In this document: one piece after another, positions 1 through 64,000 of the stretch
Position numbering within the stretch: the first letter of the stretch is position 1
Layout of the letters: every line of letters starts with the position of its first letter
Source: Heterodontus francisci
Lineage: Eukaryota
DNA: 64,000 nt
Direction: 5' to 3'
Assembly (NCBI RefSeq): GCF_036365525.1
Contig: NC_090387.1
Location: 71,015,535-71,079,534 of the forward strand
Notes under the pieces: generated by a model
Told to the model about the DNA's origin: nothing
What the model saw: only the letters and a program-made list of their open reading frames with translations
Database searches by the model: none
Position numbers and translations under genes: made by a program

Positions 1-1306
1 AACTCATTTTAAAATGGCTAAAGTCACTTAGGGAATGTCTCGATTTCTCTGCTCTGGCACGCATTACTTTCACTTGGGACACAAGCTCAGTAAGATGTTG
101 AAAGTTACTGGACTTTACTTCGATATAAATATCATAATTCTGCTGCTATCCATTGGGAATCATATTGTTCCAGAACTTGTATTAAGGGGGAAACAGGCAA
201 GAAAATCCAAAGAATCTCCAGAAGTCAGCACTGTACGTTCTTTGTGAATACAAGACTATGGTGTATTGGGGCTGAGTCATATTGGCGAAAACATGATGCT
301 GCTGATCCAAATACAATAGTTAGGAAATCACAGATAGTTTTAATAAGCTTTAATCTATGATGAACTGTCTATGATTCCTTAACAAAATCCATGCTGCAAA
401 AATTTGCAGTTTTAAAAACTGTCAGAGAAGACGTAGTAAAAAGTTATTATGTTTCAATGACCATATTAGAAACAGTCATTAACTGCTTTTTTGCTGTGAA
501 TTGTATTACAGGACAAGTGTTGCAAGTATGTCAAAGATCAGTAACTTCAATGTGCATCATTTACTATCCAGTTTGATGGCAGATAACCTGAGAGGCCAAT
601 GTCATTTGAAGGTTGTCTGTATCATATAATTACATTACATTATAAGTGCACCTTTGCTAATAGGTAAGAGATTTGGCTTGGACATAAATTGGTTAGTCTG
701 GAGTACAATCTTACAGATGGTGACTAAACATTTTGCAATTGAATAATACATGCAGTAACAACCGCCCAACCTTTTGCAGAAAAGCTTTTTGTTAGTAACT
801 ATCTTGTCAGAGCTGAGTCAGAATCAACAGTGATAGATTACGATATAGACATAAATGAATTTAAGAGAATTGCTTCATTAGAGGAACTGAAGGGCGCTCT
901 TTCTTTGTAATTGTGTTTATCTAATTTTGTCACTATTTTGATTGTTAACTAGCTAAAACAGTTGTGCTGCTCTCCATTGATGTTTGTATGCTTAGCTACT
1001 TTATTTATAGGGAGAAATGTGTTTTAAACAGGACTTTGATTTTATGGCATTAGGTTGGCTGGACACTTTATATACAGAGTAATTGCTCCCATGTCCGTGG
1101 CTGTCAATAATTTTGTCAAAGGTCCGTGGTGCAACATGTCAGTGCCTATCCCTGTACGTGATTCCTCCTGTACTGGTAATACACACCTCTGTTGAGGATG
1201 AACCTTGTTCACCTTATCTCAAATAGCTCTGAGGAGAAGCAATTGAAATTGAAAGGCACACCATTGCATCCTATCTACAAGAATGAACTAACAAAAGGTT
1301 TTGGAG

Positions 1307-2030
1307 TAAAAACAAGAAATGCTGGAAATACTCAGCAGGTCTGGCAGCATCTTTGGAGAGAGAAGCAGAGTTAATGTTTCGGGTCAGTGACCCTTCTTCA
1401 GAACTGACAAATATTAGAAATGTCAAAGGTTATAAGCAAGTAAAGCGGGGGTGGGGCAAGAGATAACAAAGGAGAAGGTGTACATTGGACAAGGCCACAG
1501 ATTAGCTGACCAGAAGGTCATGGAGCAAAGGCAAACAATATGTTAATGGTGTGTTGAAAGACAAAGCATTAGTACAGATAGGGTGTTAATAGACTGAAGA
1601 TTGAACAGCTGCAACTACTAATATGAAAAAACAGTGGGTAAGCAAACATGCAAAAAAAATGTTAAAAATGTAAAAAAGAAAAAATATCTAAAAATAAAAG
1701 TAGAATGGGGTCCAGTCATGCTCTGAACTTATTGAACTCAGTGTTCAGTCCAGCAGGCTGTAGTGTGCCTAATTGGTAAATGAGATGCTGTTCCTCGAGC
1801 TTGCAGCAAGCCCACGATAGAGATGTGAGCATGAGAACAGGGGGGAGTTTTGAAATGGCAAGCAACCGGAAGCTCAGGATCCTGCTTGCGGACTGAGCGG
1901 AGGTGTTCTGCAAAGCAGTCACCCAGTCTGCCTTTGGTCTCCCCAATGTAGAGGAGACCACATTGTGAGCAGTGAATACAGTATACTACATTGAAAGAAG
2001 TACAAGTAAATCACTGCTTCACCTGAAAGC
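1307..2030 (-). mobile_element. 5'-truncated Penelope-like element (GIY-YIG endonuclease C-terminus plus pLTR)
   Basis: Minus strand reads VVYCIHCSQCGLLYIGETKGRLGD and KLEEQHLIYQLGTLQPAGLN. Flanked by a TTTTGGAG duplication (1299-1306, 2031-2038). Confidence 0.85.
1369..1405 (-). ncRNA. Minimal type I hammerhead ribozyme motif in the Penelope pLTR (this copy mutated)
   Basis: AGTT-CTGAAGA-A-GGGTC act GACCC-GAAAC-(A/G)TT-AACT: core CUGANGA, stem II, GAAA, stem I AGUU/AACU. Confidence 0.6.
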
Positions 2031-2939
2031 TTTTGGAGACAGACTGACTCACAGCCCAAATCAAAATGAATAGGAATAGAGTAGCACCATTATAACAGAA
2101 TGGTCTCCATTCAGACATCAATAGATAGCCATGGTTTCCATATCCTGATCCATTGTGTGCTCACACCAGGGGAGAGGGCCATGTTCACCTAACAGAAACT
2201 CAAATGTGATGTTACCTTCAGAGGGTTACCTTAAAAGGTAACCCTCTGAAGAGAGAGCGATAGAGATCAAGCCAAGACCACAGAAAGCCAGTTTCCAGCC
2301 AGAGGCTGAGAGACACCCAACTAAACAGAAGAACCCTGCTGAACAAGAACTGAACAACCACTACAGCAGAGAAATTATGAAGTGACTTTGAGACTCTCCA
2401 TCTGTAAAGGTAAACCAAATTAACACTGCCAACTTTGGTCTGAGTTTTAACCATTAGAACTCTACAACACCTCAGCAAGTTCAAGACTGCAAAATCCAAG
2501 CATGCATCGTTAAAAAAGACTTTTCTTCTGCCAAGATTCAACAGTATTTTGTAAATAATGAACTCTTAGATTGCCTTGGACTTTAATTGCATTCTACCCA
2601 TTCTCTTGCATCTGTGTGTAAATGTGTGAGTGAGTGAAGGTTTCCTTTTCGGGACCATTTCGGGATTGGAGCGCTGGGGTTTAATGTTTTATTCCATGTT
2701 CTGGTTTAATGGCCAGTTTCCCAAATAAGGACGACAGTTCTTCACTGTTCGGGATTTGGGGATTGTCACATTTCGGGATCGGAGCCCAGGAGTTTGGTGG
2801 GTAGCAGGACGGAGGGATGGCTTCAGTTTCTGGAGCTGGTTGGGATTTTGCTGGAGCTAGTCATGGAGCTGGCTGGAGGGGGACAGGTTATAGACACAGG
2901 GAGTCTCTGGGACCTGTCCCTTTTGCCTGTTACATTCAG

Positions 2940-3425
2940 GAGGAAAGCTCCGGGGAAACTCCCTGGCGTTACTCAGCCGCGGTGTTCAATCAGAGGGAGA
3001 CCTGGGGACATCTCCCTGCTGGGGAGGTGACCGGCTCCCAGGACCGGGACATTAGAACACGGGGTGGGATCCGGCACAGTCAAGCGTCATGGAAAGTAGC
3101 CGTTTCCCTCTGATTAGCAGGTATTAACAAGTGGGCTGTGTTAGACACGGCGGGTGGGCAGGTTTGGGGTTGTGGGGGGTGGGGGGGGGGGAGGTGGGGG
3201 AGGGGTAGCTGGTGACTGAACCTCTGATAATATTTCCGCTTTTATCTTTCAGGGAGATGTAGCAGTTTGTCAGCTCACTCTGTGTATGTGTAGCCGATGC
3301 TCCATCTGCAGTGCAGGCAGCCAGTGAGAGAAGCCAGTGTACAAACCGCAAGTTGAAGTGAGCTTTACTCCGGGGCTCTCTCGTCCCTAGTAGCAGCTGC
3401 AGCAGTCTAACTGCCACCTCTCAAC
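2940..3425 (+). promoter_or_regulatory. Probable GC-rich promoter/5'UTR of the VJ-C1 gene
   Basis: NF-kB consensus GGGAAACTCC (2953-2962), G tract ~3175-3205, GATA (3225-3230, 3242-3247), ETS TTTCCG (~3233), RUNX AACCGCA (3344-3350), E-box CAGCTG (3394-3399). Motif matches only. Confidence 0.45.
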
Positions 3426-3471
3426 ATGTCCAGCTGTATTCCCCTGCTCATCCTGGTAATCGTCTCTACAG
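3426..3471 (+). CDS. Exon 1, signal peptide (MSSCIPLLILVIVST+G)
   Basis: ATG in AACATGT context, hydrophobic core, phase-1 donor G|GTGAGT: a typical split Ig leader. Confidence 0.88.
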
Positions 3472-6400
3472 GTGAGTCAAGCCGTTTCACCAGAATAGAA
3501 CCCTTATTCTTTACATAAAGAGCTTTTACGGAAGAATTGTACCCTGTTTTGCTTCGCCTCTACTTCTGTATATTTCCTCTTCTCTGTTTGAAAGATTCCT
3601 CCGTTCTCCTGGAGATTTCATTCTCTCTTCATGCTGTCCTGATCATTTAGATGGTCGGAAGGGCGCGATGTAAATTTTCGACAATATCAATAATATAAAG
3701 ACCTGAAACGTTAACTCTGCTTCTCTCTCCACAGATGCTGCCAGACCTGCTGAGTATTTCCAGCATTTCTTGTTTTTGTTTCAGATTTCCAGCATCTGCA
3801 GTATTTTACCTTTATATATATATATATAAATCTTTAACCTTTGCAGTTCTGATAAAAGATCAATAGCCTGAAATGTTACTGTTGTTACTGTCAATGCTCT
3901 CATTCTCCCTGAGTATTTACAGTTTTTCTGTTGTTTTCGATATAAATGGAATTCTTTCTTTTCTCCACAGTTACCGGGGCTTCCACGTTTAAGGTGGGTC
4001 AGTACCCGCCTGAACTGAACGAGAGGACGGGTGCCAATGCGACCTTCTACTGCTCCTTCCCGTTTGCTAAGGATATATCCACTGTCCGAGTGCACTGGTG
4101 GAAGGACGCTGAGAAAACCTTCCTCAATGCGAAAAAGGACAGCAGGTATCAGTTTGAAATTCGGAATAAAGCTAGCGCTGTCTTTCGCCTCCTGAATGTG
4201 GATGTCTCGGACTCCGGCACGTATTACTGTAGAGTGGGGATAGCGGGGAAAGCGGGGAAAGGCGCCGGCACAAGGCTCCAGGTAACCGGTAAGAAATCAC
4301 ATTGAATTTAAAACCCCCCGCTGGAAAGATCCCATGCAGTGGGAGAGATCTGGAAATGTCGCCGCAGCTCTTCCCGCCATTGGATGCTTGTTATCCTTCT
4401 CAATTCTTAGCCATATTACAAGTTAGTGAGAAGGTGATAGATTTAAAGATTTACACTGAAATCACAGAGCCAGTGCTGACACCAGGCATAGTGGCTCTCA
4501 TAGGAGGGAATTCAGACTGATAGAGCCGGGATCCGGAGCGGAGATCCACTGGTTTCTGTTATTGAGACCAGGATCATTTCACTCCCGGAGTATCGCTGTA
4601 AGGAGAAAGAGGGGGAGGGAGTTACAAATGGTGTTACTGCGTTAAATAGACATCTCCTGGGCTAGAAAACTCTACAAAAATCGATTACCCGTTGGAGATG
4701 GGCTGGTGTCTCTCTACAGTAAAAGAAACCCTGGATTTTATGAAATGTTTGTATAGGGTCCGAGCTCCGGTTGCCGCTCCTGGGGGCTACCACCTGATGG
4801 CGGGTCAGTGTGTATTCAATCCCCAGGCCGGTACCTGCAGCTCCCACTGAGCGTTTTAGCCACAGCGGAGAGGGCACTTTCTCTGTTTTAGGGTGAAAGC
4901 TGGCCCGGCTGAACTATCCCGTGCAATGTCCACAGTTTTTTCCCCTTCAATTCTTACCCGCTTTCGCTATTAATTCACCTATTTTCAAATATTGCCAGTC
5001 AGTTTGTAATTATTTGTACCCGAGCATTAACGGATTCTCCCGCCCCTTCCCACACACTCCCCATTCCCTGATTTATATTTAATATTTAGACACCCAGTGT
5101 GTTTGCTCTCCTCCCCAGCTGATCACCAAACATTCAGGCAAAATGCACAAACTAAATCAAAATCAATTTTCAAAATCTCGAACGAAAAACTCAATCAACA
5201 AAAGTGAATAAATCTGCGAGCGTCTGTTAGGAGTTTTTAAAAATAACTGTAGTCTGAAAATGATATTATGGTATATATTAAAATTCCTCTATCGATTATT
5301 TAACGGATGAATTAACTCATGTGTTTTATGTTATAATATCCCAATAATTAATAGTTTTAATAAGTTCACCCGTTTGTAATATTCCACCAACACTTGGCGC
5401 CGTTTATATTCAATTCCTCTCGGTCATGTTACCGGAGTTAGCAACTTGTTTTCTGATACAGCGAATGAGGTTTGAGCCTCGCTTTTCCCTCCATTAATCT
5501 GTCAAGAACGTTGCTCCTAATTTTGAACTGGATTTAATGTCAATGCAATCGGAAACATTCCCAGAATATTAAATGAAATAATTTGCAAACAAAGGTCTGT
5601 CTCAGCAAGTACAGGAAGAAATAATTCGCGTCTCATTGGATGGAAAGATCCAACTCTTTTCTGCAAGCAGTTAGTCTCATTCGCAGTTCCAGGTGTTGAA
5701 ATCTGGTGTTGAGCATTAGTTAATATTCGCGCCGCCTCTGCGAGGGAAGACAATTAATCTTCAGATACTTTTAACATGATCACTGGCATAAGGGAATGAG
5801 GATCTGAATCCATCTTTCATGTGGCAATGTGTGTCTGTATATTTGGACATTTGAGCTGCATTTTTCATCCCCCGGATTACTACCTGTGCACAGCTCACAC
5901 TAGGAGTTGCGCGTTTACTGCCTCCGTTTCTCTCGGGATTTCTTGCCTCACTTTGGAAATACATCCGACCAACCCTGCTTTGTTTAGCAGAGAATAAAAG
6001 GTCTGTTCGCTATCTGGCTATTAAACTACGAAAAAAAGCAGGGTATATTACTGGCTGGACTGTGCTTTACCCTTTCCCCAAAGAGCAGAAAATCGTCAGT
6101 TTTATAATACTTTGAAATTATTCATGACGTTTTTGCGTTTGATGTAAGATTTAATCAGCAACAAGAGTGGCGATCAGCGGGGCTACTCCTCACTGCTACT
6201 GAGGGCTTGAAATCTAACAGTGCAGCTTGAATAAGCCATGGGGTTTATTACTAAAAACAGAGAGCAGACTGGTGAATGATTTAAACTGTTACATTACTGG
6301 CACGAACCCACTTGTAAAATGTATTCAACCTGTTAATTGTATCCCATATCCCACACGCGTTAGACCAGTCGAGGCTTTGAAATCATTATGGGATTACTGA

Positions 6401-9400
6401 GAATTTCTCAAATTCCTTCTGCTATTTTAGTAACAGAACTTGCATTTCTGTAGCGCTCGCTGCATGTAAAGAAAAGTCTCAAGACTCTTTGCGGAGCACC
6501 GGTCAAAGAGAGGGAATGAGAAAACCAAAGATAGAGGAGGCATTTGAAGGCGAGGATGAATTGATAAAATGTTGTAGGTGCCGGAGAGAGAGGTCCGGGG
6601 GGATGAAAGGGTGATCACTGATGAGGCATCGACCAATAGGGAGCAGGTTACAGGGAGCAGGTTAGAGTTTGACCAGTTGTGTCTGTGTGTGAGGAGGGTG
6701 CATCAGCGAAATGGGATGGGGGAGGCAACTAAGGAATTTGAAGGCAAGGATGAGGATTTTAAACTCAATGAGTTGGAGTACGGGGAGTCATTAGAGCTGG
6801 ACAGGGGTTGAGTGCTGGATACGAGGGTGGGGAAGCAGGTTGACATGTTGTGGACAGTGCATTCGGGAAACTGTGCCTCGAGGCGGTGATGTTAACCAGG
6901 CTTTGGCAAGAGAGGGGGAGAAACTGGGACAAGAAGCGTGGAGAGTTTGAGTTGTAATAATGGTCATTCGGATGTTGGGTACAAGACTGAGTCTGGATTT
7001 GAGCAGTACACCAAGAATCCACATTTCGAGACTTGATCCGAGGCCGCTGGACAGTTTGATGATATGTAGGGGTTTATAAAAAGTGAAGATAGCTTCTTCA
7101 GTTTTAGTGGCATTTAGTTGGAGGTAACTTTGACAGATCCATATCTAAAGATCAGAAAGCCATCTGCAGAAACGGTGACACCTTTGATGACAAGAGAAGC
7201 GATAGAGAGATAGAGCAGAGCATCATCGGTGTCCATGTTGATATAACAAAAGGATTCCATATGAATGAAGGTAAAGATACCAAGCATGTAGCATAGGGAT
7301 ATACAGCAGTGACTGCGCCGACATGCGAATAGACGCGACTGGTGACAATATAATCTGAATGAAGTAACAAGTAGGATTGGAATCCTGTGAGAACAATGCC
7401 ATGAAAATAGACACTGTTAGGGAGTGGTGCAGTTAATAGTGTTGAAGACAATGGGGAGGTTGCGGGACAGCAACTCCGACCAGTATGGTTTATGTTGTCG
7501 AAGCCTGGATGCAGGGTCTCTGGCTGGGAATGATGGAAGAGATGGCAGTGGAAATGGCAATGATGCGTCTCAGAGAGAAAAGACAAGTTGGTGATGGGGG
7601 AAGTTAGAGAAAATGACAGGGTCAAGAAAGGCACAAATAAATCTAGTTGCTTCTAAGCAATGGAAAACCTGCCAAAATAGTAAAGGAAGGTAGTTCAGAA
7701 GAAGATGCCAAGAATTCATTCACTGGAATCCCACAGTGTGGTTTGGAGATTGGTTAACTGTTTAAGCGCCGTTTCGGGGAATGGAGGGACGGGGGTCCTC
7801 GTTACCGGTGCCACATCTGTCCGTCGGGATCCTTCTCTGCCTCAACAACCGATCACATCAGAGTAAAATAGGAAATTAATTACAACAATTTGAGTTAGCA
7901 TTCATTTATTACACACACCGCATTGGAGCAGATTTTAAAGCAAACCATACATGTGTGCCCACAAACAGGAAGAACCTAATACCAGTGTTCAATAACACCC
8001 AACAGGGACTTGCATATGAAATAAATACAGTGTAAATACAAATAAAAACATGAAGCCCACTAAACCCATTCTTTCCACGGTTAGTACCCCAGTGAGCGCT
8101 TCTCTGTCCTAAACCTCGTCACTGTTTCAGCATGAACTCCCTTCTCATGTATAGAAACCTGTCACTGATCCTGCTCAGAAGGGGATAAAGGGGAGTTTAT
8201 ATAGAAACAGCAAAATTAATATACTGGGTATGAACTCCCATATTATTCAGAGTTAAATATCATTCTCGTCCCTTCACGTTCAGCAGTTCTGATGGATCGG
8301 GAGGTAAATTGACTCAGTCCAACAGTTCAACAATAACACAAAGCGTTTGTTCAAGAACAGGAAAGGAAGGGGGGGGGGGGTGAGGACAGGATGAGGTGTT
8401 GCTCCCCATCTCCACTGGAACCGGGTGTCCAGCCAGCCATCCCATAGGAACAGGAGGAGGACATTTAGCCCATGGACTCTGTTCCGCCATTCAATGAGAT
8501 CATGGCTGATCTGCCACCTAACACCATATACCCACCTTTGCCCCATATCCTTTCATACCTCTGGCTAACAGAAGTCCATCAATCTCAGATTTAAAATTTA
8601 CAGTTGATCTCACATCTATTGCTATTTGCGGAAGAGAGTTCCAAATTTCTACCACCCTTTGTGTGTAGAAGTGTTTCCTAATTTCACTCCTGAAAGTTCT
8701 TGCTCTAAATTTTAGACTATGCCCCCTAGATCTAGAATTCCCAACCAGCGGGAATAGTTTCTCTCGAGCTCCCCTATCTGTTCCCATTAATATCTTGAAA
8801 ACTTTGATCATCCGGGAACAGGCTATTTTCGATCTAGTAATGTGTAATGAGGTAGGATTAATAAGAGATATCGTAGTTAAGGATCCTCTTGGGGGTAGCG
8901 ATCACAACATGATAGAATTTCAAATTCAGTTTGAGGGCGAGCAACTCGAGTCTTAAACCAGTGTCCTCAACTTAAACAAGGGCAATTACAGAGGTATGAA
9001 GAAAGAGTTGTCCTAAGCGGTCTGGGAAAATATACTAAGGAGAAGGTCAGTGGATGGGCAGTGGAAGACATTTAAGCAGATATTTCATAACGCTCAGCAA
9101 AAATTTATCCCGGTCACAAAGAAGGACTCAATCAGAAGGATGAACCACCCATGAGTAACAAAGGCAGTCGAGGAGAGTATCCAATCAAAAGCTAAAGTAT
9201 ACAAAGTGGCGTAAACTGGTGGAAGGCCAGAGGATTGGGAATTTTTTAGGAACCAGCAGCGGATGACTAAAAAGCTAAGAAAGAGGGAGAAAATTGATTA
9301 TGAAAATAAATTGGCAAGAAATATAAAAAAGTAAACAGTAAGAGCTTCTATGGGTATTTAAAAAGAGAGACAGTAGCTAAAGTAAATGTGGGACCCTTGG

Positions 9401-12400
9401 AGGATGTGACTGGAGAATTGATAACGGGGAAATGGGAAATGGCAGATCATTTAAACCAATATTTTGCATCGGTCTTCACGGTGGAGGACACGATTAACAT
9501 CCCACAGATATCAGAGAAGCAAGGAGCTAATGGGAGGAAAGATCTTGTAACAGTCTCTATCATGAGGGACAAAGTATTTGATAAACTAATGGGACTAAAG
9601 GCAGACAAATCACCAGGACCTGATGGCCTACATCCAAGGATTTTAAAGGAAGTAGCTGCAGAGATAGTGGAGGCATTGGTCGAAATATTCCAGAACTCAC
9701 TGGATTCGAGGAGGGTCCCAGCGGATTGGAAAACCGCTAATGTGACGCCCCTGTTCAAGAAGGGAGGGAGACTAAAAGCAGGAACCTATAGGTCAGTCAG
9801 CCTAACATAGGTCGTTGGGAAAATGCTAGAGTCCATTATTAAGGAATAAATAACAGGACATTTAGAAAAGCTAAACAAAATAGAGTCAACATGGTTTTGT
9901 GAAAGGCAAATCATATTTGACAAATTTGCTGGAGTTTGTTGAGGATATAACTAGCAGAGTTGATAAAGGGGAACTGGTAGATGTAGTGTATTTGGATTTC
10001 CAGAAGGCATTCGATAAGGTGCCACATAAAGGATTATTGCACAAGATAGGAGCTCACGGCATTGGGGGTAATGTATTAGCATGGATTGAGGATTGGTTAA
10101 CTCACAGAACACAGAGAGTCGGGATTAATGGGTCTTTTTCAGGTTGGAAAGATATAACTAGTGGAGTGCCACAAGGATCAGTCCTAGGGCCTCAATTATT
10201 TACTATCTATATTAATGACTTGAAGGAGGGGACAGAGTGTAATATATCCACATTTGCTGATGATACAAAAATAGGTGGGAGGGCATGTTGTGATGAGGAC
10301 ATAAGGAATCTGCAAGGGGATATAGATAGGTTGAGTGAGTGAGTGGGCAAAAACCTGGCAGATAGAGTTTAATGTAGGAAAATGTGAGGTCATGCACTTT
10401 GGTACGAAGAATCAAAAGGCAGACAACTATTTAAATGGAGAGAAACTCCAAAAAAAGTGCAGCACAGAGGGATCTGGGCGTTCTTGTGCATGAAACACAA
10501 AAAGTTAGCATGTAGGTGCAGCAAATCATTAAGAAGGCAAATGGAATTTTGGCCTTTATTGCTAGGGGATTGGAGTTTAAAAATAAGGAAGTCTTGTTAC
10601 AACTGTACAGGGTGTTGGTGAGGCCACACTGGAGTACTGTGTACAGTTTTGGTACCCAAATTTAAGAAAGGATACAATGGCATTGGAGGCAGTTCAAAAG
10701 AGAGTCTCTAGGCTGATTCCTGGGATTAAGGGGATGACTTATCAAGAATAGTTAAATATGTTAGGCCTTTATTCATTCGAGTTTAGAAGAATAAGGGGTG
10801 ATCTTATTGAAACGTACAAGATTCTGAGGGGGCTTGAGAGAGTAGATGTTGAGAAGATGTTTCTACTAGTGGGGGAATCTCAAACTAGGGGAATAGTTAC
10901 AGAATAAAGGGACACTCATTTAAAACTGAGATGCGAAGGAATTTCTTCTCTCAGAGGGCAGTGAATGTTTGAAATTCTCTACCCCAGAGAGTTGTGGAGG
11001 CTAAATCACTGAAAGTATTTCAAAGAGGAGGTAGATTTTTGAAATATTGGGGCATTGAGGGCTATGAGGAGCTGGCACGAAAGAGGAGTTGAGTTCTGGG
11101 GCAGATTAGCCATGATCTTATTGAATGGAGGGGCAGGCTTGAGGGGCTGAATGGCCTACTCCTGCTCCTATTTTGTATGTTCTTATGTTGTTTAACCTTC
11201 TAAACTCAAGGGGATACAATCCTAGTTTGTGTAATCACTCCTTGTAATTTAATATTTGGAGTGCCGGTATCATTCTAGTAAACCGATGTCACACTCCCTC
11301 CAAGGACAATAAATCCTTCCTAAGGTGTGGTGCCCAGAACTGCTCACAATACTCCCGATCTGGTCTAACCAGGGCTTTGTATAGCTGAAGCTTGATGTCT
11401 ACCCCTTTGTATTCTCGTCCTCTAGATATATAAGTTCCACTTATATCGATACATAAGATATATTATGTTCTTATGTTCTAAGGCCAGCATTCCATTAGTC
11501 TTTTTGATTATTTTCTGTACCTGTTCATGACATTTTAATGATCTATGTACCTGACCTCCCAAATCTCCTTCGACCTCCACTGTTTCTAGCTTTTCACTAT
11601 TTAGAAAGTACCCTGTTCCATTCTTTTAGCCAAACTGGATGATCTCACTGTTGCCTCCACTGAAATCCATTTGCCATAGTTTTGCCCATTCACAATTTAT
11701 TAATATCTCTTTATAATTTTATACTTTACACTGCTTACAATGCTGTCTATTTTGTACCATGGACAAATTTGGATGTGTGGCTTTCTATCTCATCATCTAA
11801 GTCCTTAATAAATACAGTGAATAGTTGAGGCACCAACAGAAATCTTTGGGGACACCACTAGTCCCAGCCTGCCAATTAAAGTACCTGTTTATTATTCTTG
11901 TTCTTTGTCTCCTGCTCCTCAGCTAATTTCCTCACCAGGTCAATCATTTGCCTTCACTTCCATGAGTTTCAACTTTAGCTAATAGTCTCTTCACCATTCA
12001 ACAGCTGGCCATCCATTAACATTTTTCCCGATATTATTCAATTGAATTATAACCAAGTCTGGACACAAGGTGTGTGGTTAATGTAAGATTTAGATTAGTG
12101 AAATTAACCAGAGTAATTCTCAATGGATCTGCACTTATTCATTGTGTGTCTGTGTATATATATATATATATATATGTATATACGCGTGTAGTTTATCTTC
12201 ACCAAAATCATCGTCACCAAAATCATCATCCCCACAAGTGTCTTTTTCAACATTTCACCGGCGGTAAACGTAACAAATTCGGTAAAAATTTACGCATTGA
12301 AATAAATATTGACAACCGCGCGTCAGAATGAAAGCTGCACAAATCTTGATTTTTATCCTGGATCAGTGCTGGGATTCTCAGGGTTGTAAAAACAACAAAT

Positions 12401-15400
12401 GATTCCAGCTGAACCAGGAAACTTCCTTTGTCCCAGTTTCCAAACAGGAATTTCAGAGCGATTCCCCCGTCGTAACTTCGGCGGAAAGCCGGCAGAAATT
12501 GCTCTGACTTAGACGTCCCGTGCAAACCCTTCACAAGTAAACACAATATTCCAAATGTAAACTAGGGTCGGGAGAAAATACAATTAAATAGGATCGAGAA
12601 ATAGTTGAATTCGAAAAGGATAGATTGAATGAATATTGCAGTGTAAAATAGTTTCGATAAAATGACTAGATCTAGAACTGAATACAATCGGATTCATTTC
12701 CATTGGAAACTGGCATCAGAATAATATGAGATTTCTCTCGTCTGTCCCACAGCTCACCTCGATTCTCCGCTGATTATTCCAACTCTGTTTCGAAAAGACT
12801 CGGCGGTTTTCCTCAAACTTGCCTGTAACATTGGCGGCGTTCACTCCAAGGATCTGAGTGTGAACTGGTTTGTGAACGGCATCGAGACAGTAACTGGAAT
12901 CCGCAAAGATCTTCAGCCACGGTCAGGCGGCCTCTTCCAGATCTCCAGCTATTTGGAGGAATCGCAGCCTGCTCAGAATGGGACAGTTTATACCTGTCGG
13001 GTCTCCTACCCAGACAGACAAGTTCAAACCCTTTACACCTACATTTCTGGTGCTGAAGGTACGGTCATTTTAACAGATTCTTAAAGGTTGCTCGAGACTT
13101 GTAGATTTAGTCTGATGTGCACAAGATCTATGGCATTGAATTGATGTCCCTGGATGACAATTTAAGACACGCTGGGTGGGAATAGCTGATGGTTTACTGC
13201 TGTTTTGTTCGTGGTAACGGAGGGGAGACGTTCAGATCCAGTCTTGGTATTTAAATAATGCAATAATAAAGTGAAACCAGAGCGGATCTTTTGGGTCACT
13301 CCCGCCTTAGTAACAACGGACGCGACTGACGCTAGTTTTCAACTGGCCTCCAGTTTCGAGGTGGTGAGAATCATGGAGGGGAGCGATGCCTTCCACCTGG
13401 AATACAATGCCTGGAAACCCCGGTAGTGAAATAATAACTTTCAAAAGGGAACTAGGTATAAATTTGAAAAGGAAACCTATCCAGGGCTTACAGGGAAAGA
13501 GCAGGGGAATGGGACTAACCGAATAACCATCTCAAAGGAACGATGGGCCGAATAGCTTCCTCCTGTGCTGTATGATTTTATAATATCCCCTTATCAATGG
13601 CGTTTCTCTCCGAGTGGAAGCAGCTAATGGCAAACTTCTGGGATAATGACTTTGAGCATAGAGAATTGGGAGAGGTAGATAGCACTAGAGTAGGAATTAG
13701 TAAAGTATTAGGTTGGGTCAGAGTAAGAGGGAAAGTGATAAAGTCTAAATGACGGTTACTGTGCACACATGTGAGAACACAGTGTGTGGTAAATAAGGTT
13801 GCTGAGTTACAGGCGCAGATATCCACATGGAAGTATGATGGTGCGGGAATAATGGAGTCCTGACTCAAAGAAGGACAGGACTGGCTACTAAATATTTCCG
13901 GATACAAAGTGTTCAGGAAAGATAGGAAAGGAAGGAAAGGGAGAGGGGTGGCAGTATTGATTAAGGAGAGCATTGCAGTGCGAGAGGATATCCCAGAAAG
14001 GTTGAGGACAGAATCCACTTGGCTGGAGCTGAGGAACTAAAAAGGTGCAGTTACATTGCTCGGTGTAGTCTGTAGGCCACCAACTAGTGGGAAAGATGTA
14101 GAGGAACAAATTTGCAAAGAAATTAAAGAGAGGTGCACGAATTATAGAGTAGTTATAATGGAGGACTTTAATCATCTGAATATAAACTGGGATAGCAGTA
14201 GTTTTTTTAATATTTATTCATGGGATGTGGACATCACTGGCTAGGCCAGCATTTATTGCCCATCCCTAATTGCCCTTGAGAATGTGGTGGTGAGCTTCCT
14301 TCTTGAACCGCTGCAGTCCATGTGGGGTAGGTACACCTACAGTGCTGTTAGGAAGGAAGTTCCAGGATTTTGACCCAACGACAGTGAAGGAACAGCGATA
14401 TAATTCCAAGTCAGGATGGTGTGCGGCTTGGAGAAGAACTTTCAGGGCAGAGAGAAGCGAGAGTTCCTAGAGGGTGTTCAGGAGAATTTTCTACAGCAGT
14501 ATGTTTCCAGTCCAAAGAGAAAGGAGGCACTGCTAGACCCGGTCCTTGGGAATTAGGTGGGCCAAGTGGATCAAGTGTCAGTAGGGGAACATTTAGGGGA
14601 CAGTGATCGTTGTATCATAAGGTTTAGGTTGGCTATGGAAAAGGACAAGCAACAATCCAGAGTAAGAATAATTAACTGGGGGAAAGACAACTTCAATGGG
14701 GTAAGAATGGATCTGACCCAGATAAATTCGAACCAAAGTTTGGCAAGCAAAATGGTAACTGAACAATGGGCTGCCTTTAAAGAAGAGATAGTTCAGGCAT
14801 AATCAAGGTATATTCTCAAGAAGGGGAAAGGTAGGGCAAACAACTCCAGAGCTCCCTGGATGACAGAAGAGATAGAGATTAGGATGAGGAATGGGGCCGA
14901 TTAGGGACCAAAAAGGGGATTTACACATGGAGACAGAGGGCATGGCTGAGGTATTTAATGAATAGTTTGCATCTGTCTTTACCAAGGCAGAAGATGCTGC
15001 CCAGGTCACGGTGAAAGCGGAGGTAACTTTGACACCTGAAGGGTTTAAAATTGATAAGGAGGAGGTATTGGGTAGGCTAGCTGTACTTAAAGTTGATAAG
15101 GCACCAGGACTGGATGAAATGCATGCAAGGATATGAAGGGAGGTGAGAGTGGTAATTGCAGAGGCACCGGCCATAATTTTCCAGTCTTCCTTAGACTCAG
15201 GGTTGCTGCCAGAGGACTGGAGAATTGCAAATGTTATACCCTTGTTCAAAAACGGGTGTAAAGATAAGCCCAGCAACTACAGGATAGTCAGTTTAACCAA
15301 AGTGGTGGGGAAACTTTTAGAAATGATAACTCGGGACAAAATTAATAGTCATTTGGACAAATGCAGGTTAATTAGGGAAACCCAGCACAGATTTGTAAAG

Positions 15401-18400
15401 GGCAGATCGTGTTCCACGAACTTGCTGGAGTTTTTTGATGAGATAGCAGAGAAGGTTGATCAGGGCAATGCTGTCGATGTGGTGTACATGGACATCTGAA
15501 AAGCATTTGAGATAGTGCCACACAACAGACTTGTGAGCAAAGTGATAGCTCATGGAATAAAAGGGACAGTAGCAACATGGATACAAAATTAGCTGAGTGA
15601 CAGGAAACAGAGAGTAGTGGTTAATGGATGTTTTTCGGGCTGGAGGAAAGTTTGTCGTGGAGGTCTCCAGGGGTCAGTGTCAGGACCCTTGCTTTTCCTG
15701 ATATATATTAATGACCTAGACCTTGGTATTCAGTGCACAATTTCAAAGTTTGTGGATGATACAAAATGTGGAAACATGAACTGTGAGGAGGACAGAACAT
15801 TACTACAAAAGACATAGACAAGTTGGTGGAATGGGTGGACAAGTGGCAAATGAAATTTAAGGCAGAGGAAGGTGAAGTGATTCATTTTGGTAGGAAGAAC
15901 GCAGAAAGAAATTATAAAACAAAGGGTGCAATTCTAAAGAAGGTACAGGAGCAGAGGGATCTGGGTGTGTCTGTGCATAAATCATTGAAGATGGCAGGGT
16001 AGGTTGAGAGCGCAGTTAATAGAGCACACAGCATCTTAGGCTTCATTAATAGGGGCAGAGAGTACAAAAGCAAGGAAGTTATGCTAAACTTATATAAAAA
16101 AAACTGGTTCGGCCTCCACTGGAATATTGTGTCCAGTTCAGAAAAACGTGAAGGCATTGGAGAGAGTGCAGAAAAAGTTCATGAGAATGTTTCCAGGGAT
16201 GAGGAACTTAAGTTATTTGAATAGATTGGAGAAGTTGGACTGTTTGCTTTGGCAAAGAGAAAGTTGAGAGGAGATTTGACAGAGATATTCAAAATCATGA
16301 GGGTCTGGGCAGGTAGATAGGGAAAAACTGTTCCCATTGGTCGAAGGATCCAGAGCAAGAGGGCGCAGATTTAAGACAATTGGCAAAAGAAGCAATAGAG
16401 ACATGTGGAAAAACTTTTTCACGCAGCGAGTGGTTAGGATCTGGAATGCACTGCCTGACAGTGTGATGGAGGCAGGTTCAATCGAGGCATTCAAGAGGGA
16501 ATTGGATTGTTATAGAACATAGAACATAGAACATAGAACATTACAGCGCAGTACAGGCCCTTCAGCCCTCGATGTTGCGCCGACCTGTGAAACCATCTGA
16601 CCTACACTATTCCATTTTCATCCATATGTCTATCCAATGACCACTTAAATGCCCTTAAAGTTGGCGAGTCTACTACTGTTCCAGGCAGGGCGTTCCACGC
16701 CCCTACTACTCTCTGTGTAAAGAAACTACCTCTGACATCTGTCCTATATCTATCTGAAAAGGAAGAATGTGCAGGGCTACGGGGAGAAGGCCGAGGAGTG
16801 ACACTAGGTAAATTGCTCCTTTGGAGAGCCAGCACAGACACGACGAGCTGAATGGCCTCCTTTTGTGCTGTAATGATTCTGTGATTAGAATCCTGCAGCA
16901 ACAACCATTTCTCACCCGACCCACTCTTTTTTAAAATTCTTTCATGGGATGTGGGCATTACTGGCAATGCCAGCATTTGTTGCCCATCCCTAATTGCCCT
17001 TGAACTGAGTGGCTTGCTGGGCCATTTCAGAGGGCAGTTAAGAGTCAACCACATTGCTGTCGGACCAGGTAAGACAAGCAGATTTCCTTCCCTAAAGGAC
17101 ATTAGTGAACCAGAGGGGTTCAATGATACCTTCATGGCACCATTCCTGAAACTAGCTTTCAATTTCAGATTTTTTTTAATTGAATTGAATTTATTAATTA
17201 ATTGAGTTTAAATTCCACTAGCTGCTGTGGTGGGATTTGAACCCATGCCTGCAGAGAATTAACCTAAACATCTGAACTACTAGTTCAGTAATATTACCAA
17301 TATGCCATTGTTTCCTGTCTCTGGGTAGGAGCTCGCTGAAGGCATTAAAATGAGATTGCCCTGTCAAAATTCCGAAGGGTTAGTTCAGGGGGCAGTCCCA
17401 CGTGTTCGCAGTTCCAGCGCCAATGTCAATGGAGAGGAAAGATTAAGATACAATGTACAGGTTGTATTTTAACAAAATGGATCACAGTCCTAACAGGCAC
17501 CTTAATTCAAAGTCACTTGGGTGGCAGCCCTTCATTTTAAAGGCACAGGGTTTTCATCAGAAAGTGTATAGTACACCTATATTTATTGGAGAGTGAAGAC
17601 CAAAAGAGCAATGTATAATTTTTGCTGCGACAATGTGATCTGGAATTGACACAGTCATGTACTTTGTAATTCATGTAGCTGCTTAAGGTGCTTGTAAGCA
17701 AAGAAATATTTTATCAAATGCCTGCTCACGAAGTTAAGGTAGCAATATTTTTAATTTCAGAAAATTCCTGTCAGTGTAATGCAGAAATTAAAGTAGAATC
17801 TGTTCAATTCTAAATTACGTTGACAACTTGTAGCAGGAGCTGAGCAGCAACAGTGGGATTGAGTGCAGGTCTGTAACAGAGAAGTGCTGGCAGTAACAGT
17901 GAGATTCTCCAGTCCATCAGTGGGATAGAGTGCAGGTCTCTCACAGAGGAGCTCAATAGCAATGGTGAGATTCTCCAGTCCAGGTCTGTCACAGAGAAGG
18001 ATCAACGGCAAAGGTGAGATCCTCCAGTCCATCAATAAGAGGGAGTGCGGGACTGTCAAAGAGAAGGGTAGGTTTTTGCAGTGAATGAGGGCATGGCTAG
18101 ATTAGGAGAGAATAGAGAAGGTAAATTGAAACATTTCTCCTCTACCCATTGCCCCATTATTTCTCTGGCTTAATTTTACAAAAATACATGTATATTTCTA
18201 ACCAGCATTATTTGCAACCACTATGTTTACTAACCAGGATGTGGTATTGTCAGATTAAATCACATTGTTACTGTGTATATCAGTGTTTAAATTTACGTGT
18301 TGACAGGTGCATGTGTTGTATTCTTCACACATTTCCTGTGCTGTGATATAACAATTACATTGAGACATGTATTTGTATTTGAGATGTTGCAGAGCAAGAA

Positions 18401-21400
18401 TCAGATCTTCTACCCTGGTGGATCTATATCTGTATAGGGAGTGGAGCTTTCCTCTTGCTGCTCCTGGTTACATCAATACTTTGTAAATTCTGTGTATGCA
18501 GAGGTAAGCATGCCATATTTTGTTCAACAGTTTAAATTTAGAATGTTCAATATACTTTATATAAACACAAGTTACAATGAACTGAAGTGATATTGCAAGT
18601 GAATTATATTTGTCTGAAGTAACTTTACTCATGGATTTAAAAAATAAGTTCAGTGAACACTGAGAAGAGCTTCGTAACAATGGGGAAGTTGATACTCTTC
18701 TGTGGTGAATAATATAGCATTTATCGTACATCACCATACAAACTCTTCAGTTACTTGTTTGATATGTGAATGGAGTAAATCTTGAAGAATCTCAGTTTTT
18801 GCAAGAGAGGAAAAATATTGGATCACCGCCACAAATATTTACACCGTGTATTGCATCAACTATCCTATTATTACATATTCCACAGTGGAGCCTAGCTCTG
18901 TCCCATTTCTGGTAGATATGATAGAAAAGAGTGGTATGTATAAATAATGCAAGCAAAATTATGTTATGCTGGCCGGGAGTTCTGGCGTTTCCTTGCAAGT
19001 CTACATATAAGATTGTGGTAACTCTCCATAATTTCAAGTGTTTATGTCATATTAGATTTTCTAAAGGGTAGTTTAAAACCGTATAGGCTGGACTTTATCA
19101 ATAGCAAAGACTTAAAAGTAACCTTATTATTTATCCAAGCTATAGCTTTCCCCCTGGCTAAAGGTTGACCAGCCCCACAACATCTAAAGCCCATAAACTA
19201 TATTAGCTCATAACCTCGATAAGGGATACTATATTCCTAGATATTGGGGATCACTCTAACCACCTGCACAATCTAGATATTAGGGATCTCACTTACCTAC
19301 CCTCACAATCTAGCTATCGGGGATCACTCTTGTCCACCAATACAATCTAGATATTGGGGATCACTCTTGTCCACCATCATAATCTAGATGTTGGGGATCA
19401 CGCTCGCCTACCCTCACGATCTAGATATTGGGGATCACTCTCATCTACCTTTATGATCCAGATATTGGGATCATTCTCATCCACACTCACCATCTAGATA
19501 TGGGGGAATCACTCTCACCTATCCTCATGGTCTAGATATTGGGAATCAATCTCGTCCACATTCATGAGCTAGATATTGGGGATCACTCTCATCTACCCTC
19601 ACAATCTAGATATTGGGGATCAGTCTCATCTTCCCTCATGATCTACATTTTGGGGTTCACTCTCATCTACCCTCCTGATCTAGATATTAGGGATCACTCT
19701 CGTCCACCCTCACAATCTAGATATTGGGGAATCAGTCTCATCTACCCTCATGATCTAGATATTAGGGATCACGCTTGTCCACTCTCGTGATCTAGATAAT
19801 GGGAATCACTCTCATCCACACTCACAATCTAGATGTTGGGGTTCACTCTTGCCCACCATTACAATCTAGATATTGGAGATCACTCTCTTCTACCCTCCTG
19901 ATCTAGATATTATGGATTACTCTTGTCGACCCTCACAATCTAGATATTGGGAAATCACTCTCATTTACCATCATGATCGAGATATTAGGGATCACGCTCG
20001 TCCACTTTTTTGATCTAGATATTGGGGATCACTCTCACCTACCGTCACAATCTAGATATTGGGGATTACTCTCACCTACCCTCATGATCTAGATTAAAAA
20101 TCAACTAGTTATGTTGAAGTTAATTTGATAGGTAAACAAGCAAGGCAAGTTAGTAAGTAACTAAATCTAGTTACATTAATTCATAACTGAGACCATTTTC
20201 TTTCACTAATATCTGCAACTGACTACTGTAATTATACTGAAGACTCATTTAATTGGCAACTGATATTAGTCAGATTGTTCTGAACTGAAGTGTAGATTTG
20301 ATTTCTGGTGAGCAGGCAATGATTGACAGTGAAAAATTGTGGTTATATTTAATAGGCATCTGGCTTGAAAATTGAAATATTTGATTTGCTCAAGCATTCG
20401 GATCTATGAAATGATATGAAGTATATGGCAGTGTCATTTACATTCATAATGGGGTTCTATTAGATTATGCAACTGAGATATTTCCATTAATTGGTTTAGC
20501 TCAAACACAATGGTACATTGAAAGGCAATCTGCTGCTCGACCCATCCCTATCTTCAAGAGAATTTGTTTAAGGTCATATTATTTACTATAAATTTATTCT
20601 CTGCTAGGCAAACGGAAAAGAGCAGAGAAGATAAATGTTCAAGAACAACAGGTAACTTGTTTATAATCCTTTTTATCAGCTGCTGTGAAATTTCTTTAAA
20701 ATATGTTTTATGAAGACTGAAATGTCCTAACTACGGACAACAGTGAAAAGAGAATTAAGACTATGCAGCAAAGGTTTTCCACAGCAATTTTCTTTGGACA
20801 TTCCACCCTGGATCATAGACAAAATTAGAATAATTAGAAATTGTTGTGTTCCCTCTGTTATCTTGAAGGATTGTCTAATGACTTTTATATATATATATAT
20901 ATTTATATTTATTCATTCTCCTGGAAGTACTAACTCATGCTAGAATACAGTGCTGTAGACTGGGTTCCCTGTGGTACCTAGTTGAAGTGACACTAACATG
21001 TACAAACCTGAACAGTATGCCTCCAATTATAAGCAGTGGGTGCTGGAAACATTGTGCACAAACACCGAAGCAGGCGACGCACTCGACAACAATGGAGCTG
21101 TCGAGGCCCAGTCAAATCTAACGTGCGGGCCTCATTTCATCAAATTTCATTGGAGTCTCGCCCTAACACAGCCAGATCTGCTACCTGGCTGGTGGACAGG
21201 AGCAGAAAGTAGGAGGGGGCAGGAGATGCAATTGGGTACTCGTGGGAAATGTCACTGGTAAATAGTGGGGAGAGTGAATGCCTGGGGCAAGCAAGGTGGG
21301 GCACAGAGGGATTTTGATGCTGTCAAAAGTCAATATCTGTCAATCTCTTTTGTACTATTGTCTTGCAGCATATGCAGCAACCAGCTAATTACAAGATGGC

Positions 21401-21629
21401 ATATACTGCTGTGGATTTCAGCAACCTTGAAAAAGACACAAAGCACCAGCACATGAATAAGAGACCAGCATGCTCCCACATGCCACCAAGAAACCAGCAG
21501 AGACATGACAAGGTTATTTATGCAACACCGCAACTCAAACAGCACCAGGGCAGAAAGATGGGCCCGCTGTCCACTGAACCCAAGAACAACAAATCAGTTA
21601 CGAGCAAGAAGTTTGTTCTCCAATCTTAG
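3426..21629 (+). CDS. Spliced gene for a non-rearranging IgSF membrane receptor, L-VJ-C1-TM-cytoplasmic (NKp30/NCR3-like V domain), ~361 aa; exons 3426-3471, 3971-4288, 12753-13058, 18393-18503, 20608-20651, 21369-21629
   Basis: All six exons have GT/AG sites with compatible phases (1,1,1,1,0). Lengths 46+318+306+111+44+261=1086 nt give one open frame ending in TAG, with a coherent domain order. Confidence 0.9.
3699..3938 (+). mobile_element. Two Penelope pLTR end fragments in intron 1 (one well preserved, 3699-3807; one degenerate, ~3843-3938)
   Basis: Reverse complement of the repeat at 1307-1385 and 33510-33615. Confidence 0.75.
3971..4288 (+). CDS. Exon 2, V-set Ig domain with fused J-like G strand
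   Basis: Acceptor TTTCTTTCTTTCTCCACAG. Motifs FYC, VHWW, DSGTYYC, GAGTRLQVT. Phase-1 donor G|GTAAG. Confidence 0.95.
6436..7560 (-). mobile_element. Old L2-clade LINE 3' portion
   Basis: aacttgcatttctgtagcgc L2-type tail. Degenerate RT remnant on minus (FDNINHT...LTGFQSYLL). Confidence 0.6.
8443..11991 (-). mobile_element. CR1/HER1 LINE 3' part (8443-8810 plus 11191-11991)
   Basis: RT C-terminal motif FYTQRVVEIWNSLP. The sequence resumes in register after the nested plus-strand CR1. Confidence 0.85.
8811..11189 (+). mobile_element. CR1/HER1 LINE, 5'-truncated, nested in the opposite-strand CR1
   Basis: KSPGPDGLHPRILKE, YLDFQKAFDKVPH, GVPQGSVLGP, FADDTK. ATGTTCTT tail; stops and frameshifts. 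Confidence 0.92.
12753..13058 (+). CDS. Exon 3, C1-set Ig constant domain
   Basis: Acceptor TCTCTCGTCTGTCCCACAG. Translation AHLDSPLIIPT...LKLACNIGGVHSKDLSVNW...GGLFQISSYL...YTCRVSY matches the C1 pattern CxxxGFYPxxIxVxW / GxFxxxSxL / YxCxVxH. Donor G|GTACGG. Confidence 0.9.
13380..13580 (+). mobile_element. Old CR1 3'-end fragment
   Basis: Degenerate ttcaaaagggaactaggtataaatttgaaaagg...cctcctgtgctgtatgatt tail. Confidence 0.6.
14202..14446 (-). mobile_element. 3' fragment of the tRNA-headed LINE family (matches 52275-52516)
   Basis: Direct similarity: gggatgtg...ggccagcatttattgcccatccctaattgcccttgagaa...ttccaggattttgaccc. Confidence 0.85.
16512..16754 (-). mobile_element. Young CR1 3'-end fragment with (ATGTTCT)n tail
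   Basis: Nearly identical to 30871-31106; interrupts the host CR1 at ttgttat|ctgaaaagg. Confidence 0.9.
16927..17315 (-). mobile_element. tRNA-derived SINE equal to the head (55233-55554) plus tail (52275-52350) of the LINE at 52275-55554
   Basis: A-box-like TGGCATATTGG (17297-17307), B box GGTTCAAATCC (17233-17243). Junction ttgcccttga|actgagtggc at 17003/17004. Confidence 0.85.
17850..18050. repeat. Short degenerate tandem repeat (~50-67 bp unit, ~3 copies)
   Basis: caggtctgt(a/c)acagaga...gtgagattctccagtcca recurs three times. Confidence 0.65.
18393..18503 (+). CDS. Exon 4, connecting peptide and transmembrane helix (EQESDLLPWWIYICIGSGAFLLLLLVTSILCKFCVCR)
   Basis: TTGCAG acceptor, G|GTAAGC donor, phase 1/1, uncharged hydrophobic stretch of ~23 aa. 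Too short for the ORF track. Confidence 0.88.
19235..20093. repeat. 37-bp minisatellite, ~23 copies, in intron 4
   Basis: Unit ATCTAGATATTGGGGATCACTCTCATCTACCCTCACA; TCTAGA recurs at 37-nt spacing (e.g. 19383, 19420). Confidence 0.95.
20608..20651 (+). CDS. Exon 5, basic juxtamembrane cytoplasmic exon (GKRKRAEKINVQEQQ)
   Basis: TTTATTCTCTGCTAG acceptor and CAG|GTAACT donor. Phase 1 in, phase 0 out links exons 4 and 6; supplies the stop-transfer KRKR. Confidence 0.75.
21369..21629 (+). CDS. Exon 6, terminal cytoplasmic exon with tyrosine motifs (MAYTAV, VIYATP)
   Basis: Acceptor CTTTTGTACTATTGTCTTGCAG, phase 0, within ORF 21363-21629, ends TAG. YTAVDF resembles ITIM-type YxxL/VxF. Confidence 0.82.
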   Translation, partial: HMQQPANYKMAYTAVDFSNLEKDTKHQHMNKRPACSHMPPRNQQRHDKVIYATPQLKQHQGRKMGPLSTEPKNNKSVTSKKFVLQS

Positions 21630-23428
21630 CTGGTCCTGAATTAACAGTTCAAAGTATATACTGACAGCACTTTTTAAAGGGTTTATTCAAGCCATAATAT
21701 CTTCAGTGTATATTTTCTTACTCAGTCCTCTCATGCATGTTATGAGTATCAGCCTTTGTTTTATAAATATGACAAATAATATGATGACAACTGATGTTAA
21801 TGACAATAGCTTGATTAGTGTTAGGCAGTAATCATCTGATCGCAGCATTCTGTAAACTTCTTAATACTATAAAGGAACTGTGGAGCCTACATAAATGAAA
21901 AGTCCTGGAATCTGAAATAGGATTCACATTAAATTGCAAGAAAAATGTTCAACCTCCCCCTTACCCCACCCACCCCCACCAATGCTAAGATCCTCCCCTT
22001 GGAGAGCACACAGTACATCAGAAAACAAAATGTGCTCTGCAAACTCACATGATCATTTGACTATTTTGCGCTTCTCAGTTGTGTGGGCCTGTGTACAGAA
22101 CTGGTAGCAAATGTTACTGAGGGGTTAAAATCCTCAGGCTGGAAAATAAGTTGGGAGGACACAGTTGTTGTGAGTTTTCAAACAGTCAAAAGAAACAACT
22201 ATTATGGGCAGAGAGAGGCATTTTGTGCAGAGCCAGCAGACAAGATTATAAAGTAAATAATGTCATCAGCTAAATTTAATGAGCAACTTCTTCACACAGA
22301 AGGCATGCAATGAGAAAATGCCATTTGGATCAATCCTTCCCTAAATCATACACAGTTTGCACCACGATGTATTTCATCTCCTGGTACAAATGAACAGCTA
22401 CAGCTGAGCCCAGAATGTAATCTAGCAAAACATCAGATCAACTGAGCACTTTTGTTTATACTATTCCACTCTGGCTGCATTCCACTGACACCCCTATTCC
22501 CATTACCTCAAGACATAGGAATCTGTATTCCATGTAGTGCTTGATATCTGTCTGTAGTTAACCAGATATTTATTTGGTTCTTCATAGAATCATACAACAC
22601 TGAAGGAAACAGCTATTGAATGTGTCCCACTCCTTTAAGTCTTTTTTTAAAATAAAGCAACTAATTGTCGTGTTAATTGCTTCTGATAGGAATCTGTACC
22701 AGAGATCAAGTTCTTTGTGTGCAAAAAATTAGAATATTTTAACCTGTGATTTTATTGTGCAGAACTCAATTAGTCTCTGCCCCAGAGTATTCTCTATTCG
22801 TTACTCTCCTGCTTTCTGCTAATCAGCCACTTTCCAATACAGCTGACACAATTGCCATTACTTTTAAGAGCATTTGTTGTCCTTGAAAGTCTCAAATGGA
22901 ACTGGGTAAAATTACTAGTTACCAGCTCTTGAATTGATGTACACCTCAAATTGTTAGACAGCTGCCACTGATATACAGGCTCCATCAGCTAATTGCATGT
23001 ACTGCAATTGTAGATGATATTCAGTGCTGAGGGGGCGATAGCAGTCTTGCTTGATGCTTCAACCACAATCTACATGCATTGATGGGGCACCATGACTGCA
23101 AGCAAAAAAGTGGAGCCTGTGATACACGTATGATGACAGTATGGTCATGGCACTGGTTTAGTGTTTTAATGCTTTAAAAATGAAATTAGTTTATACTACA
23201 GCAATCCCCAGCCAGCTGAGGCAGAAATTACAACAGTGCAAATAAATTAAAAAAATGAACCCAATATTTTGGTCTTAGCATTGAGATTATGGAAGTTTAA
23301 CAGATCAAAGCTGATAGATCAAAGTCAGTGGTTTTGCTGATGGTTCAGTCTGTCCTGTGCAATTTGAAAACGCCATTGGTTGATTTTATATGATGTATAT
23401 CTCTGCTCTGTAAGCTCTTTATCAGTAT

Positions 23429-23434
23429 AATAAA
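23429..23434 (+). terminator. Candidate polyadenylation signal for the VJ-C1 gene
   Basis: AATAAA followed by a T-rich stretch, ~1.8 kb after the stop. Alternatives at 22651 and 23241. Confidence 0.35.
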
Positions 23435-23856
23435 GATTTTTATTTCTGTAGCTGGAGTCACAGGACGCAATATCACTTCAGTTTAAGCCACATGGTAGAC
23501 TCGATAAGCCCTCATGTATGAGATTCATTCATTTGCTTTTACACCGGTCTTAAAACTGAAACTGTTCTGGTCTTCAGAAGATGCCTTAAATCAGTCAAGC
23601 TCGTCAAGTATTCACAGTTAACTTCTGTCTTATATGGTTCTCATTAACAAATCAGTGGACGAGCCTCTAACTGCAGACAGAGCTTTCCACACTGGGAGCG
23701 GTGGTAGGTACACAAAAAGGAGACAGCCTCGCTTGTGACGTGAGCAGCTGTACCGTCGCAATTATGCGGCGGGTGGTGATTTTACATAATGGCGCCAGTC
23801 ATTCCCCTCCCCCTCCACCCCAACCTTGTAGTGGGGGGGCAGCAATTGAGATGCCA

Positions 23857-24536
23857 GCTGGAATTTTACGGTTATTGGATGGGAGCCAGACTCCGACGTG
23901 AAAGTCGATGGTGAACCCCCTTCCGCCTAGCCCGGGGATCCGTCCCGTATTTTATGGGTCCCCAGGCTTTAATTGTCCCGAGGCCGGATTTCAACCCACT
24001 TGATTGCCAGCCAATCAGCAGGCCGGCAGCTCTTCATCCCAGTAGCGCCTCCGAGAGCCGTGGCCACTGTTGGGACTGCAGCCCAGTCAACACCATGGAT
24101 CGAGGAGGGAACGTAAGTAGCGGCATGCCTCACCAGTGGGATCGGTCCTTCACTGGTGAGGATGGAGTGGTCGTTTGGGGGGAGGGGGGCTGCCCACAAT
24201 CGGGCATCCTGTGCCCAACAGCCATGCCCCTCCCCGGGGCACGGAAAGGCTGGCAGCTATCGCTGGTCGGCCTTTCACATCCCCAGTACACCGCTTGCCA
24301 GGGGTAAAATACCCATGGAGGCTGGCAAGGGCCCTTAAGTGGCCATTAAGTGGCCAATTAAGGGCCTTGATTGGCCTCGGATGGTCGGGCCATTTTCCAC
24401 CCCCCACCTGACACTGTAAACTGGTCCGGAGGTGGAGGCAGAAGCGGGGCCGGTAGGCCTCCCGGAGCCTGCCGCTCAATTTTAAGCCACCCCTATGCCA
24501 CCATCCGACCCGCTGGGGCAGCGTAAAATTCAGCCC
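23857..24536. mobile_element. GC-rich non-autonomous DNA transposon (MITE-like)
   Basis: Inverted ends GCTGGAATTTTACG / CGTAAAATTCAGCCC, similar to the ends of 58964-59722. Confidence 0.6.
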
Positions 24537-24559
24537 GCCATTCACTGCGTTACCTGATG

Positions 24560-27215
24560 TTCTCCCCAGTCACACACAAGTCCCTTGCAGAGCTCCCCCC
24601 CAGACACACACACACAAGTTCCAGGCAGAGCTCCCCCCGGTCACACATACACAAGCCTCTTGCAGAGCTCCCCCCGGTCACACATACACAAGCCTCTTGC
24701 AGAGCTCCCCCCAGTCACACACACACAAGTTCCAGGCAGAGCTCCCCCCGGTCACACATACACAAGCCTCTTGCAGAGCTCCCCCCCAGTCACACACACA
24801 CAAGTTCCAGGCAGAGCTCCCCCCGGTCACACATACACAAGTCTCTTGCAGAGCTCCCCCCCAGTCACACACACACGTTCCAGGCAGAGCTCCCCCCGGT
24901 CACACATACACAAGCCCCTTGCAAAGTTCCCCCCAGTCTCACACACACACACAAGCCCCTTGCAAAGCTCCCCCCATCATACACAAGCCCCTTGCAGAGC
25001 TCCCTCAAGTCACACACACACACAAGCCCCTTGCAGAGCTCCCCCCAGTCACACACACACAAGCCCCTTGCAGAGCTCCCCCCATCATACACAAGACCCT
25101 TGCAGAGCTCCCCCCATCATACACAAGACCCTTGCAGAGCTCCCCCATCATACACAAGCCCCTTGCAAAGTTCCCCCCAGTCTCACACACACACACAAGC
25201 CCCTTGCAAAGCTCCCCCCATCATACACAAGCCCCTTGCAGAGCTCCCCCAAGTCACACACACACACAAGCCCCTTGCAGAGCTCCCCCCATCATACACA
25301 AGACCCTTGCAAAGCTCCCTCCAGTCACACACACACACAAGCCCCTTGCAGAGATCCTCCCAGTCACACACACACAAGCCCCTTGCAGAGCTCCCCCCAG
25401 TCACACACACACAAGCCCCTTGCAGAGCTCCCCCTAGTCACACACGCACACAAGCCCCTTGCAGAACTCCCCCCAGTCACACACACACACAAGCCCCTTG
25501 CAGAACTCCCCCCATCATACACAAGACCCTTGCAAAGCTCCCTCCAGTCACACACACACACAAGCCCCTTGCAGAGATCCTCCCAGTCACACACACACAA
25601 GCCCCTTGCAGAGCTCCCCCCAGTCACACACACACAAGCCCCTTGCAGAGCTCCCCCTAGTCACACACGCACACAAGCCCCTTGCAGAACTCCCCCCAGT
25701 CACACACACACACAAGCCCCTTGCAGAACTCCCTCTTGTCACACACGCACACAAGCCCATTGCAGACCTCCCCCCAGTCACACACACACACAAGCCCCTT
25801 GCAGACCTCCCCCCAGTCACACACACACACAAACCCCTTGCAGACCTCCCCCCAGTCACACATACACAAGCGCCTTGCAGAGCTCTGCTAAGTCACACAC
25901 AAGCCCCTTGCAGAACTCCCCCCAGTCACACACAAGCCCCTTGCAGACCTCCCCCCAGTCACACACACACACAAGCCCTTTGTAGACCTCCCCCCAGTCA
26001 CACACACACACAAGCCCCTTGCAGAGATCCTCCCAGTCACACACACACACAAGCCCCTTTCAAAGCTCCCCCCGGTCACACACACACACAAGCCCCTTGC
26101 AGAGCTCCCCCAAGTCACACACACACACAAGCCCCTTTCAAAGCTCCCCCCAGTCACACACACACACAAGCCCCTTTCAAAGCTCCCCCCAGTCACACAC
26201 ACACAAGAACGTTGCAGAGCTCCCCCCATCATACACAAGCCCCTTGCAAAGCTCCCTCCAGTCACATACACACACAAGCCCCTTGCAGAGCTCCCCCCAG
26301 TCACACACGCACACAAGCCCGTTGTAGACCTCCCCCCAGTCACACACGCACACAAGCCCGTTGCAGAACTCCCCCCAGTCACACACGCACACAAGCCCGT
26401 TGCAGAGCTCCCCCCAGTCACACACGCAAACAAGCCCGTTGCAGACCTCCCCCCAGTCACACACGCACACAAGCCCGTTGCAGACCTCCCCCCAGTCACA
26501 CACACACACAAGCCCCTTGCAGAGCTCCCCCCAGTCACACACGCACACAAGCCCGTTGCAGACCTCCCCCCAGTCACACACGCACACAAGCCCATTGCAG
26601 ACCTCCCCCCAGTCACACACACACACAAGCCCCTTGCAGAACTCCCTCTAGTCACACACGCACACAAGCCCCTTGCAGAGCTCCCCCCAGTCACACACGC
26701 ACACAAGCCCATTGCAGACCTCCCCCCAGTCACACACACACACAAGCGCCTTGCAGAACTCCCCCTAGTCACACACACACACACAAGCCCCTTGCAGAGC
26801 TCCCCCCAGTCACACACGCACACAAGCCCATTGCAGACCTCCCCCCAGTCACACACACACACAAGCCCCTTGCAGAACTCCCCCTAGTCACACACGCACA
26901 CAAGCCCCTTGCAGAGCTCCCCCCAGTCACACACGCACACAAGCCCGTTGCAGACCTCCCCCCAGTCACACACACACACAAGCCCCTTGCAGAACTCCGT
27001 CTAGTCACACACACACACAAGCCCCTTGCAGAACTCCTCCTAGTCACACACGCACACAAGCCCCTTGCAAAGCTCCCCCCAGTCACACACATACACAAGC
27101 GCCTTGCAGAGCTCCCCCCAGTCACACACACACAAGCCCCTTGCAGACCTCCCCCCAGTCACACACACACACAAGCCCCTTGCAGAGCTCCCTCCATTCA
27201 CACACAAGCCCCTTG
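24560..27215. repeat. ~31-38 bp C-rich minisatellite, roughly 75 units
   Basis: Unit (CA)nAGCCCCTTGCAGAGCTCCCCCCAGT with variants; explains all long ORFs in this interval. Confidence 0.97.
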
Positions 27216-27672
27216 GACATTCAGCAGATTGACAATGGTCACTGTAAAATCCACTTCCCCTATGCTACTCTAGTTAGGTTGCCTTCCCTTTCGCAACATC
27301 AAGGACTCTTGCCTCGGTGGCACCAGCTTTTCAAAGTCATGAAACTGAAGGTACATGTGTGCCACACATCAGCCACAAAATTGAGAAACTGTCATTGGAT
27401 TGCAGGGAATTAGATTCAAATTTATTTAAAGCAGCATTTCAAACATTTAAATTACAATGCCATCGCGTCGGGGCTTCAATATCGCCATGGTATTTCCCCA
27501 CCTCTGTCAGAATCGGCACACAGCGGTACGGTGCCAGGTTTCGTGGCAGACTGCTGAGCAGAGATTCTCCACCACCCCATGCCATCGAACCCACGTCCAA
27601 CAAGAAAATAAAATTCAGCCTGTAGGTTTCATACCCCACATCGGCTCTTCCCTACAGTCCTTCCTGTGGGAG

Positions 27673-28452
27673 TGTAAGAAATGGGACCTTTTAATAAGTG
27701 ATACTTCTTCGAGTAATATAGAATTCTTATAGAACAGTAGGCATAGTATGAAACTGACCCACAGAAAAGATGTTTTCCTCTCTCTCAAAGGGACAGAGAA
27801 GCAGTTCCTAACACTAGGGTCATTACTGGTGCAAACAAGATAGGGGGAAGAGAAGTATGACATTTTTGAGGAGGTCAAATGGAAGCCACAAGACAACATA
27901 GATATTCCTAAGTTGATGGGAAGGGATCATCTGCTGCCTTGTGTCCCCTTTTATCTGTACAAGTGCCTGGTAAAGGCTGACAAATGGCCTCCAGTACTAA
28001 GTAAACTGAAAGATGACCTCGGGCTAAAGTGACGAACAAGGGGAGGTGACCACTCTGACTTTTCAGGTACCTGTCCTGTAGTCATTGATCAGAAGGGTTC
28101 AAACAAGTGATTGGCAAATGGTGAACTACCAACCCCCCAAAATAAGGTATATCAATGGATATAAAGGAGCAGAGAGAGCTGCAGCCTCCATCTGTCAGAA
28201 GATAGAGAGCTTCCCGACACCTCAGCAAACTGGAGGAGACGAAAAGACAAAGAGAGAGAGAGAGAGAAGGCTGCCCTTCCAGTTGCAGAGATCAACTGCA
28301 AAAGACTGTCATCCACAGCTACATTCGCTCATTCATTCTCCTGGATCAGTATTCTCACCTGTCACCGGTCATATACTTCTGTCTATTTAGCTTATGCATC
28401 ATTTTAAACTGTTGCGTCTTAATAAACTTAACACATGAACCTAAATATTACA
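27673..28452 (+). mobile_element. Solo LTR
   Basis: TGTAAG...ATTACA termini, TATAAA at ~28161, AATAAA at 28421. Flanks GGGAG/GAAAG are only an imperfect TSD. Confidence 0.6.
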
Positions 28453-30167
28453 GAAAGCATCTCCTGGTTAAGTGGCGTTGAAAGTCCCAAATAACTTCTG
28501 TAATAGCAGGTAACAGAGTCACGGCATTGTGCAACTTGGAATATTCAGACTGGAATTCATAAGTTGTACTGATTCGAAGCCAGGCTAAAAATCTCATTCA
28601 GTGCGCTGCTCTGTGTTTGTTCCAAACTCTTGGAAAGTTTAGCACTGGGCAACTGTGGCTGACCAATCCAGAAATTTGCATGCTGTGCCATCTGGCTTGT
28701 GTGGTATAAACCAGAGGGCACAGTACAGAATCCTGCCATTAACTATCTATGCTAATCCTAGATCCTGTGTCTTGGTGATGTTAGGAAAGTTCCTCTGTGT
28801 TTTGTTAAATATATTTTTTGAGGATTCAGTTTTGAAAGATTGAAGAAATGTTAAACTTTGAGTTTTCCAAATTGGTCCTGAAAAGGCCACTTGACTTTGA
28901 AAAACTGATGAGGGTGGAAGTAAGGTCCGCAAGCCTAAGTGTTACCATTGTCACAAGGTGGGACACATTTGTGTAGAATGCTGGAAGTTGCGAGGTAAAC
29001 CCATGTGACTTATTGGGGTTCACAATGCCGATGCAGAGAAAGGGGCCCTGACCAAAAGTACGACAGATCAGGCTGTATCTCTGACTGCAGCTATAAGGCT
29101 AAATACAAAAACCACTTGAATGCAGGGGTTGTGAATAAGAAACCTGAGAGTTACAGGGAATTCTGATCAAAAGGAAAAGTAACTCCTTATCCCTCAAGTA
29201 ACTCAGGCAAATCTTTCGTTGTACTTAGGGATACAGAAGCCACCCAAACTGTTTTGCTGGGGTAACGCATAATATTTCCACCAGAGAGTGCACTGAATGC
29301 TAAACCTTTAATGAATGGTATTGGCAGGGAGCATATACCCGTACCTTTGTATCGGGTGCACCGAGAGGGTGACCTAATGTCTGGAACGGTAACTGTAGGA
29401 GTTGTCCATGGTTATGCAGTAGATGGAGTTGACCTACTCCTGGGGAATGATTTGGCTGGTGTGAAGGTAATACCTTCTCCAGTAGTCACAGAAAAACCAA
29501 GTAAAGTTAAGGAGATGGAACAGTTGCAGGAAAAGTTTCCAGGAATTTTTCCTTCATGTGCAGTGACCCGAGCAATAGCTGTACAAGTTCCATTGTCAGA
29601 GGTAAAATTGGCACCACCATCATATAGTTGAATATCTGAAACATTTTTTGGGATTTGGATAATCTGAAGGAAATGTTTAATAAGGCTTCTCTGATCACGG
29701 CTCAGTAAGGTGATCCAGAGTTAAATAAAGTGGCACAATCTGCTCTAACAGAAGCTGAAGCAAAAGGAGTTCCAGAAGGCTATTATATTAAAAATGGGGT
29801 CCTGATGAGGAAGTGGAGACCTCCTCACAGACATGGACGAAGAATGGATGGTAGTTCATCAGGTAGGGGCTCCGCCAAAGTATCGTCGGGAACTATTAAG
29901 GATAGCACATGAAATTCCCATAGGGGGACATGTGGGGATCCGGAAGACCAAATCATATATCAGTCGACATTTTTACTGGCCAGGTCTTTCCAAGGATGTG
30001 GTGCAGTTTCATAAAACAGGTCATACATGCCAGATCGTGGGAAAACCGCCACATGCCATAAAACTGGCACCTCTAATTCCCATACCAGTTATTGGGGAAC
30101 CATTTAGTAGAGTTTTGGTAGACCGTGTAGGAACTTTATCGAAAACAAAAGCAGGAAACCAATACAT

Positions 30168-31106
30168 TTTTATAAATGACCTGGATGAGGGTGTAGAAGG
30201 GTGGGTTAGTAAATTTGCGGATGACACGAAGGTCGGTGGAGTTGTGGATAGTGCCGAAGGATGTTGTAGGTTACAGAGGGACATAGATAGGCTGCAGAGC
30301 TGGGCTGAGAGATGGCAAATGGAGTTTAATGCGGAGAAGTGTGAGGTGATTCACTTTGGAAGGAGTAACAGCAATGCAGAGTACTGGGCTAATGGGAAGA
30401 TTCTTGGTAGTGTAGATGAGCAGAGAGATCTTGGTGTCCAGGTACATAAATCCCTGAAAGTTGCCACCCAGGTTAATAGAGCTGTTAAGAAGGCATATGG
30501 TGTGTTAGCTTTTATTAGTAGGGGGATCGAGTTGCGGAGCCACGAGGTCATGCTGCAGCTGTACAGAACTCTGGTGCGGCCGCACCTGGAGTATTGTGTG
30601 CAGTTCTGGTCACCGCATTATAGGAAGGATGTGGAAGCTTTGGAAAAGGTGCAGAGGAGATTTACTAGGATGTTGCCTGGTATGGAGGGAAGGTCTTACG
30701 AGGAAAGGCTGAGGGACTTGAGGTTGTTTTCGTTAGAGAGAAGGAGGAGAAGAGGTGACTTAATAGAGACATACAAGATAATCAGAGGGCTGGACAGGGT
30801 GGATAGTGAGAGCCTTTTTCCTCGGATGGTGATGGCAAACACGAGGGGACATAGCTTTAAGTTGAGGGGTGATAGATATAGGACAGATGTCAGAGGTAGT
30901 TTCTTTACACAGAGAGTAGTAGGGGCGTGGAACACCCTGCCTGCAACAGTAGTAGACTCGCCAACTTTAAGGGCATTTAAGTGGTCATTGGATAGACATA
31001 TGGATGAAAATGGAATAGTGTAGGTCAGATGGTTTCACAGGTCGGCGCAACATCGAGGGCTGAAGGGCCTGTACTGCGCTGTAATGTTCTATGTTCTATG
31101 TTCTAT
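30168..31106 (+). mobile_element. Young 5'-truncated CR1 inserted in the Gypsy integrase
   Basis: Stop-free RT C-terminus and (ATGTTCT)n tail. The host frame GNQY|ILTVMD resumes at 31107. Confidence 0.93.
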
Positions 31107-32696
31107 ATACTCACTGTCATGGATGTAGCTTCTCGGTTCCCAGAGGCCATTCCCTTGAGAACAATTTCTGCGAAGTTAACCCAGTTCATCACTAGATATG
31201 GATTACTGATTGAGAATTAGGCTGGATCAAGGTTCCAATTTTATGTGTAAATTTTTTCAGAAAGTTATGGGTAATTTGGGCATAAAACAGTTAAATTCTT
31301 CAGCATACCACCCACAGACACAAAGAACTTTAGAAAGGTACCATTAGACCCTCAAAACAATGATCAGGGCAAACTGTCATGAATATCCCCATGATTGGGA
31401 TAAAGGGTCAGAATTTCTTTTGTTTACCACAAGGGATTCACCTAATGAATCTACCAGTTTTAGTCCTTTTGAATTAGTTTACGGACATGAGATAAGAGGT
31501 CATCTAAAACTAATTAAAGAAAGGTTTTTAGAACAGAGGGATGAATCTTCCATGTTAGATTATGTATCCGTGTTCCGGGAATGGCTCATGAGAGCTTGCA
31601 ACGTGGCTCAGCCTTAAAGCTTCCCAAACAACTGAGAAGAAATGGGCAGACAAGCATGCCAAGACCCGAACATTTCAACCAGGGGGATGAGGTATTAGCA
31701 TTACTATCTTTACAGGATGAACCATTGAAAGCACGGTGCAGTGGTCCATATAATGTGGTCAAGAGAATTGGTAAAGTAAATTATTTGATTGACACTCCAG
31801 ATCGCTGGAATAAGAATCGGCTGCATCATTTCAGTATGTTGAAACAATATCATCGCCAGGAGCAGGATAAGCAAGCAAGGTATGTCAGGAGATAGGGATA
31901 ATGAAAGATGAAAGGGTTAGTGAGGAAGAGGCAGAAGGAGGCCTAGACAATTCTCAGATTGAACCTCCTGCTATGCAGTTAGCTAATACTGAATGGTAGG
32001 GAGATTGGACATTATGCTTTCATATTATATGCAGAACAACAAGAAGACCTAACAAGGCTAGTCACAGCAATTAAAAGAGTCTGTAGGGATAAGCCAGGAT
32101 GTACAACCTTAGCCATACATGATGTGGATGTCGGGAAATCCTTTCCTATAAAACAGCATCCTTATCAATTAAGTCCAGAGAAACAGGCCCAGATAAAAGC
32201 AGAAATCCAATACATGTTGGGAAACCACCTAATTGAACCAAGTCAAAGCAGCTGGAGTTCACTAGTAGCATTAGTGCCTAAAACTGCCAGTTCAACTAGA
32301 TTTTGCATAGACTATAGAAAAGTTAATGCAGTAACAAAGACAGATTCCTACCCAATATCTCATTTGGAAGACTGTATTGACAGAGTGGGCAGTGCCATGT
32401 TTATTATAAAAATAGACATGTTAAAGGGATATTGGCAGGTTCCTTTAACACCCCGAGCTAAAGAAATATCGGCCTTTGTCACACCAGATGGTCTTTTCCA
32501 ATGCTGGGTGATGCCATTTGGGCTAAAAAATGCCCCAGCATCCGAGATTAATGAGCCAAGTGGTAACCAGTGTTCCGAACTGTGTAGTTTACCTTGATGA
32601 TGTGCTGGTATAAAATGACACTTGGAAGGACCACTTGGAACAATTAGAAGCTCTGTTTAGAAAATTATAATTGCCTAATTTAGTAATAAACCTTGC

Positions 32697-34445
32697 TGTT
32701 ATGACCAGGTGAGAAGGGGTCTAGGGGTTCCCTCTCAGTCTTTGCCTGGTTTAACCGTAACAGAATTTAATGTTAAAACACCATGATTTTAGTTCCCCCT
32801 TAGTGAATCCTTGTTCACTGCTCCAATTGTAAGGCAAAGAAATCAAACAGTTTCCTTAGATTTGAACAAGAAAGGTAGAAGTTTATTAATCTTAAACTCT
32901 AATCCGGTTAACGACTATGAGTATGTGAAACAATCACGCTAGCATGCATACATGATAAACACACATGCAGATAGAGACAAAAAACTAGAAGAAATAAAAG
33001 GGAAAAGTTTGAGGCAATATCTGGTAGTTACAGTCCTTTAAGTTCAATATGGATTCTTTCGTTGCCGGTGAGTCTTGTAATTCATTGGGGCCCAGTTCAC
33101 GCTTCAACTTATTCTGAAGTAGGATTCTTTTCTCTCTTGAGGTTTACGTGTCTTCTGTGGGTCCGGTGGTTTGGGAGAAAGCAAGAGAGAGGCTTCCTTG
33201 TTCCAGTTTCAGTTGCACACTGCCTTCTGAATTCCAACTGACCTGTGGCTAGTTCAAAAAACCTGGACCAGCCAGTTAGTCATGTGACCAGCTGGTTTAA
33301 CTAGTCCTGGCTCTGTGGATTGTATTATCTTAGCAGGGCCTGGAAGGTATTTCCTTACACCTTCAATGTCTGATGATCAAAATCCATTTGGGTTAACTGG
33401 AGCAGGGAATAGACCTTTGTCTCCACAAGCAGCATCTCTTAGTATGCAAATATCCTTCCAGCCCAGTGTCTGGTGATCTTCAAACAAGTCATTTCTTCAA
33501 TAAAAGCAAAATACTGCAGATGCTGGAAATCTGAAATAAAAACAAGAAATGCTGGAAATACTCAGCAGGTCTGGTAGCATCTGTGCAGAGAGAAGCAGAG
33601 TTAACGTTTCAGGTCAGAGACCCTTCTTCGGAACTGACAAATATTAGAAATGTAAAAGGTTTTAAGCAAGTAAAGCGGGGGTGGGGCAAGAGATAGCAAA
33701 GGTGAAGGTGTTGATAGGACAGGATCACAGAGAATAACTGACCAGAAGGTCATGGAACAAATGCGAACGGTATGTTAATGGTGTGCTGAAAGACAAAGCG
33801 TTAGTGCAGAGAGGGTGTTAATGACTGTAAAGCGCAGAGCACTCCAAGCATTAAAAAAAAAACAGTGGGTAAGCACAATGGAAACAAACTAAACAAACTG
33901 AAAAACCTAAAATTAAATAACCAAATAAAAAAGGAAAAGGAAAAAAAACAAAAAAATAACAGCATATAAAGGGGGACCCGTCATGCTCCAATGTGCTTAC
34001 CCACTGTTTTGTTTTTTTCATGTGTTTTTTTATGTTTGTGCTTGGAGTGCTCTGTGCTTTGCATTCATTCACACCCTCTCTGTACTATCACTTTGTCTTT
34101 CAGCACACCATTAACATACCATTTGCCTTTGTTCCATGACCTTCTGGTCAGTTATTCTCTGTGGCCTTGTCCAATGTACACCTTTTGTTTTGTGATCTCT
34201 TGCCCCACCCCCACTTTACTTGCTTAAAATCTTTTACATTTCTAATATTTGTCAGTTCTGAAGAAGGGTCTCTGATCTAAAACGTTAACTCTGCTTCTCT
34301 CTGTATAGATGCTGCCAGACCTGCTGAGTATTTCCAGCATTTCTTGTTTTTAAGTCATTTCTTCACTCCAGCAACAGTTTAAAATCAATGTTCATATGAC
34401 AAAATTAATATGCCTCATTCTTAGCAGGTGGGGATCTGCATGACA
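32697..34445 (-). mobile_element. Solo LTR inserted in the Gypsy RT (orientation inferred)
   Basis: TGTTATGA...CATGACA termini with 4-bp TSD TTGC (32693-32696, 34446-34449). Host frame NLAKSEF is restored on removal. Confidence 0.85.
33500..34351. mobile_element. Penelope pLTR insertion with inverted duplication
   Basis: Arms ~33538-33877 and ~33991-34351 are inverted copies. 14-bp TSD AAGTCATTTCTTCA (33486-33499, 34352-34365). Confidence 0.88.
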
Positions 34446-34531
34446 TTGCCAAAAGTGAATTTGCAAAAGCGAGAGTGACCTACCTCGGTATATAGTAGGG
34501 CAAGGACAAGTTTGCCAAGAACAGTGGTAGA

Positions 34532-34887
34532 GCGGCACAGTGGCGCAGTGGTTAGCACTGCAGCCTCACAGCTCCAGGGACCCGGGTTCGATTCTGGATA
34601 CTGCCTGTGTGGAGTTTGCAAGTTCTCCCTGTGTCTGCGTGGGTTTTCTCCGGGTGCTCCGGTTTCCTCCCACAAGCCAAAAGACTTGCAGGTTGATAGG
34701 TAAATTGGCCATTATAAATTGTCACTAGTATAGGTAGGTGCTAGGGAAATATAAGGACAGGTGGGGATGTTTGGTAGGAATATGGGATTAGTGTAGGATT
34801 AGTATAAATGGGTGGTTGATGGTCGGCACAGACTCGGTGGGCCGAAGGGCCTGTTTCAGTGCTGTATCTCTAATCTAATCTAATCTA
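34532..34887 (+). mobile_element. HE1-type V-SINE (tRNA head, V domain, CR1-like tail)
   Basis: A box TGGCGCAGTGG, B box GGTTCGATTC, V domain gtgtggagtttgca...ctccggtttcctcccaca, (CTAAT)n tail. Confidence 0.9.
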
Positions 34888-35396
34888 CACGCATTGCTGG
34901 AGTTCCCTACCCCTAAGACTGAGTGGTAAATCATGAGGTTTTGGGAGATGTGTGGTTTCTACTGAAAGTTTGTACCAAATTTTAGCACTATAGCTGCTTT
35001 ACTGACAGATTTACTATGAAGAAAACCCAAGATAGTGTGGTCAGGGGATTGTTAAACATCTTTTGAGAGGCTGAAAGCCATTTTGATTAATGAACCAGTG
35101 TTGGATGCTCCAAATTTCACGAAGCCCTTCAAGGTAGCAATTGATGCTAGTGACCTGGGGGTCAGTGCAGTCCTGTTACAAGACGATGAATCGAGCATAG
35201 AAAGGCCAACAGGAAACACTTCCAAAAAGCTAAATTGTCATCAAAAAAGATATTCAACAGTGGAATAAGAAACCCTAGGTTGATTATTGGTTCTTAAGTA
35301 TTTTGAAGTCTATGTCCGCCATGACTACAGAGAGACACTGGTATATACAGATCATAACCCCCTAGCATTTCTGAAAAAATTTAAAAACCAGAATAC

Positions 35397-38300
35397 CAGA
35401 AGGACAGGACTGGCAGCTCAATATTCCAGGGTATAGAATCTACAGGCAAGACAGGGGAGGGGGGTAAAAGAGGAAGTGGCATTGCACTAATGATCAAGGA
35501 GTCAATTACTGCAGTAAGGAGGGATGATATCTTAGAAGGTTCCTCAAATGAGGCCATATGGGTAGAACTTAAAAACAAAAAGAGGGCAATCACTTGGCTG
35601 GGAGTGTACTACAGGCCTCCAAACAGTCAGGGAGAGATAGAGGAGCAGATATATAGGCAAATCTCAGAGGCGTAAAAATAATAGGGTAATAATAGTAGGG
35701 GATTTCAACTTCCCCAATATCAACTGGGATAGTCTTAGTGCAAAAGGCTTAAAGGGGGCGGAATTCTTAAATGCATACAGGAGAGCTTTTTGAGCTAGTA
35801 CGTAGAAAGTCCTACAAGAGAAGGGGCAGTACTGGACTTAATCCTAGGGAATGAAGCTGGACAAGTGGTAGCAGTGTCAGTGGGGGAGCATTTCAGGGAT
35901 AGTGGCCGTAACTCTGTAAGATTTAGGGTAGTTATGGAAAAGGACAAAGATGGACCAGAAATAAAGGTACTGAATTAGGGGAAGGCCGATTTCAATATGA
36001 TAAAACAGGATCGGGCCAAAGTAGACTGGGAGCAGCTACTTGTAGGAAAGTCTATATCAGACCAGTGGGAAAGAGGAAATGTACCCGTTAAGGTGAAGGG
36101 TAGGATCAACAAGTCCAGGGAACCCTGGATGTCAAGGAATATAGAGGATTGAATTAGGGAAAAAAAGGAGGCTACGGCAGATTCAGAGTGCTGAAAACAG
36201 CGGGCCCAAAGTGGCAATCTGTGTGTGGAGCCAGAGGACATAGGTGAGGTTTTAAATGATTACTTTTCATCTGTGTTCACTATGGAGAAGGACGATGTAT
36301 GTGTAGAGATCAGGGAGGGGGATTGTGATATACTTGAACATATTAGCATTAAAAGGGAGGAAGTATTAGCTGTTTTAGCAGGCTTAAAGGTGGATAAATC
36401 CCTAGGCCCAGATGAGATGCATCCCGGGCTGTTATGTGAGGCAAGGGAGGAGACAGCAGGGGCCTCTGACACACATTTTCAAATCCTCTCTGACCACAGG
36501 AGAGGTGCCAGAGGATTGGAGGACAGCGAATGTGGTACCATTATTCAAGAAGGGTAGCAGGGATAAACTAGGTAATTACAGGCCTGTGAGTCTAACATCA
36601 GTGGTAGGGAAACTATTGGAAAAAATTCTGAGGGACAGGATTAATCTCCACTTGGAGAGGCAGGGATTAATCAGGGATAGTCAGCATAGCTTTGTCAGGG
36701 AGAGATCGTGTCTAACTAACTTGATTGAATTTTTCGAGGCGGTGACGAGATGTGTAGATGAGGGTAAAGCAGTTGATGTAGTCTACATGGACTTCGGTAA
36801 GGCTTTTGATAAGGTCCCACATGGGAGATTGGTTAAGAAGGTAAGAGCCCATGGAATCCAGGGCAATTTGCCAAATTGGATCCAAAATTGCAGGAAATAG
36901 AGGGTGATGGTTGAGGGTTGTTTTTAACGAGTGGATGCCTGTGACCAGTGGTGTACTGCAGGGATCAGTGCTGGGACCCTTGCTGTTTGTAGTGTACATT
37001 AATGATTTAGATGTGAATATAGGAGGTATGATAAGTAAGTTCGCAGATGACATGAAAATTGGCAGTGTCGTTGATAGTGAGGAGGAAAACCATAGATTAC
37101 AGGACAATATAGATGGGCTGGTAAGATGGGCGGAGCAGTGGCAAATGGAATTTAATCCTGAGAAGTGTGAGGTGATACATTTTGGGAGAACTAACAAGGC
37201 AAGGGAATATACAATGGATGGTAGGACCCTAGCAAGTACAGGGGGTCGGAGGGACCTTGGTGTACTTGTCCATAGATCACTGAAGGCAGCAGCACCGGTA
37301 GATAAGGTGGTCAGGAAAGCATGTGGGATACTTGTCTTTATTAGCCGAGGCATAGAATATAAGAGCAGGGAGGTTATGATGGAGCTGTATAAAATGCTAG
37401 TTAGGCCACAGCTGGAGTACTGTGTACAGTTCTGGGCATCACACTATAGGAAGGATGTGATTGCACTGGAGAGGGTGCAGAGGAGATTCACCAGGATGTT
37501 GCCTGGGCTGGTGCATTTCAGCTATGAAGAGAGACTGGATAGGCTCGGGTTGTTTTCCTTAGAGCAGTGAAGGCTGAGGGGGGACGTGATTGAGGTATAC
37601 AAAATTATAAGGGGCATGGGAAAGGCTTCCACTGCTATGTCCAGACTGGCCAAGAGAGTGTGGGAAAATGGTGCACTGACACAGAACACAAAAGTCCGCG
37701 TGTGTCAAGCCTGTGTCCTCAGTACCTTGATCTACGGCAGCGAGGCCTGGACAACGTATGTCAGCCAAGAGCGACGTCGCAATTCATTCCATCTTCGCTG
37801 CCTCCGGAGAATCCTTGGCATCAGGTGGCAGGACCGTATCTCCAACACAGAAGTCCTCGAGGCGGCCAACATCCCCAGCTTATACACCCTACTGAATCAG
37901 TGGCGCTTGAGATGGCTTGGCCATGTGAGTCGCATGGAAGATGGCAGGATCCCCAAGGACACATTGTACAGCGAGCTCGCCACTGGTATCAGACCCACCG
38001 GCCGTCCATGTCTCCGCTTTAAATACGTCTGCAAACGCGACATGAAGTTCTGTGACATTGATCACAAGTCGTGGGAGTCAGTCGCCAGCGATCGCCAGAG
38101 CTGGCGGGCAGCCATAAAGGCTAAAGTGTGGCGAGTCGAAGAGACTTAGCAGTTGGCAGGAAAAAAGACAGAAGCGCAAGGGGAGAGCCAACTGCGAAAC
38201 AGCCCTGACAAACAATTTTACCTGCAGCACCTGTGGAAGAGTCTGTCACTCTAGTATTGGCCTTTATAGCCACTCCAGGCACTGCTCCACAAACCACTGA

Positions 38301-38719
38301 CTACCTCCAGGTGCTTACCCATTGTCTCCCGAGACAAGGAGGCCAAAGAAGAAGAAGAAGAAGAAGAGAAGAAGAAGATTGATAGGTTAGAAAGGAAGAA
38401 ACTTTTTACCTTAGCGGAGGGGTCAATAACCAGGGGCATAGATTTAAGGTCAGGGGCAGGAGGTTTAGAGGGGACTTGAGGAAAACGTTTTTCACTCAGA
38501 GGGTGGTTGGAATCTGGAATACATTGCCTGAAGAGGTGGTAGAGGCAGAAACCCTCATAACATTTAAGAAGTATTTAGATGAGCACTTGCAATGCCATAG
38601 CATACACGGCTACGGGCCAAGTGCGAGAAAATGGGATTAGAATAGATAGGTGCTTGATGGCTGGCACAGACACGATGGGCCAAAGGGCCTGTTTCTGTGC
38701 TGTATAACTCTATGACTCT
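35397..38719 (+). mobile_element. CR1 LINE ORF2 (APE and RT), decayed, with nested RTE
   Basis: GVYYRPPN, NYRPVSLTSVVGKLLE, FADDMK; 3' tail tgtataactctatgactcta. Confidence 0.9.
37614..38378 (+). mobile_element. RTE-clade LINE 3' fragment with (GAA)n tail
   Basis: ACVLSTLIYGSEAW, RLRWLGHVSRMEDGRIPK, C-terminal C2H2-like CSTCGRVC..GLYSHSRHC. Confidence 0.9.
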
Positions 38720-38982
38720 AAGGAGTCCGGCCTAGGGCTGTGGAAAGACCCAGCCTAAACAAGAAGTCCTGCTGCTGATTCTACACTTCAACCTGGTGCA
38801 GCAGAGAACTGAAAGTGACCACCACCTCCAGTCTGAAGTCGCAACCACCAGAAATCTAAAACACCTCAACAAATTCAAGACTACAAACAACCCAGGCCTG
38901 TACCTTTAAAATGAACTGTTATACTTAGCAGACTCAACAGGTTTACCATAAATCACAAACACCTACAACACCTTGACCTCTT

Positions 38983-41900
38983 AGAATCATAGGAGTAGGC
39001 CATTCAGCTCATTGTGCCTGCCCCGCCATTCAATATGATCATGGCTGATCTTCCACTTCAATGCCTTTTTCCCACACTATCCTCATATCCGCTTATGTCA
39101 CTTGTATTTAGAAATATGTCAATCTCTGCTTTAAACATATTCAATGACTGAGCTTCCACAGGCCTCTGGGGTAGAGAATTCCAAAGATTCACAACCCTCT
39201 GAGTAAAGAAATTTCTCCTCATCTCTGTCCTAAGTGTCTTCCCCCTTATTTTGAAATTGCGCCCCCTGGTTTTAGACTCTCCAACCAGGGGAAACATCTT
39301 ACCTGCATCTACCCTGTCTATCCCTTTAAATATTTTGTAGGTTTCAATGAAATCACCTCTCATTCTTTGAAACTCTAGAGAATACAGGCCCAGTTTCCCC
39401 AATCTCTCTTCATAGGACAGTCCCACCATTCAGGGAACAAGTCCGGTGAACCTTCCTTGCACTCCCTCTATGGCAATAATATCCTTCCTAAGGTAAGGGG
39501 ACCAAAACTGCACACAGTACTCCAAATGCGGCCTAACCAAAGTTCTATACAATTGAAGCAAGACTTCACTACTCCTGTACTGAGATCCTCTTACGATAAA
39601 GGCTAACATACCATTAGCCTTCTTAATTGCCTGCTACACCTGCATGTTAGACTTCAGTGACTTATTGACAAGGACACTCAGGTCCCTTTGTATATCTACA
39701 CTTTCTAATCTCTTACCATTTAAGAAATACTCTGCACATCTGCTCCTCCTACCAAAATGGATAACCTCACATTTTCCACATTATATTCCATCTGCTACAT
39801 TCTTGCCCACTCACTAAGTCTGTCCAAATCTCCTTGAAGCCACTTTGCATCTTCCTCACAACACACTCCCACCTAGTCTTGTGTCATCCACAAACTTGGA
39901 AATATTACATTTGGTCACCACATCCAAATCATTGATATATATTGTGAATAGCTGGGGCCCAAGCACTGATCCTGCGGTACCCCGTTAGTCACAGCCTGCC
40001 AATATGAGAATGACTCATTTGTCCCTACTCTCTGCTTTCTGCCTGTTAACTGTGGAATCGGAATTCTTCCCCCCCATCAACTGGACTTTAAAACAGGACT
40101 TTGTGGAGTATGGGGAAAGAACCCCAACCCCCACGGACAATAGAACTGTGAATAAGAGCCAAACGTCTACACAAAACACACAGAGGCTGGCTGCATTCCA
40201 ATGGGTCAATTTCAAACATTCCAACATCACAACAGAACTGATACTGTTAAAAGACTGGAATTTGGAGCATTATCATAACAGTGACACAGGATAACTGCCA
40301 TCATGTTAAGTAATTGGGGAGGCCATTGTTACAATTAACTGGCCCCAGTGCACAGCATTCACTCCTATCAAGACAGGAGAGAAACCTTTTCGTGTAGATC
40401 AGCTCTGGAGCCTGGACTACCTCGCCTTGGTGGAGTTCATCGTTCTCAGTCATAGAAATAACATCAGTACTAAATGGATCTGTCTGGACCAAGCAGGTGA
40501 CAGAGGAAAGAGATTAAAAGGTGCTAAGTGCTGACCATCCAGCAGGATGGCTTCAGGAGATGTGTTTATGACATTTCGATAAGGATCATCATCAAAAGGA
40601 CAAGATCGAAGGGCTTGGCACTGCAGTCAAGGAAGGGGGGTCAGGAATGGTCAACCTGGCTCGTGGACCTACGGAAGAATCAACCACGTGGAGGATTGCA
40701 AGTTATCAGCCAAATACAAGGAGTATTTGGGGCTGAGAATTTAAAGCAATTTTAAGTGTAGCAACCAAATCCTGCGAGGGTTTGGGTTTTGAATTGAGTG
40801 AGGTTGGGGCAGAAACGTGGGGTTTTGCCTGTGTTTTTTTTCAGAAAAGGTTTATAAGTTGTGGTGACTTGTGTGTTTGTGTGGGAGCCGAGGTGAAATC
40901 GTGAAGGGATTTAAATCGGACTAACCAATCAAGGTGTTGTGTGGTGCCCTTTAAATTAGTTTAAAGGTTTTTCTATCAGGGTGTTAAGAGGGTTTTAATA
41001 AACAAGCTTGTGGTTCAGCCCAACCCTGTGTCTGTGCAATTTGTCCTTTATAAAATCCTAAAGTCAAGAACCATCAGTAAGGGGGGGGGGGGCGGGGAAA
41101 CGGGACTGGGAACCTCTTACATAACCAGTCCTTAATCCATGCCAGTATATTACCTCCTATCCCATGTGCTTTAATTTTGCTAACCAACCTCCTGTGGGGG
41201 ACTTTCTCAAAAGCCTTCTGAAAATCCAAATATATCACGTCCACTGACTCCCCTTTATCAATTTTGTTCGTAACATCCTCAAAAAACTCCAACAGGTTCA
41301 TCAAACATGATTTCCCATTCATAAATCCATGTTGACTATGCCCAATCAGATCGTTATTATCCATGTGTCCATTTATCACATCCTTTAAAATAGATTCTCG
41401 CATTTTCCCAACAACTGATGTAAGGCTGACATGTCTGTAATTCCCTGTTTTCTCTCGCCCTCCTTTCTTAAATAGTGGGATGACATTTGCGACCTTCCAA
41501 TCTGCAGGAACTCCAGCATCTATAGAATTACGGAAGATGATCACCAATGCATCCATTATCTCCATAGCTACCTCTTTCAACACTCTGGGATGTAGAATAT
41601 CAGGTCCTGGGGATTTATCAACCTTCAGCCCCATTAATTTCTCCAATACAACCTTCTTACTAATACTAATTTCCTTTAATTCCTTATTCCCCCTATTTGG
41701 ATCTCTAATTCTGAGAGATTTCTTGTATCTTCCTCAGTGAAGACAGACACAAAGTAATCATTTAGCTTCTCTGCCATTTCTCTATTCTCCATTATAAATT
41801 CTCTTGACTCTGCCTGTAATGGACGCACATTTGTCTTAGCCAAACATTTCCTTTTTACGTACCTATAGAAGCTTTTACAGTCTGTTTTTATATTTTTGCA

Positions 41901-44600
41901 GGCTTCCATTCAGATTCTATTCTCCCTTTCTTTATCAGTTTCTTTGTCCTCCTTTGTTGTATTCTAAAATCCTCCCAATCCTCAAGTTTGCTACTATTTC
42001 TGGCAACGTTATAGGCCTTTCATTTAATATTGTACAATCCTTGACTTCTTTTGTTATCCACGGTTGACTGCCTTTACTCTTGGGGGTTTTGTGCCTTGAA
42101 GGAATGTATAGTTGCTGTAAACTATGTAATATATTTTTTAAAGACTATCCATTGCCTCTGTACTGTCATACCTTTTAACGTATTTTCCCAATCCACCTCA
42201 GCCACTTTGCCCTTCATACCTTCATAATTTCCTTTGTTCAAATTTAACACCCTGGCTTCAGATTGAACTACTTCACTTTCAAACATAATGTAAAATTCTA
42301 TCATATTATGGTCACTCATCCCTAAAGGTTCTTTTACAACAAGATTATTAATTAGCCCTTTCTCATTACACAATGCTAGATCTAAAATAGTGTTCTCAAG
42401 TTGGTTTCTCAACATACTGCTCTAGAAAACCATCCATAACACACTCCAGAAACTCATCCGCCACAGCATTAGTGCTCATTAGGTTTACCCAGTCCATGTG
42501 AAGATTGAAATCACCCATGATTACTGTATTACCCATGCTACATGCTTCTCTAATCTCCTGATTAATGCCATGCCCCACACTACCACTACAGTTTGGTGGT
42601 CTATAAACAACTTCTACCAATGTTTGCTGCCCCTTGCTGTTTCTTAGCTTCATCCAAACAGATTCCACATTTTGTTCTTCCAATCTGAGATCCTCCCTTA
42701 CTAATGTACTGATCCCATCCCTTATTATCAGTGCAACACCACCTCCTTTTCCTTTTTGCTTGTCCTTCCTAAATATTGAATATCCAGTTCCCAGTCTTGG
42801 TCCCAATTAGCCACGTTTCCGTTATGGCAATTAGATCATACCCATTTACCTCTATTTGTACCTTTAAATCTACCTTGTTGTGAATGCTGTGTGCATTCAG
42901 GTAGAGTGCCCTTAACCTTGCCTTCTTGACATTCTGCATTCTAAGCTTAGTTGATGCTCGCCTTTGTTTCGCCTGCCTTCTAATGTCAATTGCTACCTTT
43001 CTACCTCCTGTTACCAGCTTTACTTCCTTCCAATTTGAGCTACCCCTCAGGTTCCCATCCCCTGACAAGTCAGTTTAAACCCTCCCCAACAGCACTAGCA
43101 AATCTGCAAGGATGAGAGCTCTGGTCCTGTTAAGGTGCAGCCCACCCATCTTGTACAGTTCCCACCTAGCCCAGAACCAGTCCCAATGCCTCAGAAATCT
43201 GATGCCCTCCCTCCTACACCAATTCTCCAGCCACATGTTCAATCGACCAATCCTCCTATTCCTATGCTCACTAGCACGTGGCACTAGGAGTAATCCTGAG
43301 ATTACTGCTTGGAAGGTCCTGCTTTTTAATTTCCTTCCTAACTCCCTAAAATCTGCTCTCAGGACCTCATCCCTCTTCCTACCTATGTCATTGGTACCAA
43401 TATAGACCACGACCTCTGGCTGTTCACCCTCCCCCAGTAGGATGTCCTGCAGCCATTCTATGACATCCTTGACCCTGACACCAGGGAGGCAGCACACCAT
43501 CCTGGAGTCACATTTACTGCTGCAGAAATGCCTGTCTGATCCCATGACTATCGAATCCCCTATCAATATTGCTCTTCCACTCTTCTTCCTCCCCTCCTGT
43601 GCAGCTGAGCCACCTGTGGTGCCACGGACTTTGCTCTGGCTGCACACCTCCGAGGAACCATCACTCTCACCAGTATCCAAAATGGAAAACCAATTAGCAA
43701 GCAAGATAGACTCAGGGGACTCCTGCACTGCCTGCCTGGTTCTTTTAGACTGCCTGGAGGTTGCCCATTCCCTCTCTGCCTGCATGCTCCTAATCTGCAG
43801 TGTGACCACCTCCCTAAACGTGCTATCCACATAGTCCTCTGACTTGCGGATGCACAACAGTGACTCCAGTCGCTGCTCAAATTCTGAAACCCGGAGCTCA
43901 ACCTTCTGAAGCCAGTGACGCTTCCTGCAGATGTGTTTGTCTAGGACACATGATATGTCTATGACTTCCCACATACCTCAGGACATACATTCCACTTGGC
44001 CAAGCTGACCTGCCATAACGTAACTTTAAAAACTTATTACAATGAGAAGTAAAAGAACTCACCAGTTACTCACCAATCAACTTCTTCCCCTTTACCGGAG
44101 ATAGAGTCAGCTACTGGAGGCTGAAAAAAGGTGAAAGAAAGAAAGACAGGCAGAAAGGAGCTCCTCCCTCACGCACCAAACTCCTACTTTACACTCTCTG
44201 CACTCGAATTTATTTTCTTCTTTATTTATAGTTCCCCTCCTTACCAAACTCCCTCAATTACCAAACTCCCTTCTTAACACTCTGTGCCCTCCAGCATCAC
44301 TCAATACAGACAAGCAGCATTGAGAGTCCTCTCAATCTATACTCTGAAAACAATGCTGTGTCAGCTGTTAGAACTCTGCTCGAGCCCAGAAACCAGTTTA
44401 AGCTAGCTACCTAATTAACTAGCTCCAGCTACTCTCAGAGTGTTAGCATACCCCTGTTTAAAACTGCAAGAAAGCTAACTTGCCTCTTAACTGAAACAGG
44501 AATTTCAATTAATTGTTAGATGTAAACAAAACAAGAACTAGTCTTGAGAGATTAACCTTAAAATTCACTCATTTACTAAACTCCCTTCTTCACACTCAGA
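38983..44600 (-). mobile_element. Near full-length CR1 LINE: 5'UTR, ORF1 (SGNH/GDSL esterase, 43075-43974) and decayed ORF2
   Basis: ORF1 ILIGDSIV / YIGTNDI. ORF2 LYLNAHSI, IMGDFN, YLDFQKAF. Interrupted by the LTR at 40051-41121. Confidence 0.9.
40051..41121 (+). mobile_element. Solo LTR nested in CR1
   Basis: TG...TTACA termini, 4-bp TSD TAAC (40047-40050, 41122-41125), AATAAA ~40997. Confidence 0.85.
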
Positions 44601-44813
44601 GCGCTTACCCTTTACCTTCTATCTATCTCCTCTTGAGAGTGTATGTGAGAGTGAATGCATGTGTGAGTGGTATTGCAAACATTCAAGGGAATGAATATTG
44701 TTCAATTAAATATTTAACCTTCTGTTTTAAACCTACAAGAAAACCTGTCACTGTCTGTTTATTTGGTAAGTAAAAAACTGACGATTGCGGTCAGTTGGGA
44801 GGTAAATAGTGGG

Positions 44814-45454
44814 AACAGGAGTAAAAACATATTGCTTCAATTGTATAAAACCTTGGTGAGACCGCACCCGGGAGTATTGTGTACAGTTTTGATGAGACTG
44901 CAACTGGAGTACTGTGCACAGTTTTGGTCTCCTTATCTAAGAAAGGATATATTTGCCATAGAGGGAGTGCAACGGAGGTTCACCAGACTAATCCCTGGGA
45001 TGGCGGGATTGTCTTATGAGGAGAGATTGCAAAACTGGGCTGTATTCTCTGGGGTTGCGAGGAATGAGAGGTGATTGAAACGTACACAATTTTTACAGGG
45101 CGTGACAGGGTAGATGTGGATAGGATGTTTCCTCTGGCTGATGAGTCTCGAACAAGGGGACACAGTCTCAGAATAAGGCGCAGGCCATTTAAGACTGAAA
45201 TGAGGAGGAATTTCTTTACTCAGAGGGTGGTGAATCTGTGGAATTCTCTATCCCAGAGGGCTGTGGAAGCTCAATCAGTAAGCATGTTCAAGACTGAATT
45301 TGATATATTTCTGAACACTAATGACATCAAGAGAGATGGGGATAGTGGGGAAAAATGACATAGAGGTAGATGATCAGCCATGATCTGTTTCAATGGCGGA
45401 GCAGGCTCGATGGGTCGAATGGCCTACACCTGCTCCTATTTCCTATGATCCTAT
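44814..45454 (+). mobile_element. CR1 3' fragment with a ~35-bp internal tandem duplication, inserted in the Gypsy 3' LTR
   Basis: LEYCAQFWSP, FFTQRVVNLWNSL, tail cctatttcctatgatcctat. Confidence 0.88.
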
Positions 45455-46284
45455 CCCTTACCACCTGTCCATAACACATCACATTTATTGCAGAACACTA
45501 AAACAGTTAGCAACTATTGCAATTTGGAGCCTATTGTAACACTGAATGAATCTATGTCATCTTTTAATTTAAGTAAAATTCATCAAAACTCCATCACGAC
45601 TCCTTATTTTATCTCTAAGCCATGCAAACCTCATAAGTACAGTGACAGAAATTGTTAAATAAAACCAGTTAACATATTCACACCAGGAAACATCCACCTT
45701 ATCTCAAAAATACTCAGCTGCATTGAAGAGAATAAAACATCACAAAGGACAACAGTTACCCATGTCCCAGAAAGTATTGAGTGAAATAAAATGTTCCAAA
45801 AAGTTCATTTTAATTTCGTCATTTTTCTTTTTGCTCAAAAAATTCAAGTTGCACAGAGTTGAAATTATGTTGTTTTAGCCAAATTGCTTAATGTCTTTTT
45901 GCATGATTTTAATGAGTTAATAGATTATTTGAATTAAGCAAATTTGAATTAAAATAATACTGCATATAACTTCTTGGCGGGAGGACAAGCATTAAACATT
46001 CCCCATAACTGTGACTCTTAGAAACCATCGGCTCAATTTATAACTTTCTGCCCCCAGTTTGTGCAGAAGAATTTGAGAAAGTGACACATTTCAATTTTGC
46101 ATTCCAGTCAACCTGATTTTGATAGGCCTGTGTTCCTCCTTCCACATTATAGATATATTGTCAGAATCAAGAAGTACCAGAAAAGAAGCTACTACACACA
46201 GTTCCTTTTTATTGCAGGGGTTTGTTATTTGCTCATACCAGGAAAACAACAGCACAATTGAAGCTGACAGGGCAGTTTGGGAAA

Positions 46285-46930
46285 TTGATTCATAAGGCAT
46301 ATGGGATCCTGGGATCCTACATTGAGTACAAAAGCAAGGAAGTTATGGTGAGCCTTTATAAAACACTGTTTGGCTTCAACTGGAGTATTATGTCCAATTC
46401 TAGGCAGCACACTTTAGAAAGGATGTTAAGGCATTTGAGAGGGTGCAGAAAAGAATTATGAGAATGGTTCCTGGGATGAGGGACTTCAATTACGTGCATA
46501 GATTGGAGAAGCTGGGGCTGTTCTCCTTAAGAGGAAAGAAGTTTGTTGGGAGGAGACTTGATATGAGTGCTCAAAATCATGAGGGGTCTGGACAGAGTAG
46601 ATAGAGAGAAACTGTTCCCATTGGCAGAAGAGTTGAGAACCAGAGGACATTAATTTAAGATGAATGGCAAAAGAACCAAAGGCGTAATGAGGAAATACTT
46701 TTTACACAGCAAGTGGTTAGGATCTGGAATGCACTGCCTGAAAGTTTGGTGGAGGCAGATTCAACCGTGGTTTTCAAAAGAGAATTGGATAATCATCTGA
46801 AGAGAAAAAATGTTGCAGGGTTACAGGGAAAAGGCAGATGAGTGGGACTAGCTTAATTGCTCTTGCAGAAAGCTGGCACAGACTCGACTGGCTGAATGGC
46901 CTCCTTCTGTGCTGTAACCACTCTATGTCA
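46285..46930 (+). mobile_element. CR1 3' fragment
   Basis: KAYGILG..IEYKSKEVM; tail gcctccttctgtgctgtaaccactctatg. Confidence 0.85.
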
Positions 46931-47805
46931 TTACTCCTCTTCATCACATGAAACCTTTTTGCCTTTGCTTGCAGTAGCTGCTCTAGTACATATAGTCTGC
47001 ACACAGAAGTGATGTTACTGCTCAAATTTGTGCATAGCGCCATCAGGTGGATAATATAATACAGTAGCGTGGCTCTGGAAACTTCTGCCTCAATCATTTT
47101 TTCTTTCTGCTCCTTCCAACCCATCTAATTAATGATTCCCACACCGAGCGCCAATGTTTTACCCAGAAATATGAAGCAAGTGCATCAGCCTTGTACAGTT
47201 ATTTACTCACAAGTCTTCATCAATCAATCATTTCAACTATGAATGAATGTGTTAAATCTCGCTCATTGGAAGTGCAGAAAAATATACTTTAACATACATC
47301 ATATTTCAAAATTACACATTGCTGCATGTTCAAATAGGTCTGCAATCAGTCACACTCTCCTAAGTCCTAAATCTGTAAATTGCCTCCTCGAAAACTCAGT
47401 GAGTAAAATATGGAGCGCAGGAGTCCTATGGAGCAGGAGGTACTAGCTTGGAGCATGGAAGACCATTCCAGAGTCAAATCCGCACACATACAATGGTGAA
47501 ACGTCATGTTTGTTATGGGTAAGTACAGGCAAAGTCAAACAGCTGTGATTAATATCTAGAGTGCAGCCCAGTATCCTGGCAAAATACCTTGCACTATGAA
47601 CTACTTTGACGATAGGTTGAATGACATGATATCTAACCAGCTCAATCAATTTGTTCTGAATGTCCTTGCTCAGATAATGGTCTCTGGATGCAAAGGGCTC
47701 AGCTTATTGTTCAATATATACCAATTTGCTTTGTGATTCCTGAACAGACTGTCACTAGTTTTTTTTTTAAAGTAGCAATAAGTGTATACTTGTGGAGATT
47801 TCAAG

Positions 47806-49800
47806 CAACAACAATCTGCATTTATGTAGCGCCTTTAATATTTTAAAATGTCCCAAGGCACTTCACAGGAATGCTAACAGACAAGATTTGACATGAAGAC
47901 ACATAATGAGATATTAGGACAGGTGGCCAAAAGCTTGGTCAAAGACATAGATTTTAAGGGGTGCCTTAAAGGTGGGGAGGCAGAAGTTTATGGAGTGAAT
48001 TCCAGAGCTTAGCACCTGTTCAGCTCAAAGCAGTGGTGGGGCACAGTAAGTGGGAGATGCACAATGTAGTATAATGTAATATAGGGTTGTTACTAGGCAG
48101 AATATGTAAATAGTCTGGGAGTGTCAACACAGGAAGTGATGTAACAGAATTTGTACAGAACCTCATGTATAGTGAAACTGGAACCCATAGAAGTTAGATA
48201 CATGTAAATAAACTCCTGTTCCTGTAACCGTCAATCTCTCAGATATTCTAAGACTAAGCAGTATCAGAATATTACATGATGGCAACAGTAAACTGAAGAA
48301 GAAATGGAAAAATCACTTCCCTTTGTTACGAGATTTCTTCTGTTACTTTTGTAAATATGTTTTAAAGAGCCTATTGTTGAATTCTGAACATTGATTCATC
48401 TGGAGATTGCTGAACTTTGTGCTTTTGTAAAAAAGGAAAGTCAGCAGAAGGTTTGGAACTTAGTAAATGTAAACAGACTGGAAGACACCTGTGTCCAAAT
48501 AACCCAGCAGGGGTTGTGCTTTTGACATGCAAAAGATTGTTTGCAAAGGAGTGACAGGCCTAGATTTATGGCTATCATGAGACTTGCTTCTGAACAGTTT
48601 TTGGTATCATTTTGAACAGTTAAAAAAGCCAGTTGGTGTTTGGCCTGCAAAACAGAAGAAGGTTGCTGCGTGCCTGCCAGAAGACAGATGATATAATTCT
48701 CTCTTGAAAAGAATTCCTGCATCAAGTGTGTTTACTATTTCCTCCTGTATTTGAAGAAGTCTTTACTGCTACAAGACCTAAGAAGATCCTTGTTGCTGCT
48801 TCCTGCTGTACCTTCTATTTGTTTGCAACAGCTGTAAACAAAAATTACTTTTTTTCCCCAGTTAACCGGCTTGTGTGTGTGTGTGTGTGCACGTGCATGA
48901 GAGACGGCTAGGATAAATAAGGGGCTTTAGGATTTCAATTTGTATGTATGCTTTACTTCATTATTGGTTAAAACTTGGTTTATAATAAACTGATAATTTT
49001 GTTGTTTATTAAAGAAACCTGGTTGGTGTGATTTATTCTGGGGGAAAATCAAGTATCCGATTGACCCCAGACATCTTCTAAAGAGAGAAAAACGAGTTAC
49101 GCAGACTTCTAAAAATGCCACAGTGGTTGACATTCTGAGAAGTGAAGTCAGAGTCTTGGGAGGAGATGTGGTATAATGTAATATAGGATTGTTACTGGGC
49201 AGAATATGTAAATAGTCTGTGAGTGTCATCACACGATTTGATGTAACAGAACCTCATGTAGAATGAAGCCATAGAAGTCAGATGCATGTAAATAAACTCC
49301 TGTTCCTGTAACCGTCAATCTCTCAGATATTCTGTATTAAAACTAATCAGTATCAGAATATTACACACAAAAGAGCAGAATTGAGTAGCGCAGAGTTCTT
49401 GTTGGGTTATAGAGCTGGAAAAGGTTACAGTGATAGGAAGGGGAGAGGCCATGGAAGAATTTAAACACAAAGAGTGTTGCTATTGCTGGACCAGGAGACA
49501 ATATTGGTCAGTGAGCACATGGATGATGGATGAATGGGACTTGGTGCGAGTTAGGATATGAGCATTGCTTTGGATGAGCTCAAGTTTAGGAGGGTGGATG
49601 ACGAGAGGCTGGCCAGGAAAGCGTTGGGATGGTTGTGTCTGTAACAATGGCATAGATCAAGACTTCAGTAGCAGAGGGCAGGTGCAGAGAAGGGTGATAT
49701 TACAGAGGTGGCAGTAGGCACTCGGAGATGGAAAGTATATGGGGTCAGGTGGTCAGCTCAGGGTCAAATAGGTGCTTTTCAGCTCTTTGAGGAGGTTTCA
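47806..49800 (-). mobile_element. Old L2 3' fragment interrupted by a mini LTR element
   Basis: caacaatctgcatttatgtagcgccttt tail; sequence continues across the CACAA TSD. Confidence 0.65.
48065..49365 (+). mobile_element. Complete non-autonomous mini LTR retrotransposon (TRIM-like)
   Basis: Direct repeats 48065-48276 and 49167-49365, TG...CA ends, PPT GGGAGGAGA, 5-bp TSD CACAA, non-coding 890-bp interior. Confidence 0.9.
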
Positions 49801-52124
49801 AACAGCCCGGTTTACCCTCAAGACAGTGGCCAGGGAGGTTCACAGCACAACAAATGTATGATGGATGGTGCACTGCTACAGCTTAGCAAAGATGTAGGAT
49901 TTGTATAAAAACACAAAAGGATAGGTGTAATGCATAAATGTTTGGAAATAAATCAAAATTCTGGATATCCAAAATAAAAACAAACAATTATGGAAACAAA
50001 TAGCATCTGAAAAGAGAAAAAAAGGGGGAATAATTTAGCCCGAGTCTCTTACACCCCAGCTGTCAAGTTTTAGAAAATTTGTTACAATTGTTAATAGCAA
50101 AAATAAATGAATCTGACTTGCCCTCGGTGCAGTGACTGTAACTTTATACAGGTAATATATGTATTGATTTCGACTATTACACAACTGGATGTGCCTGCAT
50201 TTTAGAGGAGTCACTGAGAGCTGATGAGTAGTGAGTTTGAGAGTCTGTGAGGATCCCACTCCCCCATAAATTAATCAACTGATTCTGTCCCATTGCAACA
50301 TTTCGTAGAATGTCAGGAAGTCAAGGAAAGTTAGTAGGCCTGTCAGTGGGAGTCACTCTCCACCCAAGAGAAGAGGTGGCCCAGAAAGAGGATCAAGATG
50401 TTCACGATACGTTTTTAAACTCTTATTTTATCAAGATAAGTTATTTCCCCTCTGATTTTTCTCTCCTCTGCAACGCATTGACTCCTTGTTGGGAAATGAT
50501 TCATTGGCCACAGGTTATCCTCTGGTCCCTCATCCAAGTGGCCATTATTATTGCATGAGCCTGTACAGTAGCTGTTGGGAGACTATTTTACTTTGGAGAG
50601 CATCATAACTAAACCTAATGCCATTATATTCAACATCTGTGTCACGTTTTGTGTTTCAAACACTGGAAATATTCCCAGGTTTAGTGCCTCTTGCCCCTCC
50701 CCAAGTGGCTATTGAATTTCCTGTGATAAATAAAATAACCACTTATTTTCTCTCTAAACATAGACTATAAAATAAAAATGTTACTTCTTAAACTGTGAAA
50801 GATGCCCCAACCTCGAGCTGAACAAACTCTTCTACTGGCCAGCACAAACGTTACACACAGAGCTCACAGTACTGGTTGCAAAATTGAAATTGACTGTGGA
50901 ACATTTATTTCCAGGCAAGGTGATCCATAGAAAAGTTTACACTGAAGCAAAGGGCAGTAGATAACTACATATTTTTCAATTACATTAGATCAACAACCAT
51001 CCACAGAAAGTTGCTTTATCAATATTGAATACTAAGCCACTTGACCAATGACTAAGATGTTTGTTCTCAAACATGTTGACTGACCAATTATTGTCGGCTC
51101 CTTGGGCATACCATAGTGATTGCCATAGAAACTTGCACCCTGTGAAACCTATGCAGCCAGCTTGACTGAGCCCTGAGCTGAAAACTTTGCTGTTGAGAAA
51201 ATACCCTGAATCAACACCGCACAGAAGTATATTTCTGCCATGGCTTACTGGATACTGGATAACAATTCCAAGCAGGAACACGAATTGATTTCCCCTTCCC
51301 TAATCAAGGGCACTGAGGCCTAAAGTAACTCACTATATAGACACAGATCAAGCCTGGGAGCTTCCTGGTCCATTTGGTTCAGCTACTCACAGAATAAATT
51401 CACTGAGCTGTCAAGAAAACTGTTGAACCAGTCTAAAATAAATTGATCTCCCCTGTATTGTACCACTCCCCTCCACCCCATGATTTCCTAGGCTGTATCT
51501 TGAGTCAGTAGATATTACATTACAATGTTCGGAAAGCATTATAGCAAATTAAAAGTGAAAGTTCATGGAAATGAATTGACCAGTGGGAAACAGAATGTTG
51601 TCATCACCATGACTGACCAGCAGAACCTTTCAACATTGTCTTGAGATACAAAAGACCTCAACAAAAAGCATGCCAGTAAAATGCTGTAGTTTTCAAATGA
51701 GACTAAGATTTTGAGGGAAAATGGACTACTTTGAGGAAATCTATCTCACCTAGTGAGCTACTTACCAACTGGGCAGGTTAATGGCCCTTAATACAGAGAA
51801 CTGAGGTAACACAAATTAGTGCAAAAAGATAAAAAAATGATTGCAATTTTCAAATTAATTTCAATTAACCCGAAGATGCTGCAGGCAGATTCAGGTGTGC
51901 CAACAGGAATAACATTATCTACTGGAATTGTAAAATGAAGCAAGGGTGAGGTTAGAAGGACAGATTTGGAGAGGATAGAGTCTGGGAGTTAGAGGAATTG
52001 GAAGAGGAATGTTTTGTGAAGATCGGAGATATTTAATTTCAGGTGTCAAATTTTTGTTATCTTAGCTTTTGTATTCAAACTGTCCTGGGTTGAGGAGAGT
52101 CAGGTCTTTATAATCACTATGATA

Positions 52125-55100
52125 AAAGCTTTTGAGATTGTGAAGGGTTTCGTGGAGTACATAAAGAGAAATTGTTTCCAATGGCAGGAGGGTCAGTGAC
52201 CAGAAGGCACAGATTTAAGGTTTTGGCAAAAGAACCAGACGTGACAGGAGCATAATCGTTTTTCCGCAGTGTGTTTTTAAAAATTCATTCCTGGGATGTG
52301 GGCGTCACTGGCTAGGCCAGCATTTATTGCCCATCCCTAATTGCCCTTGAGAAGGTGGTGGTGAGCTGCCTTCTTGAACCGCTGCAGTCCATTTGGGGTA
52401 GGTATACCCACAGTGCTGTTATGAAGAGAGTTCCAGGATTTTGACCCAGCAACAGTGAAGGAACGGTGATATAGTTGCAAGTCAGGATAGTGTGTGACTT
52501 GGAGGGGAACTTGCAGGTGGAGGTGTTCCCATGTATTTGCTGCCCTTGTCCTTCTAGGTGGTAGAGGTCGCTGGTTTGGAAGGTGCTGTCTAGGGAGCCT
52601 TGGAGCGTTGCTGCACTGCATCTTGTAGATGGTACACACTGCTGCCACTGTGTGTCGGTGATGGAGGGAGTGAATGTTTGTAGATGGGGTGCCAATCAAG
52701 CGGGCGGGTGTCAAGCTTCCTCAGTGTTGTTGGAGCTGCACCCATCCAGGCAAGTGGAGAGTATTCCATCACACTCCTGACTTGTGCCTTGTAGATGGTG
52801 GACAGGCTTTGGGGAGTCAGGAGGTGAGTTACTTGCCTCAGGATTCCTGGCCTCTGACCTGCTCTTGTAGCCACGGTATTTATATGGCTACTCCTGTTCA
52901 GTTTCTGGACAATGGTAGCCCCTAGGATGTTGATAGTGGGGAATTCAGCGATGGTAATGCTATTGAATGTCAAGGGGAGATGGTTAGATTCTCTCTTGTT
53001 GGAGATGGTCATTGCCTGGCACTTGTGTGATGCGAATGTTACTTGCCACTTATCAGCCCAAGCCTGGATATTATCCAGGTCTTGCTGCATTTCTACACGG
53101 ACTGCTTCAGTATCTGAGGAGTCGCAAATGGTGCTGAACATTGTGCAATCATCAGCAAATATCCCCACTTCGGACCTTATGATTGAAGGAAAGTCATTGA
53201 TGAAGCAGCTGAAGATGGTTGGGCCTACGACACTACCTTGAGGAACTCCTGCAGTGATGTCCTGGAGCTCAGATGATTGACCTCCAACAACCACAACCAT
53301 CTTCCTTTGCTCTAGGTATGACTCCAGCCAGCGGAGGGTTTTCCCCCTGATTCCCTTTGACCTCAGTTTTGCTAGGGCTCCTTGATACCGTACACGGTCA
53401 AATGCTGCCTTGATGTCAAGGGCAGTCACTCTCACCTCACCTCTTGAGTTTAGCTCTTTTGTCCATGTTTGAACCAAGGCTGCAATGACATCAGGAGCTG
53501 AGTGGCCCTGGTGGAACCCAAACTGAGTGTCACTGAGCAGGTTATTGCTAAGCAAGTGCCACATGATGGCACTGTTGATGACACCTTCCATCACTTTACC
53601 GATGATTGAGAGTAGGCTGATGGGGCGGTAATTGGTCGGGTTGGACTTGTCCTGCTTTTTGTGTACAGGACATACTTGGGCAATTTTCCACATTGCAGGG
53701 TAGATGCCAGTGTTGTAGCTGTACTGGAACAGCTTGGCTAGGGGTGCAGCAAGTTCTGGAGCACAGGTCTTCAGTACTATTGCCGGAATATTGTCAGAGC
53801 CCATAGCTTTTGCAGTATCCAGTGTCTTCAGTCGTTTCTTGATATCACGCGAAGTGAATCAAATTGGCTGAAGTCTGGCATCTGTGATGCTGAGGACTTC
53901 AGCAGGAGGCCGAGATGGATCATCAACTCGGCACTTCTGGCTGAAGATTGTTGCAAATGCTTCAGCCTTATCTTTCCACTGATGTGCTGGGCTCCCCCAT
54001 CATTGAGGATGGGGATATTTGTGGAGCCACCTCCTCCAGTTAGTTGTTTAATTGTCCACCACCATTCATGGCTGGATGTGGCAGGACTGCAGAGCTTAGA
54101 TCTGATCCGTTGGTTATGGGATCGCTTAGCTCTGTCCATCACATGCTGCTTACACAATTTGGCACGCAGATAGTCCTGTGTTGTAGCTTCACCAGGTTGA
54201 CACCTCATTTTGAGGTATGCCTGGTGCTGCTCCTGGCATGCCCTCCTGCACTCTTCATTGAACCAGGGTTGGTCTCCTGGCTTGATGGTAATGGTAGAGT
54301 GGGGGATATGCCGGGCTATGAGGTTACAGATTGTGATTGAGTACAATTCTGCTGCTGCTGATGGCCCACAATGCCTCATGGATGCCCAGTTTTGCATTGC
54401 TAGATCTGTTTGAAATCTATCCCATTTAGCACGGTGATAGTGCCACACAACACAATGGACGGTATGCTCAACGTGAAGGTGGGACTTTGTCTCCACAAGA
54501 ACTGTGCAGTGGACACTCCTACCAATACAGTCATGGACAGAAGCATTTGCGGCAGGCAGATTGGTGAGGATGAGGTCAAGTATGTTTTTCCCTCGTGTTG
54601 GTTCCCCCACCACCTGCCGCAGACCCAGTCCAGCAGCTATGTCCTTTAGGACTCGGCCAGCTCGGTCAGTAGTGGTGCTACCGAGCCACTCTTGGTGATG
54701 GACATTGAAGTCCCCCACCCAGAGTACATTTTGTGCCCTTGCCACCCTCAGTGCTTCCTCCAAGTGGTGTTCAACATGGTGGAGTACTGAGTCATCAACT
54801 GAGGGCCGTAGGTGGTAATCAGTAGGAGGTTACCTTGCCCATGTTTGACCTGATGCCATGAGACTTCATGGTGTCCGGAGTCGATGTTGAGGACTCCCAG
54901 GGCAACTCCCTCCCTACTGTATACCACTGTGCCACCACCTCTGGTGGGTCTGTCCTGCCGGTGGGACAGGACATACACGGGGATGGTGATGGCAGTGTCT
55001 GGGACATTGTCTGTAAGATATGATTCCGTGAGTATGACTATGTCAGGCTGTTGCTTGACTAGTGTGTGGGACACCTCTCCCGACCTTGGCACAAGCCCCC

Positions 55101-55760
55101 AGATGTTAGTAAGGAGGACTTTGCAGGGTCGACAGGGCTGGGTTTGCCGTTGTCGTTTCCGGTGTGTAGTTCGATGCTGGGTGGTCCGTCCGGTTTCATT
55201 CCTTTTTATTGACTTTGTAACGGTTAGGTACAACTGAGTGGCTTGCTAGGCCATTTCAGAGGGCATGTGAGAGTTAACCACATTACTGTGGGTCTGGAGT
55301 CACATGTAGGCCAGACAAGGTAAGGACAGCAGATTTCCTTCCTTAAAGGACATTAGTGAACCGGATGGGTTTTTACAACAATCGACAATGGTTTCATGGC
55401 TATCATTAGACTGGCTTTTAATTCAAGATTTATTAATTAAATTCAAATTCCACCGTCTGCTGTGGTGGGATTCGAACCCATGTCCCCAGAGAAATACCCT
55501 GGGTCTCTGGGTTACTAGTCCAGTGATAATACCACTATGCCACCGCCTACCACCTGTGTAGTTAAGTTTTGGAATGCACTGCCTGATATTTACAGGTTCA
55601 ACAGTAGCTTTCAAAGGGGAATTGGATAAATACTTGAAGGACAAAAAAATTGCAGCGATATGGGGAAAGAATGGAACTAATTGGATTGCCCCTTGAAAGA
55701 GCCGTTGCACACTCGACGTGCTGAATGGCCTCCTTCTGTGCTCTACTAATCTTTGATTCT
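52125..55760 (+). mobile_element. Old CR1 3' fragment (52125-52274 plus 55555-55760), the target of the tRNA-headed LINE
   Basis: tttttccgcagtgtgt|...|tgtgtagttaagttttggaatgcactgcctga restores the FFTQRVV..WNALP region. Confidence 0.75.
52275..55554 (-). mobile_element. Full-length single-ORF LINE (APE+RT, CR1/jockey-group, distinct from HER1) with a tRNA-derived Pol III head; this copy frameshifted
   Basis: TSD TGTGT (52270-52274, 55555-55559). A box 55532-55542, B box 55468-55478. APE LLTNIWGL/ILTESYL/VGDFNVH, RT LDIKAAFD/GVPQGSVVGP/FADD. No ORF1. Confidence 0.9.
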
Positions 55761-58700
55761 TCTAGTCTATAATCAGAGTATCTAATACACATTATTTTAA
55801 ATGTAGGCTTCTCTAACTGGGTATCCAGCACAAATGATACAAAATCCTCCTTTCCAGCAAGCTAATGGGAACCTATGTCATACAACTCTTCTTCAATTCC
55901 CTGAAGCTGACTTTCATTATCCAAAAATTAACCAAGGACAGGAACTGGCAAAAGTCAAAATCCTACCCTCGTTAGCTCATACAGTGAGAACAGTGACTGA
56001 TTGAATCCCAGATTCACATAAAACATGCGAATGAGAAGGTTTATTCTTTCCATAGATCATATGCAATTTGAATTTTAGTGGCAATCAGTCCAGTATTACA
56101 ATCTGCATTATTAAAGCTTGACCAACTGTATTCCACAGTCACTTAAACCATGTGAGTTTCAGAGTATCCAGCAAACTGCTTTGTCCAAAAATCAGTTGAT
56201 TTATCTGCTCTACTAGAAGGGGTAGTAGGGGAGATCACACCATCTCCAGACCCACTTGAAGCTCATTAACCTTCTCAGGATATTTCATAGAACTAGAAAT
56301 CATAACATTTAGATTATTTGTGGCCTTTCAGCGTTTTAACAATTTGGCTTAGGTCTCCTTTCAATTTTTTTCTCCAAGTTAAAATAACAGCAATTTTTTA
56401 GCCTCCCCCTCATATTCATAATATTGAATCCCAAAAATATCTTTTGTTTCTCTCTGAACACTCTCCACTACACAAATGCCTAATGCGTAGAGGGATGTGG
56501 ATTTGGCACAAAGCCAAGAAGAGTAATAAAGCAGGTCCAAAAAGCTCTTGAACACTGACATAGACAACAAGGCAAGCCAGTTGGGCTTTTTCTCACTCTT
56601 GCTAATATGTTCTAATGAACTTTCATGTTGAAATCAGCTCTCCTGCTGTGCATCACTTATGTACTGGCGCATCACATTGTTTATCACCTGTTCATAATTC
56701 TTCATATTGAAAAGTGATGTCTAATTTTACTTCATTACTATTCACAATGTGATCACATTTTTGCTACATAAACAAATATTACTATGTGTCCTCCTGCAGG
56801 AACCATTATTCATAATGTGCTTATGAAATACATTCAAACCAGAGGCCTGATTGTTTTCATGGCATAGAACTCACTATAGAAATTATTTACAGTGGATCAG
56901 AGGCTGTTCTAACTCCAGAGACATCTCTTTGCCATTCTCCCCCAACAGTTTCACTACTTTCACAATGCTGCTCTCTCAAATTGGAACCAGTTTAACCTCT
57001 TAAAACTCATTGCGGGGGGGAGGGGGGGGGGGGGGGATGGTGGTTAATAATGACTGCGTGTGAAAGAGGCGATAGTGAATCTCCAGCTGTAAGCCTGTTT
57101 TAAAGCACTTAGGCTTATCGTTCATTTTGACCCGCAAGTTACAATGCAACAAATTAATAACTTAATCAAAAGGTTGTTATTCTTAATGAGGTTATGGTTT
57201 ATTTGTACCCATGATTACAGAAAATGATTACAGATTGAGAAAGAAAATAATAATTTTTTAAAAATTGCGTTGTTACTATATGCCCAGCAAATAAATGCGT
57301 CAACAATATCTGGCATCAAACTGCTTGAATATGTTTCCAGTAAGCTTAATCATACAATCATCCAAACTGGTCAGCTCCTGTTGATTGCAGATTCTGCTTC
57401 TGACACTCAGTTGGGATCCCGCCTGTTGACTGCAACTCTCCTTCCTTCCTCTTTGATTGCAGTAAAGGTCTCCGACGTGTTCAACCTTTTATACCCCTTT
57501 TCAGGGGATGGACCTGGGTTACTATGTTGACAGGCCATACTGTCCTATGAAGCTTCTCTGAAAAACACAATGCCCAATTCTATTGAGCTCTTTGTTTAAA
57601 CCATAGGGTTTGAACCTGCCCAGAAAGTTGTCCATCTTTCTTTAGCTATCTTTCAATAAATTTCCAAGATGTGAAGCCCCTTGTAGTCAACCTTCCAGAT
57701 AAAGATGTTTGTAAAATTGCTAGAACACTAGGCCCCGTCTTATCTAATTTGGACAGCCTCTAAAATCTATCCAAATACCATGTCTCTCCTTCCCCCACAC
57801 CATCTTTGTTTCTTTCTGATAGCCTTTGTTTAGTTTCACTGCCTTACCACAGCTCAGCAAGTTTAATTTTAAAAGACTGAAAAACAAGCATTGCTTCCAT
57901 TAGCACGGTTCCCAAGGCATGCTTGTTGAACGTCAGGCTAAAAATTATCAATTTTCTTCATTTTCTTATACCAGCCCACATTATATCGCTCATGATTATT
58001 ATTTCCATTGAAGTCAAAATTACCCCCCAATGAGTCCCAGTTTGGAAGCATTAGGCATTAAATGTACAAAAGTGCTCATCCCAGACAAACTCCATTCCAG
58101 TAGGAGATGTAACACAGCACACTTCATAATTGGCAGACAAAAATGGCCAAAATAAAAGATCAAATGGGTACCAGAAAAAGATTTTTACAAGGTTGTGGAA
58201 GCAGTAGAGAACACAGGAGAAAAGTCCTTTCAGGTTACATCTTCTTTGGATCTATTGAAGGTTGACCATGTACAATTTGTCCCATCGTAAACTCTACCTT
58301 GCTTAATAGGCTGAGAAGCTCCAAAAGGATCTCTCTGATGCCCAAAACAGTACAATGAAATTTCAGCATGTTCATCCAAGTTGTTTAACATGAATCCATT
58401 TTTGGACGAGTCACAATTAAAAGAGGCAAGAATTCTTTACACTTGATTCTTTTTTCAAAAAAAGAAAGCCTGTGAATGGGAACGAAAGAAAGCAGCAAAG
58501 GAACAGAGTTGAAAAGCTGCAGAGACAGGAGTTCAGCCAGCGTTTGGTTAAGCTGTGTCTGACTTGTACGGAATCTATCACCCATCTTTAAATCGCAAAA
58601 CAAAGCTATTAAGAAATTTGCCAAGTTAAGATATCTGTTTGCATAATATGAAATGTACTCTCTAGATCTGAACGTCTATCTCCAGGCATGTTATCTGAAG

Positions 58701-58924
58701 GCCTTCTGACCACAGATACACTTGCTTTCCTTTCTCCCTTCCTCCTGAAGATAGTCAACAGGTGATCATGAGACAAATGTGGACACGAGGTGGACAGTAG
58801 GCAAGTAAAATTCCTCACGAACAGCATGAGCAGGACATCACCCCATAAAATGTGCAAATGCATTGTCACCATTCTCTTGACCAGGACACACATCACACTG
58901 CACTGAATAACCAGTTCGCAATTG

Positions 58925-59910
58925 GGGGCGCTGCTTCGATTAGCTCAGTTAGCTGGATGCCTAGGGATGGCTTTTATTTTCCCGCTGCCGCTCCTGGCAG
59001 CAGGCAAATAAATGGCGCGCTGCCGTACCGCCACGATCTAGCGCTTGACGGCTCATTATAATATGCAGGGTGGCGACACCCCCCAATCATGCAGCGGGTC
59101 TGCCTCGGCGACACTATCAACGTCATCGCCTGTTTCTGCGCAGGTGCTGGCACATTTTTAAAGGGCTGCCAGGCCTGCCTTGACTGACCAAAGTTGCCCC
59201 CATTCCCCCACCAACTTCAACAAAAATAAAGTTTGACACCACCACCCCCCCAACTACAGTAGAAAATCCCCGATTACCACTTTTCCATCCCAACTGACCT
59301 AAGTGCAGAGTTCAACCCTTCCCGCCCCCCTCTCACCACACTCTCAATTCAGAGTTGACCCCTCCCACCCCCCCACCCCATTACAAATGCAGACCTCCCC
59401 GCTTCCCTATTTCAGTGGTGTCAGCTTTCCCTTGATGGGAAATTGAAGGCGCAGGAGTGCCACATGTTGTTCAGAAGATCAGTAACTGCCTCTAACATCG
59501 CTCCGGCTTCCATTTAAATGTATTTAATTGGTGATTTGAATATTGAAATTTGGGTCCTGCCGCAGAGTGGTGGATGTGCCACCACAGAGCTTCCCCGCCG
59601 CTGGGAAGATCGGGCTCACCATTCCTGGCACCGGGCTCCATGGTGGGCTGCTGCTGCTCTGATCTTCCAGGCGCCCCCCCCCCATCACGGAGCCCGTGTC
59701 GGGAGCTCACAAAATCCAGCCCCTAGAGTGCGGTGCAGAAAGGCGCCAACAGCAAGGGCCCAATCCCCATACAGGCTGTGGTAGTTTATGGATGCCTGCC
59801 ACCTCGCCTTCCCCCACACTTGAGGAATGGTGGCCCTCAAGCTATACATGATCAACTGTCTCTCTCTAATGGAGAGAAATGCCTATGGTCCTTTGGGACT
59901 ACGGTTAGAA
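58925..59910 (+). mobile_element. Old tRNA-derived SINE split by a MITE
   Basis: A-box-like TAGCTCAGTTAG before the MITE, degenerate B box GGCCCAATCCC after it. Confidence 0.45.
58964..59722. mobile_element. GC-rich MITE with 3-bp TSD (PIF/Harbinger-like)
   Basis: Ends GGGATGGCTTTT / AAAATCCAGCCC; TSD CTA (58961-58963, 59723-59725). Confidence 0.7.
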
Positions 59911-60480
59911 CAACAACCAGTTAGAGATAGGGATCTTTAGCAGGAGCTGTTGCCCCCTGATAACCCATGCATGATAGATATTGAGTCTTGGATAGGTGGA
60001 AAGATCAACACAGTAGCAGCTTGTATGGTGCCAATTACTTGATGTCCATTCAAGGTCTAAGCTATACAGCTGGCTAACTCATCATTAACTGCTTTATTGA
60101 GACCCTTATGGGCAAAGCAGTCTACTGGACTTCCTTTCCAGGGTACTCAGTGACAGGTGGGTCGAGGTCAGCGCCTTTGTCCCTCCCTCACAGCTGTTTC
60201 CTTTTTCCTGTCTAGGCCAATGAATGAGGAATAGCCATTTAGTAGAGGGAGCATGGGGAAGCAGCTGGCATCCACAGTAAAAGCATTCAAGCAAGAGTTT
60301 GGGGGAGTGGGGGCGGGGATATTTAAAAAAAAATCTTTCCCTGTAAATCAGCACGAGATAAAGATATAGCTCTCACATCATATGAAGTTTCTATTATGTA
60401 TCAATGGGGATGTTGAACAGGAAGTTCCCAAACACAAGGTTTAGGAAATTACACATGAATTTGTTCATTTCTCTGCTGCT

Positions 60481-61005
60481 CTAGATGTAAATTTCTTGTT
60501 TGGTTGTTTCTTTGACACTCTTGGTGAAAGACTGGTCTTGAATCCTCACCTGCAGGCGCCCTTTTTTATTGTAGATCTTTTTGCCAGTCAACTTTTGCCT
60601 TTCAGCTATACGGCAAACTGCTAAACCAGCTTGCATTCTTTCATGATATCCATTTAATTTAAGGCACCGGTAACAAAATTTATATCTGCAATTGGGACAC
60701 GATACTGCTGGGCAGCCTCCCAGGCAATGTTCTGCTAGTGCTTCACAGTTGGGGCAGGCCCGTACTTTGGGACATTCATACACTGCACTAGCCTGGTCTT
60801 CGATTGTACCACAACCCAGAAGCAGAGCTGTCAGATTGCAGGATTCGTTACCACAGCTATCATTCTGCAAATCAGCATTCTTCCACTCCCTCAGACAGTC
60901 CCAGCAGAACTGAAAGGCTTTCTTTGATCGCTCTGAGCAAGGCGGGCACTGAACAGACAGCTGCTCCAGATCCATTCTCTGTACAAAGAGACCGCAGTTT
61001 GGACA
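60481..61005 (-). CDS. Last coding exon of an RBR/IBR-type Cys-rich E3 ubiquitin-ligase-like gene (resembles fish DDB_G0292642-like proteins); upstream exons not identified
   Basis: Acceptor TTTTGTCCCTTAG|TGT (phase 0) extends ORF 60481-60975 to CPNCGLFVQR. IBR-like CPNC..CPPC..FCWDC..W, then RING2-like RACPNC..EH..GC..CPNC..FCYRC; TAG stop. Confidence 0.85.
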   Translation of the reverse strand, partial: CPNCGLFVQRMDLEQLSVQCPPCSERSKKAFQFCWDCLREWKNADLQNDSCGNESCNLTALLLGCGTIEDQASAVYECPKVRACPNCEALAEHCLGGCPAVSCPNCRYKFCYRCLKLNGYHERMQAGLAVCRIAERQKLTGKKIYNKKGRLQVRIQDQSFTKSVKETTKQEIYI

Positions 61006-61228
61006 CTAAGGGACAAAATGAGAAAAGGTATTAGTGGTATAACTGTATCTATTTATGTTAGAATGTGAATGATGGGAACGTGAGTTTAGAACCGAAAAAT
61101 GGAGAACTGTACCATTTATATTTTGGCTTGACATCTCCTATTTCATCACACAGAACTACTACAAATTAGCCTGTTCCCGATTTTGCCGTGTTTGTTTGAA
61201 GATGTCTCTGCCACTGTGTTAATTATTA

Positions 61229-61440
61229 ATAAGAACATGGAACAGGAGTCGGCCATTCAGCCCTTTGAACTTGCTCAGCCATTGAACTAGGTCATGGCTG
61301 ATCTGTAGCTCAGCTCCATCTATTCACCTCAGCTCCATATCCTTAGATATGCTTATGAACAAAATATATCAATCTCAGTCTTGAATACACCAATTGTCCC
61401 AGCATCCACAGCCTTTTGAAGAGAGTATTTCAATTTCCTA
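61229..61440 (-). mobile_element. Old CR1 3'-end fragment
   Basis: ataagaacatggaacaggagtcggccattcagccc...catggctgatctg. Confidence 0.75.
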
Positions 61441-62022
61441 TTCACATTAGAACAGTTTGACATTCTCTAACACTTCCAAAAGCTCATGTGCTTAAAATTC
61501 AACATGTTACTTAATGTCTTCCTTTGACCTTTTGCCAGTGTTTAATTTTTTCTTTTGCAGATCTTGTGACCAAAGCTGGTCACAGTTCAAATATGCTCTC
61601 CTCATTCTTTTATAGTCAGCCTAACTTATTTGAATCTCTTGGCATTTCTCTTTCTACCAAACATCTCATCACCTTAGTCATTGCTTGTATACAATGTGCA
61701 CACTCAATTTCAATTTTTTTTTAAACATCCAGGGAATTTGAAACCTGTAAGAGCACATGATTATATGAGGGACAGGAGGCAAGGGGCTGAAGATTTCTGG
61801 AAATAGGTCACAAGTGCCACACGATGAGCTGTTTATTTTTATTAATCGCCAGTCTCTTTTATTTCCTATTAATAGCTGCAAAGGACTACGATGCTTATTC
61901 AATGTTTTAAAATGTTTTTATTCAGTTTACATTGTTACAATTTAACGCAGAGGTCATCTGACAGGCCTCTGCACAGTTTCCAGTTTTTGTTGAAGCTGGA
62001 ACTGAAGCATGAGGTCACAGAG

Positions 62023-62694
62023 TAAAGGCCTGCTACCCGGCCCAATCCCGACGGGACCTGCGACATGTGTCAGGCTCAGATCGGGCTCGATCGGACACAC
62101 TCTCTCACCACTTTAATGTTAATTTACTTCTTGGTCTTTAAAAGGTGGTTTTGTTAGTTATTTTAAGCTTGTGCAGGTAAGGAACAAAGTGAAAAATGGA
62201 AGGTAGTTTTAGTTTTTAGTTTTAGAGATACAGCACTGAAACAGGCCCTTCGGCCCACCGAGTCTGTGCCGACCATCAACCACCCATTTATACTAATCCT
62301 ACACTAATTCCATATTCCTACCACATCCTCACCTGTCCCTATATTTCCCTACCACCTACCTATACTAGGGGCAATTTATAATGGCCAATTAACCTATCAA
62401 CCTGCAAGTCTTTGGCATGTGGGAGGAAACCGGAGCACCCGGAGGAAACCCACGCAGACACAGGGAGAACTTGCAAACTCCACACAGGCAGTACCCAGAA
62501 TTGAACCCGGGTCGCTGGAGCTGTGAGGCTGCGGTGCTAACCACTGCGCCACTGTGCCGCCCTTCAGGTTAACTGACGGTCGGGTCGGGTCAGGCGCGGG
62601 GGAAAAATTGGAATGACTCGGGCTGGGTCGGGCTCGGATGGGGTTTTGTTGGGCTTGGGTCGGGTCTCATTTGCTGACCCGAGCAGGGCCTTTA
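62023..62694. mobile_element. Non-autonomous hAT-like DNA transposon
   Basis: TIR TAAAGGCC(C)TGCT, 8-bp TSD TCACAGAG (62015-62022, 62695-62702), subterminal CCCGA/TCGGG repeats. Confidence 0.85.
62205..62565 (-). mobile_element. HE1-type V-SINE nested in the hAT element
   Basis: Reverse complement of the 34532-34887 family; AGGT duplication at the flanks. Confidence 0.9.
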
Positions 62695-64000
62695 TCACAG
62701 AGTAGCTCTATGGCAAGTCAGGATGGTGCCATTTTTCCGGCAATTTCCCATTTTAGGTTCTGTCTCTTACCATACAGCCTGGAATCAGGTTCTCCACCCC
62801 CTACCCCATCTCACACAAAACCAGCCAGTTTACTGCATCTGCATCTCCCTCCATTTCAACTTTAGTCAGTCTCTTGCACTGTTGACCAGTCTCCCACTCG
62901 CTCTTTCCTGGTCCTGTACACTTCCTTCAGTTCTCGCCCCTCCTGAACTTTTCTACCTCTTCATCTTTACATTAACATCTTTTCCTTTTTGATGAATTTA
63001 GGGGTTCTACTGCACCTTCTTATATATTTTGCCTTTATACTAGCAAAGGCTTGGCAGCATCTCCCCTTCACTCCCGTTTAAGCTACAGTGCTGATGCCAA
63101 GTGGGAAAATATTAGAGGAGAGGAAATAACTAAAAAGGAATTAATTTACGCCAGTATGGCAACTGTGGGGCTGTATCTTTCATCACCGGGTTTGCCTTGG
63201 ATATTCTCTTGGGTATAGTGGTGCTGCTCATTTCTGTAAGTGGTCTGAACAGCTTGCATTCAGGATATGCCCCTACTGTCCGATATCCAATTATATAGTA
63301 GCATAAACCAGAGAGGGAAAATATAGGATCCCCTTTGTGATCTGAATTCCATATTGTGCATTTCACACACGCCCCATGTGCCCTTCTCCAATGTTTGAAC
63401 TCAAACTGAGCACCACTGTAAGAAGAAGCGAGATACGAATAATTAAATGGTTTTATTTTGCAGGCAGGAAATGAAGATACTGAGTAACAGATTCGCCTTG
63501 ATTCAACTGACTGCACAAAAACAGGAAATGGGTCATACTATCCTCATTTAGTGAGCTCGCTTAGCTTTATCTGGTCAGTCTTGCTGATTCAAACTGGTTG
63601 TGGGCTTGTGTTAGTTAAATTCCTCCTTACTAGGCCCAGATTCCTCCTCAAAGCTTTGTAATTTTATCCATTGCCCACATGTCTCCTTGTCCTTTTCTTG
63701 CTTTATAGGACTGGCCAGTGAGAGGGGACTGTCCATCTACCATCTTTTCCATTCAATGATTTCCCAGTAATTATGACCAGCTCCCCTTTAAACGGGTGTG
63801 GGGTTAAGAGAAAACATGAATAGAATCCATGGACCTAGGATGAGATGACCATGTGAAGTAGGCAGCAGGCTAACATGTTCTACAAACTGGCTCAACTAGC
63901 TTTAATAAACAGCTAAAAATACTCGTTTTTTAAAAAATTAAAACTTAGTTAATAAACATGGTTTTAAAACATAGTCCAATTCTCAATCATTTATGTGAAG

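Follow-up and report, generated by a model that had tools for sequence, protein, structure and literature searches.

Does the horn shark (Heterodontus francisci) carry an intact antigen receptor-like gene that never rearranges, and to which receptor lineage would such a gene belong? Genes combining a single-exon VJ with a C1 domain attract interest as possible remnants of the receptor whose splitting by the RAG transposon gave rise to antibodies and T-cell receptors (PMC12227049, PMC10751288). A gene of this layout was read on the forward strand at positions 3426-21629 of the 64-kb window, i.e. the whole stretch of DNA analyzed here. It is very probably an intact, transcribed, non-rearranging type I VJ-C1-TM receptor gene (TM, transmembrane segment) and a member of a slowly evolving 1:1 orthogroup within a SIRP-like family of cartilaginous fish.

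Exon map, transcription and fold

Six coding exons were identified by reading the sequence (Table 1). AG/GT boundaries were found at all of them, and their translations match, exactly and in order, the RefSeq proteins XP_067905728.1 (P0162, 364 aa) and XP_067905729.1 (P0164, 361 aa), both labeled "uncharacterized protein" in Heterodontus francisci. The order of leader, VJ, C1, TM and two cytoplasmic exons put forward in the earlier note is borne out by this exact match. In RefSeq, the long acceptor form of the TM exon is isoform X1 and the short acceptor form is isoform X2. The sequence searches were run with individual exons or with P0162, a database protein identical to the translation of every exon. 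In a 2184-nt contig, 496 nt precede the C1 exon; once the 318 nt of the V exon and the leader exon, which ends at 3471, are accounted for, the 5'UTR would start near 3293.

Table 1. Features of the VJ-C1 receptor gene and of its introns in the 64-kb window
Feature	Position	Strand	Basis
Probable 5'UTR of the leader exon	3293..3425	+	Inferred, start approximate
Leader exon, coding part (MSSCIPLLILVIVST + 1 base), ATG at 3426, donor GT at 3472	3426..3471	+	Sequence; exact match to residues 1-15 of XP_067905728.1
VJ exon, V-set and J-type strand GKGAGTRLQV, no RSS, phase 1 at both ends	3971..4288	+	Pfam; exact match to P0162 residues 17-121
Fragments of reverse transcriptase (LINE), V-C1 intron	9388..10500	+	ORF translations
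Single C1-set exon, phase 1 at both ends	12753..13058	+	Pfam, PDB matches, RNA contigs
Second reverse-transcriptase block, C1-TM intron	about 14056-17230		Pfam RVT_1 on 15143-15499
Stalk/TM exon, TM = PWWIYICIGSGAFLLLLLVTSILC, then Cys-rich polybasic juxtamembrane stretch	18384..18503	+	RNA joint 13058 to 18384, RefSeq, model
Alternative acceptor of the TM exon, 9 nt shorter, drops D-V-A	18393	+	RefSeq isoforms
Array of 23 tandem 37-bp copies with a 223-bp higher order, in the TM-cyt1 intron	19237..20094	.	Tandem Repeats Finder
Cytoplasmic exon 1, cyt1 (G KRKRAEKINVQEQQ)	20608..20651	+	Contig loose end; exact in P0162
Cytoplasmic exon 2, cyt2: Y286, Y290 (MAYTAV), HMPPR, Y329 (VIYATP); stop TAG 21627-21629	21369..21629	+	Exact in P0162
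Probable 3'UTR, AATAAA at 22651	21630..22670	+	Inferred from polyA signal scan and contig; end approximate

The gene is real and expressed in the horn shark, as confirmed by spliced contigs. The run type 'RNA' is the guess of the software and is supported by contigs that skip introns. Among the junctions of the proposed exon order, those seen directly in contigs are C1 to TM, a GT..AG joint present in spliced contigs of three runs (X1, X2 and X3), and TM to cyt1, where a loose end behind 18504 (run X1) reads letters 20609-20638. The latter include the K267 codon, which is present in the window's copy of the gene and absent from the XP_067905725 copy. The C1 exon shows 0 differences to one contig and its ends coincide with RNA contig ends; given the 98% identity between the horn shark's two copies, some contigs may mix both. 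In favor of the V-to-C1 joint, which spans 8.5 kb, are the RefSeq model, an identical order of parts in nine orthologous proteins and the 2184-nt contig, whose stretch ahead of C1 has the length expected of 5'UTR, leader and V together. Past the stop, a spliced contig continues for about 955 nt. Very high repeat depth was observed in the RNA contigs at 14079-17230.

The V exon matches Pfam V-set with 41.3 bits (cut-off 26) and the C exon matches C1-set with 39.9 bits (cut-off 21), or 44.5 bits within P0162. No C2 or I-set match to the C exon was obtained in Pfam, in agreement with the C1 class assigned beforehand. Its best PDB matches are immunoglobulin (Ig) heavy-chain constant domains, and no second C1-like stretch was found within the window. 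YYC and the G strand GKGAGTRLQV share one exon and a sequence scan found no heptamer or nonamer between them, which upholds the reading of a germline-joined VJ exon devoid of RSS. AF2 modeled the two Ig domains with a pLDDT above 90 and placed a helix at 235-261. Ig light chains are the top Foldseek matches (E about 5e-15, identity 14-20%), consistent with the proposed light-chain or TCR-chain layout of VJ plus a single C1. The prediction of a homodimer from two copies of residues 17-232 gave a score of 0.00, i.e. no answer, and is uninformative either way.

Transmembrane segment and cytoplasmic tail

The TM segment (WWIYICIGSGAFLLLLLVTSILC) contains no charged residue, as had been claimed from the sequence, and is the most conserved region among orthologues (80%). 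The stalk that precedes it has no Cys. The tail had been described as inhibitory in type, a description that was not supported: neither (S/I/V/L)xYxx(I/L/V) nor TxYxx(V/I) was matched in a motif scan of the tail, and the former was matched in none of the orthologues. What the tail does contain is the ITIM-like MAYTAV, with Met at -2, and the invariant YA(T/S)P, in which Y329, A330 and P332 are unchanged across orthologues; Y290, the tyrosine of MAYTAV, is lost in the skate orthologue. As canonical ITIM, ITSM, ITAM and YxxM are all absent, any direction of signaling is a guess. MAYTAV resembles an SHP2-binding site of the adaptor SIT, which is likewise of the form M-x-Y-T. Pfam matches of TM and tail to SIT (20.3 bits for a cut-off of 27.6), LST1 and reovirus p10 are all below cut-off and probably compositional, and were therefore retained as leads only. 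The search for relatives of TM and tail outside elasmobranchs returned only orthologues.

The protein is built up from these parts in order. Behind a signal peptide comes a V-set domain whose own exon also encodes the J-type G strand, then a single C1-set domain, and next a short acidic stalk that includes or omits D-V-A according to which of two acceptors 9 nt apart is used. The TM helix is uncharged and very conserved; it leads into a polybasic juxtamembrane stretch rich in Cys and a disordered tail of about 100 aa. The V domain may bind a conserved, probably host-encoded ligand. Once its tyrosines are phosphorylated, the tail of the receptor itself could signal through MAYTAV, the PxxPxR-like HMPPR and YA(T/S)P, with a net effect more likely dampening than activating. 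From the overall interpretation offered in the earlier note, the non-rearranging VJ-C1-TM structure, the uncharged TM and a tail that would signal by itself are thus retained, while the inhibitory tail, the paired partner and the affinity to NKp30 are not.

A conserved branch of a cartilaginous-fish family

Both the tree and the sequence searches group the gene inside a SIRP-like VJ-C1 family of cartilaginous fish, and its organization, in which TM and tail come after a single C1-set domain, is that of the family. The existence of related non-rearranging VJ/C1 genes, anticipated in the earlier note, is borne out by this family search. Strong scores came only from cartilaginous-fish proteins, the best other animal reaching 60 bits. 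Judging from these comparisons, the gene represents a conserved branch of a large receptor family that is restricted to cartilaginous fish and known only from automatic annotation. Orthologues with the same architecture and 49-67% identity were found in Heptranchias, Cetorhinus, Scyliorhinus, Rhincodon, Hemiscyllium, Chiloscyllium and Leucoraja. A tree built from 68 relatives places the gene within a 1:1 shark/skate orthogroup with 100% support, whose branching mirrors the species tree. The sister group of this orthogroup has a neutral TM and lacks tyrosines, and 54 tree rows holding ITIM/charged-TM twins are separate from the orthogroup. The limits of the family are unrooted because this tree includes no outgroup. 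The orthogroup lies outside the fast-evolving paired inhibitory and activating branches. A fixed VJ sequence pattern is common to the 1:1 orthologues across sharks and skate, and G113, G115, L118 and V120 are nearly invariant in the 68 relatives.

The gene is one of two 98%-identical horn shark copies on the chromosome. At the protein level, the tandem copy (XP_067905725-27, 364 aa) has the same exon order, TM and tail and differs by 6 amino acids, half of which (P46A, A48P and G105E) fall in the CDR1-like and CDR3-like loops. No paralogue was found within the 64-kb window by tblastn with every exon. The only neighboring gene-like ORF in the window is an IBR fragment, whose match to ARIH2 (E 0.039) is too weak to assign it to a gene, so that the window offers no neighbor of use for synteny.

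None of the full-text papers searched describes a SIRP-like VJ-C1-TM family in sharks; overlap with genes already published under shark NCR3 is possible. For PRARP, the literature search found no immunology paper. A bolder proposal, to which we give little credence, is that of an old, conserved and undescribed elasmobranch checkpoint-type receptor. Its VJ-C1 ectodomain would be shaped like an antigen receptor, its TM would be private and highly conserved, and its tail, equally private (MxYTxΦD ... PxxPxR ... YA(T/S)P), would recruit non-classical SH2/SH3 partners, the whole SIRP-like VJ-C1-TM family being a membrane-bound, non-rearranging sister lineage of the receptor invaded by RAG.

Comparison with SIRP, NKp30, UrIg and rearranging receptors

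Among named tetrapod families, SIRP comes out nearest in sequence comparison. The family profile's best PDB match to V and C1 in one contiguous stretch is SIRP alpha (110.7 bits; PDB 2wng and 4i2x are of the SIRP family), the best two-domain matches are SIRP alpha and SIRP gamma, and in the Atlas the SIRP alpha clusters come directly after the family's own. SIRPs are likewise non-rearranging type I membrane receptors with a VJ-type V followed by a C1-set domain, and their paired alpha and beta forms are paralleled by ITIM and charged-TM forms in the wider shark family, other branches of which have SIRP-alpha-like tails ((L/V)TYAALDL and TEYAEI). Several orthologues are even named SIRP-alpha-like or SIRP-gamma-like by NCBI. 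A direct elasmobranch orthologue of tetrapod SIRP that lost one C1 domain is nevertheless unlikely. SIRPs have three Ig domains (V-C1-C1), whereas the shark gene has one C1, with no second one hidden in the window, and RNA joins this C1 directly to TM. Canonical ITIMs (alpha) or the TM Lys for DAP12 (beta) are present in SIRPs and absent from the orthogroup, for whose TM and tail the search gave no relative beyond elasmobranchs. Moreover, identity to SIRP is low and the ITIM-bearing branches would fit SIRP orthology better.

The gene had also been proposed as the inhibitory partner in a shark NKp30/NCR3-like paired family, i.e. an ITIM receptor with an activating twin. NKp30 likewise has a non-rearranging VJ-type V domain in one exon, and the two V domains have motifs in common, namely CSF following the first Cys, W-W/F-K/R-D, YxCRV and a GNGT-type J. 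Close ITIM/charged-TM twins do occur in the wider family (e.g. P0122/P0130 and P0058/P0126), one V-only isoform of the sister group is named 'NCR3-like' by NCBI, and MAYTAV is ITIM-like. However, no activating twin of the gene was found: its closest relative is the tandem copy, in which TM and tail are the same, the next group has a neutral TM, and the 100%-supported orthogroup with its neutral-TM sister stands apart from the 54 twin rows. Its tail also lacks a canonical ITIM or ITSM. In the searches run, the V domain came out no closer to NKp30 than to other V domains: NKp30 (PDB 9fww) matched the V exon with 20.5 bits, below amphioxus VJ-C2, TCR alpha, VNAR and Ig light chain, in a comparison run without the shark NCR3 sequences MT914154-61, and was not among the best 60 matches of a V-only profile search. 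Mammalian NKp30 is V-only with a TM Arg, unlike the shark gene with its spliced-in C1 exon and neutral TM. A partnership of this kind seems quite improbable. The TM arginine of mammalian NKp30 serves for pairing with CD3 zeta or FcR gamma. A shark NCR3 family was reportedly described by Kinlein et al. in 2021. NCR3 has been described as MHC-linked (PMC12227049).

More doubtful still is a special closeness of the gene to the pre-RAG precursor of antigen receptors, which would make it a relic on a par with UrIg and UrIg2. VJ in one exon followed by C1 is the layout expected of such a precursor (PMC12227049, PMC10751288), but this layout alone is not special since SIRPs have it too. UrIg2 (9dmx) is the top PDB match of the family profile with 126 bits, a score that sums three C domains and is therefore not comparable with those of two-domain chains. 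The best single-domain matches of V are VNAR, TCR and Ig light chain; identities to these and to UrIg2 are about 20%.

Germline-joined Ig genes do occur in cartilaginous fish, and the gene resembles Ig light chains and TCR chains in its V-J-C1 order and two-domain fold, with light chains as top Foldseek matches and some family members named 'immunoglobulin lambda-1 light chain-like' or 'TCR beta chain-like' by NCBI. A germline-joined Ig light-chain or TCR gene is nonetheless effectively refuted by the exon structure, i.e. a single VJ exon with no RSS remnant and TM plus two cytoplasmic exons, and by 1:1 orthologues with the same fixed VJ pattern across sharks and skate; the TM is uncharged, unlike that of a TCR chain, and identity to light chains is only 14-20%.

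The preferred reading is thus that of a non-rearranging VJ-C1-TM receptor in a conserved orthogroup of the shark SIRP-like family. The VJ-C1 concept was already known from SIRP and the gene was already annotated in RefSeq as uncharacterized. For comparative immunologists, it offers an expressed candidate with exact exons, two isoforms and a recent duplicate differing in CDR-like loops, usable for ligand and signaling studies. The UrIg chain is composed of VJ and three C1-type domains and forms a disulfide-linked homodimer, made by the liver in secreted form only (PMC12227049). Like UrIg and UrIg2, the gene described here is a non-rearranging shark gene in which VJ precedes C1-type sequence; it differs from them by its one C1, its TM and tail, and its stalk devoid of Cys. 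Besides UrIg, sharks keep a membrane-bound VJ-C1 receptor, 1:1 since the shark/skate split, with an unusually conserved TM and tail motifs of its own.

Structure and transcription of the gene

The gene at 3426-21629 (the window gene) is a non-rearranging, spliced and conserved VJ-C1-TM receptor gene. Direct reading of the sequence recovered six coding exons with standard AG/GT borders throughout, at the same coordinates as had been proposed in the earlier note. The V exon matches Pfam V-set with 41.3 bits (cut-off 26) and the C exon Pfam C1-set with 39.9 bits (cut-off 21), with no C2-set or I-set hit for the C exon in Pfam; the best PDB sequence match of the latter is to Ig heavy-chain constant domains. 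YYCRV and the following J-type strand GKGAGTRLQV both lie inside the VJ exon and no heptamer or nonamer was found between them, so the non-rearranging VJ exon and the C1-set domain claimed by the earlier note both stand. No second copy of any window-gene exon was found within the 64-kb window. Within the introns lie pieces of reverse-transcriptase sequence as well as a 37-bp tandem array. Elsewhere in the window, the ORF with an IBR domain could represent either one exon of a gene for an RBR-type E3 ligase or a fragment.

Coordinates of the coding exons of the window gene and of other features in the window
Feature	Position	Strand	Remarks
Leader exon	3426-3471	+	ATG at 3426
VJ exon	3971-4288	+	318 nt, phase 1 at both ends
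C exon	12753-13058	+	306 nt, phase 1 at both ends
Stalk/TM exon	18384-18503	+	second acceptor 9 nt downstream, 18393
cyt1 exon	20608-20651	+	44 nt
cyt2 exon	21369-21629	+	TAG at end
Intronic repeats	14079-14472 and 16443-17230		summed contig depth to ~300,000 in all four runs, many internal joints
37-bp tandem array	19237-20094		23 copies, higher-order period 223 bp; intron between TM exon and cyt1
39-bp satellite	24571-27206		about 70 copies, 85% match, C/A-rich; GC up to 0.59, GC skew -0.40; long spurious ORFs on both strands
Integrase/RT chimera	29833-31023	+	
LINE-type ORF	43075-43974	-	GDSL-esterase domain
Non-LTR retrotransposon, near-complete	52590-55233	-	endonuclease ORFs (Exo_endo_phos_2); 404-aa reverse transcriptase, RVT_1 117 bits
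IBR ORF	60481-60975	-	164 aa; IBR / half-RING domain (Pfam IBR_1 29.6 bits, IBR 25.6 bits); top PDB match ARIH2 RING2 region, weak, E 0.039

The leader/V stretch is present in four sequencing runs of one sample; its shares in two runs, 0.40 and 0.37, come near the exonic fraction of the stretch (0.43). When run contigs were aligned to 12700-18600, those of runs X1, X2 and X3 were found to jump from 13058 to 18384 with GT..AG ends. The run type is labelled 'RNA?' as a guess, one that these intron-skipping contigs back. In a 2184-nt contig, the C1 exon occupies contig positions 497-801 with 0 differences and the TM exon positions 802-924, preceded by 496 nt, a length fitting 5'UTR, leader and V. 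A loose contig end behind 18504 matches the cyt1 letters 20609-20638 and carries the Lys-267 codon that distinguishes the window copy from a second horn shark copy. Among the junctions that the earlier note had proposed to check, C1-to-TM and TM-to-cyt1 are therefore seen in contigs, and for the V-to-C1 splice (8.5 kb span) the support comes from the RefSeq model, from the orthologues and from the length of the 2184-nt contig. High-depth contigs of X1 and X2 differ at 18436 (A>T) and 18455 (T>C), both synonymous as the frame was read; the probable source of these variants is either the other allele or the tandem copy, and the contigs may thus mix both copies. The two intronic repeat segments behave like abundant transcribed repeats and not like parts of the receptor transcript.

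Isoforms, orthologues and the wider family

An HMMER search from the V exon retrieved P0003, a 347-aa relative that is 60% identical and has the full architecture. With P0003 as query, a horn shark cluster of five members from two genes was obtained: a tandem copy outside the window (XP_067905725, XP_067905726 and XP_067905727) and the window gene (XP_067905728 and XP_067905729), all five entitled 'uncharacterized protein [Heterodontus francisci]' in RefSeq. Each window exon translation has an exact counterpart, in unchanged order, in XP_067905728.1 (P0162, 364 aa, long acceptor), on which the whole-protein analyses were based, and likewise in XP_067905729.1 (P0164, 361 aa, short acceptor). 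The two acceptors give a stalk with or without Asp-Val-Ala. A three-residue stalk insert (AFA) is also present in orectolobiform orthologues and missing in others, and forms with and without an insert thus recur in evolution. The proteins of the two horn shark genes are separated by six residues, at which the window copy has P46, A48, G105, L124, I130 and K267. Between P0162 and P0152, a protein of the other copy, three of these (P46A, A48P, G105E) fall within the CDR1-like and CDR3-like loops, which together span 22 residues, a clustering that exceeds an even spread (~0.004, post hoc binomial estimate) and hints at diversification after duplication.

Orthologues with the same parts and 49-67% identity were found in Heptranchias, Cetorhinus, Scyliorhinus torazame, Rhincodon, Hemiscyllium, Chiloscyllium and the skate Leucoraja. 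RefSeq already lists the window gene and these orthologues without a function, and NCBI names the orthologues inconsistently (SIRP-alpha-like, SIRP-gamma-like, TCR-beta-like, uncharacterized). The V-exon search also returned a far larger set of V-C1 proteins, all matches with a named source being from sharks, rays or chimaera, under names running from NCR3-like and NCR3-ligand-like through tapasin-related to lambda light-chain-like. Many members of this wider family have a long tail with canonical ITIM/ITSM, and in many others the tail is short and the TM charged. When 68 ectodomains of the family were placed in a tree, one clade with 100% support united the window gene with its orthologues and branched as in the species tree. 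Its sister (96%) consists of a group with a tyrosine-less tail and a PWWIYIC TM similar to that of the clade, together with one chimaera protein; the close ITIM/charged-TM twins lie among the remaining 54 rows. Judged from this separation, the window gene represents a branch of the family that is conserved and unpaired.

Membrane segment, tail and putative signalling

The receptor had been proposed to carry an inhibitory-type tail and to act as the inhibitory partner in a paired family. Such a role is disfavored by the lack of both a twin and an ITIM and by the position of the clade apart from the ITIM/charged-TM twins: when (S/I/V/L)xYxx(I/L/V) and TxYxx(V/I) were sought in the tails of the orthologues, no match was obtained in any of them. 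Other tail positions are conserved, i.e. N285, M288 and D294 around Y290 (MAYTAV; MAPMTV in skate), P317 and R319 (HMPPR; PxxPxR in most species), and K326, Y329, A330 and P332 (VIYATP), the last four being invariant among orthologues. The SH2 domains of Crk, Nck, Abl and RasGAP prefer pYxxP, and the adaptor SIT has Met at -2 in its SHP2-binding site, YTSL. The Pfam SIT hit is below threshold (20.3 bits vs cut-off 27.6; 3/9 orthologues), and both likenesses are taken as leads.

Mean pairwise identity is highest in the TM (80%), followed by V (62%), C1 (60%) and tail (56%), which together with the invariance of G242-S243-G244 is suggestive of intramembrane contacts. The juxtamembrane CKFCVCRGKRKR resembles a palmitoylation and polybasic site and could act as one. 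Residues 226-364 of P0162 used as a query matched orthologues only. The receptor would bind a conserved ligand, considering the 1:1 orthology and that, within V, conservation is lowest in the CDR1-like (50%) and CDR3-like (45%) loops. It would signal via phosphotyrosine and proline motifs of its own, with uncertain sign.

Comparison with known receptor families

Searched by itself against PDB sequences, the V exon matches amphioxus VJ-C2 (31 bits), TCR alpha (25), VNAR (24), Ig light chain (23), PD-L1 (21) and NKp30 (20.5). With the V-only family profile, VNAR, TCR and light chains lead among single domains, and neither NKp30 nor SIRP is within the top 60. NKp30, to which a likeness of this gene was once advanced, stands below five other matches in the single-sequence comparison. 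With the whole-family profile, the matches are UrIg2 (126 bits, summed over three C domains), IgA1 heavy chain (125.7 bits), a chain named CT3 (113.3 bits), SIRP alpha (110.7 bits as one contiguous V+C1 match), SIRP gamma (97.7 bits) and light chains (about 94). In an Atlas search, the family's own V+C1 clusters lead and SIRP alpha clusters come next. In the AF2 model of P0162, pLDDT exceeds 90 in both Ig domains, residues 235-261 form a TM helix and the tail is disordered; Foldseek matches of the model are Ig light chains (E about 5e-15, identity 14-20%).

A direct SIRP orthologue could account for the contiguous SIRP alpha match, but domain number and tail differ. The VJ-C1 layout might also mark a special pre-RAG relic; however, this layout is common to SIRP. 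The TM and tail exons, together with the orthologues, refute a reading as a germline-joined IgL or TCR gene.

UrIg, UrIg2 and NCR3 have been described as the shark genes with a non-rearranging VJ (PMC12227049, PMC10751288). No description of the membrane-bound VJ-C1 family was found in the literature searched, a scope to which the shark NCR3 papers did not belong. 'SIRP-like VJ-C1' is the best label for the window gene. In contrast with SIRP as defined, it has a single C1 and neither an ITIM nor a TM Lys, and unlike NKp30 it possesses a C1 and is devoid of the TM Arg.
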